A DNA stretch of 48,041 nt. Origin: a virus. Shown here in pieces: positions 1 through 48,041 of this stretch; the first letter of the stretch is position 1; every line of letters begins with the position of its first letter. The stretch lies in the IMG/VR virus record IMGVR_UViG_3300028747_000001; one strand, given 5' to 3'. Below the pieces are notes generated by a model. The model was given only the letters and a program-made list of their open reading frames with translations. It had not been told where the DNA came from and did not search any database. The translations under genes were made by a program, and so were the position numbers.

Positions 1-127
1 CTCATTTCTTTAAGGCTGATATTCAACTTCTGTGCGCTATCCTTTTCCGCAGCACCGGTCATCTTCTCTGCTAACGGTTGCGCGACAGATGCGAATAGTC
101 TGGCAAACTTGTCGCGCATCGCATTTG
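1..127. repeat. Terminal overlap. Identical to 47915-48041, from circular-assembly overlap or terminal redundancy
   Basis: Direct comparison of the two window ends shows an identical 127-mer. Confidence 0.95.
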
Positions 128-383
128 ACAGGATACGGGCCTGACTCGCAACGCTCGCATCCATTGCCCATGCAACGCTATCGGCCGCGAACGTATCAGA
201 CAGACCCAATACTTCGCGCATGGTTTCACGAATCATGCGCTCGATGTAGTGTTGCAACGTATCGCTATACTTCGTTGCAATCTGCCCGGCAATGAACAAC
301 GGCTTGCCGCGCACCTTTTCGATAGCGAACTGTTGCGCCCAATCGGCACGCTTACCAACAACGCGTACTTGTCGATGACCCAT
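1..383 (-). CDS. Mu F-like / SPP1 gp7-like head morphogenesis protein, 5' part. The gene wraps the window junction and continues at 47419-47914; about 292 aa in total
   Basis: The ATG at 383-381 overlaps the portal stop (TAATG). My minus-strand translation (MGHRQVRVVGKRADWAQQF...) is open to base 1 and in frame with ORF 47419-48033 after the 47,914-bp offset. Confidence 0.85.
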   Translation of the reverse strand, partial: MGHRQVRVVGKRADWAQQFAIEKVRGKPLFIAGQIATKYSDTLQHYIERMIRETMREVLGLSDTFAADSVAWAMDASVASQARILSNAMRDKFARLFASVAQPLAEKMTGAAEKDSAQKLNISLKEM

Positions 384-2074
384 TACTTTTCCTGCATGTA
401 GGTCAGCAACATGCCGTGATTCTTGAACGCTTCGACAACGAGCCGTTCAATCAGCGTATCCATTGAATCGCCGGTCGGTGAGCCTTCCGTTTCACTCACC
501 GATACCTTACCGGGCGTGCCAAGTTGCGGGCCTTCCGGGTCAGTGAATTCACCGCCGTTGACTGGTTCGCGCTCGCCTTCCTCAATCGACCGGATGGTGC
601 TGTAACCGCTGTTCTTGTCGTTGCGCAACCGTTCGTTGACGTCGGAATCGCTGATTGCACCAGTCTGGATAAGCGATAGGTCTGCGCGCGCGTTCAGTTC
701 GTTGATTTCTGCATACTCTTTTGCGGTCGGCGCATCGAGCGGCATCCAGCTAATAGTCGTCTGCGCGTGACCGCGCGTGCCGAACTTCGGAATGATGTAG
801 GCCAGTTTCGTCAACAGGTGATGACGTTCAACGAATGGCGTCAATTCGTGCATCTGCATTGATTCGAGCGTTTCACGATATGACGATTGATCGTACTCCC
901 CTTCGCTGCTAAATCCACCCGCCGCGGTACCCATGATCTTGTTGACCGGCGCGTCGCCAGCGGCACACGCTAATGCGAACTGGTTGTCGATGACTTCTGA
1001 CAGGTCGGTCAGCGCTGTATCAAGCTGCTCCATTTCGTCATCACTGCCCATGATGCGCACGCCGTAGTTGTCGCGTGCGACATTCATGAACTGCATGGAC
1101 TCATCAAACTTGTCCTTGTTTAGCATCATTTCTTCGATGCCCCCCATCTTGAGCGTATAGAGCCGCTTCGTCATGGCGAGCAACGGTGCTTCGTTGGCCG
1201 TGCGTTCCGCAGCGTACACACGTTCCATGATGGCCTGTGGTACCGGGATGCCGCCGTACAGGTAAGCAGGCTTAAGGATATCGTCGGGCTGTTCCGTGCG
1301 AAAGATGCACAGATGCGTGCGGTGATACTTCTTGCCGTTGATTTGCCACCACGTGGGTTCGTAGAAATCCGGCGACGTCGTATCGCCTGCTGCGTCACCT
1401 GACAGAATGGGCGACATCCAATACGGATCGCGCATGAACCAGCCCTTGAATGAACCGGGTCGGATGCTATCCGGGTTGAACGGTTTTTCGTAAAAGTCAG
1501 GGTCGGGCGAGTCGATGATTGGCACCGCGACGCGAATGCCGAACTTGCGACCGTTGTACGCGTAGTTGAGCAGATGTTTCATCAACTTGAATTTCTTGTC
1601 GTATCGCGCGTACTCCGCAACAACGTCATCGTCAAGTTGGTCCTCACCTACCTCGTTGATGATTTCGAAACCTTGGCGAATGGCATCGCGTGCGGGCACC
1701 AGGCAGATTTTCTTGACCAGCCAGTGTTGCGCCACGATAGCGCACGCCTGCGGCCCGATATAGGTCTGAGTGGCAAACCATTGAAAGATGGCATCCGGGA
1801 TATTCGGTTGCGCCAGTCCATACGCCGACTTGATGGCGTTCCATCCTTGCGAATCGTCATCGTCGCCAGTGCCTACCGGGGCGACCGGTCGCGGTGCCCA
1901 TGCAAGCAGATAACGATTCCACGTATCAACGATAGATTCGGTGTTCGCGCGCGATTCGTCACTGCGTACAGTATCGCCGCGATGCGTTGAAAACATCGAG
2001 CCACCAACAGGGGTATCGACGGCGGATTGCGCTGCGGTCGCGATTGTTCGTTTTTTGAACCAGCCGAAAGCCAT
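383..2074 (-). CDS. Portal protein
   Basis: 563 aa. It is the first gene of the head module, coupled to the MuF-like gene, has a GGAG SD, and has portal-typical size and position. Confidence 0.8.
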   Translation of the reverse strand: MAFGWFKKRTIATAAQSAVDTPVGGSMFSTHRGDTVRSDESRANTESIVDTWNRYLLAWAPRPVAPVGTGDDDDSQGWNAIKSAYGLAQPNIPDAIFQWFATQTYIGPQACAIVAQHWLVKKICLVPARDAIRQGFEIINEVGEDQLDDDVVAEYARYDKKFKLMKHLLNYAYNGRKFGIRVAVPIIDSPDPDFYEKPFNPDSIRPGSFKGWFMRDPYWMSPILSGDAAGDTTSPDFYEPTWWQINGKKYHRTHLCIFRTEQPDDILKPAYLYGGIPVPQAIMERVYAAERTANEAPLLAMTKRLYTLKMGGIEEMMLNKDKFDESMQFMNVARDNYGVRIMGSDDEMEQLDTALTDLSEVIDNQFALACAAGDAPVNKIMGTAAGGFSSEGEYDQSSYRETLESMQMHELTPFVERHHLLTKLAYIIPKFGTRGHAQTTISWMPLDAPTAKEYAEINELNARADLSLIQTGAISDSDVNERLRNDKNSGYSTIRSIEEGEREPVNGGEFTDPEGPQLGTPGKVSVSETEGSPTGDSMDTLIERLVVEAFKNHGMLLTYMQEK

Positions 2075-2095
2075 GATGCCCGCTCCATAAAGGAA

Positions 2096-2122
2096 AACGC
2101 CCTATTGTAACAATAGGGCGTT
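2096..2122 (-). terminator. Rho-independent terminator immediately upstream of portal
   Basis: Perfect 12-bp stem aacgccctattg/caatagggcgtt with a taa loop, followed on the minus strand by TTTTCCTTT. Confidence 0.75.
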
Positions 2123-2127
2123 CGGGC

Positions 2128-2331
2128 TTACTGGTCTGGTGATATCGGCTTGATGTAGCACCGACAATTTGGATGGTCCTGCATGGGCGAATTCAGTGTT
2201 CTGGCCCGGTACATCAAACGACGCAAATATAAGGTCAATCCCGCTGCTAGTTTTTTCCCCTCTATGTCTGTTGGTTCGTATGCGACGTCCTGGTCGTCCT
2301 GCACAAGTTTGTTAGGTGCCCAACTTTTCAC
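2128..2331 (-). CDS. 67-aa protein carrying only the C-terminal HPNCRC signature of Mu F/SPP1 gp7 domains
   Basis: GTG start with AAGGGGG SD. Motif DHPNCRCYIKPI; compare APYCRCTMRPIF in the full MuF-like gene. It has its own promoter and terminator. Confidence 0.6.
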   Translation of the reverse strand: MKSWAPNKLVQDDQDVAYEPTDIEGKKLAAGLTLYLRRLMYRARTLNSPMQDHPNCRCYIKPISPDQ

Positions 2332-2356
2332 ACTACCCCCTTTAGTAGGAGCATTG

Positions 2357-2387
2357 ATTATACCGTAAAAACGTTAGTAACGGTCAC
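2357..2387 (-). promoter_or_regulatory. Promoter with a perfect TATAAT -10. The palindrome copy (2369-2385) overlaps the weak -35
   Basis: Minus strand reads GTGACC-gttactaacgtttttacgg-TATAAT. It is intergenic between 2394 and 2331. Confidence 0.5.
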
Positions 2388-2393
2388 ATGTTG

Positions 2394-3143
2394 TTACAAA
2401 GTGACGGTCACTTTTACCGGGAATGCTGTCACAACGTGCTGGCCGGGGAATTTCGCCGCAGCGGTATTCGCCTCAGTATATGTGGCATAGACCGCACCTT
2501 TGATGCCGTCGAGTCCCTGATTGCGCGCGACGTTCGCATAGAGCGTGAGTTCAGATGGCGCTTTCATCTTCATACGCAAATCAGACGTCACGACCTTTTC
2601 AAGCCCACGTAGATCGCTATCTATAACTACATCATCGCCCGACATGCCGATAAATCGAGCGTCAAACCACAGCTTGCCACCTTCGTGTCCTTTTGCAACT
2701 TTGCATTGAATTGGCGCACCATCCTTTACTTTTTGCAAATCAAATGGAAACTTCACTACAAATGGTGCGACCACCGTCGATGCACTGCCGGGCAATTCCG
2801 CCACATACCAAGAAAACGTGCCGCCCGGCGACTTCTCCTGACGAAACGTTACGCCTACCTTCCCTGCCGCCTGTACACACTCCCCATGACGTTTAGAAGT
2901 GTCCTGCGCGTGTATCAACAGGTCGCGCAATGCCGTCTTGTCGCGCTCACCGGTGTCGATCTGTTCTTGCATCTTGTCGAAGTATGAGAACAAGCGTTTC
3001 GTCGCCTTGTCGACTTCTTCCTCCGTGTGTTTCAACCGCACGTCGGTGATTGCCACGTGCGGCGTGCGGCTCAAGTCGACATGCGCATAGATCGCGCGGT
3101 GCAGCGACTTGAGCAAGCTACCAAGTTCAGTTTGTTTTGCCAT
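2394..3143 (-). CDS. Hypothetical protein (249 aa)
   Basis: ATG at 3143 (MAKQTELG...) lies 15 nt after the OMP stop. The longer track ORF overlaps the OMP gene. Confidence 0.6.
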   Translation of the reverse strand: MAKQTELGSLLKSLHRAIYAHVDLSRTPHVAITDVRLKHTEEEVDKATKRLFSYFDKMQEQIDTGERDKTALRDLLIHAQDTSKRHGECVQAAGKVGVTFRQEKSPGGTFSWYVAELPGSASTVVAPFVVKFPFDLQKVKDGAPIQCKVAKGHEGGKLWFDARFIGMSGDDVVIDSDLRGLEKVVTSDLRMKMKAPSELTLYANVARNQGLDGIKGAVYATYTEANTAAAKFPGQHVVTAFPVKVTVTL

Positions 3144-3157
3144 GATTTGAATTTGTC

Positions 3158-3823
3158 CTAGAAACGATAGGTGAGAGTTACAACGTTTGCGCCGGTCACA
3201 AGGCCCGGATTGGGGTTCCACAACTGCCGCACATTGTAGTAACGGTACGACAGACTCAATGGACCGCGCGATACGCTCGCGCCGACAACATAGCCGAATT
3301 GTACTGTCGTCTTGTGGGAAAGGTCTTGCCACTGGTCGGCAAGGTTGTACAACGATTCGTGCCACGTCTGCCAGTAGGCCCAAACGCCCGCTTCGACACC
3401 AACGCGCCAGCCGTAGAGCGTATAGCCGACGTCAAGTGTCACAGGGATGCCCTGCACGTGACCATGGCCATTGAATGGGCTGAATCGTTCACCCTGGTAT
3501 CCGGTGATGCTATGCGTCTGACCGTTGTATTGATCGTCAGGCACGCCCATTACACTCGCGCGTTGCTCGCCAAGGTACGCATAGTCAGCGTGATAGCGCA
3601 CATCGACCGAACCACGCTGATATAGTTCGCCCGTGATACCAGCAGTTATAACGGGGAACGTCAACTTCTCACGATTGTCAGGTGAGCCGTCCTGAATCCA
3701 CGTGCCGTCACCCATATCTTTCGCGAGTCCGACGCCGACGCCTGCCTCAAACTGGAACCAGTCCTGTGCGTGAGCGCTAACAGATGCGAGCGCTACGGCT
3801 ACCGCGATTGCCAACTTTTTCAT
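3158..3823 (-). CDS. Outer-membrane beta-barrel protein with signal peptide (221 aa)
   Basis: MKKLAIAVAVALASVSAHA/QD signal with an AxA site, alternating hydrophobic strands, C-terminal ...TLTYRF aromatic terminus, GAGGTG SD. Confidence 0.75.
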   Translation of the reverse strand: MKKLAIAVAVALASVSAHAQDWFQFEAGVGVGLAKDMGDGTWIQDGSPDNREKLTFPVITAGITGELYQRGSVDVRYHADYAYLGEQRASVMGVPDDQYNGQTHSITGYQGERFSPFNGHGHVQGIPVTLDVGYTLYGWRVGVEAGVWAYWQTWHESLYNLADQWQDLSHKTTVQFGYVVGASVSRGPLSLSYRYYNVRQLWNPNPGLVTGANVVTLTYRF

Positions 3824-3855
3824 TTCACACCTCACATTGGTTGATGATGGTATGA

Positions 3856-3885
3856 AGTATAGAACCGTTACTAACGGTTTGGCAA
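3856..3885 (-). promoter_or_regulatory. Conserved promoter cassette with a perfect palindrome in the spacer
   Basis: Minus strand reads TTGCCA-aaccgttagtaacggttc-TATACT. The palindrome is at 3863-3879. Confidence 0.7.
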
Positions 3886-3901
3886 GTATGACCGCAAAAG
3901 A

Positions 3902-3931
3902 AAACGCCCCATCGGTCAGAATGGGGCGTTT
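3902..3931 (-). terminator. Rho-independent terminator
   Basis: Stem aaacgccccat/atggggcgttt, followed on the minus strand by TTTTCTTTT. Confidence 0.7.
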
Positions 3932-4024
3932 GGTAGTTGCAGGGCGCTCAACCGTCAGCCTTCTATATCCGGTGCCGCCGTCGCTACGCAGAACGGTCAC
4001 GGTCCAGAAAATGCAGCGCAGTTG

Positions 4025-4390
4025 TTACGGTACAACCACCGATGCACATTCTACAACAACGTCGCGGTTGCGCATACGGGCCGATTCGCGTCGACGGCGA
4101 AGTTTTTCGCGCCAGTCCGATCCGTCATTGACATCAGTGTGACGGATCGTTACGCCTTTGACCTTGACATACACGTGCTGATTCGGCTTGACATCACGAC
4201 TGGTCAGCGGCGATATGCGAAGGTCCGAACCCGGCAGCACGTCGAGTCGTTTAACGACTTCCTTGACGATCAGATAGTGTGTCATTGGAACGAACACTTC
4301 GATTGACGGATTGGGATAGAAACATTCAACCGTCTTGCTGCAAGGCACCTTGGCGAACTTGAGCAGGCGCGAAATGTCGGTAAGGGTCAT
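4025..4390 (-). CDS. Hypothetical protein (121 aa)
   Basis: ATGA overlap with the upstream gene; last gene before the terminator. Confidence 0.6.
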   Translation of the reverse strand: MTLTDISRLLKFAKVPCSKTVECFYPNPSIEVFVPMTHYLIVKEVVKRLDVLPGSDLRISPLTSRDVKPNQHVYVKVKGVTIRHTDVNDGSDWREKLRRRRESARMRNRDVVVECASVVVP

Positions 4391-4596
4391 GATTGCGCCG
4401 CCTTGAATGCCACTTCGAGCGCAGCAAATACACCGACATCCTGCTTGTCGAACTTGTTGCCGCCGCGAGGGATATGCAGCGGTTCACGCAACGTGCATTG
4501 CGCTTGCGCCGCTGCGGCTTGTGATGAAAACGCGAACGCCTGCGGCCCAACGAATATGCGGTGACCGTTGACGGTGATGCGAACAGGTGTAGTCAT
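4387..4596 (-). CDS. Hypothetical protein (69 aa)
   Basis: ATGA overlaps at both ends. Confidence 0.55.
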   Translation of the reverse strand: MTTPVRITVNGHRIFVGPQAFAFSSQAAAAQAQCTLREPLHIPRGGNKFDKQDVGVFAALEVAFKAAQS

Positions 4597-4754
4597 TTAA
4601 ACATTGCCCCTATGATGAAATGCGCTATCGTTCCTGCACCGACCGCGCTAATTGCGAAAGTAGCGGCCTGCGTCCATCTAACGATGCGCGGTATGGCGTT
4701 ACTGACAACGCCCCAACAGGCTATGACGAATGCAATGCACACGACAGTTTCCAT
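4593..4754 (-). CDS. Small membrane protein (53 aa)
   Basis: Start moved to METVVCIAFV... (GGAG SD), because the track ORF start lies inside the promoter. Two hydrophobic segments. Confidence 0.55.
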   Translation of the reverse strand: METVVCIAFVIACWGVVSNAIPRIVRWTQAATFAISAVGAGTIAHFIIGAMFK

Positions 4755-4783
4755 TAAAACTCCGATGTGGGTTAGGTCATCAG

Positions 4784-4812
4784 AGTATAAACCGTTACTA
4801 ACGTTCATGCAA
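4784..4812 (-). promoter_or_regulatory. Conserved promoter cassette overlapping the terL stop codon
   Basis: Minus strand reads TTGCAT-gaacgttagtaacggtt-TATACT. The palindrome is at 4790-4806. Confidence 0.65.
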
Positions 4813-6421
4813 ACAATGACGATTTCTTTTCCTGCGGTGCGTATAGGATCATCACAGAGTCCGCATAGTTCGGCGAGCGCGTGCCGTCTGGTGTCTTGTC
4901 GATGATCATCTGACCGGCCGTGTTGATGTCGTATGTCGGCTGTGACAGTTCTGCAACAAGCTTGGTCCGTACGTGCGGCGGTATCTGTTCGCTGATGCTG
5001 ATAAGTTCGTCAGGATCAAACACCGCGCCATCCACCACCGCGCGGTGCGTCTTCTCAAAGCGCATACGCAATGACCACCATGATTGTGCTTTCAGGTTCT
5101 TGAAGAAATCTTCGTTCTTGCGCGACCCGACACCACGGTCATCGCCTTTGTAGACCAGCGCGGTAGGGTTGACGACAGCACCACTACCTTTGAACTCAGT
5201 GAACTTGCGTTGCGATCCTTTGCGGTTGTCCCGACCGTTGATCTGCGCCGCGTCGCCGCGTACACCAGCGCCAAGCCCGTCGCCGTCATACCGGCAGTTG
5301 TCATAGTCAAATTCATCACAGCGCAGGAACGCCTGTTCCGTTGTCCAGAATATTGTTTTGCCCTGACCGCTCCAGGCATCTATGTGCTGTAGCTCGATAC
5401 CATGTCGACCGGCCCATGCGTTCAGGTCAAGTCCCTCATCCGCCACATCAAGCGCCGAACGACGTTCACCTTTGATCGTGATACCGAGCTTACGCGCAGC
5501 ACCGATGGCAGATTGTATCCATGCGGAAGGTATGACAACACCCTGCTTGGATGCTGAATAGTCAAGGTCAATTTCTTGCGCAACGATAAGCGGGTTAAGG
5601 TTCTCTTTCTGCTTTTCATACCATGCCTCATCCTTGCGCGGATCGTCACGCCACTGGAAGGTGAATACACGATGTTCGGGCCAACTGTGACGCTTCTCTG
5701 CGAACGGGTTGTCAAAGCCATTGACCGAACTGATGTCAATCAGGCAATTCGTGTTCTGTGACAAAGCAGCGTCGCTCAGTTGGGGCCGTTCAATAAACGC
5801 CGCTTCGTCACGGCAATAAATGGATGCGCGACCGCCCCGGCCGATGTTGTCGCCTGCTTCACCCCGGATCACTGCGCCAGTTGACGGTATCGTGATAAGC
5901 ATCGACTTGTCGCAGTCCCGTCCACCCATGACCCAACCGCCCCGGAACTCAACTGGCAGCAATGACAGGAACATGCGGATTTTGAAAAATAGACAGTCAG
6001 GGTCACCGGCACGATCAACAAGGATTTCCTTGCGCGACCCGAATCCGCCTGTGAACCCTTCGTTAGTAACGGCCAGTGCGGTGAACAGTGACACCATCAT
6101 CCATGAAAGGCCCATATCGCGCGACTTGTCACTTACTGCAAATTCTTTGGCTTTCCAACGCTCGATGACCCATTGCAGAAACTCACGTTGACGTGGGAAC
6201 AGGATCAACGGCAGCATGGCGGGGTACTGTGAGCCGACATTACGCGGGTCATACGTACATCCCCAATCTTCGATCAGGTCGATTGGATTGTGACGATAAT
6301 GCGTCAGGACCGCTTTAAGCAACGCCGGATCGGCGCGTAGCTGATGGAGCTTGTCGACGCGCCATTGAAAGATGCGCGAGTAGTCGGGAGCACGGAAGTC
6401 GTGCGCGTAGGGGTAGGGCAT
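4805..6421 (-). CDS. terL: Terminase large subunit
   Basis: 538 aa. Walker-A-like DKSRDMGLSW (the K-S/A-R-x-x-G-x-S variant typical of TerL) and a C-terminal acidic nuclease-type region. Confidence 0.85.
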   Translation of the reverse strand: MPYPYAHDFRAPDYSRIFQWRVDKLHQLRADPALLKAVLTHYRHNPIDLIEDWGCTYDPRNVGSQYPAMLPLILFPRQREFLQWVIERWKAKEFAVSDKSRDMGLSWMMVSLFTALAVTNEGFTGGFGSRKEILVDRAGDPDCLFFKIRMFLSLLPVEFRGGWVMGGRDCDKSMLITIPSTGAVIRGEAGDNIGRGGRASIYCRDEAAFIERPQLSDAALSQNTNCLIDISSVNGFDNPFAEKRHSWPEHRVFTFQWRDDPRKDEAWYEKQKENLNPLIVAQEIDLDYSASKQGVVIPSAWIQSAIGAARKLGITIKGERRSALDVADEGLDLNAWAGRHGIELQHIDAWSGQGKTIFWTTEQAFLRCDEFDYDNCRYDGDGLGAGVRGDAAQINGRDNRKGSQRKFTEFKGSGAVVNPTALVYKGDDRGVGSRKNEDFFKNLKAQSWWSLRMRFEKTHRAVVDGAVFDPDELISISEQIPPHVRTKLVAELSQPTYDINTAGQMIIDKTPDGTRSPNYADSVMILYAPQEKKSSLFA

Positions 6422-6427
6422 GAAAAA

Positions 6428-6452
6428 GGGCCATAGTTATGAGCTATGACCC
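6428..6452 (-). terminator. Terminator-like hairpin whose T-tract abuts the terL ATG
   Basis: Minus strand reads gggtcatag-ctcataa-ctatggccc (one mismatch), then TTTTTC, then ATG of terL. Confidence 0.4.
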
Positions 6453-6478
6453 TAGTGTAACGTCGGTGACGGTTTGAT

Positions 6479-6652
6479 CTAGCTATACAACTCGTCAATG
6501 GTATCGCGCGCTACGTTCCGGCGCAGACCATCAATTACACGAACGATAAGTACTGTTGAACCCTGCACGCTGTCGATGATCCACGAATCAAGCGTATCGC
6601 GTTCAAGAATGAGCGTATCGGGTTGGATAGGGATACGGATATCGGTCAGCAT
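6479..6652 (-). CDS. Hypothetical protein (57 aa), coupled to the repeat protein
   Basis: TGATG overlap with the stop of 6652-7446. This is the non-repeat C-terminal part of track ORF 6479-6898. Confidence 0.45.
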   Translation of the reverse strand: MLTDIRIPIQPDTLILERDTLDSWIIDSVQGSTVLIVRVIDGLRRNVARDTIDELYS

Positions 6653-7446
6653 CACATTTCGCGCAAAATCGTCAACAACGTATCGCGTTCGAATTGCCAC
6701 GCCGCCGACTCCGCCGCCGACCGCGCCGCCGACTCCGCCGACTCCGCCGACCGCGCCGACTCCGCCGCCGACCGCGCCGACCACGCCGACTCCGCCGCCG
6801 ACCGCGCCGACCACGCCGACTCCGCCGCCGACCACGCCGACCGCGCCGACCACGCCGCCGACTCCGCCGCCGACCGCGCCGACCGCGCCGCCGACCACGC
6901 CGCCGACTCCGCCGCCGACTCCGCCGCCGACTCCGCCGCCGACTCCGCCGCCGCCGCCGACCGCGCCGACCGCGCCGCCGACCGCGCTGCCGACTCCGCC
7001 ATTTCTTCAGTAGTGGTGTTTGTAAGTTCCGATTGGCAATAAGCGATGACACCTTGCAACGCGTTACGAACCTGTTCTGCATAGGGTTCGCTATTGTCTT
7101 TAAGACGCTCGATCTGCACTTTATGGCGAGCAATCGCCAAGTGCCATTTAACCGGCTCCAAATCCTTGCCGATCTGAACCGCGTCTAGCAAGTCGGTACC
7201 AAACTGCGGAGCTTCTGACTTCGGAATGCCTTCAAAAATTGAGTCAGCAAGACGAGCTAGCCATTCCGGCCAGCCAAGCTCAACAGGAAAGCGCGAATGA
7301 TCGTACTTGTTGAGAGTACAACCGACGAAACAACCGCGACCGTTGTCATACCCCGTACCCTGAATGACATCGTCAGCCTTGCGATGCGCTTCGAAACGGG
7401 CCTGATACTTCAGTTTTACTGCCGGATCATTGTGATAGGAAAGCAT
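6652..7446 (-). CDS. Protein with a globular N-terminal domain and a C-terminal (E/R/W)-S-A-(A) repeat helix (264 aa)
   Basis: It is the only frame through the array that carries a long non-repetitive N-terminal domain, and it starts at an ATG (7446). About 27 repeat units. Confidence 0.7.
   Translation of the reverse strand: MLSYHNDPAVKLKYQARFEAHRKADDVIQGTGYDNGRGCFVGCTLNKYDHSRFPVELGWPEWLARLADSIFEGIPKSEAPQFGTDLLDAVQIGKDLEPVKWHLAIARHKVQIERLKDNSEPYAEQVRNALQGVIAYCQSELTNTTTEEMAESAARSAARSARSAAAAESAAESAAESAAESAAWSAARSARSAAESAAWSARSAWSAAESAWSARSAAESAWSARSAAESARSAESAESAARSAAESAAWQFERDTLLTILREM
6698..7000. repeat. Tandem array of about 27 units of 9 or 12 nt, (GCC)1-2-GAC-(TCC|CGC|CAC)
   Basis: Parsed unit by unit from the sequence. 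All six frames are open across it. Confidence 0.95.
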
Positions 7447-7504
7447 ATTTTCACCTATGAAGAAAAAGTCCCGATCTGTGCAAGCGCCGGGAAACGGGGG
7501 TTAA

Positions 7505-7720
7505 TCAGATGCCAAAGCCGTCTTGATGTACGTCATCATCGTACGAATCTGCCAACGGTTGCGATTGCAGATAGAACCATGCACCAACCGGGCAAATCGG
7601 AGCACCTTCAATTACCTGCTGTTCCGTCATTTCGTGGCCAAAGTCGCGCAGATTACCAAAATCGTCCGTTACTGCGAACATGTCGGGCAACGCTTGCTTA
7701 CGATAAAAGTACAGTTGCAT
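7505..7720 (-). CDS. Acidic small protein (71 aa)
   Basis: AGGTGA SD. First gene after the promoter at 7754-7783. Net charge about -9 by count. Confidence 0.6.
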   Translation of the reverse strand: MQLYFYRKQALPDMFAVTDDFGNLRDFGHEMTEQQVIEGAPICPVGAWFYLQSQPLADSYDDDVHQDGFGI

Positions 7721-7753
7721 TTCGTCACCTACTTGTTGTGTGAAAGTGTGACA

Positions 7754-7783
7754 AGTATAAAACCGTTACTTTCTCACCGTCAA
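7754..7783 (-). promoter_or_regulatory. Conserved promoter cassette (half-palindrome)
   Basis: Minus strand reads TTGACG-gtgagaaagtaacggttt-TATACT. Confidence 0.6.
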
Positions 7784-7786
7784 CAA

Positions 7787-7912
7787 CTATTTGACGAACG
7801 AGCGCAACCACGCTGATATGGCGTCGACGGTATCTTTCGGAACAACAAACGTACCGCCATCGAGCCATACGGTACGTTTGCGCGGGCGATGCTTCAGATG
7901 TCTAACCTTCAT
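7787..7912 (-). CDS. Hypothetical small protein (41 aa)
   Basis: ATG at 7912 (MKVRHLK...) overlaps the upstream stop by 11 nt. Confidence 0.35.
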   Translation of the reverse strand: MKVRHLKHRPRKRTVWLDGGTFVVPKDTVDAISAWLRSFVK

Positions 7913-8126
7913 CGTCAATGTATCCAAAGATTTCGACACGCACCTTGCACATCGGGTTGCGGAGCGCAAAGTACCGTGCATGACACACGGCACTAACCTT
8001 TTTCCAACTGGCCCGACCGTTCAGTATCAGCGTACGGGTCGACCCGTCAGGTTCTGTCACACGGATGTGCCAGTCAGCATCTTCACCGATAGTCAGGTTC
8101 TGTAAATGGCTGGTATGGAGCGTCAT
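7902..8126 (-). CDS. Hypothetical protein (74 aa)
   Basis: ATGA overlap with 8123-8320. GGAG SD. The track start at 8141 is a TTG. Confidence 0.5.
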   Translation of the reverse strand: MTLHTSHLQNLTIGEDADWHIRVTEPDGSTRTLILNGRASWKKVSAVCHARYFALRNPMCKVRVEIFGYIDDEG

Positions 8127-8320
8127 GGTAGTTTGCTCCAATAGACCTCCGACATACGCCGGTTGTCAATTATCCGGTCGCGCATCAAGGTGTAGTCAGC
8201 AATTTGACGCAGACATATGGCACGTCCCGCACCGGATTGCATCTTGGCGTACGCAACGCGATATCCGTCAATTGCATCACCGCAAGCAATAATGAGCGTC
8301 ATCAGACCATAGCGAATCAT
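8123..8320 (-). CDS. Hypothetical protein (65 aa)
   Basis: ATGA overlap with the upstream gene. Confidence 0.5.
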   Translation of the reverse strand: MIRYGLMTLIIACGDAIDGYRVAYAKMQSGAGRAICLRQIADYTLMRDRIIDNRRMSEVYWSKLP

Positions 8321-8580
8321 GTTCGTCCTTTGTCAGGATCGGAATCAGCATAACCAAGTTCAAACGCCGCACGGTGCACCGCCGCTTCCAGCCGGGCAAT
8401 ATAGTCGTCCTTGGCTTTCAGGTCGCGCCGACGCTGTGCCTCAAGTTCCTTGTATGCAACACGCACCGCGAACAGTTCATTGACCAGACGCCCAATATCG
8501 CGGCGGGCATCTTCGTATTTGACAAAATCACCATCCGCACACATGTCAAGCGCGGTCGGCGAAACGTTATACCGGATCAT
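8317..8580 (-). CDS. Hypothetical protein (87 aa; start uncertain)
   Basis: The ATG at 8580 has a GGAG SD. The track start at 8637 is a TTG. Confidence 0.45.
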   Translation of the reverse strand: MIRYNVSPTALDMCADGDFVKYEDARRDIGRLVNELFAVRVAYKELEAQRRRDLKAKDDYIARLEAAVHRAAFELGYADSDPDKGRT

Positions 8581-8749
8581 GGTCGCGGCGCTCCACAATA
8601 ATTGACGGGTCATCCCCGCACGGCCAGTTGATATCAAGTACGCGCGGATCGACTTCGGGCGGCATCATGTGATAGCGCAGCGCGACCCAACCGACCGTCA
8701 ACGACGCAATCAGCATCATTGCTACCATTACGTACAGAAATGCTGTCAT
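8567..8749 (-). CDS. Small membrane protein (60 aa)
   Basis: Start at MTAFLYVMVAMMLIASL... with GGAG SD, downstream of the promoter. One transmembrane segment. Confidence 0.5.
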   Translation of the reverse strand: MTAFLYVMVAMMLIASLTVGWVALRYHMMPPEVDPRVLDINWPCGDDPSIIVERRDHDPV

Positions 8750-8778
8750 TGTTTGGCTCCATATAGTCAACGGTGGCA

Positions 8779-8807
8779 AGTATGAACCGTAAGTAACGGT
8801 TTTACAA
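8779..8807 (-). promoter_or_regulatory. Conserved promoter cassette
   Basis: Minus strand reads TTGTAA-aaccgttacttacggtt-CATACT. The palindrome is at 8785-8801. Confidence 0.6.
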
Positions 8808-8817
8808 GCACAAACAA

Positions 8818-8846
8818 AACGCCCTATGCTAACCACATAGGGCGTT
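8818..8846 (-). terminator. Rho-independent terminator
   Basis: 11-bp stem aacgccctatg/catagggcgtt, then TTTTGTTTG on the minus strand. Confidence 0.75.
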
Positions 8847-8901
8847 CCTTCCAACAATGCGAACTAGCTATACGAGCCGTCGTTCGGCGTGAGAAACCTT
8901 T

Positions 8902-9222
8902 TTACTGTTCGGTACTTACCGGGCCGTTCTGAGACACAGCGGGCGCATCGGTCTGTACTGCTGCCTGCGCACCTGTCGACGCCGCTGCGGCGGTCGGCGT
9001 ATCCGATTTCTCGAACATCGCTTCGAAATGCGACACGCCCGCTTCGATGTTGTCTTTCAGCCAGGTTGCATCTTTTTCGAGCAACGCCAGAATGCGCGTC
9101 ACCAGCGATTCATGTTCGGCCGGAACGGTGACCGATACCGTTGCAACAGCGCCAGCGGCCGGAGCGTCATCTGTGAATGAATGTTTCGTCAACAGGAGCA
9201 TTGCAAGAATCGACTTCTTCAT
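8902..9222 (-). CDS. Hypothetical protein, possibly secreted (106 aa)
   Basis: Start at MKKSILAMLLL.... Followed by a terminator. Confidence 0.5.
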   Translation of the reverse strand: MKKSILAMLLLTKHSFTDDAPAAGAVATVSVTVPAEHESLVTRILALLEKDATWLKDNIEAGVSHFEAMFEKSDTPTAAAASTGAQAAVQTDAPAVSQNGPVSTEQ

Positions 9223-9249
9223 GATAGGGATATCCTTTCGAAAGGTTTG

Positions 9250-9266
9250 GATCGTTACTAACGTTA
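9250..9266. promoter_or_regulatory. Degenerate palindrome copy (13/17) with no convincing -35/-10
   Basis: gatcgttactaacgtta, about 30 nt upstream of the 9222 start. Confidence 0.35.
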
Positions 9267-9283
9267 CAGCAGAGCGGAGTGTA

Positions 9284-9469
9284 TCACAACAGATGCCCAA
9301 ACGCGTCGTCAATCTTCGCTGCGTCATCTATCACACGCGCATCGGGCCACAACCGTTGCACCATCTGGCGGACCACACGAGCGTACGAATCTTCGCCGCG
9401 CTGTTCACACCCTTGCGCTATATGCAAAAGCGTGACTTTCTCAACTGCGGTGATTGGGAACTGTTGCAT
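9284..9469 (-). CDS. Hypothetical protein (61 aa)
   Basis: ATG-initiated ORF in the co-directional gene train. Confidence 0.4.
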   Translation of the reverse strand: MQQFPITAVEKVTLLHIAQGCEQRGEDSYARVVRQMVQRLWPDARVIDDAAKIDDAFGHLL

Positions 9470-9659
9470 GGTGTACCCCTAACGGTAACTTGACCTGTTT
9501 GCGAAGACGACGCATGTACATGTAGCGTGGAATGGTCGTCGCTGCTTCGCTGAAATCGCTAGAACGAAACAACTTGCCGTCCATTTCCTCACCCGGAAAC
9601 CACGCGGCGATCCACCCATTTGCAACACTCATTGCCATCCGTAGCTTAAGTGTCTGCAT
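9441..9659 (-). CDS. Hypothetical protein (72 aa)
   Basis: ATG start overlapping the upstream stop by 14 nt. Confidence 0.4.
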   Translation of the reverse strand: MQTLKLRMAMSVANGWIAAWFPGEEMDGKLFRSSDFSEAATTIPRYMYMRRLRKQVKLPLGVHHATVPNHRS

Positions 9660-9966
9660 TTCGCGCCTCTGCTAAAGCAAGCAGAATCTTATCGATAAGC
9701 GACTCGACCAGTTCAGGCGTCACCTTGTCATGCTCGATATCGCCTTGCGCATCCATCAGCCGGTCGATTGCTTCAAGCATGCGCGCCTGTGCGTCTTTGT
9801 CCTGTTCACAAAGCGCCAGCCTGATACCACGCCACCGTTGGGCGTCGACCGCAAGCGCGGGCAATAAAGCAGCGAGTGAACGCGTTTCGACAAGAGACAA
9901 CAATACGCTCCCATTCGACTCAATCCATTCGAGCCGCGCGATAAGTTCATTTATTGTGTGAGACAT
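9646..9966 (-). CDS. Hypothetical protein (106 aa)
   Basis: ATG-initiated ORF in the gene train. Confidence 0.55.
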   Translation of the reverse strand: MSHTINELIARLEWIESNGSVLLSLVETRSLAALLPALAVDAQRWRGIRLALCEQDKDAQARMLEAIDRLMDAQGDIEHDKVTPELVESLIDKILLALAEARNADT

Positions 9967-9983
9967 GATGGGGGTGCGCTCCG

Positions 9984-10292
9984 TTACGACGCGGTTGCTG
10001 CGGTGAGCGCCGCTTGCGTCTTGGCGTGCGCTTCCTTCTCTGCGGTCAGTTCCGCCGTCAGTTCGTCAATCTTCGTGTTCATCAACGCAACCGTACCCGC
10101 ACCTTCATTGTTCGCGGTCTGCAACGCTTCGTTCTGCTCCGTCAGTTCCGCCTGCTTTGCAATGGCCGTCTTGAGTGACTGTTGCAATGTGGTGACGTCG
10201 GCCGGTGCGGATGCTACACCAGCGAGCGCCGCGAACTCTTTGGCCTGCGAATGTGCGGTTGACGGTCCTGCGATGTTTGTAGGCTTGCCCAT
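9984..10292 (-). CDS. Coiled-coil hypothetical protein (102 aa)
   Basis: Start at MGKPTNIAG... with GGAG SD. Ala/Glu/Thr-rich heptad-like C-terminus. Confidence 0.55.
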   Translation of the reverse strand: MGKPTNIAGPSTAHSQAKEFAALAGVASAPADVTTLQQSLKTAIAKQAELTEQNEALQTANNEGAGTVALMNTKIDELTAELTAEKEAHAKTQAALTAATAS

Positions 10293-10346
10293 ATCGGTCA
10301 ATCTCCAGTTGTTAGACGCCATTGCGTCATGGGGTCGAAATACTTC

Positions 10347-10375
10347 TTGTCAAACCGTTAGTAACGGTCTACAAC
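10347..10375 (+). promoter_or_regulatory. Conserved promoter cassette driving the lone plus-strand gene
   Basis: TTGTCA-aaccgttagtaacggtc-TACAAC. The palindrome is at 10353-10369. Confidence 0.55.
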
Positions 10376-10378
10376 GGA

Positions 10379-10407
10379 ACTGTACGGCAAATGCCGTGCC
10401 AATTCAA
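10379..10407 (-). promoter_or_regulatory. Candidate divergent promoter. The palindrome falls at about +3 to +19 of its transcript
   Basis: Minus strand reads TTGAAT-17 nt-TACAGT. Confidence 0.35.
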
Positions 10408-10431
10408 CCGACATTTTAACAGGTGACCAAG

Positions 10432-11022
10432 ATGAACAAGACACACATTCGCGCATATACCAAGGCGCTTGTAGAAGCAGCGATGCACAAACAGACCGCA
10501 CTCGAAATAGAGCTATCAGTCGGTCTGGCCGTTATGTACGACAGTGAGCCGTCACGCAGGTTAGGGCGCGAAACACTGTTGACGATTTATAACGGTGCAG
10601 GCTGGCAGTGCAGCAAGCCCGGTACGCTCGATTGGCGCGCAGTCAACCGGCGTATTACCGCAGCTATCGCACTGTACGACACGCACATGAAGGGCGACGT
10701 TGCGGAACTGGCCCAAACGGTGAAGGCAGTAGACCTGGTGAGCGCACTGCGCCCGGCCGTTGCGGCACTCAAGGTCAAGTCAGTCAATGAAGTACTGCTA
10801 GCATGCGACAAGGTGCGCGCGCCGCGCAAGGGCGGATCGTCACACGGTGAAGGTCAGCGACTCGAAGCAGGACACTTGCATCTGACCATTCCAGCCAGTG
10901 CGACGCGTGAGGACATGCTAGCGTTGGCAACGCAACTGATGGAACTGGCGATGTCGAAGTTTGAACAGCCAGAAGTGGCGCAACCTGAGAGTCAGGAAGC
11001 ATTGACAGGTGAGGCAGCATAA
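10432..11022 (+). CDS. Hypothetical protein (196 aa). The only plus-strand gene inside a minus-strand region
   Basis: ATG with AGGTGA SD. Own promoter and terminator. Confidence 0.65.
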   Translation: MNKTHIRAYTKALVEAAMHKQTALEIELSVGLAVMYDSEPSRRLGRETLLTIYNGAGWQCSKPGTLDWRAVNRRITAAIALYDTHMKGDVAELAQTVKAVDLVSALRPAVAALKVKSVNEVLLACDKVRAPRKGGSSHGEGQRLEAGHLHLTIPASATREDMLALATQLMELAMSKFEQPEVAQPESQEALTGEAA

Positions 11023-11027
11023 AAAAT

Positions 11028-11049
11028 GGGCCGCGTGAGTGCGCGGCCC
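11028..11049. terminator. Bidirectional terminator between convergent genes
   Basis: Stem gggccgcg/cgcggccc, flanked by an A-run on the plus side, which gives a T-run on the minus strand. Confidence 0.65.
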
Positions 11050-11059
11050 GAAGCCCCCA

Positions 11060-11317
11060 TCATGGCATACTGCCCCGCCTATTATGCCGCATGATGGTGT
11101 TAAGCATCCTGCGCCGCCAGTTGGACCGTCCGTTGCGTAACATCCGGTCAATGACGATAGTCGCGTTACTGGCGGCATTAACTTCTTCGACATCAAGCAG
11201 ACCTCGCCTGATACTGATGGTCAAATCCTCGACGTCACACACGTACGCGAACCGTATCCACGCTGTGCGCTCGATGGTCCGTTGTGGTCCGCTATGCTTC
11301 GACATATTCAATCCCAT
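11060..11317 (-). CDS. Hypothetical protein (85 aa; alternative start at 11305)
   Basis: ORF overlapping the upstream stop. Confidence 0.4.
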   Translation of the reverse strand: MGLNMSKHSGPQRTIERTAWIRFAYVCDVEDLTISIRRGLLDVEEVNAASNATIVIDRMLRNGRSNWRRRMLNTIMRHNRRGSMP

Positions 11318-11573
11318 CCCGTATCACAACAGGTTCGTCGTCATCAATCAAACGTAACTTCCATTGCTCGATGCCCAATTTATCTGACCACATGAGAACA
11401 AGTTCCGGCAAGTGCCGATGGTCATAGCCCTTAAAATCCTTGCCGTCTTCGACCACCCATGCAGGGCCGCGCGATGTATAGCCATGTTGCTCAACCAGCC
11501 GAACCACACGGTTGTGATTCTCATAGTGCTCACTGATAACGATTGCGGCACGTGCGCCGGGTTCCCATTTCAT
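11292..11573 (-). CDS. Hypothetical protein (93 aa)
   Basis: ATGA overlap with the terS stop. Confidence 0.55.
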   Translation of the reverse strand: MKWEPGARAAIVISEHYENHNRVVRLVEQHGYTSRGPAWVVEDGKDFKGYDHRHLPELVLMWSDKLGIEQWKLRLIDDDEPVVIRDGIEYVEA

Positions 11574-12385
11574 ATCGCCCCCTTCATCAGTTCCTGATAC
11601 TGTCGTGACGCCTCAAGCGGATCAACCGATACCACTGTAACCTGTTGCGCGCCCTGTGCGTTGATGCCGACCTGATTCGTTACCTGCACTGCTGGGGCGT
11701 CCTTGGCGATGTTGAACTCTTTGGCAAGCAGCGATAGCGCGTGTGCCTGGTCGCGCTGCTTTATCTCGATGCCGTCTTTCGTCACCTTCACACCAGCGAA
11801 CAGACGCTTCGCTGCGCCCCGCAATTTACGGGTGTCCTTGAATATCGTTTTCACATGACCTTCGCCCAGGCACTTAGGGCATTCCGGGTTAGGTGAACCA
11901 GTCACATCGAACCCATACCCGCCGACGTCGACCGGTAGCGGATCAAGTTCTAATGGCCCCTGCGTCATACCAATGTCACGGTTCTTTTCCCACTCGCTCT
12001 GCTTACGCGCGTTCCGGTCTATCGCCTCTGCCAGCGCAAAGCCGAACTCCGCGTCGTTTTTCCACTGATAGTGATATCCCATGCCCCAACAGTGACGGCA
12101 GCAACGAACCTGCACTTCTGACAGTTGGCTTGCATCGGCCGTTGCGATTTCAGTGATAAGGGCCAGAACACCAGCACGATCAATTGTTGCAACTGACACG
12201 GTTGCTTCGCGGGCATCTTGAACCCTCTGTTTTATCTCTGGCTTTTGCATCAACGTCCACGCGTTGTTGCTGATAGTTGATGTGAGCATGCGCCCAACGT
12301 CATATGCACGCCGATACGCTTCGGTGGCATTCCCCGTTTCGAGATATGCCAACACGAATGCATCCTGTTTTGGTGTCAATTTCAT
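11570..12385 (-). CDS. terS: Terminase small subunit with a Cys-rich C-terminal extension
   Basis: The N-terminus MKLTPKQDAFVLAYLETGNATEAYRRAYDV matches the Terminase_2-type HTH signature (LTPKQ..F...Y...GNAT.A). CxxC...CPKC pairs follow. Confidence 0.75.
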   Translation of the reverse strand: MKLTPKQDAFVLAYLETGNATEAYRRAYDVGRMLTSTISNNAWTLMQKPEIKQRVQDAREATVSVATIDRAGVLALITEIATADASQLSEVQVRCCRHCWGMGYHYQWKNDAEFGFALAEAIDRNARKQSEWEKNRDIGMTQGPLELDPLPVDVGGYGFDVTGSPNPECPKCLGEGHVKTIFKDTRKLRGAAKRLFAGVKVTKDGIEIKQRDQAHALSLLAKEFNIAKDAPAVQVTNQVGINAQGAQQVTVVSVDPLEASRQYQELMKGAI

Positions 12386-12401
12386 AGTTGATAAGCATTC
12401 T

Positions 12402-12536
12402 CAGAACACAGAACGTTCCAGAACAGGTTTGGCCTAAAGTCTATATCCATACCTAATATACCTCTAATACCACTTTAATACCACTTTTTGACTAGCTCTT
12501 TTTACACAGACTGTTCTGGTGTGTTCTGTGTTCTGG
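12402..12536. repeat. Mirror-symmetric locus with an AT-rich core; candidate ori or pac/terS-binding region
   Basis: Read directly. Three CAGAAC hexamers lie at 12402, 12409 and 12419, and three GTTCTG at 12513, 12523 and 12530 (spacings 7/10 and 10/7). The core holds phased ATACC repeats and a tandem 11-mer (12465-12486). Confidence 0.85.
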
Positions 12537-12544
12537 CGCATCAT

Positions 12545-15172
12545 TTACAACAACGCCTGCAACGTCTGATAACCGAACCCTTTTGAATACGGTCGATACG
12601 TTGCAAACGCTTTTGCGGTGTTTTCTTTGCATATGACCCCCGGCAACAACCATTGAACAACATTACGAACGATCCATACGCGCTGCTTGTTGCCGTTTTC
12701 GTCATACACGGGCAATTCGACCTGATGCATACCAGCATCATCAAGCGCATGCCGCATGGAAGATGACAAACGTTTGACGCCAGAAACATCGCCATCATTC
12801 ATGACGCTCAACAGGTCAGAAACGGTGATGAAATCACAAGGCCAATGGGAAGCGATCATGCTGGCAAGCTTCTGAAACTCCGACTTCGAAGCAGCAATAG
12901 CGCGGCGCTTGGCTTCAGTTACGGGCGGTCGCGCACCGGGATTGAACCGCGACAAGTCTCGAGTCCGCAACCATGCGCCAAGCGAATCGATAAACGCGGG
13001 TTGGTCAAGCAGACCATACAGATAGACATAGATGTGTTCTGCACGTGGTGCAGCAGACAGGTGAACCACATCCCATCGTCTGTCGGCATCGTCCATTGGC
13101 ACGGCGTTCTTGTGATTGGAGTACAGCAACCAGCGGCACGCGTTGTGTTCAATGTACTCACGCCCGTACTTGGGTTTGATATAGCGTGTTTCCTCCGTGA
13201 GCATGTTGCGAATCTTGCCTTCCATCATGTACGCGTCTTCACGCGCACCGGCACGGATTTCATCAACGATGGCAATCACACGCCCTGCCAGCGCCCCATT
13301 GAATCCACCGTTGATGAGTGCGTCCATGTCGACGCTAGGCGCAACATATCCGCGCCAAAGACGACTGATGACCGATGCGACCCAATTACGGCCAGTACCG
13401 TAGTGGTCGGCGATATGCAACCATCCAAAATGCGGCAACACGCCGGGTTGTTGCTCGATGTGCGCCAGCCAGTCAAGGAAGCGTTCAGTTGCATCGCCAA
13501 ACAGGTATTGCACCTGTTCAATGAACGGCCCGATGTCGACGCTATATGCGCCACGTTCGACAGGTCTCCACATGTTCAACGCGCTGCGTCCATTCGGGTC
13601 GGCAGTGATGATGTTGCCGCCAGCATGAAAGGTGCGCGTCTGCACCATCTTGCGCGTTGGGTGCCGCAACCATTCCCGCGTGTGCTCGATGGTGCGACCA
13701 TCCGCGGTCAGGCTGTTGGACGCTGCCATGGTATTACGGAAGTCGGCAAGTGCGAAGTTCATGTAACGGTCATACACGTTGCCGACCTGTGAGCCGTCGC
13801 TGATAAATACGAACTGCTCAATCATCTGACCGATGCTCATCACTGGCGCAAGCAGAATGGTTTCTTCAGGCAGGTTCAGTGCGATGTTGGTCTGTCGCGT
13901 CAACTCGCGTAGATCGGCGTTCGGCCGTGCGCTACGCATCGCCACCATCTTGCGGCACTCATCGATCTTGAGCCGGTGCCCATGGTTGGCAAGCGTCGTC
14001 TGTACATGACCGGCCAGCAATTCACGCAACGTTGGGTCGATGCGCTGATCGAGCGCTGCCTCACTTGCAACCGCACGTACCGCATGCACATCACCGGCTG
14101 CACTGATGCGGTCATAGTATTCGTCATATGCGGCAGCAGCATCAGCAACAACGTCGGCGTTCAATGACGTCGCGCGCTGGAACATGACTTTCGTCGTCAT
14201 TGCACATGCACGCTCGATATCCCATTGCATGTAAGTGCGTTGCGCGTCATGCTGCTCATACGCCTTGCCGCGCCGGAACGCCGCACGTGACATCAGCCGC
14301 TCTATACGTTCGCAATCCTTGCCGGTCCAGTAAGCAAACCGTGTAGCAAGCGCGAACGCGGCGTTACTGTGGTCGAAGGTGTCGTTGTCGGCAGGATAAG
14401 CCTGAGATAGAACGGCAACGTTTGCATTGAACAGGTCGGCATTTGAAGCAATCGCATTACTGCTAATGGCAGGCGCTTCGGGAGAAAGATGGGCAAACGC
14501 TTCGCTTGCACTACGCGGTGCCGGTGCGGACAAAAACTGACGTAACAGTTCTTCATCATCGGCGGGTCCGTTCCATTCAGGTATGGGTGCTGTTGTCCAT
14601 GTGAGCGGCATCGCGCCAGCACCGGGGGTTATGGGGAATTTGTCCGTAATGAACTGGTTGAGCGTCGCGCCAAAGTCGTACACGTTGCCAACGGCACCGC
14701 GACCAGTGAGCGCAATGAAGCGGCCGGTACGGTAGCATTCGAACTTCCCACGCTTGCGGCCGGTGAATCCGTGCGGCGTTGTGCCAGCCACAAACAGATG
14801 CATACCGGTACCTGACTGTGATGCCTCAAATGCCGCACCGGGGAACCGGCTGAACGCATCGAGCGCATCGGCATCCCACGCACCATCAGTCACGCATCCA
14901 TCAACGTCGATGAATACGAACGGGTCGGCGTCGGTTACAACGAACGCTACGCCCATTCCGCTTGTGCGCGCCGATGCCAGCGCAGTCTCTGCGTCGCACC
15001 AGCTTGTCGGGTCTGTGCTGCTGCCCTGATAGCCTGCGATGCTATACGGCATCTTGCGGGGCTTGCCGCCAGATGGGTCAGCCTGCAATTGCCACAACAT
15101 GAACTGCCGGTACTGCGTCAGGGGCTTGAACGGGCCGTCAAGCGCGGCCCTTAATGCTGCATAGTCGTGCAT
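12545..15172 (-). CDS. Bifunctional primase-polymerase (AEP-type N-terminus) fused to a D5/P4-like SF3 helicase
   Basis: 875 aa. The N-terminus has FVFIDVDG and GTGMHLFV motifs. The C-terminal P-loop region has HYGTGRNW, then ...IVDE. Confidence 0.8.
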   Translation of the reverse strand: MHDYAALRAALDGPFKPLTQYRQFMLWQLQADPSGGKPRKMPYSIAGYQGSSTDPTSWCDAETALASARTSGMGVAFVVTDADPFVFIDVDGCVTDGAWDADALDAFSRFPGAAFEASQSGTGMHLFVAGTTPHGFTGRKRGKFECYRTGRFIALTGRGAVGNVYDFGATLNQFITDKFPITPGAGAMPLTWTTAPIPEWNGPADDEELLRQFLSAPAPRSASEAFAHLSPEAPAISSNAIASNADLFNANVAVLSQAYPADNDTFDHSNAAFALATRFAYWTGKDCERIERLMSRAAFRRGKAYEQHDAQRTYMQWDIERACAMTTKVMFQRATSLNADVVADAAAAYDEYYDRISAAGDVHAVRAVASEAALDQRIDPTLRELLAGHVQTTLANHGHRLKIDECRKMVAMRSARPNADLRELTRQTNIALNLPEETILLAPVMSIGQMIEQFVFISDGSQVGNVYDRYMNFALADFRNTMAASNSLTADGRTIEHTREWLRHPTRKMVQTRTFHAGGNIITADPNGRSALNMWRPVERGAYSVDIGPFIEQVQYLFGDATERFLDWLAHIEQQPGVLPHFGWLHIADHYGTGRNWVASVISRLWRGYVAPSVDMDALINGGFNGALAGRVIAIVDEIRAGAREDAYMMEGKIRNMLTEETRYIKPKYGREYIEHNACRWLLYSNHKNAVPMDDADRRWDVVHLSAAPRAEHIYVYLYGLLDQPAFIDSLGAWLRTRDLSRFNPGARPPVTEAKRRAIAASKSEFQKLASMIASHWPCDFITVSDLLSVMNDGDVSGVKRLSSSMRHALDDAGMHQVELPVYDENGNKQRVWIVRNVVQWLLPGVICKENTAKAFATYRPYSKGFGYQTLQALL

Positions 15173-15193
15173 GGTTTATTGCCCGGCAGAAGA

Positions 15194-15376
15194 TTAACGA
15201 ACACCCTTGACGCCATGCTTTTCAGCCAGCGCAACGATGGCGAACCGGTAGATATCAGCGGTATTGAGGCGAATACCGGTGGCCTTTTCGGTCGCTTCAT
15301 GAACCTTGGAATAGTTCTGTTTGTCATCCTCATCAAGACGGACAGATACAAAGTTTGGGGGAATGATAGCGGGCAT
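15194..15376 (-). CDS. Ribbon-helix-helix (Arc/CopG-like) DNA-binding protein (60 aa)
   Basis: MPAIIPPNFVSVRLDEDDKQNY...: an N-terminal beta-strand then two helices. Confidence 0.5.
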   Translation of the reverse strand: MPAIIPPNFVSVRLDEDDKQNYSKVHEATEKATGIRLNTADIYRFAIVALAEKHGVKGVR

Positions 15377-15441
15377 GTAGATAGCTCCAATGTGTGTAAA
15401 TGTGTGGACGTCACACAAGGCAGGAGCTTAACACAAATAGA

Positions 15442-15464
15442 AAGGCCCGCGCGGTGCGGGCCTT
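15442..15464 (-). terminator. Rho-independent terminator
   Basis: Stem ggcccgc/gcgggcc, then TTTCTATTTGTGTT on the minus strand. Confidence 0.6.
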
Positions 15465-15467
15465 ATG

Positions 15468-15563
15468 TCAGTCCAGAAGTATCAGCCATATGCTGACGAA
15501 TATTAGTGTCCACCACCAATCGCCGTACAGTGCAGCAATGATTGCGAAAAGCAGCATGAACAT
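15468..15563 (-). CDS. Unlisted 31-aa hydrophobic peptide (MFMLLFAIIAALYGDWWWTLIFVSIWLILLD)
   Basis: My own translation. The ATG lies 1 nt after the upstream stop. Below the track's size cut-off. Confidence 0.35.
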   Translation of the reverse strand: MFMLLFAIIAALYGDWWWTLIFVSIWLILLD

Positions 15564-15564
15564 G

Positions 15565-15774
15565 TCACGGCTCCAGGATGGCAACAAGGTTAGCGATGCC
15601 ATGGACGCCGGGTTGGCACGGATGTCTTATCCATGGACGCGCACCGCCGCTCACGCCCGGCACATATCCATGCAGCGCGTGCGTTAGTACAAATTCGACG
15701 TCGTGACATGCCTGCGTGGGATAGTCGAACTCTTTGGCCTGCCCGCAATAGCTACATTTATAGATGAGCTTCAT
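15565..15774 (-). CDS. Hypothetical protein (69 aa), Cys-containing
   Basis: ATGA overlap with the upstream gene. Confidence 0.5.
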   Translation of the reverse strand: MKLIYKCSYCGQAKEFDYPTQACHDVEFVLTHALHGYVPGVSGGARPWIRHPCQPGVHGIANLVAILEP

Positions 15775-16025
15775 TGCTCGAAGTCCTTTCGCAGCATTTC
15801 GAGCATCACATGCTCACGCTTGCGAAAGAAGTCCTCAAGTTCATTCGCATCAGTAGCCGACACAATGAATACATGCGCAAGCGCTGGGGCGTTACCGTCA
15901 GCATCTTCATTACCTGAATCGCACGCGAGCACAAAGCTAGTTGCCTTGTGGTAACGCATATGTACATTCGCCGCAGTGGTGAACATGTCGAGCATTAAAT
16001 CTTTCTTTAGCATTGAAGGTTTCAT
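15771..16025 (-). CDS. Hypothetical protein (84 aa)
   Basis: ATGA overlaps at both ends. Confidence 0.55.
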   Translation of the reverse strand: MKPSMLKKDLMLDMFTTAANVHMRYHKATSFVLACDSGNEDADGNAPALAHVFIVSATDANELEDFFRKREHVMLEMLRKDFEQ

Positions 16026-16447
16026 TCGTCGTCACCGTTATAAGGTAGTGGGTCGGTAAGGTCATATGGCATGCGCTTCAGATGTTCCATATCACCTGCC
16101 AGCCCCTGCCATGCGACGATGCTGCCAGCGTGGAAAAGGACCGGGCCGTTGCGCCACACATCACCATCCCATGTCACCTTGACCTTGCTCCATTGACCGT
16201 TGCTGTAGCGCACGCGGTACGCCCCCACACGCCACGGCTTGTGTTCCGGGTAACCGTACTCCTGTGATAGCTTTGCCATCTGTGCACCGGGCACCGTCAG
16301 GCGGATTTCGTTCTTGCCGTTCACTTCATGCACCGCGCCACACATCGGACACCGCTGCTTTTGCGGGCCATTGGACCGGATATAAGTATGGAAAAATATC
16401 GATACTTTCATCGGTTCCTGACACGTGAGGCAATTGTAGTTTTTCAT
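16022..16447 (-). CDS. Zinc-ribbon protein (141 aa)
   Basis: Start at MKNYNCLTCQ.... CxxC...CPMC pairs. ATGA overlap with the upstream gene. Confidence 0.55.
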   Translation of the reverse strand: MKNYNCLTCQEPMKVSIFFHTYIRSNGPQKQRCPMCGAVHEVNGKNEIRLTVPGAQMAKLSQEYGYPEHKPWRVGAYRVRYSNGQWSKVKVTWDGDVWRNGPVLFHAGSIVAWQGLAGDMEHLKRMPYDLTDPLPYNGDDE

Positions 16448-16662
16448 CGATACTTCTCCGCAGTGAATAGTTCCAGCAGTTTGAAAACGTCGACATCGTC
16501 CGGTTTCATTTCGCGCAGGATATCGCACGCACGTTCCAGACCGGCGCGACGGCCCATACCGAACCCGGCTTCGTACGCAGCATCAAGGCCCTTGGTGATA
16601 TGGTCTGGTCGCTGTGACGGCAGAAAGTCACGCTTCGGGATAGGGGGCGATTGCTTCGTCAT
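16444..16662 (-). CDS. Hypothetical protein (72 aa)
   Basis: ATG-initiated ORF in the gene train. Confidence 0.45.
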   Translation of the reverse strand: MTKQSPPIPKRDFLPSQRPDHITKGLDAAYEAGFGMGRRAGLERACDILREMKPDDVDVFKLLELFTAEKYR

Positions 16663-17071
16663 AGTAGGTCACGAATGCGTTGATGATGGAATGACGCAGC
16701 GCAAATGCCGTGTCGTGGTGTTCGACGTTAAACCACTTACTTGCGCCGATCTGCACGCGCACGTCAATGTTGCTAAAGATGGTGCGAACGACAAGTGGCG
16801 CGCGACTCCATTTATACGGATGTTCCTTGTCGTTCGGGTCATAACGACACAACACGAACCCATGAGTACGTGCCACACCGACCAGTTCCAGACAGTGCAT
16901 GGTGATATTGTCCGGGTCGAACAGATAGCGGTCTGAGTCTTTGAACTGTACAAACAGCGCGTCGCCATCAAGATTCATCGACACAACAGCGCCGACAGCA
17001 AGTGCCGCCTTCACAGCACGTTGCATCGAGCCGTGAGATGGTAACGCACGCGTGATACGTTTAGTTTCCAT
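16628..17071 (-). CDS. Hypothetical protein (147 aa)
   Basis: Start at METKRITRAL... overlapping the XRE gene stop by 11 nt. Confidence 0.55.
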   Translation of the reverse strand: METKRITRALPSHGSMQRAVKAALAVGAVVSMNLDGDALFVQFKDSDRYLFDPDNITMHCLELVGVARTHGFVLCRYDPNDKEHPYKWSRAPLVVRTIFSNIDVRVQIGASKWFNVEHHDTAFALRHSIINAFVTYYDEAIAPYPEA

Positions 17072-17279
17072 TTGGCGGTTTTCCTGAAGCCAGATAATCG
17101 AGCGACACGCCAAGTGCACGCGCAACGTCGATGAATGTGAACATGTTTACGCCCTTACCGCGCTCCATGTTGTAAATCGTACCTTCGTTGACCTTGACGC
17201 GCCGGGCCAGTTCGACTTTTTCAATGCTGGCCTGCACGCGTAAGCGTCGCACACGCTGGCCGATAGATTCATTATTCAT
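17061..17279 (-). CDS. XRE/Cro-like helix-turn-helix protein (72 aa)
   Basis: IGQRVRRLRVQASIEKVELARRVKVNEGTIYNMERG matches the HTH_XRE pattern. Confidence 0.7.
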   Translation of the reverse strand: MNNESIGQRVRRLRVQASIEKVELARRVKVNEGTIYNMERGKGVNMFTFIDVARALGVSLDYLASGKPPNGN

Positions 17280-17463
17280 GAGGGAGCTTTGCATGTTGAC
17301 CGTCATACCATGAATAGGGCGGTCGTTGATTGAACGGTGCCAGTTTCCATGCGGTGAATCCGGGTCCGTTGTGACGGCGATGACGTACGAACCATGTACC
17401 GTCATCGCGCATCGCGGCTTGCTTGCGCACCGGATTGCCCATGTTGAAAATTGGCACCGTCAT
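17272..17463 (-). CDS. Hypothetical protein (63 aa)
   Basis: ATG-initiated ORF in the gene train. Confidence 0.4.
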   Translation of the reverse strand: MTVPIFNMGNPVRKQAAMRDDGTWFVRHRRHNGPGFTAWKLAPFNQRPPYSWYDGQHAKLPHE

Positions 17464-17465
17464 GA

Positions 17466-17654
17466 TTAGCGCGGTCGACCGCGTAACGGAACGGGTTGGC
17501 GCTCGAAGTACCGTACACGCGCCACCAGCCGCAACCGCGTGTCATGGTCGACGGTCTGGTATGCCTGTGCACGGTTGAACCGTATCAGCGCGTCCTTGAC
17601 TTCAGGTAACGTCAACAGGTGTTCAATCTCTGCGTCAGTCAGGATAGGAGTCAC
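17466..17654 (-). CDS. Hypothetical protein (62 aa), GTG start
   Basis: GTGA overlap with the upstream stop. Confidence 0.45.
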   Translation of the reverse strand: MTPILTDAEIEHLLTLPEVKDALIRFNRAQAYQTVDHDTRLRLVARVRYFERQPVPLRGRPR

Positions 17655-18472
17655 TGTGTTTGCTCCACGGGCAGGATGCTCACGCCGCGCACACCGGCCA
17701 GATTGCGGCGCACATACTTAAGAGCACTAGCGCGGTCAGGAAAGCCAAGATACTCACCCTCCGGCGCATCGATACGAAACCTGCCGGGTTGGGCCTTCTT
17801 GACACCCATCGCACCGTGTATTCGGCGCGATTGTTCCTGACTCACGTCATCAAGTGTCTGCTGGTCCGGTTCCTGTTCGACATAAATGAATTCAAATGTG
17901 CTGATAGAAGGATGCTGGCTACCATGCAACAGATAGTCACGGTATGTATGGTCGGTCTGGAACGGATCGCGCGACGGTGCACCACATGAATACGCGATGG
18001 CATCAATCCAACGGCCTGAAGCGACAGATAGCGCCTGCATTAGTTCGTGCATGGGCGCACGTTTTAAATGACCTTGCCAGTAGTCACTAAACGGGTCGTC
18101 GCGCTCGCTCATTTCTTTGACTGCCGACATGATATCAGCGCGAAGTTTCGCCATGATCGCATCGTTACCGTGACCGCCCCGGCATTCCAGGTCGAGCGAT
18201 ATGTAATCACCGTACGGAACGATGTTTATCGGCTGTTGCTGTGCGGTATATGTCACAGGCAAATCGCGAGCGCATACCGGTAACTCTGCCTCACGCAACG
18301 CATCCATATATTTCCGCATAGCGTTCAACGCGGCCGGATAACCGCCGACGTTCGCGACGAATGTGTCGAATTGAGCGGCCGGATATGACACGACGTAGCG
18401 GCGGTCAAGCGGGCTGATGGTAAAGCCGTTCGCAGCGGCAAAGTCTTTGGCTTCTTGTGCGGGAGTAGTCAT
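17651..18472 (-). CDS. Hypothetical protein (273 aa) containing the LDLECRGGHGND motif
   Basis: Long ORF with an ATG start. Confidence 0.65.
   Translation of the reverse strand: MTTPAQEAKDFAAANGFTISPLDRRYVVSYPAAQFDTFVANVGGYPAALNAMRKYMDALREAELPVCARDLPVTYTAQQQPINIVPYGDYISLDLECRGGHGNDAIMAKLRADIMSAVKEMSERDDPFSDYWQGHLKRAPMHELMQALSVASGRWIDAIAYSCGAPSRDPFQTDHTYRDYLLHGSQHPSISTFEFIYVEQEPDQQTLDDVSQEQSRRIHGAMGVKKAQPGRFRIDAPEGEYLGFPDRASALKYVRRNLAGVRGVSILPVEQTQ
18161..18197. repeat. 37-bp direct repeat, copy A (36/37 identical to 18536-18572)
   Basis: atcgtTaccgtgaccgccccggcattccaggtcgagc. Confidence 0.9.
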
Positions 18473-18484
18473 GATGGGATGTCC

Positions 18485-18841
18485 TTACTGTTTGGCGAGT
18501 TTGTCGCGCAGGTTGCAGAATGCCTGTGTGTCCGAATCGTCACCGTGACCGCCCCGGCATTCCAGGTCGAGCCACTTGTAAAGCTTGTCGATGCGTGGAT
18601 CACGACCTTGCACACCGTTGTATGACTCGTTCGGATTGGTCGTCATGACATCGTAATAGCGGATACCGTCCACGTCAGTGACAGTCTTGACGGTTGCAGC
18701 ACTCGCCGGTTGCATGTTGTACAGCCACACCGCCAGCACTGCAAACAGGATCACGCCGCGATGTTTGTCCATCCGGTACGCAAATGCGAACAAGGCGACG
18801 ATCAGCATGACCGCAACCAGTACCACAAGGGTAAGTAACAT
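18485..18841 (-). CDS. Membrane-anchored or secreted protein (118 aa) containing the LDLECRGGHGDD motif
   Basis: Start at MLLTLVVLVAVML... with GGAG SD, downstream of the promoter. Two N-terminal hydrophobic segments. Confidence 0.6.
   Translation of the reverse strand: MLLTLVVLVAVMLIVALFAFAYRMDKHRGVILFAVLAVWLYNMQPASAATVKTVTDVDGIRYYDVMTTNPNESYNGVQGRDPRIDKLYKWLDLECRGGHGDDSDTQAFCNLRDKLAKQ
18536..18572. repeat. 37-bp direct repeat, copy B
   Basis: atcgtCaccgtgaccgccccggcattccaggtcgagc. Offset 375 bp, same reading frame. Confidence 0.9.
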
Positions 18842-18873
18842 TTTAAGCTCCATTAGGGTTGACAACGGAACAG

Positions 18874-18903
18874 AGTATAAAACCGTTACTTCCATCTATG
18901 CAA
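18874..18903 (-). promoter_or_regulatory. Conserved promoter cassette (half-palindrome)
   Basis: Minus strand reads TTGCAT-agatggaagtaacggttt-TATACT-ctgttcc. Confidence 0.65.
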
Positions 18904-18915
18904 GCAGAAAATGAA

Positions 18916-18938
18916 AAGGGACGCTTCGAGCGTCCCTT
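18916..18938 (-). terminator. Rho-independent terminator
   Basis: Stem aagggacgc/gcgtccctt, then TTTTCATTTT on the minus strand. Confidence 0.65.
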
Positions 18939-18960
18939 GTGGTCCATGCGCAACGCCCGG

Positions 18961-19266
18961 TCAGTGTCTTACAAGCCGGTCGATTTCGGCGCGTAACGTT
19001 TTCTTGAGCGGTTTGGGCAGTTCATAGTGTTCGCTCGCTTCCGCCAGAGTCTTCGCGTCATTCTCCGCAACCGCATGTTCCAGCACGGCAAAGCGCAGAC
19101 CTTCACGGCCCCCAAAGTACCGGTTCAGCAGACCGTCACTCACGCCGGTTTCACGGGCCACAGCGGCGCGCGTCACCTTGCGGATGCCTTTGGTGCGGGC
19201 GATCTTGTAACCGACCAGCGTCAGTTGTGCGGTGCGCTCATCGGCGCTCATACGTTCGTTTGCCAT
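18961..19266 (-). CDS. Mini-TetR: a TetR_N-type HTH domain without a ligand-binding domain (101 aa)
   Basis: VTRAAVARETGVSDGLLNRYFGGREGL fits the TetR_N pattern (T...iA...GVS.G.lY.yF..Ke.L). Confidence 0.6.
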   Translation of the reverse strand: MANERMSADERTAQLTLVGYKIARTKGIRKVTRAAVARETGVSDGLLNRYFGGREGLRFAVLEHAVAENDAKTLAEASEHYELPKPLKKTLRAEIDRLVRH

Positions 19267-19307
19267 ACTCGATTCACTCCATTAGTTACGGTTTGGTGTT
19301 GCGGATA

Positions 19308-19796
19308 TTACAGGGTTCCGGTTCCGGTGGCAAACGCAGCGTCGCAACCGTCAGCTATCGCCAGCTTGAGAAAGTTAAGCTGCGCTGCTTCATGTCTGTC
19401 GTTCGGATTGAATGTCCACCCCTCGTGCTTTATCTCACGCATGGTGCATAGCCCGAACGTCATGCCCACGTGTTGCGGCTCGATCAGTTTGGGTCGCCAG
19501 CCAATAAGGTCGGGGGACTTAAGAACTTCGTTGGTCTGTCTGGATTCGTTTGCCAGCCCGTACCGCACGACACGCCCATCATCGTCCTTGAATGCACCGC
19601 TGTTGTTGCGGAACAGACGTACGCGCTTGTTGGCAGCTTCGATGCGCACAAGGGATTGCTGGCGCGATTCGCTACCGGGAGCGTCGTCGCTCAGTTTAGG
19701 CACGTCCATTTGATGCAAACCCATCAGCAATTTAAGGTCGTCTACAGCACGGCCATCGACGCCCCATGCACGCGCCCATTCGTCAATTGTTCGCAT
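19308..19796 (-). CDS. VRR-NUC domain nuclease (162 aa)
   Basis: RLFRNNSGAF...PDLIGW...REIKHEG follows the PD-(D/E)xK arrangement of VRR-NUC. GGAG SD at MRTIDEW. Confidence 0.65.
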   Translation of the reverse strand: MRTIDEWARAWGVDGRAVDDLKLLMGLHQMDVPKLSDDAPGSESRQQSLVRIEAANKRVRLFRNNSGAFKDDDGRVVRYGLANESRQTNEVLKSPDLIGWRPKLIEPQHVGMTFGLCTMREIKHEGWTFNPNDRHEAAQLNFLKLAIADGCDAAFATGTGTL

Positions 19797-20121
19797 CTTC
19801 AATCTCCAGTTGGCGTTTGCGTGCGCGCTTCTCCGCGATACGTGACTCATAACTGTTGAATTTGCCATCGCGTTGATGCTTGCGCCGCTCGTATCGCGAC
19901 TGTTTGACAAATGATGGTTGCATTTGCGGCGTCACGGGCAAATCATCGATACCAAGCTTGCGCAACTGCGCATCGAGCGGTAACAATTGCTCACGTATCT
20001 CATTGAACCGGCGCGGTCCGATACGTGGCTGATTGAGCGAATGCACTAGCGTCTTGCGTAGTTGCATCAGGTGTTTGATAACCTGTTCGCGACCGATTAC
20101 AGGTGTTACTTTCTCATCCAT
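19783..20121 (-). CDS. Basic hypothetical protein (112 aa)
   Basis: The ATG lies 2 nt after the helicase stop. GAGG SD. Confidence 0.5.
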   Translation of the reverse strand: MDEKVTPVIGREQVIKHLMQLRKTLVHSLNQPRIGPRRFNEIREQLLPLDAQLRKLGIDDLPVTPQMQPSFVKQSRYERRKHQRDGKFNSYESRIAEKRARKRQLEIEDANN

Positions 20122-20122
20122 A

Positions 20123-21886
20123 TCACGCCTCAATTTCGTTAGTTACGGTCAGGTTTGCAGGCACAACGATACCACGATCAACAAGACTTGCGACGATTCG
20201 TTCGCGCAGTGCATACGCTTCGGGACGTCCTAACGTCATTGCCGCGTTGTGGTCTATATTGAACGCGAACCAGAACCGACGATATGCTACACGTGCGTCA
20301 AGGTCACCATAGGTTGAATACCAATAGATCATGGCCTCGCGCAACCGGTGCTGCGCGGCCTGCCGGTTCATGTGCGACTTGATGACTGCTACACGCGGTA
20401 CGCCTGCCGGTACGTACACAGCGGTTGCCGGTACATCAATGCGATCCATTTCCTGCCGGTATTGCGCCAGCAACGCCGGGTCAATTTCAGTAATGTCGCC
20501 ATCGACCTGTGCAGGGCCGCCGCGTGCGGCCGGTGGCGGGGCTTCCGTTCCGCAGTAAGGGCAACAGTGATAGATGCGCTCATAGGGGAAGGCACATTCG
20601 GGGTTGAGACATACGCGCATCGGTATGCCGTCGTCGGCCGCTGCCTTGCGTTTGGTGCCCGCATCGGTAGTCCACACGCGGGGTTTGTCAGGCGGACCTT
20701 TGTGAAAATAGAAGTTGCCAACGTGGTCGAAAATATACGCAAATGGCTTGCCGCTATCCTTGATGAATTGCAGGCGTTGCGTCACAGTGTAGCTATCCCA
20801 TGCACCTGCAAGTATTTGTGAAATCATCAAGCGAAGTGCACGACCCCACATTTGGGAGTACAGGCTAAACGATGCGGTCATGCGCGCGAACGACACGCAT
20901 TCGATGGCGGGCAGGTCAAACCCTTCGCCAAACAGGTCTACATTGACCAGTTGCCATAGCTCACGGTTGCGGAACATACGAAGCGTCTTGCGTCGGTGCC
21001 CTTCGTCGTCTTCGCCTGTGAGCATCGCGGCCGGTATGCCCTTGGAAATAAACTCCGCAGTGATCTTGCGCGCTTCCTCGATGTCCTGTGCGAACGTTAC
21101 ACCAAGCTTGCCGCGCGCGTATTTGACATAGGTGTCGACCACACTACCAACAAGCTTTTTGGACTGGTGGACAGCTTCACGTGCCTGGTCCTGATTGAAT
21201 TCGCCGTTGGCGCTAACTTCGATTCCATCTGTTGCAAGGTCATCCGGCTTGATGCAATAGACCTTATAGTCAGTCAGGTAGCCGTCGTTGATAAGTTGGC
21301 GCATCGGCGGACCTTCAACCAGCGCATCGGCAATACCATGGGCGTGACTGCCAAGCCCTTTACGGTCGGCACGGATGGGTGTCGCGGTCGGCAACAGAAA
21401 GCGGGCATTGGGGAACAGTTCGGCCGCGCGACCCCATTTGTTTTCTTTCAATACATGGTGCCCTTCGTCTATATGCACCATGCCAACCGAACCGGGCCAT
21501 TGTCCAAGATCACGCTTGGTGATGGTGTCGACCGATGCAACGCGCCACGGCGAACGGGCGTTATAGAATGTGCGCCCGAATTCCTCAACATGGGCCGCAA
21601 CGATGCTTTTGATAACCTTGTCTGACGCAATCAGGCCGTGAGGTACTTCCTCACGTGCCAGTTGAATCGACATCTGCCCTAACAGTTCGCCCCGGTGCGC
21701 GATGCTGCAACCGGCCGGAAACTGATGTTTCCACGGGATTGCGATATGATCCTTGGCGAATGATCCCATAATTACCGTCTTGCCGCCACCGGTCGCCAGT
21801 TGCATCATGACGGCGCGTTTGCCGCCCAGGTACGCGCCGTTGACGTCATCTTTCAGCTTCTGTTGAAATCCCCGCAAGTTTGACAA
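20123..21886 (-). CDS. SF2 (DEAH-type) DNA helicase, TTG start
   Basis: ATGGGKT (motif I) and HIDEGHH (motif II). AGGAGA SD 6 nt before the TTG. Confidence 0.85.
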   Translation of the reverse strand: MSNLRGFQQKLKDDVNGAYLGGKRAVMMQLATGGGKTVIMGSFAKDHIAIPWKHQFPAGCSIAHRGELLGQMSIQLAREEVPHGLIASDKVIKSIVAAHVEEFGRTFYNARSPWRVASVDTITKRDLGQWPGSVGMVHIDEGHHVLKENKWGRAAELFPNARFLLPTATPIRADRKGLGSHAHGIADALVEGPPMRQLINDGYLTDYKVYCIKPDDLATDGIEVSANGEFNQDQAREAVHQSKKLVGSVVDTYVKYARGKLGVTFAQDIEEARKITAEFISKGIPAAMLTGEDDEGHRRKTLRMFRNRELWQLVNVDLFGEGFDLPAIECVSFARMTASFSLYSQMWGRALRLMISQILAGAWDSYTVTQRLQFIKDSGKPFAYIFDHVGNFYFHKGPPDKPRVWTTDAGTKRKAAADDGIPMRVCLNPECAFPYERIYHCCPYCGTEAPPPAARGGPAQVDGDITEIDPALLAQYRQEMDRIDVPATAVYVPAGVPRVAVIKSHMNRQAAQHRLREAMIYWYSTYGDLDARVAYRRFWFAFNIDHNAAMTLGRPEAYALRERIVASLVDRGIVVPANLTVTNEIEA

Positions 21887-21902
21887 ATCGTTCTCCTGTT
21901 GC

Positions 21903-21931
21903 TTGCATTAACGTTAGTAACGGATTATGCT
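21903..21931 (+). promoter_or_regulatory. Conserved promoter cassette for the plus-strand replication operon
   Basis: TTGCAT-taacgttagtaacggat-TATGCT-ctgttcc. The palindrome is at 21909-21925. Confidence 0.65.
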
Positions 21932-21952
21932 CTGTTCCGTCGTACCTATCAA
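21924..21952 (-). promoter_or_regulatory. Divergent promoter for the helicase operon. Its -10 overlaps the plus-strand -10
   Basis: Minus strand reads TTGATA-17 nt-CATAAT. The palindrome begins at the -10 edge and covers the TSS. Confidence 0.55.
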
Positions 21953-21970
21953 CCTACAGAGGCCTACAAA

Positions 21971-23395
21971 ATGGCATATCTCGTATTTCAGTTCCCGACC
22001 GACATCAGCGCAGCGGAGGCAATCCACGCCGTTGCGAATCACTTTGCGGTTGGCGTGAGCATTCTTGGTCAACCGGCCAATGTTCCGCAGCATATCAAAC
22101 AGGCCGTTGAACGTATCGGCGCGGCCGACAGCCCCGACGCTGGCACAGAGCAAAGCCCGGCTATTGCGTTCGGCAGTCTGTTGAATGGCGCGGCAGCGGG
22201 AAACGGGATTGCGGTGTCTGCTCAGTCTTCTGCGGATGCCGCAACGTCACAGACTGCCCACGCGGTGCAGACGGATACTTCTCAAACATCGGCGCTCGCG
22301 TCATCCATCCCTGTACTGCCGCCCGGCGCTACGGTGACTGCCACAACGCCACCGGCAAATGCGGTCCCTTCGAACCCTGCAAGCGTCGAGTTTGATTCGA
22401 GCGGACTGGCGTGGGATGAGCGTATTCATAGCGGCAACAAGACGAAAACGCCGGGCGGCGAGTGGCGCTCGCGCAAGGGTGTCGACAAGAATCTCATCAA
22501 GTCGGTCGAACTGGAATTGCGCGCACGGTATGGCGCGGGAAACGCCCCGGTCGCACAGGTAGGCGGCGCAACTGTCGGTACTGCGGATACCCCTGCTTCT
22601 GCGTCACTTGACCCCATCAGTAAGAAGCAGGCAGCACTTGCATACGCCAAGACACAGGCGCTCCGCGTCGCCGGGCCGCAGCAGATTGACGACCCGATGC
22701 TTGAAGGCATTATGTCTGGAACCGTCAAATCATATTCGGTATCGCCGGGGCAAGGTGAGTGGCTCACCATCTATTACGCGAAGTTCCAGGCGGCATACAA
22801 GGAATTCATGGACGCCCCAAACGGTGTGCCCGGCGCACACGTTGCGAGCGCATCACCGCAGACGACTGGCAGCACTCCCGTAGCGCCAGCGGGGACGGCG
22901 AGCAACACGGATGTATCCCTGACGGCGGCGGTTGGTACGCTTGCCCCTGTACCGAATGCCCCGCAAGGCGAGCTAGACGCAACTGGTTTGCCTTGGGATG
23001 AACGCATTAATGTACCCGCGAAGATAAAGGACGCGAACGGCGTCTGGTTGCAACGCTTCGACGTACCAGGCGAAACTAAATTGCTGGTCATGGCGGAACT
23101 GCGTAAGGCGCTTGAGGGAAACGCACAGGCGTCTGGTTCGCCCAATGGGGTCGCTGGTATTACACCGCCTGTGCTGGTAACGGCCGAACAGGCGGCGGCG
23201 GACTTCCCCAAGTTGATGCAATGGGTAGTTGCTAACCAGCAAGCCAAGCGTATCAGTATCACAGATGCATCCGATGCGGCGCGTGATGTTGGCTTTGTGG
23301 ATGCTGGCGGTAACGGTCAACTGGCGCTGATGCGCGAACACACCGCAGCTTTCCCGTACGTCGTGCAAATCCTGCAAGCGAAAGGGGCAATCTGA
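21971..23395 (+). CDS. Low-complexity protein with two copies of a G-L-(A/P)-W-D-E-R-I module (474 aa)
   Basis: Start at MAYLVFQF... (AGAGG SD). The upstream part of the track ORF is inside the promoter. Confidence 0.65.
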   Translation: MAYLVFQFPTDISAAEAIHAVANHFAVGVSILGQPANVPQHIKQAVERIGAADSPDAGTEQSPAIAFGSLLNGAAAGNGIAVSAQSSADAATSQTAHAVQTDTSQTSALASSIPVLPPGATVTATTPPANAVPSNPASVEFDSSGLAWDERIHSGNKTKTPGGEWRSRKGVDKNLIKSVELELRARYGAGNAPVAQVGGATVGTADTPASASLDPISKKQAALAYAKTQALRVAGPQQIDDPMLEGIMSGTVKSYSVSPGQGEWLTIYYAKFQAAYKEFMDAPNGVPGAHVASASPQTTGSTPVAPAGTASNTDVSLTAAVGTLAPVPNAPQGELDATGLPWDERINVPAKIKDANGVWLQRFDVPGETKLLVMAELRKALEGNAQASGSPNGVAGITPPVLVTAEQAAADFPKLMQWVVANQQAKRISITDASDAARDVGFVDAGGNGQLALMREHTAAFPYVVQILQAKGAI

Positions 23396-24561
23396 TGGCC
23401 GACGCGAGTCCATACGCGTTGCGGTTGTCGCATGCCGCGTCGTGGGTTCGCTGCGCCGCATTCTCACGCATGAACCGCACGCCACAAGCGGCAATCATAG
23501 AGAATGCGGCGGACCACACGGTACGCGAAGAAGGGACCGCGATGCACGAAGCGGCGCATTGGATGTTCATGGGTCTTGATGTATCGAGCAGTGCCAAGAT
23601 GTCAAATGGTGTTGTGCTTGACGATGAAATGGTCGATGCAGCGCAATTTTATTTTGATACGGTGATGGGATATGACGATTCTCTGGCAGAGTGGGTCATC
23701 GAGCGTCAACTTGCTGCACCACGCATTCATGCTCAGTGCGGCGGCACGCCCGATGCGTTCGCGTTGTACGATGAACCGTTCGGTAATGTGCGCCCGGTTC
23801 ACATTCGAATCGTCGATTTCAAAGGAGGCTATCGTTTCGTAGACGTTTTTCTTAACTGGCAATTGATGGGCTATCTAGCTGCGATTTTGGATTATGCGCC
23901 GGGGTTTGACGAAAATGATACGGTTGTTGAGTTCGTCATCGTACAACCGCGCTGTTACCATCGTGACGGTCCGGTTCGTACGTTTCGTACAACTGTTGGC
24001 GAATGCCGCGACCATATCAATGCGTTGCATCACGCGGCTGCTATTGCGATGGGTGACTATGCGCAGGCTGTGTCAGGCCCGCAATGTGGCGATTGCGCCG
24101 GTCGGGCATCGTGCAGTGTTGCGCATGCTGCCGCAGGGCGAGCGCTTGAAGTGGCTGGCGAACCTGACGTTTATGATTTGCCGGTCAACGCCCTTGATTA
24201 TGAAATGCAACGCATCGAGCAGGCACAAGCTATCTTGCAGGCACGGTTGACCGGGTTGCAGGCGCAGGCTTCATATCTCATCCGCAAGGGTGCGGTGTTA
24301 CCTCACTATGCACTCGAATCGGGTCAGGGTCGGTTGATGTGGCTCGATGAAAACGCAGAGCAGGCAGCGCTTACGATGGGCGACCTGATGGGCGCAGACT
24401 TGCGCAAACCTGCACGGGCTATCACGCCGCTGCAGGCGCTTCACAAGATGCCAAAAGAGTTGATTGAGCAATACGCGCAACGTCGGCGCGGTGAAGTAAA
24501 GTTGGTTCGCTTTGACAGCAATGCAGCGGTTAAAGCTTTTTCTCATTTGAAGAAGGATTAA
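23395..24561 (+). CDS. PD-(D/E)xK exonuclease, DUF2800/Cas4-like with a C-terminal Cys cluster
   Basis: LSHAASWVRCAA..., VDFKGGY...NWQLMGY, GPQCGDCAGRASC. Sits directly upstream of the SSB-like and polymerase-like genes (24565-27573). Confidence 0.7.
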   Translation: MADASPYALRLSHAASWVRCAAFSRMNRTPQAAIIENAADHTVREEGTAMHEAAHWMFMGLDVSSSAKMSNGVVLDDEMVDAAQFYFDTVMGYDDSLAEWVIERQLAAPRIHAQCGGTPDAFALYDEPFGNVRPVHIRIVDFKGGYRFVDVFLNWQLMGYLAAILDYAPGFDENDTVVEFVIVQPRCYHRDGPVRTFRTTVGECRDHINALHHAAAIAMGDYAQAVSGPQCGDCAGRASCSVAHAAAGRALEVAGEPDVYDLPVNALDYEMQRIEQAQAILQARLTGLQAQASYLIRKGAVLPHYALESGQGRLMWLDENAEQAALTMGDLMGADLRKPARAITPLQALHKMPKELIEQYAQRRRGEVKLVRFDSNAAVKAFSHLKKD

Positions 24562-24564
24562 ACA

Positions 24565-25617
24565 ATGGCAAAGGTTCAGTTCACAAGCCCCGTTGGTCGC
24601 ATCGTATTCGGTTCGGTATGGGATGGGTCGACCACCGATTCCAAGGGTCAACCGCGCGTCATAAAAAGCGGTCCTAACAAGGGTCAACCCGCTACGCAAT
24701 GGTCATTCGGCGTGGCGTTCCCGAAGGTGCTGGCGAATAGTGCGCCGAACGCGGAGTTCAACACTTTCCGTGCGATGATTCTCGATGCGGGTCGCGCCGG
24801 TTATCCGCAGTTTTTCAACGGCCCAATCGACCCGTTGACGGGTAAGCCAGGTATTACGCAAGGCGTCGTATTTGCCACCAAGATCAAGGATGGCGATGGT
24901 TTCGACACCAAGGGACAAGACAACAAGTTGAAAGAAGGTTGGGCCGGTCATTGGGTTGTTGTGTTTTCGAGCCAGTACGCGCCGCGTAATTTCGATCTGC
25001 AAATCGGGCTTGACCCGACGCAACAATTGCAGGACAAGACGCGCGTACTACCGGGCGATTATGTTGCGGTCTGCGGAACTGTTGACGCCAATGTCGGCGC
25101 GGAAACGCCCGGTGTGTACGTCAACGCCAACATGGTGTGTCTGGTCGGCGGCGGACCGCGCATTGTGAGTGGTCCAAAAGCGTCGGAAGCATTCAAGGGT
25201 GTCACGGCTGGTGCTTTGCCACCCGGTTGCGTGCCCGGTGCAAATCCGGCAAGCGTAGGGGCCGCTCCGTTGCCGCCCGCAACCGGTGTGCCCACGCCGC
25301 CTACACCCCCGACGCCACCTGTCGCCCACGATCCTATTGCGAAGGCAACCGCTGATGGATGGATAGTGCACCCGCAAGCACCGGGCTATCGGTACAAAGG
25401 TCAGGATGTCAAGACTGACGCAGAGGTTGCGGCGCTTTATCCGGCCCCTGCACCCGTACCGCCGACGCCACCTGTCGCACCCGTACCGCCAACGCCACCT
25501 GTCGCGGGTCCACAACTGACACCGGCAGCGTTGGCAGCAGGCTTTACGTCGTATCAGCAAGCTATCGGTAACGGTTGGGATGATACGATGTTGCGGCAAA
25601 GCGGTTATCTGGTCTAA
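24565..25617 (+). CDS. ssDNA-binding protein (T7 gp2.5-like/DUF2815-like) with a Pro/Thr-rich C-terminal extension
   Basis: The N-terminus MAKVQFTSPVGRIVFGSVW resembles gp2.5 MAKKIFTSALG.... Position in the module. Confidence 0.55.
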   Translation: MAKVQFTSPVGRIVFGSVWDGSTTDSKGQPRVIKSGPNKGQPATQWSFGVAFPKVLANSAPNAEFNTFRAMILDAGRAGYPQFFNGPIDPLTGKPGITQGVVFATKIKDGDGFDTKGQDNKLKEGWAGHWVVVFSSQYAPRNFDLQIGLDPTQQLQDKTRVLPGDYVAVCGTVDANVGAETPGVYVNANMVCLVGGGPRIVSGPKASEAFKGVTAGALPPGCVPGANPASVGAAPLPPATGVPTPPTPPTPPVAHDPIAKATADGWIVHPQAPGYRYKGQDVKTDAEVAALYPAPAPVPPTPPVAPVPPTPPVAGPQLTPAALAAGFTSYQQAIGNGWDDTMLRQSGYLV

Positions 25618-25637
25618 CCTGTAAATCGTCACAACGT

Positions 25638-25663
25638 AACGCCCGCGACGTGCGGGCGTTTTT
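25638..25663 (+). terminator. Rho-independent terminator/attenuator between SSB and polymerase
   Basis: Stem aacgcccgc/gcgggcgtt, then TTT. Confidence 0.65.
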
Positions 25664-25677
25664 CATGGATTGCCACA

Positions 25678-27573
25678 ATGACTAAACGCCCCATCGCTTT
25701 TTTCGATCTGGAAACGTACCGTAACTATTTCCTCTGCAAGTTTCTGTTACCGACCGATGAATACGTCGAGTTCGCTATGTTTCCGGGCCAACCGTTAAAT
25801 CGCGTGGGCGTGCTGCTAATGCTCGCTCGATACACGATTGTTGGTTTCAACAGCGGCAATTACGATTGCCCTATTCTGGCGCTCGCATTGACCGGCGCAG
25901 ACAATCAGGCACTCAAAGATGCTAACGATATGTTGTACGCGCGTGGCACGAAACCATGGGAGTTTTACCGCGCGTACAACATATCGATGCCCACATGTAC
26001 GGATCACATCGACATCATGGAAGTGTTGCCCGGTGTGCGCATCAGTCTTAAAGCCTATGCTGGCATCGCGCATTGCCCGACGATTCAGGATTTGCCGATT
26101 GACCCGTCACAAGATATCAGCCCCATCGAGCGCATTCGTCTGTCGACCTATTGCGGCAATGATTTGCGAGTTACGCGAAGGTTGTACGAAATCGCATGCG
26201 ATAAAGAATGGATACCGCTGCGCGAACATATCAGCGATGAAATCGGCATTGACGTACGCAGCAAGTCAGATGCACAGATATCCGAAGCAATCACACGTGC
26301 CAAGCTTGGATTCCGGCCGGAACCTATCCAACGACCTAGCGGTTATCAGTTCACATATCGCGTGCCGTCAAACATCAGCTTTCAGACCGAACAGTTGCAG
26401 GAAGCGCTACGCATTGTCGCGACGTCGCCTTTTACGGTGATGCACAAGGAAGAAGAAACCGACGAACTGGATAGCGACGGCAACAAGATCAAATCCGGTA
26501 TCAAGATGCATAAGGACATCGCGGCTATCCGCATCAAGATTGGCACCAGCGTTTATAAATTCGGCGCAGGCGGTCTGCATTCTCAGGAGTCCGGCGTATG
26601 GTACGAAACAACCGCGACGCATCAGATATGCGATAGCGATGTCGGTTCGTTTTATCCAAAGGTCATCATCAATCAGGAGCTTTACCCGGAACAGTGCGGA
26701 CCAGGACAGTTGATTATTTACAAGACAGTGTTTGTCGAGCGTATCGCTGCGAAACGCGCCGGTCGCAAGAAAGAAGGTAACAGCAAAAAGATTGTGTTGA
26801 ACGGATGGTTCGGCAAGCTTGGCAGCAAATACAGCATGGCCTATGCACCTGAATTATTGATGCAAGTAACGATCAGCGGGCAATTGATGTTGCTGATGCT
26901 TATCGAAGCGCTCGAACTGAGCGGTATCAGTGTCGTGTCGGCCAACACAGACGGTATCGTGACACGGTGCCCAACACCGCTCATACCGCGCCGCAATGTC
27001 ATCATGAAAGAGTGGGAACGCATTGTTGATATGGAACTGGAACACCAGGCGTACAAAGGCATTTACTTCCGCGACGTCAACAACTACTTTGCTATTACTG
27101 ACAAAGACGAAGTTAAGCGCAAAGGTATTTTCGTACACGCGGAAGTCGGCAGCGGCCCATCATCATCGAAAGCGCCACATCGGGAAATCTGTATGGATGC
27201 GGTCATCGCCTACGTCCAACACGGGGTGCCGCTCGATGAAACGATCTACAGGTGCCGCGATATCCGCAAGTTCGTATCATCGCGCACGGTTAAAGGGGGT
27301 GCTGTCAGACGGCTCTATGAAGGTACCGAGCATGAACCATTTGACCAGCAACAACCGGGTTCATATGAAGTGTTTGGCAAGGTTGTCCGATGGGCATACC
27401 GGCGCGACTATACCAGCGCTATCCATTACAAAACGAATGGCAATCAGGTTGCAGACAGCACCGGGGCATGGCCTTTGATGACGCTGCCGGATGCTGTACC
27501 TGACTGGATTGATTACGAATACTATGTGGCACATGCCCGCAAACTGTTGGACTCATTGAAGGTGACGCGATGA
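25678..27573 (+). CDS. DNA polymerase with an N-terminal 3'-5' exonuclease and B-family-like motifs
   Basis: Exonuclease motifs FDLETY, FNSGNYD, YCGND. Polymerase motifs DVGSFYPKVII (DxxSLYPS-like), KIVLNGWFGK (KxxxNSxYG-like), NTDG. Confidence 0.75.
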   Translation: MTKRPIAFFDLETYRNYFLCKFLLPTDEYVEFAMFPGQPLNRVGVLLMLARYTIVGFNSGNYDCPILALALTGADNQALKDANDMLYARGTKPWEFYRAYNISMPTCTDHIDIMEVLPGVRISLKAYAGIAHCPTIQDLPIDPSQDISPIERIRLSTYCGNDLRVTRRLYEIACDKEWIPLREHISDEIGIDVRSKSDAQISEAITRAKLGFRPEPIQRPSGYQFTYRVPSNISFQTEQLQEALRIVATSPFTVMHKEEETDELDSDGNKIKSGIKMHKDIAAIRIKIGTSVYKFGAGGLHSQESGVWYETTATHQICDSDVGSFYPKVIINQELYPEQCGPGQLIIYKTVFVERIAAKRAGRKKEGNSKKIVLNGWFGKLGSKYSMAYAPELLMQVTISGQLMLLMLIEALELSGISVVSANTDGIVTRCPTPLIPRRNVIMKEWERIVDMELEHQAYKGIYFRDVNNYFAITDKDEVKRKGIFVHAEVGSGPSSSKAPHREICMDAVIAYVQHGVPLDETIYRCRDIRKFVSSRTVKGGAVRRLYEGTEHEPFDQQQPGSYEVFGKVVRWAYRRDYTSAIHYKTNGNQVADSTGAWPLMTLPDAVPDWIDYEYYVAHARKLLDSLKVTR

Positions 27574-27746
27574 TTCACATTCACTTTGTGTTCTATGAGG
27601 ATGAGCCCGACCCTGACGAAATGCCGCTTGTGTACCGGATGGGCGTTGAGTCAACGATTGGTCAGGTTATACCGCAGCGGGTGTTTGATACGTTGGGGCG
27701 TTGTGCCTACATGCCAATGATCGCCAACGTTGTTTATTTGCATTGA
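27570..27746 (+). CDS. Unlisted 58-aa ORF coupled to the polymerase (MIHIHFVFYEDEPDPDEMPLVYRMG...)
   Basis: ATGA overlap with the polymerase stop. My own translation. Below the track's cut-off. Confidence 0.4.
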   Translation: MIHIHFVFYEDEPDPDEMPLVYRMGVESTIGQVIPQRVFDTLGRCAYMPMIANVVYLH

Positions 27747-27750
27747 TCGC

Positions 27751-27779
27751 TTGCAAACCGTTACTAACGGTTCTATACT
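27751..27779 (+). promoter_or_regulatory. Best copy of the conserved promoter cassette (perfect palindrome)
   Basis: TTGCAA-accgttactaacggttc-TATACT-ctgttca. The palindrome is at 27756-27772. Confidence 0.75.
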
Positions 27780-27815
27780 CTGTTCACGGTTAACGAAACA
27801 GCAAGGGGAAACGAA

Positions 27816-28046
27816 ATGAACGCAGATCGGCGCAAACGCTTAGAAAAAGCGCAAGAGTTGCTTGATGAAGCGCGCGGAATCATTGAAGAATGTCGCGACG
27901 AGGAACAGGAATATTACGACAACATGCCAGAAGGTTTTCAACAGGGCGAGAAGGGTCAACAGGCCGAAGCTGCGGCAAGCCAACTTGACGAATGCGTAAG
28001 CAATATTGACAGTGCGATTGACAATATTAACAACGCAAGCGAATAA
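27816..28046 (+). CDS. Strongly acidic 76-aa protein
   Basis: AAGGGGA SD. Many D/E residues against only 8 K/R by count. Own promoter and terminator. Confidence 0.7.
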   Translation: MNADRRKRLEKAQELLDEARGIIEECRDEEQEYYDNMPEGFQQGEKGQQAEAAASQLDECVSNIDSAIDNINNASE

Positions 28047-28063
28047 CCCAACCGCCCCAAGTG

Positions 28064-28090
28064 AAACGGCCCGCATCGAGCGGGCCGTTT
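28064..28090. terminator. Bidirectional terminator at the convergence of the plus operon and the late minus block
   Basis: 11-bp stem aaacggcccgc/gcgggccgttt with A/T flanks. Confidence 0.75.
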
Positions 28091-28091
28091 G

Positions 28092-28343
28092 TCATGTGGT
28101 GGCACTTACCTGCAAGGTCTGAGACTGCCAGAACGTCTGCAATCGTTGATAAAGCAGATTCAGTGATGCCAGCGGATTGTTACCGATTGCCACTGCGGCA
28201 CCGCCCGGTATCGTGTATGCGGTCGGATAGAACACCACGTACTTTTGCGACGTCGCCATGAACTGTGCGCACAGCGGATGTGCCTGAATTGCTGCGGTCG
28301 CGTCCGCCACGGTGGTGAAATTACTTGTTGATGTATCCGTCAT
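28092..28343 (-). CDS. Hypothetical protein (83 aa), last gene of the late block
   Basis: Start at MTDTSTS... with GGAG SD. Confidence 0.5.
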   Translation of the reverse strand: MTDTSTSNFTTVADATAAIQAHPLCAQFMATSQKYVVFYPTAYTIPGGAAVAIGNNPLASLNLLYQRLQTFWQSQTLQVSATT

Positions 28344-28848
28344 TCTGTAGCTCCGCCACATATGCCTGTAAAGCGCGCAACCGCGACGCTGTATCGTCTG
28401 CGCCGTCGACTACTGTGAAAGCGCTTGCAGCAACTGCTGGTGATAGGTCTGCGCTGGCGGCGGAATCATCAGTTGCGCTGGCGGCGGCGGTGCCTTTGCT
28501 GCCGGTGCTGGCAGGATGACAGGCGGTGACGTGGACGCGCACGCGGTTAGTACCATCAAGCAACTTAGCGCGCCAATCAAGATTATCTTTCGCATGATTT
28601 GCTACCTCTGTGTCGTATTGCTGTTCAAGGGATGCAACGCGACCCTCTGCTGCCTGACCCTTGGCAAGGGCGTCGGCCAGTTGCTTTGCAGATGCCGCAT
28701 TGATTTGTGCGATTTCGTCGGCGTTCAACTGCTTCTGATGCGCGAGCGCTGCACCATCAATCTTGTGTGTGATGGCAAACGATACGCCGCCGCCGATCAA
28801 CGCACCAACGATGGCAGCAACGGTACATAGTTCTAGTTCATTTGGCAT
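28321..28848 (-). CDS. Rz: i-spanin (Rz-like)
   Basis: N-terminal transmembrane segment, coiled-coil periplasmic domain, position after the endolysin, and an embedded lipoprotein ORF. Confidence 0.8.
   Translation of the reverse strand: MPNELELCTVAAIVGALIGGGVSFAITHKIDGAALAHQKQLNADEIAQINAASAKQLADALAKGQAAEGRVASLEQQYDTEVANHAKDNLDWRAKLLDGTNRVRVHVTACHPASTGSKGTAAASATDDSAASADLSPAVAASAFTVVDGADDTASRLRALQAYVAELQNDGYINK
28410..28595 (-). CDS. Rz1: o-spanin lipoprotein (Rz1-like), fully embedded in Rz in another frame
   Basis: MRKIILIGALSCLMVLTAC lipobox, with a Pro-rich mature part. Confidence 0.8.
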   Translation of the reverse strand: MRKIILIGALSCLMVLTACASTSPPVILPAPAAKAPPPPAQLMIPPPAQTYHQQLLQALSQ

Positions 28849-29348
28849 AGTGCGGTTTCCTGTTGACGTCTGATAACCTGCCCGTAACAGTCATTAGACC
28901 TGATACGGCAGTCACGGCCCCCGTCGTAAATCCAGCGGTTGATTTGTGCGCACGCTGCCTTACGGTCGCCTGCGTTCAGTTCTTTGAGGAAAGTGCTGGT
29001 AGAACACTTCCCCTGCCCGATGTTATACGCACAAAACGAAATGACCGCAGCACGTTCGGGTTCGGTGAGTGGAACCGTTACTATACGCTTTACTTCGTCG
29101 GCCGCTTCGTTCACCGCTGCCGCATCCATAGCTTTGCACTGTTGCGGCGTGAAACGGCTAGTTGCCTTGACACCGCGTGTGATACCCATACACGCGGTCC
29201 ACACACCGTTATCGTCCTGATACGCAACCAGCCTGTCAGCGCCTTCTTTCTCTGACAGGAATTGCGTAGCGATGGCAACGGCCGATGCTCCGGCCGCGAC
29301 AAGTGCCAGTACCTTACGGCTTAACGGACTGGTCATGTTGTTCCTCAT
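28833..29348 (-). CDS. SAR endolysin (GH24 T4-type lysozyme)
   Basis: Ala/Gly-rich N-terminal signal-anchor-release segment, then E-x8-D-x5-T (EKEGADRLVAYQDDNGVWT). Confidence 0.8.
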   Translation of the reverse strand: MRNNMTSPLSRKVLALVAAGASAVAIATQFLSEKEGADRLVAYQDDNGVWTACMGITRGVKATSRFTPQQCKAMDAAAVNEAADEVKRIVTVPLTEPERAAVISFCAYNIGQGKCSTSTFLKELNAGDRKAACAQINRWIYDGGRDCRIRSNDCYGQVIRRQQETALCQMN

Positions 29349-29598
29349 CTTCCTTTTCGTTGCGCCGTGAAATGCTACGCCAATGCCGCCAATCGTGATG
29401 AATCAGACCTGACCGCAACGCAATGAAATAGTCCGTAAGCCATGGCAGCGATTTGATGATCTGCAACGCCGAATAACTCGCTGCAAGAATGCCCGCCGCC
29501 GCCCCGATAGCGCCTGAATTTGGAACCATGCTTACCAACGTCCCCGATGTTACGGCAGTGACCTTTGCGGCACTTGCTGCCAAAGTTTCATTTTGCAT
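29314..29598 (-). CDS. Holin/pinholin candidate (94 aa)
   Basis: Two hydrophobic segments, a charged C-terminus, immediately upstream of the SAR endolysin. Confidence 0.65.
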   Translation of the reverse strand: MQNETLAASAAKVTAVTSGTLVSMVPNSGAIGAAAGILAASYSALQIIKSLPWLTDYFIALRSGLIHHDWRHWRSISRRNEKEDEEQHDQSVKP

Positions 29599-29613
29599 GA
29601 TAGGGCTTGTCCT

Positions 29614-31197
29614 TTATGCACGTTCGCGAATGATGACGATACCACCCATGCCGACACCGCCAGCAGCGTTAGTACCCGAACCGGTCGCGAGCGAGCCGCC
29701 GCTACCACCCGAACATGGTGACACTGCAGCTCTACCACCCGACGTACCGCTAACGGGGCTTGCACCTTCACCCCAAAACGATGCGCCGCCTTTACCGGAT
29801 AGAGGTGTAGCGGCATAGAATGCGCCTTGTCCATATCCGCCTACCGAATTGATTTGACCGCCTGAGCCAACGCCACCACCAACGCCACCAACAAACGAAT
29901 TTGTAGTGCCTAACACTGCGGCACCAAGTGTACCGCCTGTACCACCTGTTGCCAGAATTACTGCGCCAATTGACGACGTACCACCGTTGCCACCGTTAGC
30001 GCCAGTCCCAGCAGTGCCAGGTGCCCCAGCAGTAACGGTTTGTCCGCTCAGTGACGAGATTGGGAAAATGCCCCATGCGCGGCCTCCGGCACCGCCGCCG
30101 CTGCCCCCCGACACAGTACCTGCGGTAGTTGTTGACGCTGCGCCGCCGCCGCCAGCACCAGCGCCGCCGACTTCTGCCTCTGCTGTCGTTGCAAGCGCCG
30201 ACAACGGCGTGTACGTTGCGCTAGGTGCGTTGACAAACGCTGCACCGTTGACGGACCATTGCAGCACACCACCTGTACTCAACATATAAACAATCGTGTT
30301 GAGTACAGTTCCTGGCGACGGCGCGGGGTCGAGCAATACTAATGAAGTACCGTTGTATTCCACATCGCTCAGAAAGCCTGCGGACGGAATGCTTGCAGGT
30401 TCCAACGTGCCATTGCTATTGTATTGTTTGAGTGCAATCGCACCTAACCCATTGATGTTGAGCGTGTTAGAACCCGTCGTACCTGCCGCGTTGAACGACA
30501 CCCGGAATCGCTGATTGGCAGTGAGTGCAGTAATTGCTGGCACCGGTGTTAGCGTGAATGCCGGTGCCGTGCCAGCCGTTGCAAAGGCTGTCAACGTCTG
30601 TGCCTGAATCTGTTGTGCTTGTGGTGCTTGCGTCGCGGTGACTGCCGGGCCGACGTTGAACACCTGTGACGTTGAACCTGCAAGCAGCGCACGCAACGCG
30701 GTCTGCTGCGCAACTAGTAGGGGTGTCATAATGGATGCATTGTTGGTACCCGCACCAGCCTGTGCAGACGTCGCAATCGGATCGCACACGACTTGCCAGC
30801 CGGTCGTTGTACCCAACACGTCTGATGCTGATGGTGTATTGGCGTTGGCGGCGATAATACTGACGAACTTTTGAAACGGTGCGTTACCGCTTGCCGACCA
30901 AAGAACTTCCGCACCAAGGCCATATGAAATCGCCACACCGCCATTCTGTGATGCAAGAATGAATTCGGGCACGGTTTCAGTCTGCAACGCCTGCAATGCC
31001 GTCGTGATCTGCAACAACAGCCAGTTCATTGTTGACCGGTCAATTGGCAACGCGGCCGGGTCAGTCGCAAGATCACGCTGATAGTTAAAGTTCCATCCCT
31101 CTGTCATCGAGACAGTTCCACCTACCTGAAGCGGGTCGGGAATGCTCGTAACGTCACCAGCGAATCCAAACGGTACATCGAAATAATGTTGATTCAT
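29614..31197 (-). CDS. Tail fibre protein with a Gly-rich C-terminal region
   Basis: ATG (MNQHYFDVPF...) lies 2 nt after the upstream stop. The track start is a TTG. Position distal to the baseplate. Confidence 0.7.
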   Translation of the reverse strand: MNQHYFDVPFGFAGDVTSIPDPLQVGGTVSMTEGWNFNYQRDLATDPAALPIDRSTMNWLLLQITTALQALQTETVPEFILASQNGGVAISYGLGAEVLWSASGNAPFQKFVSIIAANANTPSASDVLGTTTGWQVVCDPIATSAQAGAGTNNASIMTPLLVAQQTALRALLAGSTSQVFNVGPAVTATQAPQAQQIQAQTLTAFATAGTAPAFTLTPVPAITALTANQRFRVSFNAAGTTGSNTLNINGLGAIALKQYNSNGTLEPASIPSAGFLSDVEYNGTSLVLLDPAPSPGTVLNTIVYMLSTGGVLQWSVNGAAFVNAPSATYTPLSALATTAEAEVGGAGAGGGGAASTTTAGTVSGGSGGGAGGRAWGIFPISSLSGQTVTAGAPGTAGTGANGGNGGTSSIGAVILATGGTGGTLGAAVLGTTNSFVGGVGGGVGSGGQINSVGGYGQGAFYAATPLSGKGGASFWGEGASPVSGTSGGRAAVSPCSGGSGGSLATGSGTNAAGGVGMGGIVIIRERA

Positions 31198-31199
31198 GT

Positions 31200-32282
31200 T
31201 TAATTTTCCGCCCAAAAGGTGCCGTTGTTAAAGTTCTGATTGAACGAACCGAACCCAAACGCGGGTCTAGTTGAAACGATATATTTCACGCCGACCGCTG
31301 CGGGGCGGGGCAGAACGTCAAAGTTTTCAAGAACAAATTGTAAAGCACTGTTCGGTGTGAATCCGAATACGTATGTGACGAACTCCATATTGTTGCCGTC
31401 AAGCACATACACGCTACCGTATTGACCAAGAATCGCCTTGATGCGGGCATTGATTTCCGGCACGGTGCAACGGCTGATGAGCTTGTAATACTGCAACTGC
31501 AACAGGATTCGTTTTTGATCGATGGTTAGACCGACCCCGGCTTGCGACGTGCCAAAGTTACCCTGATTGAAATTCATGCGACCATTACTAACCACGTTGT
31601 TCGCTTTGAGTTGCGGATTGAATATCGCAACTTCGCATGCACTGGTCGTTGACGACAGGATATTAAACGCAGTGTGCGCGGCCGACGTCGTACCGGTGAG
31701 GGTTACCGTAGTCCATGCTGATGTACTCAATGCGGGCCAGTTGCCTAACGTCGTACCGCCAACATCGCTTGCCAACGTGCCCTGCGTACCACTGATGAGT
31801 TTGGCCTTAAACGATAGCGCCACAGACCCGGCCGGGAGTCCAGCAGCGATAGGAGTCATTGCGACGTGCTTGGCGGCGCTGCCAGTCATCGTGACCGCTA
31901 CGGCCTGCGTTGCCCCGTTGGGGTCAGCTTGCCCCGTTGTAATCGTCGCAGCACCCGTTGCTACCCATGATGCGTTAGCATCAACCCGGTCAGTCAACAG
32001 TTCGGGGAAATCAAAGCCGAACTGAGGTCCGGTATTGGGTGCAACGATCAGCGACAACGGAATGCCAAGAATCTGCGCCCACACAGACAATCCGAACTCA
32101 TTGGCCGTTTCCAGATTGAAAACGTTAATACACCAGTCAGTCCAGAACTGTTCATGATTCGCGGCATACCAGTCCTGCTTTTGCTGCAATATCGATTGCA
32201 GATTGGCGGACTGGTTGTTACGCCATAGCAGCGCAGACAGAACATCGACGCTGAAATCGAAATCTTCAATACTGGTGCTCAT
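31200..32282 (-). CDS. Baseplate/tail-fibre-proximal protein (DUF2612-like position)
   Basis: ATGA-coupled to the baseplate J-like gene. Confidence 0.55.
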   Translation of the reverse strand: MSTSIEDFDFSVDVLSALLWRNNQSANLQSILQQKQDWYAANHEQFWTDWCINVFNLETANEFGLSVWAQILGIPLSLIVAPNTGPQFGFDFPELLTDRVDANASWVATGAATITTGQADPNGATQAVAVTMTGSAAKHVAMTPIAAGLPAGSVALSFKAKLISGTQGTLASDVGGTTLGNWPALSTSAWTTVTLTGTTSAAHTAFNILSSTTSACEVAIFNPQLKANNVVSNGRMNFNQGNFGTSQAGVGLTIDQKRILLQLQYYKLISRCTVPEINARIKAILGQYGSVYVLDGNNMEFVTYVFGFTPNSALQFVLENFDVLPRPAAVGVKYIVSTRPAFGFGSFNQNFNNGTFWAEN

Positions 32283-33553
32283 GACGTCACGACCGTGATA
32301 GAGAACGCGGTGTTGTTGGTCTGTGCACGTGAACCTTGCGCGATGGCGATATCAACCGGTGTGAGCGAACCCGGCGACGTGCCGATATTGCAGATACGCA
32401 CGCGGCAACCGGGGCACTGTTGTACGACTGCTGCGGCTATTTCAAACGGACTGACATCCTGCCCGATGCCGACTGCAGAGAAGCCATCAACGTTGCCAAC
32501 GAAGTAATCCGCAACGGCCTGTGCTGCGTCGGCTTGCAGGTTACCCGTGTAAGTACCTTGCACGATTGTCATCGCACCATAGATAAATACATACGTTGGG
32601 ATATCGAACAAAACGTCGTACGTCTGACCGCTTGCGGGTTCAACGATGTCGACAGACTGCGCGCCATTCCAGCCCGCACCGTCCGTCTTGTTCTGCAACA
32701 ACGTCGCACCGATCTGTTGCGCGGTCGCAGTACCGTCGACGCAGGCCCAAATGCTGTGCGGTTGCAACGTGATGCCGTTGATGACTTCGACGGCGCTTGT
32801 AACATTTTCCAGATACGCTACCGACGTAACAAGCAGATTGTTGTTCGCGTCACGAATGTTATACAAGCCGGAAATCTGAGCTTGCGGCGTGCTGATACCC
32901 TGCAATGCAAGCGTGTTGTTACGCAGCGCACGCAGCGATGCATCAGCTTGCTTGTTCGTACCAATGGTTGTGACGCTAGGCGCGTGACCGCTTGGATAGG
33001 TCGCGCCAGTCTGGTCATTGCTGATGGTTTCCCATCCAAGAATAGAGTCGACAGGCCAGTCAAGCGTAAGGCTTGCAACGGCTGTTGGCCCTGCCACCTG
33101 TGCCGCGAACTGACCAAACGCAATACCACCACCCGAACCGTTGCTTGCCAGTATTACGCCGGTAGTCAGAACAAACACTGGACCATTCTGGCCGACCGAT
33201 GCACGCGTGCCAGCCGGAATGTTGGTATTGATGACACCCGTAAGCATCACATTCGTAACTTGCGTCGGTGTTGCCGGTGCACGGGTCAATCCCATTAGCG
33301 CGCAAAGCGCATCAAGGAATAGACCGCCTGCAAGCTTCGGGTTTATCTGGTTCGCGACCTTCGCATTGGTGTTGACTACCGCAGTGCGGGCGCTCGTTTC
33401 TGCCGTCACCTGTGCGCCAACGTATGTGCTTGGATCGGTGCTGATGTTCACACCGAACGCCAGTTCCCATTCGCTTTGCACGTCAGTCAGCACGTCTGAC
33501 GTATCTGGCGAGATAACGCCCGTTTCAGTGATGTAATCGTAGACGTCGCTCAT
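32279..33553 (-). CDS. Baseplate J-like wedge protein
   Basis: 424 aa. Its position after the gp25/W-like gene is typical. Confidence 0.65.
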   Translation of the reverse strand: MSDVYDYITETGVISPDTSDVLTDVQSEWELAFGVNISTDPSTYVGAQVTAETSARTAVVNTNAKVANQINPKLAGGLFLDALCALMGLTRAPATPTQVTNVMLTGVINTNIPAGTRASVGQNGPVFVLTTGVILASNGSGGGIAFGQFAAQVAGPTAVASLTLDWPVDSILGWETISNDQTGATYPSGHAPSVTTIGTNKQADASLRALRNNTLALQGISTPQAQISGLYNIRDANNNLLVTSVAYLENVTSAVEVINGITLQPHSIWACVDGTATAQQIGATLLQNKTDGAGWNGAQSVDIVEPASGQTYDVLFDIPTYVFIYGAMTIVQGTYTGNLQADAAQAVADYFVGNVDGFSAVGIGQDVSPFEIAAAVVQQCPGCRVRICNIGTSPGSLTPVDIAIAQGSRAQTNNTAFSITVVTS

Positions 33554-33918
33554 TGCGTCGCAATCCCCGTAATAGTTACTGACTCGTCATAGACCGTTGT
33601 GATGACTGCGGTATAGCTCAATACACCGTTCACAGACGACATGGTGAACGACTCGATGCCGGTCACGTCCGTTGTAGCAAGAATGATGGTGCGCGCCGCT
33701 GCTTCAAACTGTGAAGGATTGAACTGGTTGAATGCCGTCTGAAACATCGGCATTCCTTCGTTGTTCGCGTACTTCATTTCGTTTCGTTGCGCTTCGACCC
33801 GCGACTTGCTCAACTGTGCGACCGCTGCCGCGCCCGTGACAATTGCCATATCGCCGGTTTCAGGGTCGATAAATGGGTCGCGGTTTTCGTTCTCTGCAAA
33901 TAACATCAGCATGTTCAT
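33550..33918 (-). CDS. Baseplate wedge initiator (gp25/W-like position)
   Basis: 122 aa, coupled between the spike and J-like genes. Confidence 0.5.
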   Translation of the reverse strand: MNMLMLFAENENRDPFIDPETGDMAIVTGAAAVAQLSKSRVEAQRNEMKYANNEGMPMFQTAFNQFNPSQFEAAARTIILATTDVTGIESFTMSSVNGVLSYTAVITTVYDESVTITGIATQ

Positions 33919-34646
33919 GCTCCCACGACCCCGCCTGTATCGCCCGAACCTGTTTGCACACCGCTGTGTACGTGCGTCGGGAATGGCACGGTAGCGATTG
34001 TTGTCGCCACCGGCAAATTCACATTGCCGGTGAACATCGAGCCGAACCCGGTAGCGTCGACATCCAACGTTCCGGTGTTGATGCTGATTGACGAAGACGC
34101 GTTGATTTCAACCGTCGTGCCGTTGATCTGGATATCAGCACCAATCAGGTTAATTTTACCTTCTGACATGACAATGCGCGTTGAACCGTCAAGCGTGCTG
34201 ATGACCATCGCTCCACTATCGAGCGTAAACGTCCATTGGTCGTACACGTCGGGGATGAACCGGCCGTTCTCAAACGAATGAATCCGACCATCGTTAGGGG
34301 ATGACATTTGCGCGCCTTGCAGGAATAGCGAAATGTCGCGGTCACTCGCTTCAATCCATCCAAGATCACCGGGGCCAAGCGGAAAGTTGATGAACAGACC
34401 GCCGCCGCCGATAGCAAGTACCGGCACGGCAGCGATAGGAGCGCGCCCAACGCGTTGCGCACTGGTGCTAATCATGCTGATAAGTGGTTGAACCATCGCG
34501 CGGTTTGTGGCGCGGTTATAACTGACAATACGGGCAGGCAACTGGCCGTCCGTTTTCATCATCAGTTTGCGGAAAATGTACGATAGCGCGCCGCCAAGGT
34601 CACCATCAATGGATGGCGGTTTATCGGGTATAAGTGGTGTGTTCAT
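33915..34646 (-). CDS. Baseplate central spike (gpV/gp138-like)
   Basis: OB-fold-like N-terminus (ARIVSYN...MVQP) and a C-terminal tip with THVHSG (an HxH metal motif). Confidence 0.65.
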   Translation of the reverse strand: MNTPLIPDKPPSIDGDLGGALSYIFRKLMMKTDGQLPARIVSYNRATNRAMVQPLISMISTSAQRVGRAPIAAVPVLAIGGGGLFINFPLGPGDLGWIEASDRDISLFLQGAQMSSPNDGRIHSFENGRFIPDVYDQWTFTLDSGAMVISTLDGSTRIVMSEGKINLIGADIQINGTTVEINASSSISINTGTLDVDATGFGSMFTGNVNLPVATTIATVPFPTHVHSGVQTGSGDTGGVVGA

Positions 34647-35518
34647 GATGGCAGGCTGTTAGTCCAGAACATTTGTGGATACTTCGTTGCTTCGATGATG
34701 TCGTAAAACGCAACGTCACGTGTAGCGATTTCAAAGCCCGTTCGATAGATAGTGTAATTGCCGTTCAGTGACGGATTTTGCACACTCTGCAACGTCAGAA
34801 TGCCACCTAACTTTACGCCCGGCGATAACAGGCATTTGACACGGATGCCATATTCGGTCAATTCAACCTGACCAATCATTCCGCTATCAGGCGACAAGAC
34901 GAATGCGGTGTTCGTCAACGCAACGCCCTTATCCTTGCACACCAATGTGTTGTCATCGACATACGCATCTACTGCACCAAGTGACTGAAGCTTTGTTACC
35001 TGCCCTGCGGTGCTGCCGTTGTACGCATAGTTTGCGATGTTGCGGTCGGTCGCTTCGAATTGCAGATTGAGCCCCATCTGACTCGCGATGTTCTGCGATA
35101 TCTGCGATAGCGGTGCAGTGATGCCATACGATTGCGCGACAAGATCATTCTTGTAAAACTGCATGGTGCGCGACCGGATATTCATGATGATGTCAGGCGG
35201 TTGTGACGGCACCGCCGTAACGATGTCGCCCTGATAACGCAAGAACATGCCGGTACTGATGCGGCCCGCCCATACCTGCACAGACTTGCGCACCTGGTTA
35301 TAGTCGAATGGTGTCAGGTTCGTTGCCAGCGAATTGCGCAACTGCCGCGACAGGTTGGCGATTTGAATCGAGCATTCGTTCTGCGTCACGTCAACGAACT
35401 TGCTACCGGTCGCAACGATCAGCGGCGGCTCTTTGGGGTCACCCATTGACGTATCAATCGTGGCGCTTTCAGTACCCCATGTGAATACCAGCTTTACGAT
35501 ACGATCGTCAAACATCAT
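34643..35518 (-). CDS. Baseplate hub-like protein
   Basis: 291 aa. Position between the tape-measure-proximal genes and the spike. Confidence 0.5.
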   Translation of the reverse strand: MMFDDRIVKLVFTWGTESATIDTSMGDPKEPPLIVATGSKFVDVTQNECSIQIANLSRQLRNSLATNLTPFDYNQVRKSVQVWAGRISTGMFLRYQGDIVTAVPSQPPDIIMNIRSRTMQFYKNDLVAQSYGITAPLSQISQNIASQMGLNLQFEATDRNIANYAYNGSTAGQVTKLQSLGAVDAYVDDNTLVCKDKGVALTNTAFVLSPDSGMIGQVELTEYGIRVKCLLSPGVKLGGILTLQSVQNPSLNGNYTIYRTGFEIATRDVAFYDIIEATKYPQMFWTNSLPS

Positions 35519-35880
35519 GCCGCCTGATTGGATGCAAGTGTGATTGTTTGCGCGTTCGCGGCAATCGTCGCGCGGCCCGTTACCATTTCTGCGTTGCTCG
35601 CGTATAGCAGCACGTCGCCCGCACCAAAATTCTCATAATTCGGGTTGCCGCCGCTGGCAGTTGTCCAGAAGAAATTGCCGCCATCACCTTCGAGGTATTC
35701 GTAAGGGATGACCATTTGACCAACGAGACACGGGCACGATGATGCAACCACGGCACCATTTACGGTGACATCCATGAACATCATGTCGTCGCCATCGAAC
35801 CAGACTCGGATGTCGTATTGCTGGCCGTCTGCGGTAAAGGTCGGTTCCTGATTCGGAATCGCCTGCAAGTTAATCGGCAT
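35515..35880 (-). CDS. Tail/baseplate protein (121 aa)
   Basis: TGATG overlap with the upstream gene. Confidence 0.5.
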   Translation of the reverse strand: MPINLQAIPNQEPTFTADGQQYDIRVWFDGDDMMFMDVTVNGAVVASSCPCLVGQMVIPYEYLEGDGGNFFWTTASGGNPNYENFGAGDVLLYASNAEMVTGRATIAANAQTITLASNQAA

Positions 35881-36476
35881 CAATTGAAGATACCCCCTAA
35901 AAAACTACCGATCTGATACAGCGCCGATTGTTGCGGTTGCTGCGCGCCGGTCTGTACAGTTGACTGGTCTTGTGGCTGTTGCACATTACTGGCCGTGAGC
36001 GCCTGATACTGAACCGTGACCATCTGGATTTGTCGCAATTTGATGGCAAGCGGGATGGCGTCAAACATGTCGGCGCTTTCTTCGTGCGGCATCGCCTGAA
36101 TCAACATGTCAGGAAACACATCGGCTTTAGTCTGAATCGATACTTGCGTGCCGCTCAGAAAATAGCCTTTAATCGACTGATACACGGCTTGGTATTCGCC
36201 ATCGCTGGCAAGCACCATGGATAGTTCGATGTCGACCGGTTGGATAATCATGAAGTCCTGCACAACCGACCCGGTTTCAATCGGATGTTCCATGATCTTT
36301 GCGGAACGGTTGATGTTCGCTTTCATCGGCCGCGCAGTCTGGAACAATTGCTCAAACGTGTCGTTGTCATAAATACCAACGACGTCCACACCAAATAGCG
36401 ACAACACGCTCTGAGCAATGTTGTTAATTGCACCTAATGTGCCCTGCGCGTTACCAACGATATTCGTGAAACCCAT
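35880..36476 (-). CDS. Tail protein distal to the tape measure (198 aa)
   Basis: Position; ATG start. Confidence 0.5.
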   Translation of the reverse strand: MGFTNIVGNAQGTLGAINNIAQSVLSLFGVDVVGIYDNDTFEQLFQTARPMKANINRSAKIMEHPIETGSVVQDFMIIQPVDIELSMVLASDGEYQAVYQSIKGYFLSGTQVSIQTKADVFPDMLIQAMPHEESADMFDAIPLAIKLRQIQMVTVQYQALTASNVQQPQDQSTVQTGAQQPQQSALYQIGSFLGGIFN

Positions 36477-36478
36477 GG

Positions 36479-38497
36479 TTACCCCGCGATGCCGTCAGTA
36501 TGCTGATCAACGGCGTTATTGATGTGTTGCTTCAATGCATCTTGCACGGCCTTTGCGGTGGCTTGTGGGTTGTCAGCAGCGTGTACATTGATGTCACCCA
36601 CGGTGACCTGTGTTGTCCTTGCACCACCAACGTTAGTTGTTGCACCGCCTGCACCGGGTTGCGCGAGCGGACTGCTATCGGCCGCGTTTACCTGCGCCTG
36701 CCCGGCATAAATCTGTGCTGCGTATGCTTCACGCCGGGCGTTGTTGGCTTCTGCCGAACCGGGACGTTCGTAATACTTGGAATGAATATCGGCCGCTTCC
36801 TCTGCGGTCGTTGCAGCGCGCAGACGTTTGCCGGCCGATTGCTCTTTACCTTGCGTTACTTCGTAATTGAAGAAACGCAACTGTTCGTCAAGGCTTGATC
36901 CTTCGAGCGGATGACCTGACCATTTTTCGAAGTCGGCGCGGCGCGAGCCAAGCCATTGACCCAAACCGTATGCGCCTGATGATGAGTTGAGCGCATCGGC
37001 CTTACCGCCCGATTCCTGCATGAATGAACCGGCAATGCCCGCCGCCTGCTCACGTGTCCACCCCATACCCTGCAACGACGTCGCAATCTGCCGTCCCGTA
37101 CCGGTGTTACCAAGACGTGCGGTCGCGGCTGGTGTTGATGGCGGCGCACTGCTACCGACCTGGATATTGTCATACTTGCCACCCGTTTCGCTAGCCAGCC
37201 AGTTGCCAAGTTTGTCGAGCCACGCTGGCATTGCCACGCTGGCGAGCTTGCCTAACCATTGCCAGAATTTCTCAACCAGTCCAACACCCTTATCGAACAG
37301 GTCAACGATAGGTTGCAATGCACCTTTGTACTTGTTCCACGCGGTGACACCTTCCGTGAGCAGCACGTTTGCCGCCCACTTGATTGCGTCGGTGATGAGC
37401 TTCCATGACATCTGCACGATTTCAGCAACGCTGCGCGCGATGCGACCGATGATAGGCCAGCGCGAGACAATTTCACCAATCAACGATTCCTGACCGTTGC
37501 GGAACTTTTCAATGTCATCAACCACAAGCCCAATTGCAAGCCCAAGTGCGATAAAAGGCGCAGCAGCAAGCAATACAGGCGCTATAAGCGCCCACAAGGC
37601 ACCAGCGGCAACAACCAGCGGCGGAACAAGCACGGCGGCAACGACGGCCCCGATAGCGGCGAATGTTGCGATTGCGACGGCCTTGTGTTCAGACATCCAC
37701 GTAATCATTTTGTCCAGACCCTGCACGACCCACGTGAATGCCGGTAGTAGCTCTTGAGCGATACTACGTTTGACCCCTTCAAACGACAAGCTAAGTTCCT
37801 TCTGAGCAATCGTGTACTTGAGCGACGCGTCGGCCTGTTCCTGCGTTACCGCATGTAGCTCACGTTCTTTGGCAATCAGTTCGTCAAACGCACGACGCCC
37901 CTGTGCCAGTAGCATGATGGTTCCCTGGTCAAGACCCAACTTCTGACCAAGGAAAATTTGTTGTGTACGATTCAACTTTGAGAAGTTATCCGCGATAGCA
38001 GACAATGCAAGCGTCGGGTCTTTGATCGATTCGCGCATCACCTGTGCCGATGCGCCCAATTGCTGAAATGCCATGGTCATTGGACTGACACCGACGGTAC
38101 CAAACCGTGCGACTTCTACGAAACCATCGCGCAACTTGCCAAGCGTTGATGCTGCCTGGTCAGCGGTGCCGCCCATTGAAATTGTCGCCGCCTGATACGC
38201 CGACATCGATTCAACGGACATGTTCATTGCGCGGGCCTGCAACGCGGTTGCTGCGGTTGCTGCTGCTGTGTCGTTGACCAGCGCCTTGATTGCGCCAAGT
38301 GCGAGTACTCCCGCCAACGCACCAGCCGCATTCTTTGCCATATTCACAAAGTTCGATGCCAGTTTGTCGACAGACAGGTCGACGTCATCCACTGATTTTT
38401 TGAGCTTCTTCAGTGATACGTCGCCTTCTTCAGTGCCTTTTTTCACCTTCGAGACATCTGCCTCAAACATGAAAAAGAAAGTATCCAGAATATTCAC
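36479..38497 (-). CDS. Tape measure protein with a C-terminal tail-lysozyme-like domain
   Basis: 672 aa, with central transmembrane-like segments. GWTREQAAGIAGSFMQESGG...YGLGQW resembles phage tail lysozyme/transglycosylase motifs. GTG start. Confidence 0.8.
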   Translation of the reverse strand: MNILDTFFFMFEADVSKVKKGTEEGDVSLKKLKKSVDDVDLSVDKLASNFVNMAKNAAGALAGVLALGAIKALVNDTAAATAATALQARAMNMSVESMSAYQAATISMGGTADQAASTLGKLRDGFVEVARFGTVGVSPMTMAFQQLGASAQVMRESIKDPTLALSAIADNFSKLNRTQQIFLGQKLGLDQGTIMLLAQGRRAFDELIAKERELHAVTQEQADASLKYTIAQKELSLSFEGVKRSIAQELLPAFTWVVQGLDKMITWMSEHKAVAIATFAAIGAVVAAVLVPPLVVAAGALWALIAPVLLAAAPFIALGLAIGLVVDDIEKFRNGQESLIGEIVSRWPIIGRIARSVAEIVQMSWKLITDAIKWAANVLLTEGVTAWNKYKGALQPIVDLFDKGVGLVEKFWQWLGKLASVAMPAWLDKLGNWLASETGGKYDNIQVGSSAPPSTPAATARLGNTGTGRQIATSLQGMGWTREQAAGIAGSFMQESGGKADALNSSSGAYGLGQWLGSRRADFEKWSGHPLEGSSLDEQLRFFNYEVTQGKEQSAGKRLRAATTAEEAADIHSKYYERPGSAEANNARREAYAAQIYAGQAQVNAADSSPLAQPGAGGATTNVGGARTTQVTVGDINVHAADNPQATAKAVQDALKQHINNAVDQHTDGIAG

Positions 38498-38512
38498 GGT
38501 TTGGTTGCTCCG

Positions 38513-39078
38513 TTATCTTTGTTGCTGTGCTTTGCGCTCTGCTTCTTGTGCGGAAAGATATTCGTTAGCCCTGCGTACCATGATGACTTCGAGCATGTTC
38601 ATCGCATCTTCGAGCGTGTACACGGTACGCAGTTCTATCAGGGTTGCGCCGCCCCGTCCTGCTTCGCTTGTAACGCAGGCGATAAGTCCGTCAACGTTTT
38701 CTGAATCAATGCGACGGCCTGCGTCATCACGCGGTCTAGGATACCGGATAGCTTTCCGTTGCCGAAAAAAGCGAAGTTGTAATTCATCATCGCCCATTCC
38801 AGCCGTAACAAATCCTCTGCATTCTTGACGTGGTTGTCGACCAGCGCTTGCGTGGACAACGTTAGCGGCGTTTCGCGACCGTCAATCGCGACCGCGACAT
38901 GCGACATAATCTTGAGCATCAGCGCTTCGTTGGTGCTGTAGTCGCCTACTTTCGGCAACGCACTGGTCGGGTATTGCATGATGATTTCACGCCCGACCGT
39001 TGCGGGAAACTTCGACAGCATGAACGACGCACCACCGTGCGACGTCGGGCCGTCTTCGAATAGTTTTGGTTGAATCAT
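38513..39078 (-). CDS. Tail assembly chaperone, -1 frameshift fusion product (G-T type)
   Basis: Frame 0 reads ...NFAFF. After slippage on TTTTTTC the -1 frame reads FFRQRKAIRYPRP... to the stop at 38513. Confidence 0.7.
38638..39078 (-). CDS. Tail assembly chaperone (short, non-frameshifted product)
   Basis: 146 aa, between the tube and tape measure genes. Confidence 0.75.
   Translation of the reverse strand: MIQPKLFEDGPTSHGGASFMLSKFPATVGREIIMQYPTSALPKVGDYSTNEALMLKIMSHVAVAIDGRETPLTLSTQALVDNHVKNAEDLLRLEWAMMNYNFAFFGNGKLSGILDRVMTQAVALIQKTLTDLSPALQAKQDGAAQP
38764..38770 (-). promoter_or_regulatory. Slippery heptamer T TTT TTC for -1 programmed frameshifting
   Basis: Plus strand gaaaaaa. Frame arithmetic (codon tops shift from 0 to 1 mod 3) fits a -1 shift. 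Confidence 0.7.
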
Positions 39079-39101
39079 GATGGGATTCCTGTTAATGAAA
39101 A

Positions 39102-39120
39102 GGGCCGCGCGAAGCGGCCC
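39102..39120 (-). terminator. Terminator/attenuator after the tube gene
   Basis: Stem gggccgc/gcggccc, then TTTTCATT on the minus strand. Confidence 0.6.
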
Positions 39121-39146
39121 ATCTATTATCGCATCCGGCCGGATAG

Positions 39147-39611
39147 TTACCCGGTCAGGCCCGCACGTGCGATTGTGATGTTCTGAAATGCGAACTTGTA
39201 TTGCTTCGATTTCATACGACCAGCCGACGAAATACTGTTGCTGATGCTACCGGAAAGCAGTTTGCCGGTACTGAGCGTTACGATTGCCCCGGACGGATAC
39301 TGACCGACCAGCGTGATGCGGTCGAGCGCCGATTGCTTGTTCTTGCCGACACGGTTCGCGGCGAGCAACACCGCAAGGTTGTTGTCGTCATCGGATTCAG
39401 GGATGACGCTCAGTGTGCACGGCAACGGGATGGCCTTTGACCATGAAATCATGTCGCCATTCAGGCCCATCGCTACTTCTGCGATGTTGATGTCGGGAAA
39501 ATCGAATGGGTCTGCATCATCCGCGAACTGTTCGATAGGCAACGCAAGTGGGTATGTGGTCGTTGCCCGCAACGTGATGACTAGACCAAACCCGCCAATT
39601 TCACCATTCAT
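39147..39611 (-). CDS. Tail tube protein
   Basis: 154 aa, directly downstream of the sheath gene. Confidence 0.7.
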   Translation of the reverse strand: MNGEIGGFGLVITLRATTTYPLALPIEQFADDADPFDFPDINIAEVAMGLNGDMISWSKAIPLPCTLSVIPESDDDNNLAVLLAANRVGKNKQSALDRITLVGQYPSGAIVTLSTGKLLSGSISNSISSAGRMKSKQYKFAFQNITIARAGLTG

Positions 39612-39670
39612 GATTGTTGCTCCAAAGTTTGTAACTGTGACAAGATGCGCGGCGAACCGCGCATGCCCGC

Positions 39671-41266
39671 TTAGATCAGTTGGTGAGAACCGGTGATGGT
39701 GTTGATAACGTTGTCTTTCACATAGATAATCGTGTAGTTCAACGTATATTCAGTCACCCCATTGTTGACGGCCGACGTAATGTTGCTACCTTTCCAGTAT
39801 CCGTTCGTCTGGACCTGTTGCCATGCCGTCGAATCGTTCGTTTGCTGCGTGATGTAGATTTGCTGCGTCAACGACAGCAAACCGTTCGCCTGAATGGTGC
39901 CGTTGGCAAGCGCCAGCTGAATGCCAGTTGCAGGCGTCAGGCTGGTTGCTTCATTGCCTTCCAGCACGCTTTCGCACATGATCTGCCCGCGCTTGTTGGC
40001 CGGAATCTGCCCGACACCAAGTTGCAGGTTCATGAGGTTCGCGCCGCACATGTCCTTGAACCACTGCTCGTTCGCGAACACCGTCGACGTGACTGGCGCA
40101 GTTGCACCGCCGCACAGATTGCCGCGCTGATAAAACGCGATATTAGTGCCAGCCGTCTGCGTTACGCCGTAGTAATTAACGCGGGCCGCGTCGAGCGCAT
40201 CGGATTGCACGGTACCGGGGTTGTCGTTGATAGACGCGCCGAAATCGCTGTTCTGGCGGTACATGAAGTTGATAGTACCGTTGACGGCATTAAAGTTGAT
40301 CGCAGCATGAATCGCAGCGGGCAACATTTCAATGTACTGACGAACACCCGCGCCATTGGCGTTGACATCCTCGTATTCCAGACCAAGGCCCGCAATACCG
40401 ATCAGTGCGGCAGACCATGCGACCCATGTGGTCGGACTGACGAACACGCGGAAAATGAACATGACGTTCAATGCTGCGTTGGCTTCACCCACTGCGGTTG
40501 CATCGGATAGCGTCAGGTCCGACGCGTCCGTATACATGATTTCGCCGCAGTTGTTGTTCAGTGCGGTAACGCGCGAGAAACCGGCGACTCTAGTTTCAAG
40601 AAGCGATGCGCCATTGACCAGTGCGCCTTGCGATGCATACCAGCCCAATGCAGCGGCGACGTCGTTCGCGCTTGTTGCACCTTCCGGTGTGACCACCTGA
40701 AACGTTTCTGTTGCTGTGACTGTCGGGTTTGCGGTGAAATCAAACGCCTGTGACGTCGCGTTGAATGCGACCACGCATGCGGTAAGTTCGGCATTGGGCG
40801 ATTGCGCCGTTGCTGCAATGAGCGCCGTCTGCAACGTCGTGGCAACCGCCGCCAACGTTCCGTCTGTCGCAAAATCCAGACCGGTCAGGTTCACAGTGGT
40901 CGCGCCGAACTTGAGCGACAACACACCGGCCGTAATCGCGTTCAATGCTGCCAGCGTCGCAATACTTGCCTCGCCGTAGATCGTCGCGGGCTGATTGGCT
41001 TCGACCCAACGTGCGTACTGGATTGCGACCGGCGCGTTACCAAGCACCGATTCATAATCGAAGTACACAACGGCGCGTTGATATTCTTCGGAAGTCGTTC
41101 CAAAGAAGTCGCCAACGTCGGCCGCGCTGGTGAATTGCAGAATTGCGCTAGGCCCAACTAGCGCGCTTGTTGTGAAGATGCGGGCACACCATTGCCGTTG
41201 GGGCACTTGTGCCGCAGCACCGACCACCGAATTGATGTCGATGAATTTCGTAAATCTGATTGCCAT
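39671..41266 (-). CDS. Contractile tail sheath protein
   Basis: 531 aa, upstream of the tube, chaperone and tape measure genes. Confidence 0.75.
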   Translation of the reverse strand: MAIRFTKFIDINSVVGAAAQVPQRQWCARIFTTSALVGPSAILQFTSAADVGDFFGTTSEEYQRAVVYFDYESVLGNAPVAIQYARWVEANQPATIYGEASIATLAALNAITAGVLSLKFGATTVNLTGLDFATDGTLAAVATTLQTALIAATAQSPNAELTACVVAFNATSQAFDFTANPTVTATETFQVVTPEGATSANDVAAALGWYASQGALVNGASLLETRVAGFSRVTALNNNCGEIMYTDASDLTLSDATAVGEANAALNVMFIFRVFVSPTTWVAWSAALIGIAGLGLEYEDVNANGAGVRQYIEMLPAAIHAAINFNAVNGTINFMYRQNSDFGASINDNPGTVQSDALDAARVNYYGVTQTAGTNIAFYQRGNLCGGATAPVTSTVFANEQWFKDMCGANLMNLQLGVGQIPANKRGQIMCESVLEGNEATSLTPATGIQLALANGTIQANGLLSLTQQIYITQQTNDSTAWQQVQTNGYWKGSNITSAVNNGVTEYTLNYTIIYVKDNVINTITGSHQLI

Positions 41267-41281
41267 TTGGCATTCTCCTGT

Positions 41282-41821
41282 TTAGATGCGGTCAAACGTG
41301 CCGTCAAAGTCAGTAATCGCGCCAGTCTGTGTTGTGAACACGTCTTTGTGCGTGAATATGATATCAAACGGTGCCCATAGAACGTTCTGGCCGGTGTCAT
41401 CCTTGAACCAGATAGCGCCTAAATCGATTACTCGAAACACGTTGAAACCTGCCGCGACGAATGCAGCAAGGTTTGTTTCGTCGGTCATTATGCTGTTGGC
41501 AATGCCAGCAAGGTCCGTTGATGTCAATGCGGTCGGTGTTGCAGGACTAGCGTTTGGTGCGCACCCCGCGATCTGAAACCGCGTATGCATCACCTGTGTT
41601 TTGGTCGTTGTGAAGCCGGGGTTCGGCGCGTTGGACACGTCCTTGTATGCGGGCCACCCCCAAGGCTTGCGCGGCCCCAACGAATGAAATATAGCGGGTG
41701 TCGACGGCGCAACGAATTGTCGCGGCTGATTGTTCTGGATAACACCGGCAGTGACGCTGCGCGCTGCAAGCCCTGCAACCAGCGTATTTTGCAACTGCAA
41801 CTGAATAGCCGAATCAAGCAT
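41282..41821 (-). CDS. Tail completion/neck protein (179 aa)
   Basis: Start at MLDSAIQLQ... overlapping the upstream stop by 8 nt. Confidence 0.45.
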   Translation of the reverse strand: MLDSAIQLQLQNTLVAGLAARSVTAGVIQNNQPRQFVAPSTPAIFHSLGPRKPWGWPAYKDVSNAPNPGFTTTKTQVMHTRFQIAGCAPNASPATPTALTSTDLAGIANSIMTDETNLAAFVAAGFNVFRVIDLGAIWFKDDTGQNVLWAPFDIIFTHKDVFTTQTGAITDFDGTFDRI

Positions 41822-42251
41822 TTGTTGTATTCCCCGTTGCTGGTCCGATGTCCTGACCAAGTGCATATGTCCAACTATCAGAACTCAACCACGGCGTGTC
41901 ACCAACGAGTTGATAGCGACGCGATACACCAGCTATCAGCGTGCCGTTCTTGTTGATCGGGTATTCAATGACATCGCCCGACTTGTCAGGACCGCGACTG
42001 ACTGACTGCGCATTAACGTTGGGCACAAACCATGTGACGTACTTTGCCTCACGGTCAAGCCCATAGGCGTCGTACCGGCTTCGCGGCACCGGTTGGACGC
42101 TACCTAGCGTAACGGTCTGCGGCGCGTTGTACGTGACCAGATTCAGGCCGGTCGTACCCGATTCCTGTGAGGCGAACTGAAACCAGTTTACCGTTTGCGA
42201 CCCTTGCACCGACAACGCAAGTTTGAGTAGATTGGAGCCAGGGATAATCAT
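41814..42251 (-). CDS. Head-tail joining protein (145 aa)
   Basis: Position; coupled. Confidence 0.45.
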   Translation of the reverse strand: MIIPGSNLLKLALSVQGSQTVNWFQFASQESGTTGLNLVTYNAPQTVTLGSVQPVPRSRYDAYGLDREAKYVTWFVPNVNAQSVSRGPDKSGDVIEYPINKNGTLIAGVSRRYQLVGDTPWLSSDSWTYALGQDIGPATGNTTNA

Positions 42252-42826
42252 GTCTGGTCGACCTTTTCAGGTTCGTTCATGTTGACGCTAAATGACACGG
42301 TTGCACGCATGTAGCCCGAATCATTCAACGGTGCATCTGCAATACCCTGAGCTTCTTCGCGCGCCTTGTCGGGGTCACTCTTGATAAGCGCTGCAATCTC
42401 CCCAATCGTCTTGCCGGTGACTTTCTTGCCATCGCGACGATACGCGCGTGCGACCAGCGTAATCAACGACAGACCGCCTGCACGCGATATCTCCGCAAGC
42501 TTATGTTGAATGTCACCGCCCACTTGCAGACCAATTGCCGATAGCGCGTCTTCAGTTGTCATTTTGCCAGTGACGACGCGCCGGGATAACTGCAACATCA
42601 GTTCCGCCCATTCCTGCTCGCGAGCATCTGCCGTCGTTTGAAGAAAGGGCCGTTTGTGCGGCCCCAATTCGTTGATAGCTGCAACGTAGGCAACGGGCGT
42701 TGCGTTGTCGTCCGGGTATCGTGACGATTCAAACCAGCCGATACGAACATTCGCACCAGACAAATCTTTAAGCGCCTTGGTGAACGCGCCGGATGCATTG
42801 CCCGGCACTCTGCGTATCGTTGCCAT
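42248..42826 (-). CDS. Head-tail joining protein (192 aa)
   Basis: Position; TAATG overlap with the upstream gene. Confidence 0.45.
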   Translation of the reverse strand: MATIRRVPGNASGAFTKALKDLSGANVRIGWFESSRYPDDNATPVAYVAAINELGPHKRPFLQTTADAREQEWAELMLQLSRRVVTGKMTTEDALSAIGLQVGGDIQHKLAEISRAGGLSLITLVARAYRRDGKKVTGKTIGEIAALIKSDPDKAREEAQGIADAPLNDSGYMRATVSFSVNMNEPEKVDQT

Positions 42827-43269
42827 TAGCGGAACCGCCCGCCAACCTTGCGAAAGCCGTGACGTTCCGGGTTGCCCACGGCGATATAGAAACCGCCAGC
42901 GAACCGCGCACGCGCCAGCGCCAGAACCTGCTTGCCGTAAGGCGTGGTTGCAAGCCAGTACTGAAACATATCCTTGACCGGTGGCGCGAGCAATGACACC
43001 GTGACCTTATCGATAGTGCTGCCAGTCACGATGACGCTATCCATACCTTCTGCAATCTGCGCCTGAATCTGTGCAATATGTGCTGTCAGCAAGTTAAGAA
43101 TCAAATCGAGCGCAGCACCGTTAAAACCGCCGCACCAGTTGTCATATCCGTCGTTGGCGTACGTCTGAGCCATTGCGTAATAGGCGGTAAGGACGGTTTC
43201 ATCAGGGTCACTAGCGAACGCCGGGCATTGTGCCTGAAATAGTGCGTAGTCAAACGTGTGCTGCGTCAT
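42826..43269 (-). CDS. Head-tail connector/adaptor (147 aa)
   Basis: Position downstream of the capsid genes. Confidence 0.45.
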   Translation of the reverse strand: MTQHTFDYALFQAQCPAFASDPDETVLTAYYAMAQTYANDGYDNWCGGFNGAALDLILNLLTAHIAQIQAQIAEGMDSVIVTGSTIDKVTVSLLAPPVKDMFQYWLATTPYGKQVLALARARFAGGFYIAVGNPERHGFRKVGGRFR

Positions 43270-43285
43270 TTGCCATACTCCGTTA

Positions 43286-43756
43286 TTAACGGTTCGCCAA
43301 CTGGTTCGCCACCCAACCCGTGCCCGTCTTTTCGAGTTCGGTTGGCAGCGCTTCAGAACCGTCTTTCTTGGCGTTCTGATAATCGGCCGGTGTGAGCGGG
43401 CCGCTAGGATCGCGCGGGTTCATGTCGCCAACCATCTTGTCAACGTCGTACGCCTTGCGTTCAACACGGATGAAACCCTTGGCAATGAAATCTTTCCAGT
43501 GCGACAGTTCGCGAACCGCTTCATACTCATCTTCAGTAATCGCGGTGTGGACACCCTGCGGTGTAATCAGATTTTTGGTCGCGATGCCTGCGCCACCACG
43601 AATCAGAACTTCGCGTTCAACGACGGGCAATCGACCCATCTGAGTTGCGTCGGTCGGATCGGGCATCGAATACCGCGTGAATTTTTGCGGGTTCGCCAAC
43701 GTGCTGAAAACGTGAACGGTACCCGTCGATTTTTGTGCTACCTGTTTGCCTGACAT
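43286..43756 (-). CDS. Hypothetical virion-module protein (156 aa)
   Basis: ORF after the capsid terminator. Confidence 0.5.
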   Translation of the reverse strand: MSGKQVAQKSTGTVHVFSTLANPQKFTRYSMPDPTDATQMGRLPVVEREVLIRGGAGIATKNLITPQGVHTAITEDEYEAVRELSHWKDFIAKGFIRVERKAYDVDKMVGDMNPRDPSGPLTPADYQNAKKDGSEALPTELEKTGTGWVANQLANR

Positions 43757-43778
43757 GATGTGTTTTCCGTTAATTGAA

Positions 43779-43808
43779 AAGGGGGTGCGCCATTAGACAC
43801 ACCCCCTT
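43779..43808 (-). terminator. Terminator/attenuator after the major capsid gene
   Basis: Stem aagggggtg/caccccctt, then TTTTCAATT on the minus strand. Confidence 0.6.
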
Positions 43809-43835
43809 ATTCTACAGCCCCGGTTTAGCGACGAA

Positions 43836-44999
43836 TCACAGACCGGTGAAACGCACTACTGCATACGGACGTTTGCACATCACACCGGCCGTTGCGTTGG
43901 CGTAATCTTCGACGTACGACTTGGCGCGCTTTTCCACACCAAGCGCCTGAAACTTCGACGGCACGACCTGAATGAATACCTTGCCGTCATCGCTGGAACC
44001 GTCTTCGATGCGTTCGGCGTAGAAGTACATCGCCGTTAGGCCACCGTTGGCATCCGTCAGTTCCGGGCACGTCACGATACGCAGATTCGGATAGTTGTCA
44101 CGAATCCACTGGCGAACCGAAATACCGCCAACGGACTGCGTAACGGTCAAGAACTGGTTCTTGCCCATCGGAATCGCCATCGTGATCGGCGTTTTCTCAA
44201 CGTCGATGGTATCCATGCTCTGCACTTCGAGCGTGTACATACCAAGCCGGATGTCGGCTGTGATGTCGTTGAACGTCTTGGTGTTCCACGTCGTTGTACC
44301 CGACGTCGCGCCATCAGGCAACGTGGCATAGGCAGGCAACGACGGATCGTTCAGGAACCCGTATGTGCGGCCTGCGCCGTCATTGAAGCCGTAGAAACCA
44401 ACGCGGTTGCGTTGAATGTCGAGCGCGCGACCGGCTTGACCACGCTTTTCGCCGCTCGAAGAAACGCGCATACGTGCGGCGCGCGCTTCTTCCAACAGCC
44501 CGACCAGAATGCCCATTTCGAAGCGTACGACGGTACGCCATTCGAAGTTGACGTTCCACGACGAAAGCGGAATGTTGCTGTAGTCGCCGTATGGAATCGC
44601 GTTGCCGGTCGGTTCCAGCATACCTTGCACAATCTGCTCGTCTTCCCACGAACCGATGGTTGCCATGCCAATCAGTTCATCGATCTTGCGCGCGGCGGTG
44701 ATGAAGTTGACGAAGCCGGGCATCCATGCCTGCAGGAACTGCACAAGCGCCGGAATTGCGTTGACGGACTGGATTGCGCCCGGCACCGGCAGAATGCCGA
44801 CGTCGTTGCTATCCATTGTCGCTGCCATCTTGACGGCTTCAGTCAGTTCGTGAATATACGCCTGGTCGAAGCCGATACCAATCTGCTTCAGTGCGTTGTA
44901 CTCAACGACATCCGCCTCTGATACCTCAATGGGTTTCCAGGTACGGGCACCCAACATCGAATGCGTTGGCGACACATTCTTTTCAGTGAATTTCAACAT
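43836..44999 (-). CDS. Major capsid protein (DUF2184-like, HK97-fold class)
   Basis: 387 aa. Follows the scaffold and decoration genes. A strong hairpin lies downstream. Confidence 0.75.
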   Translation of the reverse strand: MLKFTEKNVSPTHSMLGARTWKPIEVSEADVVEYNALKQIGIGFDQAYIHELTEAVKMAATMDSNDVGILPVPGAIQSVNAIPALVQFLQAWMPGFVNFITAARKIDELIGMATIGSWEDEQIVQGMLEPTGNAIPYGDYSNIPLSSWNVNFEWRTVVRFEMGILVGLLEEARAARMRVSSSGEKRGQAGRALDIQRNRVGFYGFNDGAGRTYGFLNDPSLPAYATLPDGATSGTTTWNTKTFNDITADIRLGMYTLEVQSMDTIDVEKTPITMAIPMGKNQFLTVTQSVGGISVRQWIRDNYPNLRIVTCPELTDANGGLTAMYFYAERIEDGSSDDGKVFIQVVPSKFQALGVEKRAKSYVEDYANATAGVMCKRPYAVVRFTGL

Positions 45000-45061
45000 T
45001 TGCTTTAACTCCGTAGTATCGAGTTGTTCAGACTACGCGGCGACTCGCGCCGCGTATGACG

Positions 45062-45577
45062 TTACAGATTGATCTTGAGCAGAATCAGCGCGCCGCCTTC
45101 CGACGTTTGGCCGTAGTCTTCGACCGTTGCCGCCAGCAACGTGTTGCCCGCATCAGGCGTACCGGCAGCGGCCGGAATCGAGATTTGACCGGTAGCGGTA
45201 GCAAACTGCACTTGCAGACCAGCTACCGCCGCCTTGGTGCCGTACAACGGAACGATGACCTTACCGAATTCAACGAAGTCGGCTGTAACGTTGTTGGGCA
45301 ACAGGAAGTTCGGCGCGAGCGGACCATTGGAATTGCCCATCGAAACGTGCTGCTTCGGATTGGCAAGGATGCCCCATACCGCGCCCGTACCACCCGGCCC
45401 GACCGTTTTGCCATCGGCATTCAACGTAAACACGTTGCCGAATGAATTGTTCGTCGTGACGCCACCGGCCGCAAGCAGATAGCCGATATGTGCCCGCAAC
45501 GGGCCGTCACGCGAGATTTCGCCGGGGATGCCGAACCCGAAATCGTAGTTGATTGCTTGTTGAAAAGTACCAGCCAT
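45062..45577 (-). CDS. Head decoration/cement-like protein (171 aa)
   Basis: Position between the scaffold and capsid genes. Gly/Ala-rich beta-type sequence. Confidence 0.5.
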   Translation of the reverse strand: MAGTFQQAINYDFGFGIPGEISRDGPLRAHIGYLLAAGGVTTNNSFGNVFTLNADGKTVGPGGTGAVWGILANPKQHVSMGNSNGPLAPNFLLPNNVTADFVEFGKVIVPLYGTKAAVAGLQVQFATATGQISIPAAAGTPDAGNTLLAATVEDYGQTSEGGALILLKINL

Positions 45578-45619
45578 GGTTACATGCTCCTATGAAGTTG
45601 ACTGTTTGCAGCGGTGCCG

Positions 45620-47407
45620 TTACTTGCGTTCGGCAATCTGCTTGGACATGAACGACGGCTTCCTGCTTTTGTCGGCCGCGTCGCCAGCGGTAGCAGTAGG
45701 CAGTTGGTGAGCAGGCAGGCGCTTGTGCAACCAGGCTTCAAGCGCCGTCACTTCCTGACCCTTGCTTGCCGGAATTTCCAGCGCCTTGACGGCGTATTCA
45801 GCGACGTCCTGCGCGTCCATGGCAACGGCGATGTTGGCGAAATCAGCGATGTGCGGGCCGCACTTCTTGACCAGCGCGTCACGATCAGCAACGACACGAA
45901 CCACTTCACGCGCGTCCATACCTTTGCCCATACCAGCGACGGCCTTCTTGACTGCAGCATCAACGATGCGTGCGACTTCCGCAGCGTCCATGCCTTTGCC
46001 TTCCTTCTCGCCTTCGTCGGGTTTCTTCTTCGTCGGGTCGTCAGCATCGAGTCCGTTCGCGTCCTTCTTGCGTTCGTCGCCGGGCATCTGCGCGGTGTCG
46101 CCAACCGGCGTTGACGGTGCGCCGTCTTCGTCCATGCCGAGTTCGTCAGATTCACCAACGCACTTGATATCTTCGAGCGCTTCGAGCAGCGGCACGGCCT
46201 TGTTGATGGCATCAACGGCCTGCTTCATTTCACCACCATCGTCCTTGCCATCCTTGATTGCTTCTTCTGCGTCCATGGCAAAGGCCATCAGGCGGTTTTT
46301 GACCGTGCCTGCAAGCGTCTTTGTTTTGGCGCGAATCAGCTTCGCCTTTTGATCTTTGGTCATTGCAGATTTCTCCGTAGTTGATAGACCATCCATAACA
46401 GCAACTTCCGGCCCCATTCGACCGTCATCGACTGATGCCAGATGGTTGAAACGGATGCGCCGTTGCACATAAGTATAAGGCACACCCTCAAACACCCCCG
46501 GCGCATACTCGTATACACAACGGTAACCGAGTGACAACGGGGTTTTACCCGACGCAATGCTTGCGGCGAGAAATTCGGACCAGCACATGATGTTGGTTTT
46601 CAACGTTCCATAATCATCGTTGGGGTCGAACCAACCACGTTCACCAGTAACGCCACGTGCTTTCTTTTCTTCAATCTGGACTGTTCCGCCCGTACCATCG
46701 CCAATCATCGTATGATCGATGATCCACGGTTTCAGACGTAACGTTGCGATACAGGCCGGGTCTGCCAGTTCTGATGCTGGACGATATACCGCAAAGAACT
46801 GACCCGCATTGCCCTTGTCGATTTCCTGTGGAATGTTCTTGCCAAGGTAGTTAAATACACCGACCTTTGACACCGGGTTGTCCATTACTTCAAAGAACCC
46901 GTTGATATCCCACTGCTTGACGGTATCTGACCTGTCACCTGCAATTGCATTGAATATGCAGGCGATGACATTGGCGCTGCAACCATGCAACGGCGTTGGC
47001 AATGCGTCGAGCGTGAACCAGCCTGAGCCGATATGTTCGTCATTCAATACCGCATCGAATGGTTCGACGTCGGCAAAGAAAGCAGTAAAGAAACCGTCAA
47101 ATACGCCGATGTTTGTCAAATCGCCCTGATGCGCGTGTTGTACTTCCTCGATTGTCTCGCGCCGCGCTGCCGCTTCCGGTGTCTCACCTTCCTCAATCGT
47201 TCCGGCCGGAAAACCCCATTCGCCGTTAGGTCGTTGCAGCATCAGGATTTTACCGTTGGCATGATAGACAACGCCCGCTGCGGTCGACGCGTCGCCTGCC
47301 GTTGCATAGGCAATCGCAACGGCCTGCTTCTGTGGCTTGCCTGCCGCTTCTTCAGTTGCGACGTTCTTGCCGAATGCTTCTTTCGTACCGCTTTTATCCA
47401 ATGGCAT
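45620..47407 (-). CDS. Fusion of a Nudix hydrolase domain (about aa 42-150) to a DUF2213-like head scaffold/maturation protein with an acidic coiled-coil C-terminus
   Basis: Nudix box GTIEEGETPEAAARRETIEEVQ (G-x5-E-x7-RE-x2-EE) at 47135-47203. DUF2213-type ...VQRRIRFNHLASVDDGRMG.... Position after the MuF-like gene. Confidence 0.75.
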   Translation of the reverse strand: MPLDKSGTKEAFGKNVATEEAAGKPQKQAVAIAYATAGDASTAAGVVYHANGKILMLQRPNGEWGFPAGTIEEGETPEAAARRETIEEVQHAHQGDLTNIGVFDGFFTAFFADVEPFDAVLNDEHIGSGWFTLDALPTPLHGCSANVIACIFNAIAGDRSDTVKQWDINGFFEVMDNPVSKVGVFNYLGKNIPQEIDKGNAGQFFAVYRPASELADPACIATLRLKPWIIDHTMIGDGTGGTVQIEEKKARGVTGERGWFDPNDDYGTLKTNIMCWSEFLAASIASGKTPLSLGYRCVYEYAPGVFEGVPYTYVQRRIRFNHLASVDDGRMGPEVAVMDGLSTTEKSAMTKDQKAKLIRAKTKTLAGTVKNRLMAFAMDAEEAIKDGKDDGGEMKQAVDAINKAVPLLEALEDIKCVGESDELGMDEDGAPSTPVGDTAQMPGDERKKDANGLDADDPTKKKPDEGEKEGKGMDAAEVARIVDAAVKKAVAGMGKGMDAREVVRVVADRDALVKKCGPHIADFANIAVAMDAQDVAEYAVKALEIPASKGQEVTALEAWLHKRLPAHQLPTATAGDAADKSRKPSFMSKQIAERK

Positions 47408-47418
47408 CGCAACGCCCC

Positions 47419-48041
47419 TTATTCGTCGTCATCGTTGAATCTGAAAATCGGCCGCATCGTACACCGGCAATATGGTGCCTGGCCGGGTATGCCTTTCTCG
47501 CCGGTATTAGGTCCGTCAAGGTGCGGCAGATTGTCGAAGCTAAATATTTTACCGTTCAATACGTCACGGTGATATTCGCGGGGGTGATTGCTACCCCCGC
47601 TATGCACCCATTCAAACTCTTTGACGCCCAACGCCTGCATACGCGCGGCGTTGATTCCGTTGTATGCCTTGCGTGTCTGGTCAAGCGCGACATTCTTTGC
47701 CCAATTCTTGACAGTCACGCCGTACTTGTCGAGTTCGGGTTTAAGGTCTGCCAGCCCCTGACCCGATTGAATCGAGCGCATCACCGCACCCTGTACATTA
47801 TCCAGATACTTTTCAGGGATACGTTTGATAAGCGCTACATTCTCCGCAACGCTGGCTGTCAGCACATCGCGTAGCTGGTCGTTGAAAACGTTAGTTTTTA
47901 GAACGTACTGACCACTCATTTCTTTAAGGCTGATATTCAACTTCTGTGCGCTATCCTTTTCCGCAGCACCGGTCATCTTCTCTGCTAACGGTTGCGCGAC
48001 AGATGCGAATAGTCTGGCAAACTTGTCGCGCATCGCATTTG
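47419..48041 (-). CDS. Mu F-like head morphogenesis protein, 3' part (same gene as 1-383)
   Basis: C-terminal ...HPREYHRDVLNGKIF...APYCRCTMRPIF matches the Mu F/SPP1 gp7 signature. 47915-48041 duplicates 1-127. Confidence 0.85.
   Translation of the reverse strand, partial: NAMRDKFARLFASVAQPLAEKMTGAAEKDSAQKLNISLKEMSGQYVLKTNVFNDQLRDVLTASVAENVALIKRIPEKYLDNVQGAVMRSIQSGQGLADLKPELDKYGVTVKNWAKNVALDQTRKAYNGINAARMQALGVKEFEWVHSGGSNHPREYHRDVLNGKIFSFDNLPHLDGPNTGEKGIPGQAPYCRCTMRPIFRFNDDDE
47915..48041. repeat. Terminal overlap, second copy of 1-127
   Basis: Identical 127-mer. Confidence 0.95.

Follow-up and report, generated by a model that had tools for sequence, protein, structure and literature searches.

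Why should a phage carry, inside a single protein gene, a stretch of DNA so repetitive that it can be read through in every frame, and what does this stretch encode? Such an array lies just upstream of the large-terminase gene in the window, by which we mean the whole 48,041-nucleotide stretch of viral DNA that was analysed. The reading that we favour, with a probability of roughly 0.6, is that the array is an in-frame coding minisatellite for a helical arm that pairs antiparallel and can evolve in length on a conserved head domain, and that the protein belongs to the early region of the phage and is not a terminase. The elements of the locus, and the small-terminase gene that bears on its interpretation, are as follows.

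4805-6421, minus strand: large terminase gene (terL), identified by sequence similarity to PDB entries for the nuclease domain of P22-type large terminases (E=1e-27 to 1e-21)
6427-6453, minus strand: terminator-like stem-loop (10 pairs, then a T-run) that separates the 57-aa ORF from the start codon of terL (consensus scan only)
6479-6652, minus strand: 57-aa ORF; its ATG and the stop codon of the repeat gene overlap (TGATG)
6652-7446, minus strand: repeat-protein gene, 264 aa, with the stop TGA at 6652-6654 (ORF list)
6655-6696, minus strand: C-terminal helix (QFERDTLLTILREM), conserved and predicted to dock on the head domain
6697-7002, minus strand: minisatellite array, in frame, 27 units of [GAG|CGG|TGG]-TCG-GCG(-GCG), that is, (E/R/W)-S-A-(A), aa 149-250
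7012-7446, minus strand: N-terminal head domain, aa 1-145, mostly helical (AlphaFold2 and conservation)
7451-7456, minus strand: Shine-Dalgarno-like AGGTGA, 4 nt upstream of the ATG of the repeat gene (read directly from the sequence)
11570-12385, minus strand: genuine small terminase gene (TerS), PF03592 and phrog_51

Tandem Repeats Finder places the array at 6699-7000, with periods of 9, 12, 21 and 30 and scores of 141-271. The array of about 27 units reported in a preliminary description of this DNA is real: 15 of the x-S-A(-A) units have four residues, 11 have three, and one is RSAAAA. Serine is always encoded by TCG (27/27) and alanine by GCG at 45 of 46 positions, and the variable codon is GAG 12 times, CGG 10 times and TGG 5-6 times. 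G+C content is 85% in the array and 55% in the genome. It is also correct that 6698-7000 is free of stops in all six frames, and this is a trivial consequence of an 85% G+C stretch built from NNG-TCG-GCG(-GCG). Which of the frames is used? Only 6652-7446 has a long non-repeat part, the JGI gene calls include both this gene and the 57-aa ORF, and the reading frame is fixed because the N-domain and the C-terminal helix are conserved in it across the family, as the preliminary description had proposed along with the TGATG overlap, which is present. Short-read assemblies tend to break at the array, as 23 of 70 viral contigs stop inside it.

The gene is not a peculiarity of this phage. The 264-aa protein occurs in identical form on 18 metagenomic contigs and has 232 close homologues, and a profile search of metagenomic and phage proteins found the N-domain in 3,132 clusters at 50% identity. 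Members come from soil, peat, groundwater and phages of plant pathogens, including cultured Xanthomonas biocontrol phages; a scan of GTDB genomes with close-subfamily patterns gave three loci, all on MAG contigs. Their common architecture is a head of about 145 aa, an Ala/Ser-rich insert and a short C-terminal helix, the last kept in the same frame by the sampled members. The insert measures at least 20 aa in 72% of 279 complete members, with a median of 65 aa and a range of 3-125. Not all members carry a repeat, the insert being almost absent in P0017, for example, and non-repetitive in P0100 and P0197, so the arm may be dispensable.

No function had been assigned to the N-domain, and the searches assign none to the whole group. 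No significant match was obtained for the repeat protein and its neighbours in Pfam, PHROGs, NCBIfam or PADLOC, nor in Pfam for any of 106 diverse family members, and PDB sequence-profile searches with full-length and N-domain alignments returned nothing below E=0.07. Some members match PHROGs 3416, 18326 and 8332, all annotated as of unknown function. At the DNA level nothing among the GenBank phages matched, and the literature on peptide motifs and on the Xanthomonas phages that carry the gene does not describe the protein.

The closest relatives are hypothetical proteins of Xanthomonas phages in the subfamily Kantovirinae, namely phiXaf18 gp37 (YP_010052661.1), NEB7 WHB31219.1 and KPhi1 K1pha_60. 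They share a homologous N-domain (tblastn E=3e-15 to 2e-16, 34-40% identity), arrays of (E/R/W/Q/D)-S-A-A and a C-terminal helix of the same kind, and their phages are of the myovirus type with genomes of about 45-47 kb. On this sequence evidence, a homologous N-domain together with the order of head, Ala-rich insert and C-terminal helix, the 264-aa protein can be assigned to a phiXaf18 gp37-like family. The gene order differs, however. In those Xanthomonas phages the gene directly follows a VirE/VapE-type primase, whereas in this phage it is separated from the primase by about 15 small ORFs and terS and abuts terL.

How does the array change? Alleles of 185, 221, 249, 264 and 278 aa are found in the same phage species, the terL proteins of carriers of the 264-, 249- and 278-aa alleles being 99.6-100% identical, and the proteins of 221 and 185 aa seem to have arisen from the 249- and 278-aa alleles by deletion in frame. 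When the window is compared with one such relative (L003), all differences over 3.4 kb fall inside about 420 nt centred on the array: there are 20 substitutions and 63 gap columns from aa 115 to the end of the array, with no mismatch in 749 nt upstream or in 1,671 nt downstream. Both the 264-aa and an approximately 250-aa allele are present in a single sample (3300029951). The array is therefore a coding minisatellite (VNTR), with homogenised units and in-frame copy-number polymorphism between near-identical genomes, and the preliminary description was right to expect expansion and contraction in frame and to look for variation of unit number among relatives. The array is nevertheless not unstable on short timescales, because at least five samples share the 264-aa allele without a single nucleotide difference.

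Alleles differ chiefly by block rearrangements, in unit order as well as in length, and every observed indel keeps the frame and the C-terminal helix. The DNA of the array is probably turned over through slipped-strand mispairing, unequal recombination or gene conversion. The patch that diverges from L003 also takes in about 100 nt on the upstream side of the array, so that a cassette imported by recombination would explain it as well as slippage in situ. The switching among E, R and W by point mutation that had been envisaged is unlikely to be the main route. Of the three codons, said to be single-nucleotide neighbours of one another, only CGG and TGG are so related; GAG differs from each of them at two positions, the intermediate codons are not present in this array, and block rearrangements dominate.

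In other lineages the same peptide motif is written with Ser/Ala as TCA/GCA, TCC/GCC or AGT and with Arg as CGG, AGG or AGA, and lineages with such differing synonymous codons share only 30-40% identity in the N-domain. Codons are homogenised within the array and synonymous codons differ between lineages; selection therefore acts on the protein, and it is the DNA that turns over.

What kind of protein is selected? The N-terminal domain, surmised earlier to be globular, is supported as such by an AlphaFold2 monomer model (mean pLDDT 85.9), in which block means are 88-98 over aa 1-150 except for 75 at aa 31-40. Nine of its residues (K11, R17, H21, D25, C39, C43, H50, D68 and E72) are conserved in 95-99% of 384 sequences, and so strongly conserved a set of His, Cys, Asp and Glu suggests a metal or active site. 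L257 and L258 of the C-terminal helix are near-invariant, and the C-terminus is modelled at pLDDT 97-98. Foldseek searches of the PDB with two AlphaFold2 models gave nothing below E=0.8, and against BFVD the sole match was one uncharacterised family member.

The array had been taken to form one long helix. It is indeed helical in the model, but the picture was incomplete: helices 147-201 and 209-263 are modelled as antiparallel, and this pair is predicted to bring the C-terminal helix back to the head. Antiparallel pairing would be required because the conserved C-terminal helix must return there. The sole low-confidence stretch is the nominal turn, aa 197-212, with pLDDT 41-54. Neither are Gly or Pro enriched at the centres of arrays, 120 of 164 arrays having no G or P in their central 40%. 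The hairpin may be an artefact of single-chain modelling and, as no turn is encoded, a domain-swapped antiparallel dimer is equally possible.

The earlier proposal also placed every E/R/W on one face of the helix, and this is ruled out. The variable residues are spaced by 3.65 residues on average with three- and four-residue units in irregular order, and their helical resultant is 0.31, against 0.32 when the order of units is shuffled.

The favoured reading would work as follows. The insert would form an uninterrupted helix with an acidic, basic or aromatic residue at every third or fourth position, and its small residues would allow it to pair antiparallel, by folding back as in the monomer model or in a domain-swapped dimer, so that the C-terminal helix docks on a head domain. 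In a sequence so nearly uniform, the arm could take up a new register whenever units are gained or lost in frame, and its length would be free to evolve. We suggest more weakly that the head is the working part, with its conserved residues forming the probable metal or active site, and that the arm provides spacing, oligomerisation or a variable surface.

Such an arm has counterparts among known proteins. Antiparallel two-helix coiled coils and 'Alacoil'-type packing are exemplified by the arm of seryl-tRNA synthetase, the M-domain of ClpB, the receptor-binding hairpin of colicins and the hairpins of Gre factors and DksA, and the cytoplasmic hairpins of chemoreceptors vary in length by heptad indels. 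The resemblance lies in the pair of long antiparallel helices that the model shows projecting from a globular domain, in small residues that could form the interface, and in a length that differs between homologues. Unlike them, the repeat arm has no encoded turn or conserved tip and no heptad a/d pattern; no regular 3.5-residue periodicity was found in the array, the period being 3.65 with an irregular order of units. Foldseek matches to some antiparallel-hairpin proteins were not significant (E>0.8). Unlike in Gre and DksA, the length of the repeat arm ranges from 0 to more than 120 residues and varies even within one species, which makes a fixed-length ruler of the Gre/DksA type incompatible with it.

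At the DNA level the array resembles the in-frame coding VNTRs whose repeat number varies in bacterial surface proteins, with units homogenised as DNA, gain and loss in frame, and length alleles coexisting in one population. Unlike those surface proteins, the repeat protein is a cytoplasmic product of the early region, its N-terminus showing by eye no signal peptide or membrane segment, and the repeat interrupts a single fold, parts of which lie on either side of it. With units of 9 and 12 nt, no on/off switching by frameshift is to be expected. In the variable proteins of diversity-generating retroelements (DGRs), variability is likewise concentrated at certain codons of a phage gene, but here large indels occur and the variation is not adenine-specific. 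The 48-kb genome contains no second copy of the array that could serve as a template repeat, and Pfam and PHROGs scans of its ORFs, small ORFs being partly included, showed no reverse transcriptase; a DGR is rejected on these grounds.

Is the arm selected at all, or is it filler? It might be that the repeat is functionless, slippage being tolerated in a permissive surface hairpin whose length and unit order drift neutrally. The wide range of insert lengths would fit this, as would the few members with no repeat or an unrelated insert, an order of three- and four-residue units that cannot be told from a shuffled one, and the lack of a conserved partner gene, the +1 and -1 neighbours varying between loci. 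However, the motif of an acidic, basic or aromatic residue followed by Ser-Ala-Ala is kept at 30-40% N-domain identity with different synonymous codons, and long Ala/Ser-rich inserts are retained in most members. The choice of residues is also narrow: E, R and W fill 753 of 936 variable positions, Trp alone about a quarter, although L, V, M, A, T, Q, K and G are one substitution away and are rare. Other lineages use D/R/Y or N/H/D/Y in place of E/R/W. Four-residue units make up 0.66 of all units, in agreement with the 11/3 helical period, and adjacent units of the same kind are depleted to 0.74-0.87 of expectation. Neutral filler is thus unlikely, and it is the most serious of the competing explanations.

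Alternatively, the DNA itself might be selected, as a pac or terminase-binding site, an iteron-in-gene replication origin or a recombination hotspot, with the peptide incidental. One could point to the complete homogenisation of codons, to the G+C content far above that of the genome, to a mean unit of 3.65 codons or about 11 nt, near the helical repeat of DNA, to the distance of only about 280 nt from the array to terL in this phage, and to a recombination breakpoint next to the locus, between the 57-aa ORF and terL. An iteron or pac site would be conserved as DNA, and this is not what was found: the DNA motif differs between lineages (TCGGCGGCG, TCAGCAGCA, TCCGCCGCC, AGTGCG...) and the peptide motif is kept. 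In addition, throughout this one protein family the array always interrupts the protein at one point, no matter where the gene lies, which is usually beside a primase and far from the terminase, and indels spare the frame and the C-terminal helix without exception. A role of this kind is quite improbable.

The genomic context leads away from packaging. The repeat gene adjoins terL only in nine loci of this one species (L001-L009), the same loci that gave the only tblastn matches to the 57-aa ORF among those fetched. Elsewhere it lies beside replication genes; it directly follows the primase in the cultured Xanthomonas phages and likewise in one further locus (L084), and PolA, SSB, a PD-(D/E)XK nuclease and primase recur as neighbours in IMG/VR loci. 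A link to C5 DNA methylase was considered and rejected, as the flanks contain one in only 9 of 85 loci. A small terminase is present about 4 kb upstream of the repeat gene, matching PF03592 (Terminase_2) with 69 bits (cut-off 26; E=7.5e-19) and phrog_51 with E=3.4e-33. The repeat protein is not a terminase subunit: that it and the 57-aa ORF replace or assist the small terminase in DNA packaging, an idea that came from the position of the pair immediately upstream of terL in the supposed small-terminase slot, is very improbable, given the canonical TerS, the lack of any Pfam match at E<=1 and of any PHROG terS match for either protein, the absence of the arrangement outside this species, and the terminator-like hairpin that separates the pair from terL. 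From its location in the early, replication-associated region, we weakly suggest that the protein most likely acts on an intracellular target of the host or of the phage.

What does the arm then mean for these phages? Between genomes that are otherwise identical, only the array region is hypervariable, a pattern that is usual for genes of host-phage conflict, and this region belongs to a family of more than 3,000 clusters that has no Pfam entry, solved structure or name. The repeat is an example of a low-complexity helix that can absorb in-frame indels of any kind, a property relevant for protein design, and the cultured Xanthomonas phages make the hypotheses on the head site and on the arm directly testable. 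Going beyond the favoured reading, we tentatively raise the possibility, with the odds against it, of a new class of phage early proteins built on a register-free alanine zipper with an acid/base/aromatic code, in which arm length or head-to-head distance, together with the surface, would be under diversifying selection against a host target or defence. A zipper so nearly uniform could change the length of the arm, or the distance between the heads of a dimer, in single recombination steps without misfolding. If this is true, the array would be a hypervariable determinant with a role like that of DGR targets or tail-fibre tips, though generated through a minisatellite and at work within the cell.

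A single dominant array occupies 6699-7000 of the window, with periods of 9, 12, 21 and 30 nt and scores of 141-271 in Tandem Repeats Finder. On the minus strand, and in the reading frame of the repeat gene (6652-7446), it holds 27 units of x-S-A or x-S-A-A, where x is the variable residue. Fifteen units have four residues, 11 have three and one is RSAAAA; x is E in 12, R in 10 and W in 5, and a sixth Trp ends the array. Both the repeat search and the unit count bear out the preliminary description of the array. Its codons are uniform (TCG 27/27, GCG 45/46, GAG 12/12, CGG 10/10), while GAA is preferred genome-wide and CGG makes up just 15% of Arg codons. Such uniformity is a signature of DNA-level homogenisation. 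That all six frames are without stops across the array is a trivial outcome of its composition, because all codons are NNG, TCG or GCG and the G+C content reaches 85%, against 55% for the genome. GAG, CGG and TGG had been taken for single-nucleotide neighbours of one another; this holds for CGG and TGG, but GAG differs from each at two positions, and the proposed E/R/W switching through point mutation is not supported.

How, then, can one frame be preferred? A word-indexed search matched the N-terminal 149 residues to 232 proteins at 54-97% identity, all of them unnamed metagenomic proteins of 119-260 aa, and a second such search, with a distant member as the query, gave another 1,347; none of the matches in either search has a Pfam domain or a name that is informative. 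When 1.84 billion cluster representatives were searched exhaustively with a profile, 3,132 clusters scored E<=1e-3, of which 1,932 reached E<=1e-10. Pfam scans of 106 diverse members matched nothing, and a minority of members match PHROGs 3416, 18326 and 8332, all of unknown function. All complete sequences inspected share three parts: an N-terminal domain of ~145 aa, an Ala/Ser-rich repeat of very variable length and a conserved C-terminal helix (WQFERDTLLxxLR and variants). This helix stays in frame with the N-terminal domain at any repeat length in all complete members inspected, and therefore the reading frame is fixed by conservation, which supports the choice of 6652-7446 made beforehand. 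In a sample of 279 complete members, inserts run from 3 to 125 aa with a median of 65 aa, and in 72% of members the insert reaches 20 aa or more, with Ala+Ser making up no less than half of it. The commonest set of x residues is E/R/W, others being D/R/Y or N/H/D/Y; all sets include acidic and aromatic residues, and basic ones are present in most. The repeat protein belongs to a family of phage accessory proteins that is very large and unannotated.

Among GenBank phages, tblastn found the family only in Xanthomonas phages of Kantovirinae (phiXaf18, KPhi1, MYK3, BsXeu269p/3, NEB7 and XapPhi1-6), in whose records the gene is labelled 'hypothetical protein' or is unannotated (XapPhi1, 2, 4 and 6); the literature on these phages does not mention the protein. 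The phiXaf18 gp37 (284 aa) and the NEB7 homologue (327 aa) both have xSAA arrays and the C-terminal helix. The gene directly follows a VirE-type primase in phiXaf18, and three small ORFs lie between the two in NEB7. Across 70 IMG/VR loci the neighbours are highly variable, those that recur being a PD-(D/E)XK nuclease, a DUF2815-like SSB, PolA and primase, and there is no conserved partner gene. Patterns of the close subfamily found just 3 loci in 185,579 species-representative genomes, all on MAG contigs, and this subfamily looks essentially viral. Some phages carry two family paralogues, in tandem or a few genes apart (L047/L048 on one 79-kb contig, L048, L070, L035). In L075, L081, L083, L084 and other unrelated phages, a C5 DNA methyltransferase (PF00145) follows the family gene at a distance of 3-7 genes downstream; it is inside the fetched flanks in just 9 of 85 loci, and the window is without one.

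The window is a complete genome of ~47.9 kb whose two ends carry a direct repeat of 127 nt (1-127 and 47915-48041, 100% identity); in its assembled form it is either circular or terminally redundant. The phage is of myovirus type, with structural genes for portal, prohead protease, major head protein, sheath, tape measure and baseplate, and replication genes for helicase, primase, exonuclease, Gp2.5-like SSB and DNA polymerase. The features that bear on the place of the repeat gene are as follows.

4805-6421 (-), large terminase gene terL; PDB matches of its C-terminal half to nuclease domains of P22-type terminases (E=1e-27)
6427-6453 (-), terminator-like stem-loop, directly abutting the terL start codon
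6652-7446 (-), repeat gene; RBS AGGTGA 4 nt 5' of the ATG
11570-12385 (-), small terminase gene terS (phrog_51, E=3.4e-33; PF03592, 69 bits), adjoining the primase

The TGA stop of the repeat gene overlaps the ATG of a 57-aa ORF (6479-6652) in the sequence TGATG, as had been described; both genes are in the JGI gene calls of sibling contigs, and the ORF is confined to this phage species among the 70 loci. The PDB matches confirm that terL lies directly downstream of the pair, although its product matched no Pfam model. The preliminary description had put the pair in the slot of a small terminase, which is not supported: the real terS is at 11570-12385, and the stem-loop separates the pair from terL. 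The order is terS, about 15 small unannotated ORFs, repeat gene, 57-aa ORF, stem-loop and terL; therefore, the pair ends an early/replication-side block of small accessory genes rather than starting the packaging module, and with a bona fide terS elsewhere a terminase or packaging role of the repeat gene is rejected. The ~5 kb of small unannotated ORFs between terS and terL is an unusual separation of packaging genes. Elsewhere in the genome, a 49-nt imperfect direct repeat (18158-18206 and 18533-18581, 90% identity) spans the boundary of a 273-aa and a 136-aa ORF in the early region, and a 27-nt tandem duplication (25450-25505, 2.1 copies, 96% identity) lies within the Gp2.5-like SSB gene (24565-25617).

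Nine IMG/VR loci (L001-L009) belong to the phage species of the window, their terL products being 99.6-100% identical. Three alleles are found among them: 264 aa (window, L001 and L002, the last with two substitutions, both within the array), 249 aa (L003-L005) and 278 aa (L006-L009). By sequence inspection, two database proteins look like products of in-frame deletion, P0001 (221 aa) from the 249-aa allele and P0002 (185 aa) from the 278-aa allele. Polymorphism of array length and sequence in related phages, as had been predicted, is thus borne out in silico within one species. Between the window and L003 there is no mismatch in 749 nt upstream or in 1,671 nt downstream, all of terL included, whereas 20 substitutions and 63 gap columns fall in a patch of ~420 nt that runs from codon 115, in the helix preceding the array, to slightly past the array. 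The 264-aa allele and the ~250-aa allele of L004 occur together in metagenome 3300029951. At least five samples share the 264-aa allele without a nucleotide difference, and the array is not wildly unstable. In some samples sharing this identical allele the adjacent terL differs by 3.5%, and therefore a recombination breakpoint lies between the 57-aa ORF and terL. L001 and L071 are 100% identical in DNA upstream of that boundary, with terL 3.5% diverged almost entirely at synonymous positions. Of 70 viral contigs, 23, among IMG/VR loci L010-L067, terminate inside the array, and the repeat thus appears to break short-read assemblies and to disrupt gene calling as well. In XapPhi1 (PP391659) and XapPhi2 (PP391660) the gene is at the extreme end of the record. 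In P0169 (333 aa) the xSAA frame passes into an Arg-rich alternative frame (…VRRRVRLVRRQ…), the cause being either an error of sequencing or assembly that shifts the frame inside the array, or a natural frameshift allele.

Is the arm then kept for its peptide? The most serious rival is that the repeat is neutral filler without function. This is weakened by the acid/base/aromatic-Ser-Ala-Ala pattern retained family-wide: E, R and W fill 753 of 936 variable positions, with few of the residues that a single substitution would give (Q, K, G, L, V, A), and this dominance argues for selection, above all for Trp. In data that are phylogenetically non-independent, adjacent units of like type are depleted (0.74-0.87 of expectation) and E-R and E-W neighbours are enriched (1.2-1.4). 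A role at the DNA level, as a pac site, origin or phased bend, could be imagined from the mean unit of ~11 nt and the position upstream of terL, but it is unlikely, since the array position is fixed within the protein family and lineages use different, internally uniform codon sets for the same motif (TCA/GCA in L060-L062, L065 and L069; TCC/GCC in L018 and L057; AGT in L070; Arg as CGG, AGG or AGA). Therefore, the peptide is conserved and not the DNA word. A diversity-generating retroelement is rejected, as neither a second array copy in the genome nor a reverse transcriptase among the ORFs scanned with Pfam or PHROGs was found.

The AlphaFold2 model of the repeat protein, made from a 55-sequence alignment (mean pLDDT 85.9, pTM 0.72), has a helical head (aa 1-141) and two long helices (147-201 and 209-263), with pLDDT of 97-98 at the C-terminus and one low-confidence stretch, the nominal turn at 197-212, which is the array midpoint. 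The short-arm homologue P0012 has the same head fold (pLDDT 89.5). Foldseek gave no significant match in the PDB (E>0.8) and a sole match in BFVD, an uncharacterised family member; the predicted head fold is one without a detectable solved relative. Among 384 aligned sequences, K11, R17, H21, D25, C39, C43, H50, D68 and E72 of the head are 95-99% conserved. In the model, C39 begins a short helix that also contains C43; the first long helix carries K11, Y14, R17/F18 and H21 at intervals and ends just before D25, and D68 and E72 are one turn apart on another. A putative Cys2His2-type metal site with an adjoining acidic/basic pocket is a reasonable hypothesis.

Units of four residues account for 0.66 of all units (n=705), giving a mean x spacing of 3.65 residues, which matches an 11/3 period (hendecad-like, nearly straight) better than 3.5. 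The order of three- and four-residue units is irregular, and the helical resultant of x positions is 0.31 in the window against 0.32 in shuffled order (family-wide, 0.62 against 0.59), so that the idea of every E/R/W on one helical face does not hold. The sequence encodes no turn: Gly and Pro are no more frequent in one part of the arrays than in another, and in 120 of 164 arrays the central 40% has neither. The conserved C-terminal helix must nevertheless reach a head, and the evidence is compatible with two arrangements: a hairpin that folds back, or a domain-swapped antiparallel dimer carrying one head at either end. The minisatellite-encoded arm resembles the known coding VNTRs, and as a predicted alanine zipper it may resemble the known antiparallel helical arms. 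Within this phage species, it constitutes the genome's hypervariable part. In either arrangement, a uniform surface of Ala/Ser may permit re-registration after any in-frame indel, which would explain how the family tolerates large changes in length.

What the first reader, a model, noticed from the sequence alone, without database searches (positions are those of the whole stretch)
21903..21952. Back-to-back divergent early promoters with overlapping -10 boxes and a shared palindromic operator
The plus promoter is TTGCAT (21903), 17 nt, TATGCT (21926-21931). The minus promoter is TTGATA (21952-21947), 17 nt, CATAAT (21929-21924). Their -10 hexamers overlap by 4 bp, so two RNA polymerases cannot occupy both at once.

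The palindrome (21909-21925) lies in the plus spacer and over the minus TSS. This 50-bp segment therefore controls both replication operons: helicase through primase leftward, and exonuclease-SSB-polymerase rightward. It looks like a compact switch.

The helicase gene starts with TTG behind an AGGAGA SD.
Basis: partly seen in the sequence, partly recalled or inferred. Interest (0 to 1): 0.65.

Follow-up and report, generated by a model that had tools for sequence, protein, structure and literature searches.

The report
Two-way phage promoter with shared operator
This 50-bp stretch is very probably a real two-way promoter between a phage's two DNA-replication gene blocks, but its palindrome is one copy of a genome-wide operator, probably for the phage's own half-size TetR-type regulator, so it is a new example of a known design.

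Summary
By consensus matching alone the promoter pair is not beyond chance. The plus promoter scores only 7/12, and such pairs occur 3 times against 1.8 ± 1.7 in shuffles. Comparison supplies the support. In 9 of 11 related phage genomes both -35 boxes, the critical A and T of the -10, and the palindrome are kept, with -10 boxes overlapping by 4-5 bp.

The window is a complete 47.9-kb BcepB1A-like myophage genome. The palindrome (consensus AACCGTTAsTAACGGTT) is not private to this locus. Twelve copies exist against about 1.4 expected, and six lie in the 17-18-nt spacer of TTGCAA/TATACT promoters.

The likeliest binder is a conserved 101-aa TetR-type protein. It is the last gene of the leftward unit and has a weak operator copy before its own start. 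Phages BcepB1A and Psp6 carry different palindromes at the same syntenic positions, together with diverged homologues of this protein.

The "helicase through primase" operon is contradicted by two strong terminators, and the first rightward gene is a 474-aa unknown. Verdict: a real bidirectional promoter plus operator, and a new member of a known kind.

The parts
21903..21908 (+). -35 hexamer TTGCAT of the rightward promoter
   Evidence: Read. The TGC at 21904-21906 is invariant in 11 genomes. It is in the same register as the other TTGCAA/TATACT family promoters.
21926..21931 (+). -10 hexamer TATGCT of the rightward promoter. The predicted start is near 21938, 33 nt before the ATG at 21971.
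   Evidence: Read. A21927 and T21931, which are positions 2 and 6 of the hexamer, are invariant across 11 genomes.
21947..21952 (-). -35 hexamer TTGATA of the leftward promoter (TTGATG in most relatives)
   Evidence: Listed as part of a 10/12 match. CATCAA on the + strand is at least 90% conserved and is present in 9 of 11 genomes.
21924..21929 (-). -10 hexamer CATAAT of the leftward promoter. It overlaps the plus -10 by 4 bp. The predicted start is near 21917, 31 nt before the TTG start.
   Evidence: Relatives carry CATAAT, TATAAT, TATCAT, TACTAT or TATGAT at 17-18 nt from the -35.
21909..21925 (.). Operator copy TAACGTTAGTAACGGAT, with a perfect core at 21912-21922. It lies in the plus spacer and over the predicted minus start site.
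   Evidence: weight-matrix score 22.8 bits. Core columns are at least 90% conserved in 11 genomes.
20123..21886 (-). Helicase gene, with TTG start and AGGAGA at 21892-21897. [quoted passage not shown]
   Evidence: Pfam Helicase_C and ResIII, and phrog_16 at 2e-70. The start aligns with an ATG in L006 and L007.
21971..23395 (+). First rightward gene, 474 aa, function unknown (AGAGG at 21958-21962). The exonuclease (23395-24561), gp2.5-like SSB (24565-25617) and DNA polymerase (25678-27573) follow.
   Evidence: BcepB1A gp66 occupies the same position.
18961..19266 (-). Candidate regulator: a 101-aa TetR-type helix-turn-helix protein, the last gene before the terminator of the leftward unit
   Evidence: Pfam TetR_N at 9.6e-8, 32.1 bits against a cut-off of 24. 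43 homologues of about 100 aa. The HTH region is invariant. The model has pLDDT 92 and all top Foldseek hits are TetR-family.
19277..19293 (.). Weak operator copy AACCGTAACTAATGGAG, centred 19 nt before the regulator's ATG
   Evidence: One search finds a site at 11-22 nt before the ATG (18-22 nt in all but L006) in the window and all 9 in-clade relatives examined.
19305..19333 (-). Promoter-like TTGCCA-17-TAATAT ahead of the regulator gene. It overlaps the 3' end of the upstream gene.
   Evidence: 9/12. It is conserved in relatives, but the stretch is coding, so the conservation is ambiguous.
18916..18938 (-). Intrinsic terminator (10-bp stem plus a T tract) that ends the leftward unit
18874..18903 (-). 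Family promoter TTGCAT-18-TATACT with only the -10-proximal half-site AGTAACGGTT. It has the same CTCTGTTCCGT downstream of the -10 as the finding's plus promoter.
27751..27779 (+). Family promoter TTGCAA-17-TATACT with a perfect operator (27756-27772). It lies after the polymerase gene and before a 76-aa gene.
   Evidence: 27.8 bits. The syntenic copy in L149 is shown.
20134..20150 (.). Operator copy inside the helicase 3' end, just before the next gene's ribosome-binding site. No promoter hexamers accompany it.
   Evidence: It is conserved in L005, L146, L147, L148, L150 and L151. Psp6 has a syntenic copy at 13273.
10347..10375 (+). Family promoter TTGTCA-17-TACAAC with an operator at 10353-10369
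8779..8807 (-). Family promoter TTGTAA-17-CATACT with an operator at 8785-8801. It directly follows the terminator at 8848-8816.
7754..7783 (-). Family promoter TTGACG-18-TATACT with the half-site AGTAACGGTT
4784..4812 (-). Family promoter TTGCAT-17-TATACT with an operator at 4790-4806
3856..3885 (-). Family promoter TTGCCA-18-TATACT with an operator at 3863-3879. It follows the terminator at 3931-3902.
2369..2385 (.). Operator copy over the -35 region of a TATAAT promoter, ahead of the gene at 2128-2331 and the portal gene
43278..43294 (.). Operator copy overlapping the GGAG of the structural gene 42826-43269. No promoter is present.
9250..9266 (.). Operator copy without promoter hexamers
6058..6074 (.). 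Operator copy inside the large-terminase gene (4805-6421)
   Evidence: The gene is assigned by collinearity with BcepB1A gp33.

Best explanation
The segment is a genuine bidirectional promoter read by the host's housekeeping RNA polymerase.

Rightward, TTGCAT-17-TATGCT drives the 474-aa gene, the exonuclease, the SSB and the DNA polymerase. Leftward, TTGATA-17-CATAAT drives the helicase, a 112-aa gene, a nuclease and a 101-aa TetR-type protein. That unit ends at the terminator at 18938-18916.

The two -10 boxes overlap, and the predicted start sites are about 21 bp apart. The shared core carries one copy of a phage-wide palindromic operator, consensus AACCGTTAsTAACGGTT.

The proposed mechanism has four steps, all inferred.
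1. Host polymerase fires both promoters on entry.
2. The leftward transcript yields the small TetR-type protein.
3. Its dimer binds the operator, filling the gap between the plus -35 and -10 and covering roughly -8 to +9 of the minus promoter. Both directions are damped together.
4. The same protein acts on at least 8 other promoters that carry a full or half operator, and on a weak copy in front of its own gene.

The result would be negative feedback, or a timed shut-off, of a whole regulon. The replication control region is one node of that regulon, not a stand-alone switch.

Shown here: the sequence elements, their conservation, the recurrence of the motif, and the TetR fold of the candidate. 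Inferred: transcription starts, the binding partner, and the sign of regulation.
For: Promoter elements:
- They are at the stated coordinates.
- Across 11 genomes the intergenic sequence is only 61% identical on average. The invariant columns fall on TGC of the plus -35, the palindrome core, positions 2 and 6 of the plus -10, and CATCAA of the minus -35.
- 9 of 11 genomes keep both promoters, with a 4-5-bp -10 overlap and start sites 18-21 bp apart. In L002 the geometry is the canonical 18 bp (TATTATA).
- In L147 and L148 the palindrome has slid 4 nt towards the -35, yet the hexamers keep their 17-nt spacing. Promoter and operator are therefore constrained separately.

The motif:
- 12 copies against 1.41 expected. 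It is the most repeated palindrome in the genome.
- At 6 sites it sits in a 17-18-nt spacer, 20-50 nt before a start codon that has a ribosome-binding site. Syntenic copies exist in relatives.

The regulator:
- TetR_N scores above the Pfam cut-off, and the fold matches TetR-family proteins.
- It is present in every relative, with an invariant HTH.
- A weak operator lies 11-22 nt before its ATG in the window and all 9 in-clade relatives examined.

Covariation between regulator and operator:
- BcepB1A has a 34%-identical homologue, gp59, with N48 and R49 of the recognition helix changed. It has 8 copies of a different palindrome, AGATAwTATCT, against 0.9 expected. These lie in the helicase/gp66 intergenic region, before and after gp59, and after the polymerase gene.
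- Psp6 has a 39%-identical homologue and 8 copies of ATCATAAnTTATGAT against 0.48 expected. These lie in the divergent region, at the helicase 3' end, after the TetR-like gene and after the polymerase gene.

Literature: the bidirectional promoter class, and steric exclusion of two polymerases, are described in the papers read.
Against: - No transcript or binding data exist for this phage, and the host is unknown.
- The plus promoter is a weak match to the consensus (7/12), and the hexamer pair alone is not significant.
- L006 has an 8-nt insertion that breaks the minus-promoter geometry. L007 has only a shifted, weak minus promoter.
- The distant relative L123 keeps the same palindrome core although its TetR-like recognition helix differs (TGPLVIRYI against SDGLLNRYF). 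That is awkward for a strict regulator-operator pairing.
- L008 has a homologue of the protein but no clear repeated palindrome in 9.7 kb.
- Two promoters carry only the half-site next to the -10. That would fit a promoter-specificity element as well as a degenerate operator.
- Several copies lie before ribosome-binding sites or inside genes without any promoter (20142, 43286, 9258, 6066). Their role is unexplained.
- Two other possible DNA-binding proteins are encoded: an XRE-type HTH at 17061-17405 and a ribbon-helix-helix-looking ORF at 15194-15376.
Confidence: 0.55

Rival explanations
1. The promoters and the operator are real, but a different protein binds the palindrome. Candidates are the XRE-type HTH protein (17061-17405), the ribbon-helix-helix-looking 60-aa ORF upstream of the primase (15194-15376), or a host transcription factor.
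For: The XRE protein has a clear HTH_3 domain at 1.2e-8. By eye, the 60-aa ORF has a strand-helix-helix pattern. L123 keeps the palindrome although its TetR-like recognition helix differs.
Against: The XRE protein is only 28-53% identical in relatives outside the near-identical strains. It was not detected in L003/L146, L004/L145, L006 or L123, all of which carry the palindrome. The 60-aa ORF matches no Pfam family. A host factor would not explain why BcepB1A and Psp6 have different palindromes at the same syntenic sites, each alongside a diverged TetR-like gene that has a copy in front of it.
Confidence: 0.2
2. The palindrome, or its half next to the -10, is a positive promoter element. A phage protein bound in the spacer would recruit or redirect host polymerase to this class of promoters (a middle-gene activator), and would not repress them.
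For: Two family promoters keep only the half-site AGTAACGGTT directly next to TATACT. The -35 hexamers are imperfect (TTGCAA, TTGCAT, TTGTAA). The motif is nearly always in a fixed register with the -10.
Against: Spacers are the optimal 17-18 nt, and both hexamers are recognisable. Spacer-binding activators of the MerR type need over-long spacers. In L147 and L148 the palindrome slides 4 nt relative to the hexamers. Copies occur away from any promoter. TetR-family proteins are mostly repressors (own knowledge).
Confidence: 0.12
3. Only one direction is a working promoter, or the helicase promoter lies elsewhere. The repeated palindrome would then mainly serve a non-transcriptional role, such as a junction for swapping gene cassettes by recombination.
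For: Homology between near-identical strains breaks exactly at the -10 of the 4798 promoter. L006 and L007 lack a good minus promoter. The hexamer statistics are weak.
Against: The helicase has no upstream gene on its strand, so a promoter must lie within about 100 bp of its start, and the conserved TTGATG sits there in 9 of 11 genomes. All promoter-type copies are 20-50 nt upstream of starts that have ribosome-binding sites. Recombination at a shared regulatory cassette is compatible with that cassette also being functional.
Confidence: 0.08

Closest known systems
Bidirectional bacterial promoters with shared or overlapping -10 elements (Warman, Grainger and colleagues; bioRxiv 10.1101/2020.01.31.928960; NAR 2026, PMC12825309)
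   Same: Divergent starts lie either side of overlapping -10 hexamers. Predicted separation is 18-21 bp, inside the defining 7-25 bp range, and L002 has the modal 18-bp geometry with A(-11) paired to T(-7). Two polymerases cannot bind at once.
   Different: Both -35 boxes are good and conserved here, so this is not merely a by-product of -10 symmetry. The element sits in a phage genome and drives two essential replication units. The start sites are predicted, not mapped.
TetR-family-controlled divergent regions: Tn10 tetR/tetA (own knowledge) and E. coli PacrA/acrR (PMC12825309)
   Same: A TetR-type HTH protein is paired with an odd-length palindromic operator inside overlapping divergent promoters. 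The regulator is made from one of the two arms, which gives negative autoregulation.
   Different: The phage protein is about 100 aa, half the usual size, and has no ligand-binding domain, so no inducer is evident. It lies 2.6 kb downstream as the fourth gene, not next to the operator. There is one operator here, against two in tet. The same operator is spread over about 12 sites.
Phage repressors with many dispersed operators: mycobacteriophage L5 gp71 stoperators, P1 C1, phiC31 conserved inverted repeats (own knowledge)
   Same: One phage-encoded protein has many copies of a short site across the genome. Some copies are in promoters and some lie between genes in transcribed regions.
   Different: Those phages are temperate, and the protein maintains lysogeny. 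L5 and P1 sites are asymmetric and depend on orientation. Here the sites are symmetric. No integrase was seen in the ORFs that were scanned and no prophage relative was found. The relative BcepB1A was described as virulent (own knowledge).
Burkholderia phage BcepB1A (NC_005886)
   Same: The genomes are collinear. The arrangement is helicase gp65 | gp66-exonuclease-SSB-polymerase, with the TetR-family gene gp59 downstream of the helicase and a repeated 5-N-5 palindrome at the same syntenic promoters.
   Different: Protein identity is only 34-44%. The palindrome is AGATAwTATCT and it overlies the -10 itself, not the spacer.

Membership tests
Bidirectional promoter (Warman/Grainger definition) | -10 elements on opposite strands coincide or overlap | tested here: met
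   The overlap is 4 bp in the window (21926-21929) and 4-5 bp in 9 of 11 related genomes.
Bidirectional promoter (Warman/Grainger definition) | Divergent transcription start sites 7-25 bp apart | not testable with these tools
   A separation of 18-21 bp is predicted from a 7-nt distance between -10 and start. No transcript data are available.
Sigma-70-type promoter | TTGACA-like and TATAAT-like hexamers 16-18 nt apart, upstream of a gene | tested here: met
   The minus promoter scores 10/12. The plus promoter scores 7/12 but keeps TTG and TAnnnT, 17 nt apart. Both lie 31-33 nt before start codons that have ribosome-binding sites.
TetR family of transcription regulators (candidate regulator 18961-19266) | N-terminal three-helix HTH DNA-binding domain (PF00440) | tested here: met
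   32.1 bits against a cut-off of 24. The Foldseek top 50 hits are all TetR-family at probability 0.95-1.0. A profile search against the PDB gives 1.8e-7 to HapR residues 11-76.
TetR family of transcription regulators (candidate regulator 18961-19266) | C-terminal ligand-binding and dimerisation domain of about 130 aa (helices 4-9) | tested here: not met
   The protein is 101 aa with six helices. All 43 homologues are 81-106 aa. PDB relatives are 183-237 aa.
TetR family of transcription regulators (candidate regulator 18961-19266) | Dimer binds a palindromic operator | not testable with these tools
   The operator is a 15-17-bp palindrome with a central base pair, which is compatible. Support is indirect: the palindrome and the regulator change together in BcepB1A and Psp6.
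MerR-type spacer-binding activators | Over-long (19-20 bp) spacer between -35 and -10 | tested here: not met
   Spacers are 17-18 nt at all family promoters.
Stoperator-type repressor sites (mycobacteriophage L5) | Asymmetric sites in one orientation relative to transcription | tested here: not met
   The sites are two-fold symmetric, and the central base (G, C, A or T) shows no strand preference.
Temperate-phage immunity region | Integrase or partition genes, and prophage copies in bacterial genomes | tested here: inconclusive
   No integrase or recombinase was found in about 50 ORFs scanned. No close relative was found in 185,579 genomes. Not every ORF was scanned, and Psp6 has a ParB-like gene.
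Known structured RNA | Match to an Rfam family, or a fold significantly more stable than shuffles | tested here: not met
   No Rfam hit in the window. Fold z-scores of both leader sequences are -0.62 and +0.40.

The most novel reading that the evidence does not exclude
A half-size, ligand-domain-less 'mini-TetR' is the master regulator of a whole group of BcepB1A-like phages that look virulent. Each lineage would have evolved its own operator word (CGTTAnTAACG, AGATAwTATCT, ATCATAAnTTATGAT) while keeping the same wiring:
- the bidirectional replication promoter;
- the regulator's own gene;
- the gene after the polymerase;
- the accessory cassettes.

The terminator-promoter-operator cassettes would also double as recombination junctions through which accessory genes are swapped between strains. 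If true, this gives a natural set of compact, mutually orthogonal repressor/operator/promoter parts, and a defined temporal circuit for a poorly studied phage group.
Probability: 0.35. Interest if true: 0.55.

Novelty: new member of a known kind. Interest (0 to 1): 0.4.

Why it matters
Regulatory circuits of non-model phages are almost never worked out. Here comparative sequence alone yields a testable wiring diagram. It has one small regulator, one operator word and about nine promoters, including the two-way promoter that co-ordinates the two halves of the replication machinery.

BcepB1A and Psp6 are cultured, so the model can be tested directly. If it holds, the 100-aa TetR-type proteins and their lineage-specific operators would be compact orthogonal parts for synthetic biology. 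They would also offer a case study of how operator and regulator co-evolve while the wiring stays fixed.

As a promoter architecture, however, it is an instance of a class already shown to be common in bacteria.

Tried and rejected
- **Close DNA relatives among 50,697 deposited phages:** none. Protein-level relatives are only 41-49% identical.
- **Prophage relatives in 185,579 bacterial genomes:** none, so neither the host nor a temperate lifestyle could be established.
- **Scan of IMG/VR for ACCGTTANTAACGGT:** mostly chance hits in unrelated contigs, so uninformative as a census. It did bring in L123.
- **Consensus-only statistics for a divergent promoter pair:** not significant. My first version used too strict a -35 rule and missed the site.
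- **RNA-level readings:** no Rfam family, no tRNA, and leader folds no better than shuffles. The palindrome as an RNA hairpin was rejected, because it lies upstream of the plus start and is split by the minus start.
- **MerR-like activation:** rejected on spacer length.
- **XRE-type HTH as regulator:** considered less likely because it is poorly conserved and absent from several relatives.
- **Acidic 76-aa protein after the polymerase (27816-28046):** considered as an autoregulated regulator because of its perfect operator-bearing promoter, but it shows no DNA-binding signature.
- **L008, the most distant helicase relative:** no convincing repeated palindrome.
- **A second bidirectional arrangement at the 10361 divergent region:** no minus-strand -10 was found when reading.
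- **The original BcepB1A genome paper:** could not be retrieved.
- **Pfam or PHROG on about 50 ORFs:** most small accessory proteins have no match.

Full report
**1. What the window is**

The window carries a 127-bp terminal direct repeat. It is therefore a circularly assembled, complete phage genome of about 47.9 kb, with 54% G+C.

It has no close DNA relative among deposited phages. Its helicase is 41-49% identical to those of Stenotrophomonas phage Silvanus, Pseudomonas phage Psp6, Burkholderia phage BcepB1A and the Klebsiella jedunaviruses. Gene order is collinear with BcepB1A.

Almost everything runs leftward:
- helicase 20123-21886;
- primase 12545-15172;
- small terminase 11570-12385;
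- large terminase 4805-6421, assigned by collinearity;
- portal 383-2074;
- then, across the ends, the head, tail and lysis genes down to about 28.1 kb.

Only one block runs rightward: a 474-aa unknown (21971-23395), a DUF2800/PD-(D/E)XK exonuclease, a gp2.5-like SSB, the DNA polymerase and two small genes. The finding lies in the 84-bp gap between the helicase and this block.

**2. Checking the observation**

- Plus strand: TTGCAT 21903-08, 17 nt, TATGCT 21926-31.
- Minus strand: TTGATA 21952-47, 17 nt, CATAAT 21929-24.
- The -10 boxes overlap by 4 bp.
- AGGAGA 21897-92 lies 5 nt before the TTG at 21886.

The TTG aligns with an ATG in L006 and L007, so it is the true start.

The palindrome is perfect over only 11 bp (21912-21922).

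On hexamers alone the case is weak. The plus promoter matches the consensus at 7/12, and divergent pairs of this quality occur 3 times in the window against 1.84 ± 1.71 in shuffles.

**3. Comparative evidence for the promoters**

Scans of IMG/VR returned related contigs whose helicase is 62-98% identical. I extracted the helicase/474-aa-gene spacer from ten distinct genomes and aligned them.

Mean column identity is 61%. The invariant or near-invariant columns are:
- TGC of the plus -35;
- the palindrome core;
- A21927 and T21931, the two positions of a -10 box that matter most;
- CATCAA, which is the minus -35 read on the plus strand;
- a short TCCGT near the predicted plus start.

L002's flanking genes are 95-98% identical to the window, but its spacer has been largely rewritten. 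It still has TTGCAA, a perfect 15-bp palindrome, and TATTATA, which reads as TATTAT on one strand and TATAAT on the other.

A mechanical search for the best promoter on each strand gives overlapping -10 boxes (4-5 bp) and predicted start-site separations of 18-21 bp in 8 genomes. A ninth, L005, was resolved by hand. L006 has an insertion that breaks the minus geometry, and L007 has only a weak shifted candidate.

In L147 and L148 the palindrome has moved 4 nt towards the -35 while the hexamers keep their 17-nt spacing. This indicates separate constraints on promoter and operator.

**4. The palindrome is genome-wide**

CGTTAnTAACG, allowing 1 mismatch, occurs 12 times against 1.41 expected, and 0 of 100 shuffles reach 12. 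It is the most repeated palindrome in the genome. A symmetrised weight matrix gives the consensus AACCGTTAsTAACGGTT and 12 sites of at least 14.9 bits.

Six sites lie in the 17-18-nt spacer of TTGCAA/TATACT-type promoters, 20-50 nt upstream of start codons that have ribosome-binding sites. These are 3871(-), 4798(-), 8793(-), 10361(+), 21917(+) and 27764(+). A seventh (2377) lies over the -35 region of a TATAAT promoter. Two more promoters (7754-7783 and 18874-18903, both minus) carry only the half-site next to the -10, AGTAACGGTT.

The remaining copies have no promoter hexamers:
- 20142, in the helicase 3' end just before the next ribosome-binding site;
- 19285;
- 43286;
- 9258;
- 6066, inside the large-terminase gene.

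Syntenic copies of the promoter-type sites, and of the 20142 site, recur in relatives. The finding's 'shared operator' is thus one node of a regulon.

**5. Transcription units**

A 10-bp-stem terminator at 18938-18916(-) follows the fourth leftward gene. It is followed at once by a family promoter. A second strong terminator at 15464-15442(-) precedes a 60-aa ORF and the primase.

The leftward unit fired from the finding most likely comprises the helicase, a 112-aa gene, a nuclease (phrog_93) and the 101-aa gene. It does not run 'helicase through primase'.

**6. The candidate regulator**

Of about 50 ORFs scanned, two have DNA-binding domains: 18961-19266(-), TetR_N at 9.6e-8, and 17061-17405(-), HTH_3 at 1.2e-8.

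The TetR-type protein is found in every relative at 57-99% identity. The XRE protein is 28-53% identical outside the near-identical strains and undetected in several relatives.

A database search found 43 homologues, all 81-106 aa and mostly on 46-48-kb contigs. The HTH segment GIRKVTRAAVARETGVSDGLLNRYFGGREGLR is nearly invariant.

An AlphaFold model (pLDDT 92, six helices) matches only TetR-family structures (LuxR/HapR/SmcR, TetR; probability about 1). A profile search of the PDB hits the N-terminal 65 residues of the same proteins. The protein is half the length of those relatives and so lacks their ligand-binding domain.

A weak operator copy (AACCGTAACTAATGG) is centred 19 nt before its ATG. 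A comparable site lies 11-22 nt before the ATG in the window and all nine in-clade relatives examined.

L123 is a more distant collinear relative that was found only through the DNA pattern. It encodes a 40%-identical homologue and has two TTGACG-17-TAGnAT promoters with the palindrome in the spacer.

**7. Covariation across lineages**

BcepB1A gp59, annotated as TetR-family, is 34% identical, with N48 and R49 of the recognition helix replaced. BcepB1A lacks the CGTTAnTAACG word. It has 8 copies of AGATAwTATCT against 0.9 expected. These lie in the helicase/gp66 gap, about 30 nt before gp59, just after gp59, after the polymerase gene and in the accessory region.

Psp6 has a 39%-identical homologue and 8 copies of ATCATAAnTTATGAT against 0.48 expected. 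These lie in the divergent replication gap, in the helicase 3' end, after the TetR-like gene and after the polymerase gene.

So three lineages have three operator words and the same wiring. This is the strongest argument that the palindrome is the site of a phage-encoded protein that co-evolves with it, and that the TetR-type protein is that protein.

Two cautions apply. L123 keeps the window's word although its recognition helix differs, and L008 shows no clear motif.

**8. Mechanism**

Bidirectional promoters with overlapping -10 elements are a described and common class. Their start sites lie 7-25 bp apart, with 18 bp the mode, and they account for 19% of E. coli start sites. Opposing polymerases exclude each other. 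Competition becomes significant only at high activity. A regulator bound in the spacer masks the divergent start.

Here a dimer on 21909-21925 would fill the plus spacer and cover the minus start. With optimal spacers and recognisable hexamers, repression is the expected outcome.

The regulator is encoded in the leftward unit and has a weak site before its own gene. The simplest model is therefore negative feedback, or a timed shut-off, that lowers both replication units and the other operator-bearing promoters together. All of this is inference.

**9. Rivals and verdict**

The rivals are:
- another binder (XRE, RHH-like or host factor);
- an activating or specificity role for the motif;
- a mainly recombinational role for the cassette.

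None is excluded, but each explains less.

The architecture is a new member of a known kind. The regulon built around a mini-TetR is the more novel, and still unproven, part.

Noticed in passing
window 4783-4812; also 3902-3931 with 3856-3885, 8816-8848 with 8779-8807, 18916-18938 with 18874-18903: Accessory genes between the terminase and portal genes are organised as terminator, then operator-bearing promoter, then gene(s). Between strains that are otherwise 92-100% identical, homology breaks exactly at the -10 of the 4798 promoter (position 4783), and a different cassette follows. The conserved regulatory block may act as a recombination junction for swapping cassettes, reminiscent of promoter-stem-loop cassettes in T4-type phages (own knowledge).
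   Followed up: partly
window 20134-20150, 43278-43294, 9250-9266, 6058-6074: These operator copies have no promoter hexamers. Two lie immediately before or over a ribosome-binding site, and one lies inside the large-terminase gene. The copy at the helicase 3' end is conserved in six relatives and has a syntenic counterpart in Psp6 (13273-13287). The role is unknown; it could be a roadblock, an auxiliary site or a relic.
   Followed up: partly
window 21932-21942, 18863-18873 (-), 27780-27790: Three replication-region promoters share the sequence CTCTGTTC(C/A) directly after the -10. TCCGT at 21936-21940, around the predicted plus start, is at least 90% conserved across 11 genomes. It may be an initial-transcribed-region element or a further half-site.
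   Followed up: no
window 3158-3823 (-): A 221-aa protein with a signal peptide and a weak outer-membrane beta-barrel match (PF13505, 7e-5, below the cut-off). It is driven by its own operator-bearing promoter. This is a moron-like cargo gene that is unusual for a phage that looks virulent.
   Followed up: no
window 15194-15376 (-): A 60-aa ORF between a strong terminator and the primase. By eye its sequence (VSVRLDEDD... followed by two helices) looks like a ribbon-helix-helix DNA-binding protein. It has no Pfam match.
   Followed up: partly
window 17061-17405 (-): A second HTH protein (XRE/Cro-C1 type, HTH_3 at 1.2e-8). It diverges fast among relatives, and its target is unknown.
   Followed up: partly
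window 21971-23395 (+): The first rightward gene is a 474-aa protein of unknown function (phrog_11133). It has a long Ala/Ser/Gln-rich low-complexity stretch and locally raised G+C (0.61). BcepB1A gp66 occupies the same slot.
   Followed up: no
window 1-127 and 47915-48041: An exact 127-bp terminal direct repeat. The window is a circularly closed assembly, so the true genome is about 47,914 bp, and the portal and head genes are contiguous across the ends.
   Followed up: yes
L156/L157 (BcepB1A NC_005886: 23196, 26421, 26471, 27696, 36855, 37238, 41084, 46399) and L158 (Psp6: 5550, 5606, 10963, 13273, 16406, 30781, 41973): Cultured relatives carry their own over-represented palindromes (AGATAwTATCT; ATCATAAnTTATGAT) at syntenic promoters. 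In BcepB1A the palindrome overlies a symmetric -10 (TAATAT/TATTAT) and not the spacer.
   Followed up: partly
window 27574-28528: The segment after the polymerase gene holds the 58-aa and 76-aa genes and the 27764 promoter. It is replaced by unrelated sequence in several strains that are otherwise 93-98% identical (L143, L152, L153). This is another mosaic hot spot, located at the convergence of the rightward and leftward transcription.
   Followed up: no

Follow-up and report, generated by a model that had tools for sequence, protein, structure and literature searches.

A Nudix hydrolase domain fused to a Pa193 gp24-type putative scaffolding protein, and its possible preloading into the phage head

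The question raised by this locus is what a Nudix hydrolase domain does when it is joined to an internal protein of a phage head. The initial annotation took the phage Nudix enzymes known to it to be early proteins that stand alone. This premise is outdated, since Nudix domains fused to head proteins have been reported, and their packaging and injection proposed, in a computational survey in which the Nudix domain is joined, as it is here, to MuF, portal or capsid-processing/scaffold-type head proteins encoded in late clusters, mostly of myoviruses (Iyer, Burroughs, Anantharaman & Aravind 2022, Viruses 14:1977; PMC9503650). The hypothesis put forward there is that the packaged and injected enzyme counters signals derived from NAD+ or ADPr (PMC9503650). 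Because both the concept and the fusion class have already been published as computational predictions, the window (the whole stretch of 48,041 nucleotides that was analysed) adds one example and a link to the structure of the Pa193 scaffold, and no new principle. No paper was found that records, for this family, a phage Nudix domain among the proteins of the virion.

The head module and the fusion gene

The virus genome is complete, at 48 kb, with a 127-bp terminal repeat in the window from which the circular junction was reconstructed, and its recognised sheath and baseplate genes are those of a contractile-tailed phage. The contractile tail agrees with the myovirus bias that has been reported for packaged NAD/ADPr enzymes (PMC9503650). 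Other NAD/ADPr genes were sought across the window, and none was recognisable. Nucleotide comparison with the phages in GenBank found no near relative, and in a tblastn search of the same phages no cultured phage covered at least 80% of the 595-aa fusion protein, so that the collection holds no annotated orthologue with experimental data. The head module runs in the order portal, MuF, Nudix-DUF2213 gene, cement, capsid:

383..2074, minus strand: portal protein, 563 aa (phrog_4660 and phrog_146; TIGR01555)
128-383, minus strand: remainder of the MuF-like gene, reached across the circular junction (total about 292 aa)
47419..48041, minus strand: 3' part of the MuF-like head morphogenesis gene (PF04233 and phrog_324)
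45620..47407, minus strand: Nudix-DUF2213 open reading frame, 595 aa, ATG start, stop codon at 45620-45622 (phrog_3778 covers aa 1-582, E 1e-99)
45062..45577, minus strand: cement/decoration protein, 171 aa, of the E217 gp24 / Pam3 gp6 type (PF22758 and phrog_3645)
43836..44999, minus strand: major capsid protein (PF09950 and phrog_264)

The ATG of the fusion gene lies 11 nt past the MuF stop codon and has an AAGGGG Shine-Dalgarno-like (SD-like) motif, and the placement of the gene between MuF and the cement and capsid genes is that of the DUF2213 / Pa193_gp24 family. The initial annotation had set the gene between MuF and capsid; this holds on the MuF side, but on the capsid side the 171-aa cement gene intervenes. 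The reading frame itself, with its Nudix and DUF2213 parts, is present as described there (Pfam PF00293 and PF09979). It encodes a single polypeptide, in which an N-terminal peptide, the Nudix domain and the DUF2213 domain are followed by a disordered linker of acidic character and a C-terminal domain of helices, and which can be divided as follows:

47288..47407, minus strand: N-terminal helical hairpin of about 40 aa, MPLDKSGTKEAF...KQAVAIAYA (phrog_2423 matches aa 1-39)
46973..47284, minus strand: Nudix hydrolase domain, aa 42-145 (PF00293, E 3e-15)
47135..47203, minus strand: Nudix box GTIEEGETPEAAARRETIEEVQH, aa 69-91, with REx2EE intact
46910..46972, minus strand: connecting helix and short flexible linker from Nudix to DUF2213, aa 146-166 (pLDDT below 50 at aa 157-162)
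46391..46909, minus strand: DUF2213 / Pa193_gp24 beta-rich domain, aa 167-339 (PF09979, E 1e-30)
46169..46357, minus strand: helical segment, aa 351-413, a predicted helix-acidic turn-helix (365-385 / 393-413)
45989..46162, minus strand: disordered acidic linker, aa 416-473 (pLDDT 31-36; pI 4.2), with helices on both sides
45623..45985, minus strand: C-terminal helical domain, aa 475-595 (pLDDT 84-95), conserved with the Pa193 gp24 C-terminus

The N-terminal peptide, for which Pfam holds no matching family, is modelled by AF2 as two helices (aa 9-21 and 26-36, pLDDT about 90). It is an optional module, with about 14 gains or losses counted on the tree, and has the free-standing homologues Pa193_038 and Bm1 CDS_0011. 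The acidic tail noted in the initial annotation corresponds in the AF2 model to the disordered linker at aa 416-473 with its flanking helices, and the quoted segment RIRFNHLASVDDGRMG is aa 318-333, within DUF2213. The Nudix and scaffold parts are translated 1:1. A nested start with an SD motif, which would produce a Nudix-less scaffold in the manner of lambda C/Nu3, was sought within the reading frame and not found; since no SD-preceded in-frame start occurs at the linker, a nested Nudix-less product is not predicted.

The fusion is real, not rare, and common in metagenomes. PHROG 3778 matches the 595-aa protein end to end, the architecture is common to about 100 of the 120 homologues among the matches listed, and at least 75 of the best 150 clusters of this Nudix clade at 50% identity are DUF2213 fusions. 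The initial annotation had named, as a refutation of its reading, that the fusion is common and already characterised; on this evidence it is common, and what has been published on it is computational prediction. The frequency of the architecture also bears on the explanation by an artefact of assembly or annotation, or by a decaying or dead Nudix passenger, which is very improbable and already largely refuted. The architecture occurs on about 100 independent contigs, in homologues at 33-83% identity, and recurs also in the PHROG family, and the fusion is therefore not the product of misassembly or a frameshift.

The Nudix domain and its substrate

Two observations point towards a dead passenger: the box ends in VQH in place of xGU, and REx2EE is substituted in two of the 105 Nudix-bearing homologues. 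The box, which the initial annotation had located exactly, nevertheless satisfies GX5EX7REUXEE, and the terminal xGU, which is TGY or TGH in most homologues, is the only departure from the 23-residue consensus. The REx2EE core and the upstream G and E are intact here, and the strict pattern GX5EX7REX2EE is kept in 103 of the 105 homologues, although these are deeply diverged (33-100% identity). The Nudix domain is in addition more conserved than its carriers, and its AF2 model is of high confidence (pLDDT above 90 across aa 43-145). Foldseek assigns this model the alpha/beta/alpha Nudix fold, with probability 1.0 to 4dyw, 3i7u, 1ktg and 7e44, its matches including MutT, NudC, Ap4A hydrolase and YmfB at target-normalised TM scores of up to 0.76. 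Judged by its conserved residues, the domain is apparently active as a catalyst, and the anatomical reading made in the initial annotation, an apparently active Nudix domain on an internal head protein, is right.

The classical specificity motifs of Nudix enzymes lie downstream of the box, and include the ADPRase proline about 16 residues on and the NudC motif SQPWPFPxS. Neither was evident when the Nudix domain was inspected by eye. No NCBIfam equivalog scored above its own cut-off, and Foldseek did not tell apart the MutT, NudC, Ap4A hydrolase and RppH types. Since the matches from NCBIfam, from the PDB sequence search and from Foldseek are all to generic Nudix proteins, they do not permit a substrate to be assigned. 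The best guess is an ADP-ribose- or NAD-derived molecule, with dinucleoside polyphosphates or NAD-type RNA caps as alternatives. T4 NudE (gene e.1), a phage Nudix enzyme whose annotated substrates are FAD, Ap(n)A, ADP-ribose and NADH, is only 28% identical to this domain over 76 aa by BLASTP (pairwise E 1e-6), and assignment of the present copy to the NudE clade is weak.

The scaffold-type carrier

The PF09979 match in the 595-aa protein scores 107 bits against a gathering cut-off of 22, and the Pfam family is now named Pa193_gp24. A search of the PDB matches the carrier to 9B40_G, which is gp24 of Pseudomonas phage Pa193, with E 6e-26 and in both the DUF2213 and the C-terminal parts. The DUF2213 domain is 32% identical to gp24 aa 6-177, and aa 500-560 are 39% identical to gp24 aa 384-442 by BLASTP, so that the carrier is a homologue of the putative scaffolding protein of Pa193, sharing its DUF2213 N-domain and C-terminal helical domain (PDB 9B40; PMC11456595). 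In mature virions of Pa193, gp24 has been detected bound to the inner capsid surface by LC-MS and cryo-EM (PMC11456595). The gene order of Pa193 (MuF, small genes, gp24, cement, capsid) gives gp24 the same position as here, but gp24 has neither a Nudix domain nor an N-terminal peptide, the latter being encoded separately by the upstream 68-aa gene Pa193_038. The helical segment at aa 351-413 contains the conserved family motif GELAxxxxxIxxxAPLLE, and the helix-acidic turn-helix that the model predicts in it (aa 365-413) may correspond to the helix-turn-helix through which gp24 binds the capsid; in a MAFFT comparison of the segment with Pa193 residues 286-326 the region was too divergent for a reliable alignment.

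The homologue alignment shows six invariant residues in DUF2213 (D167, H232, S292, H322, R330 and D339). The invariant His-Ser-His set prompted consideration of DUF2213 as a protease of the assemblin, HK97 or T4-gp21 type, a candidate to which neither Foldseek against the PDB nor Pfam gave support. A DUF2213-only model (pTM 0.74) had no fold match in the PDB (best E = 1.0), the 50 hits listed include no protease, and to E 10 DUF2213 was the sole Pfam family. A protease identity for DUF2213 is thus not supported by the fold search, and the label is not adopted here. The corresponding Nudix partner in the survey of Iyer et al. is called a "capsid-protein-processing serine peptidase" (PMC9503650), whereas the partner here is a scaffold of the Pa193 gp24 type with no detectable protease fold.

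The protease question is relevant to a morphogenetic explanation, in which the Nudix domain could, for instance, bind or hydrolyse nucleotides to regulate scaffold oligomerisation, capsid size or maturation timing, or could regulate a DUF2213 protease. Translation in a 1:1 ratio with the scaffold would suit such a regulator; H232, S292 and H322 could make up a catalytic centre, PHROG labels the Nudix-DUF2213 family "head maturation protease", and in BFVD a weak structural tail extends to predicted XkdF-like putative proteases. The explanation is nonetheless improbable, not only because the DUF2213 model matches no known prohead protease fold in the PDB, but also because relatives at 51-60% identity make the same, still collinear, head module with the Nudix domain absent. 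A relocated Nudix domain was sought in these relatives on the portal, on MuF and among the neighbours (about 7 kb each side), and none was found. About seven independent gains or losses of the Nudix domain are counted on the DUF2213 tree, and the same Nudix also exists as a stand-alone gene. The absence of the domain from close relatives instead indicates that it is accessory cargo.

Nudix domains on lumen-facing proteins and the role of the fusion

The portal protein of the present phage has no Nudix domain, but the same Nudix subfamily is found at the C-terminus of the portals of Burkholderia phages Bcep781 (gp17) and Bcep1 (gp18). Bcep781 is, like this phage, a myovirus of about 48 kb with the same head-module order, and the Nudix domain of its gp17 is 53-55% identical to the present one, without gaps. 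When the window is compared with Bcep781, the Nudix domains are 55% identical while portal, MuF, scaffold and capsid are only 23-32% identical. The portal-borne Nudix of Bcep781 is present in 12 copies per virion and is a certain virion component, whereas at the N-terminus of the scaffold the domain would be present in many copies whose retention is uncertain. Further members of the clade are embedded in a MuF protein (P0134) and in a 1,956-aa portal-Nudix-ART-PolyVal polyvalent protein (P0158), and phage Bm1 has a free-standing Nudix (44% identity) between MuF and DUF2213. MuF-effector fusions and polyvalent proteins likewise place an enzymatic passenger, variable among relatives, on an internal head protein (PMC9503650); in classical MuF fusions the toxin or ART domain is C-terminal, whereas here the passenger is N-terminal and the carrier is a scaffold.

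These comparisons strengthen, by inference, the claim in the initial annotation that placement on an internal head protein aims the enzyme at the capsid interior, since the carrier is homologous to a virion-detected protein of the inner capsid surface, the same Nudix clade occurs on the portal C-terminus and on MuF, and close relatives lack the domain, as expected of accessory cargo. The fusion probably loads the Nudix domain into the capsid. The explanation that is on balance favoured, as slightly more likely than not, is that a modular head protein preloads the virion with a Nudix enzyme which is released with the DNA and hydrolyses an NDP-X compound before phage expression. A scaffold of the Pa193 gp24 type would carry two optional N-terminal passengers, the hairpin of about 40 aa and a predicted competent Nudix pyrophosphohydrolase, and its scaffold part would assemble within the procapsid together with capsid protein. 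In the absence of an internal start, a Nudix domain would enter the capsid lumen on each scaffold copy. This arrangement would most likely serve to preload the virion with an enzyme that is freed alongside the DNA into the next host, where it would hydrolyse its NDP-X compound ahead of phage gene expression. Encapsidation, survival through maturation, ejection and the identity of the substrate are the steps of this account that we infer. If the enzyme is encapsidated and ejected, the family would show that phages can preload a small-molecule-degrading enzyme into the virion, and counter-defence would precede any phage transcription, which matters for signalling defences with a timing-dependent outcome (Thoeris, CBASS, type III CRISPR, NADase effectors).

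It is possible, though on the unlikely side, that the enzyme instead works at a late stage in the cell that makes the virions, that the fusion, and a place in the head module in general, serves only for its high-level co-expression with capsid proteins, and that it departs with the scaffold, or is broken down with it, at packaging and is not injected. Its roles there could be to degrade nucleotide- or NAD-derived defence products triggered by capsid, portal or scaffold, or to clean the nucleotide pool. With a pI of 4.45 and a net charge of -12, the Nudix domain is strongly acidic, like expelled scaffolds, which is also a mild argument against its retention alongside packed DNA. Those internal proteins of T4 which share the head with packed DNA are basic, and acidic scaffolds usually leave the head as DNA is packaged. 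Hundreds of 13-kDa Nudix copies per procapsid would be a large load if all of the scaffold stayed. Late action would also suit the untethered Nudix of Bm1, which lies within the same late operon. The alternative that such enzymes counter immunity aimed at packaging components is raised by Iyer et al. themselves (PMC9503650), and capsid-sensing Thoeris/TIR systems are documented (PMC12578639, PMC11312562). Co-expression alone, however, leaves unexplained the repeated covalent joining of the domain to three different lumen-facing head proteins, among them the portal at its C-terminus and MuF in its interior, and the presence of Nudix beside ART in the polyvalent portal protein, which belongs to a class interpreted as injected effectors.

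A more specific form of the preloading account, in which the scaffold itself, and not only portal or MuF, is the delivery vehicle, is unlikely. By analogy with Pa193 gp24, on which the number and location are modelled, about 55 scaffold remnants would stay at the five-fold vertices once maturation is over, and the active Nudix domain, carried on them or cleaved free, would be ejected with the DNA and would destroy a nucleotide immune signal or an NAD-derived molecule within seconds of infection. Examples of such molecules are cADPR-type Thoeris signals, ADPr derivatives and NAD-capped RNA. If it were true, the protein would be the first experimentally tractable scaffold-borne, pre-loaded anti-defence enzyme. 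The family is convenient for testing, with its natural Nudix-plus and Nudix-minus relatives, one domain on portal, MuF and scaffold, and cultured phages, of which Bcep781/Bcep1, Bm1 and BCSR129 together show the portal-fused and free-standing arrangements.

In T4, proteins are targeted to the capsid by a short N-terminal sequence which is cut by the gp21 protease, and the internal proteins are basic. T4 Alt and IPI-III share with the favoured account the idea that proteins packaged in the head enter the cell with the DNA and act ahead of phage expression (PMC9503650), but they have no homology to the present protein, in which targeting would be by fusion to a scaffold and the passenger is acidic. 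The T4 NudE gene adjoins the genes for lysozyme and internal proteins, and its product, unlike the Nudix domain described here, is free-standing.

Domain structure and genomic setting of the fusion

The sequence elements quoted in the initial annotation are all present in the 595-aa ORF: the coordinates of the Nudix box GTIEEGETPEAAARRETIEEVQH are exactly 47135-47203, and the Pfam matches cover aa 42-145 (NUDIX, E 3e-15) and aa 167-339 (DUF2213, E 1e-30). The end of the box deviates in the window copy, which has VQH where the consensus has "xGU". An AlphaFold2 model, computed from 78 homologues (mean pLDDT 80), divides the protein into the following segments.

Segments of the fusion protein in the AlphaFold2 model
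aa 9-36, helical hairpin
aa 43-145, Nudix domain (pLDDT >90)
aa 144-164, connecting helix and short flexible stretch
aa 172-340, DUF2213 domain, beta-rich
aa 351-413, helices, including a helix-acidic turn-helix
aa 416-473, acidic linker, disordered
aa 475-560, C-terminal helical domain

Because an exact 127-bp direct repeat is found at its termini (1-127 and 47915-48041), the window is a complete assembly, circular and 47,914 bp long. Its sheath, baseplate, tape-measure, spanin and replication genes identify a contractile-tailed phage; no tRNAs were found in it. The fusion gene had been placed between the MuF and capsid genes, which is correct on the MuF side, but a cement gene intervenes before the capsid gene.

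Genes of the head module, in order
383-2074, minus strand, portal, 563 aa
spanning the circular junction, minus strand, MuF, ~292 aa
45620-47407, minus strand, fusion ORF, 595 aa
45062-45577, minus strand, cement/decoration protein
43836-44999, minus strand, major capsid protein

The linearisation point cuts the MuF gene; its start and the portal stop overlap near 383. Upstream of the portal, a 538-aa ORF (4805-6421, minus strand) occupies the place expected for the large terminase, and a 535-aa counterpart is found in the same place in the related phage L005; the ORF has no Pfam or PHROG match and no similarity to Bcep781 TerL, and no TerL was recognized among the ORFs scanned. Far from the head module, 11570-12385 matches "terminase small subunit" PHROGs. 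Between the portal and the putative packaging region are two long overlapping ORFs (2394-3383 and 3158-4000, both minus strand). The second has a weak, sub-threshold match (E 1.7e-4) to PF13505, an outer-membrane beta-barrel domain; in place of this pair L005 has a GDSL lipase gene just upstream of the portal.

Frequency of the fusion and identity of its carrier

The frequency of the fusion, which the initial annotation had referred to a database search, proves to be high. The protein is matched end to end by phrog_3778 (aa 1-582, E 1e-99), and a search against a 5.8-billion-protein database (E ≤ 1e-5) returned 334 matches, with Nudix and DUF2213 together in about 100 of the 120 homologues listed, many of them on contigs of ~47-48 kb. 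BFVD/UniProt also has an entry from an uncultured phage that is 49% identical, a protein of 554 aa annotated as "Nudix_Hydrolase domain containing protein". When the Nudix domain alone was searched against 1.84 billion cluster representatives, 165 clusters passed E ≤ 1e-10, and the best 150 of them were classified.

Contexts of the Nudix domain in the best 150 clusters
DUF2213 fusions, at least 75
short stand-alone Nudix proteins, 38
MuF fusions, 3, one of them (P0134) with the Nudix embedded inside MuF
polyvalent protein with portal, Nudix, ART-PolyVal and DUF7178, 1 (P0158, 1,956 aa)
long proteins with unassigned partner, about 33

In P0158 the portal (aa 112-467) is followed by Nudix (818-931), ART-PolyVal (from 953) and DUF7178 (~1788-1894), so that this Nudix clade and an ADP-ribosyltransferase are linked directly, with a portal as carrier.

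Nudix, Macro and NADAR domains have been argued to act against ADPr-derived immune signals of low molecular weight, above all in myoviruses (PMC9503650). The same work describes Nudix domains fused to head proteins. The earlier proposal that the Nudix is packaged and co-injected is already in print as a computational prediction (PMC9503650) and, judged from sequence, appears reasonable, not new; the window is an uncultured, new example of a computationally described, common architecture. A literature search found no experimental study of the Nudix-DUF2213 fusion and no virion proteomics or enzymology for the family. What is added here is the assignment of the carrier to a scaffold type seen in mature virions, a fold search negative for the "protease" label, a Nudix that is accessory yet highly constrained, and a tripartite modularity at the MuF/scaffold junction.

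The only solved relative of the carrier is PDB 9B40 chain G, the Pa193 gp24 "scaffolding protein", which is 32% identical to the fusion in the DUF2213 domain and 39% in the C-terminal domain; PF09979 has been renamed "Pa193_gp24" in newer Pfam releases. Pa193 gp24 was found in mature virions by LC-MS, and its residues 286-326 form a helix-turn-helix pentamer that plugs the capsid interior at every five-fold vertex, the rest being either cleaved off or flexibly attached (PMC11456595). PHROGs call DUF2213 families "head maturation protease", and the automatic label "head maturation protease / prohead serine protease" is widespread on DUF2213 proteins in PHROGs and UniProt, but a PDB fold search with a confident DUF2213-only model (pTM 0.74) gives it no backing, with no significant neighbour (best E = 1.0) and no protease among the 50 matches listed. 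Against BFVD the model retrieved other DUF2213 proteins and, beyond these, only weak matches to putative proteases of the XkdF-like kind. The invariance of H232, S292, H322, D167 and D339 across the family indicates a conserved functional site in DUF2213. Protease activity of the carrier would, on the modelled fold, be neither supported nor excluded; given the Pa193 gp24 homology and the PDB search without a protease, the carrier is regarded here as a Pa193 gp24-type scaffolding protein. The 1,119-aa profile phrog_30637 matches the window portal (positions 2-260, portal aa 247-507) and the DUF2213 scaffold (positions 730-1041, fusion aa 153-499), which implies that some phages have portal and scaffold fused in one protein.

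Modularity and constraint

In cultured phages the same Nudix subfamily has two other placements: it forms the portal C-terminus in Bcep781/Bcep1 (53-55% identical, gapless), and in Burkholderia phages Bm1 and BCSR129 it stands alone, as a gene located between MuF and DUF2213 (44% identity). The N-terminal helical hairpin of ~40 aa (47288-47407, aa 1-40; motif MPLxKG..K.A...NI..E..AGK..KQA.AIAY) is a mobile module in its own right; it matches phrog_2423 and no Pfam family. It is fused in the window; Pa193 and Bm1 encode it separately, in 63-68-aa genes at the MuF/scaffold junction. Judged from gene order, the hairpin gene may be the Pa193 "gp21" seen in the virion by LC-MS. Across related phages the junction is an insertion hotspot that holds RusA, a reverse-strand gene, Nudix, the N-peptide gene and other small ORFs.

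Features at the MuF/scaffold junction in related phages
L001:7286-7867, opposite strand, RusA of Bcep781
L006:3034-3663, opposite strand, 209-aa gene of another related phage
L002:4977-6020, junction stretch of Bm1
L002:5392-5583, hairpin gene Bm1 CDS_0011
L003:3131-3985, junction stretch of Pa193
L003:3131-3337, hairpin gene Pa193_038

When domain presence was mapped onto a tree of the DUF2213 region of homologues, the Nudix showed about 7 state changes, mostly losses, and the N-peptide about 14 flips; from this tree the Nudix looks ancestral to the clade. In Nudix-less relatives at 51-60% identity the head module is otherwise collinear, and neither the portal nor MuF nor the nearby region carries a relocated Nudix; head assembly therefore does not require the domain. 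Constraint on it is nevertheless strong, since the complete GX5EX7REX2EE is kept in 103 of 105 Nudix-bearing homologues and, between the window and Bcep781, the Nudix is 55% identical while identity is only 23-32% for the portal, MuF, scaffold and capsid proteins. The box substitutions among the 105 (REtfKE in P0055, RQtiEE in P0018) possibly mark natural inactive variants, useful as controls.

Predicted activity and proposed delivery of the Nudix domain

By its sequence and modelled features the domain looks catalytically competent. Foldseek against PDB returned Nudix enzymes only (MutT-like 4dyw, NudC 7e44/5iw5, Ap4A hydrolases 3i7u/1ktg, YmfB and RppH) with no clear best match, all NCBIfam equivalogs scored far under their cut-offs, and T4 NudE is 28% identical over 76 aa only, so that substrate assignment is impossible.

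No internal start was found at the domain boundary, and the Nudix is thus made 1:1 with the scaffold, which by homology would assemble within the procapsid. The portal C-terminus and MuF likewise face or occupy the capsid lumen, and the simplest reading of three alternative attachment points is selection for physically placing the Nudix inside the head. The best-supported explanation is that the Nudix would be an enzyme targeted to the capsid as cargo and, most plausibly, delivered along with the DNA. This reading is weakened by the very acidic character of the domain (computed pI 4.45, net charge -12), unlike the T4 internal proteins, which are basic; the main rival is that the Nudix acts late in the producer cell and is then expelled during packaging. 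For the cargo enzyme, the ART domain beside the Nudix in the polyvalent portal protein lends contextual support to a substrate related to NAD or ADP-ribose.
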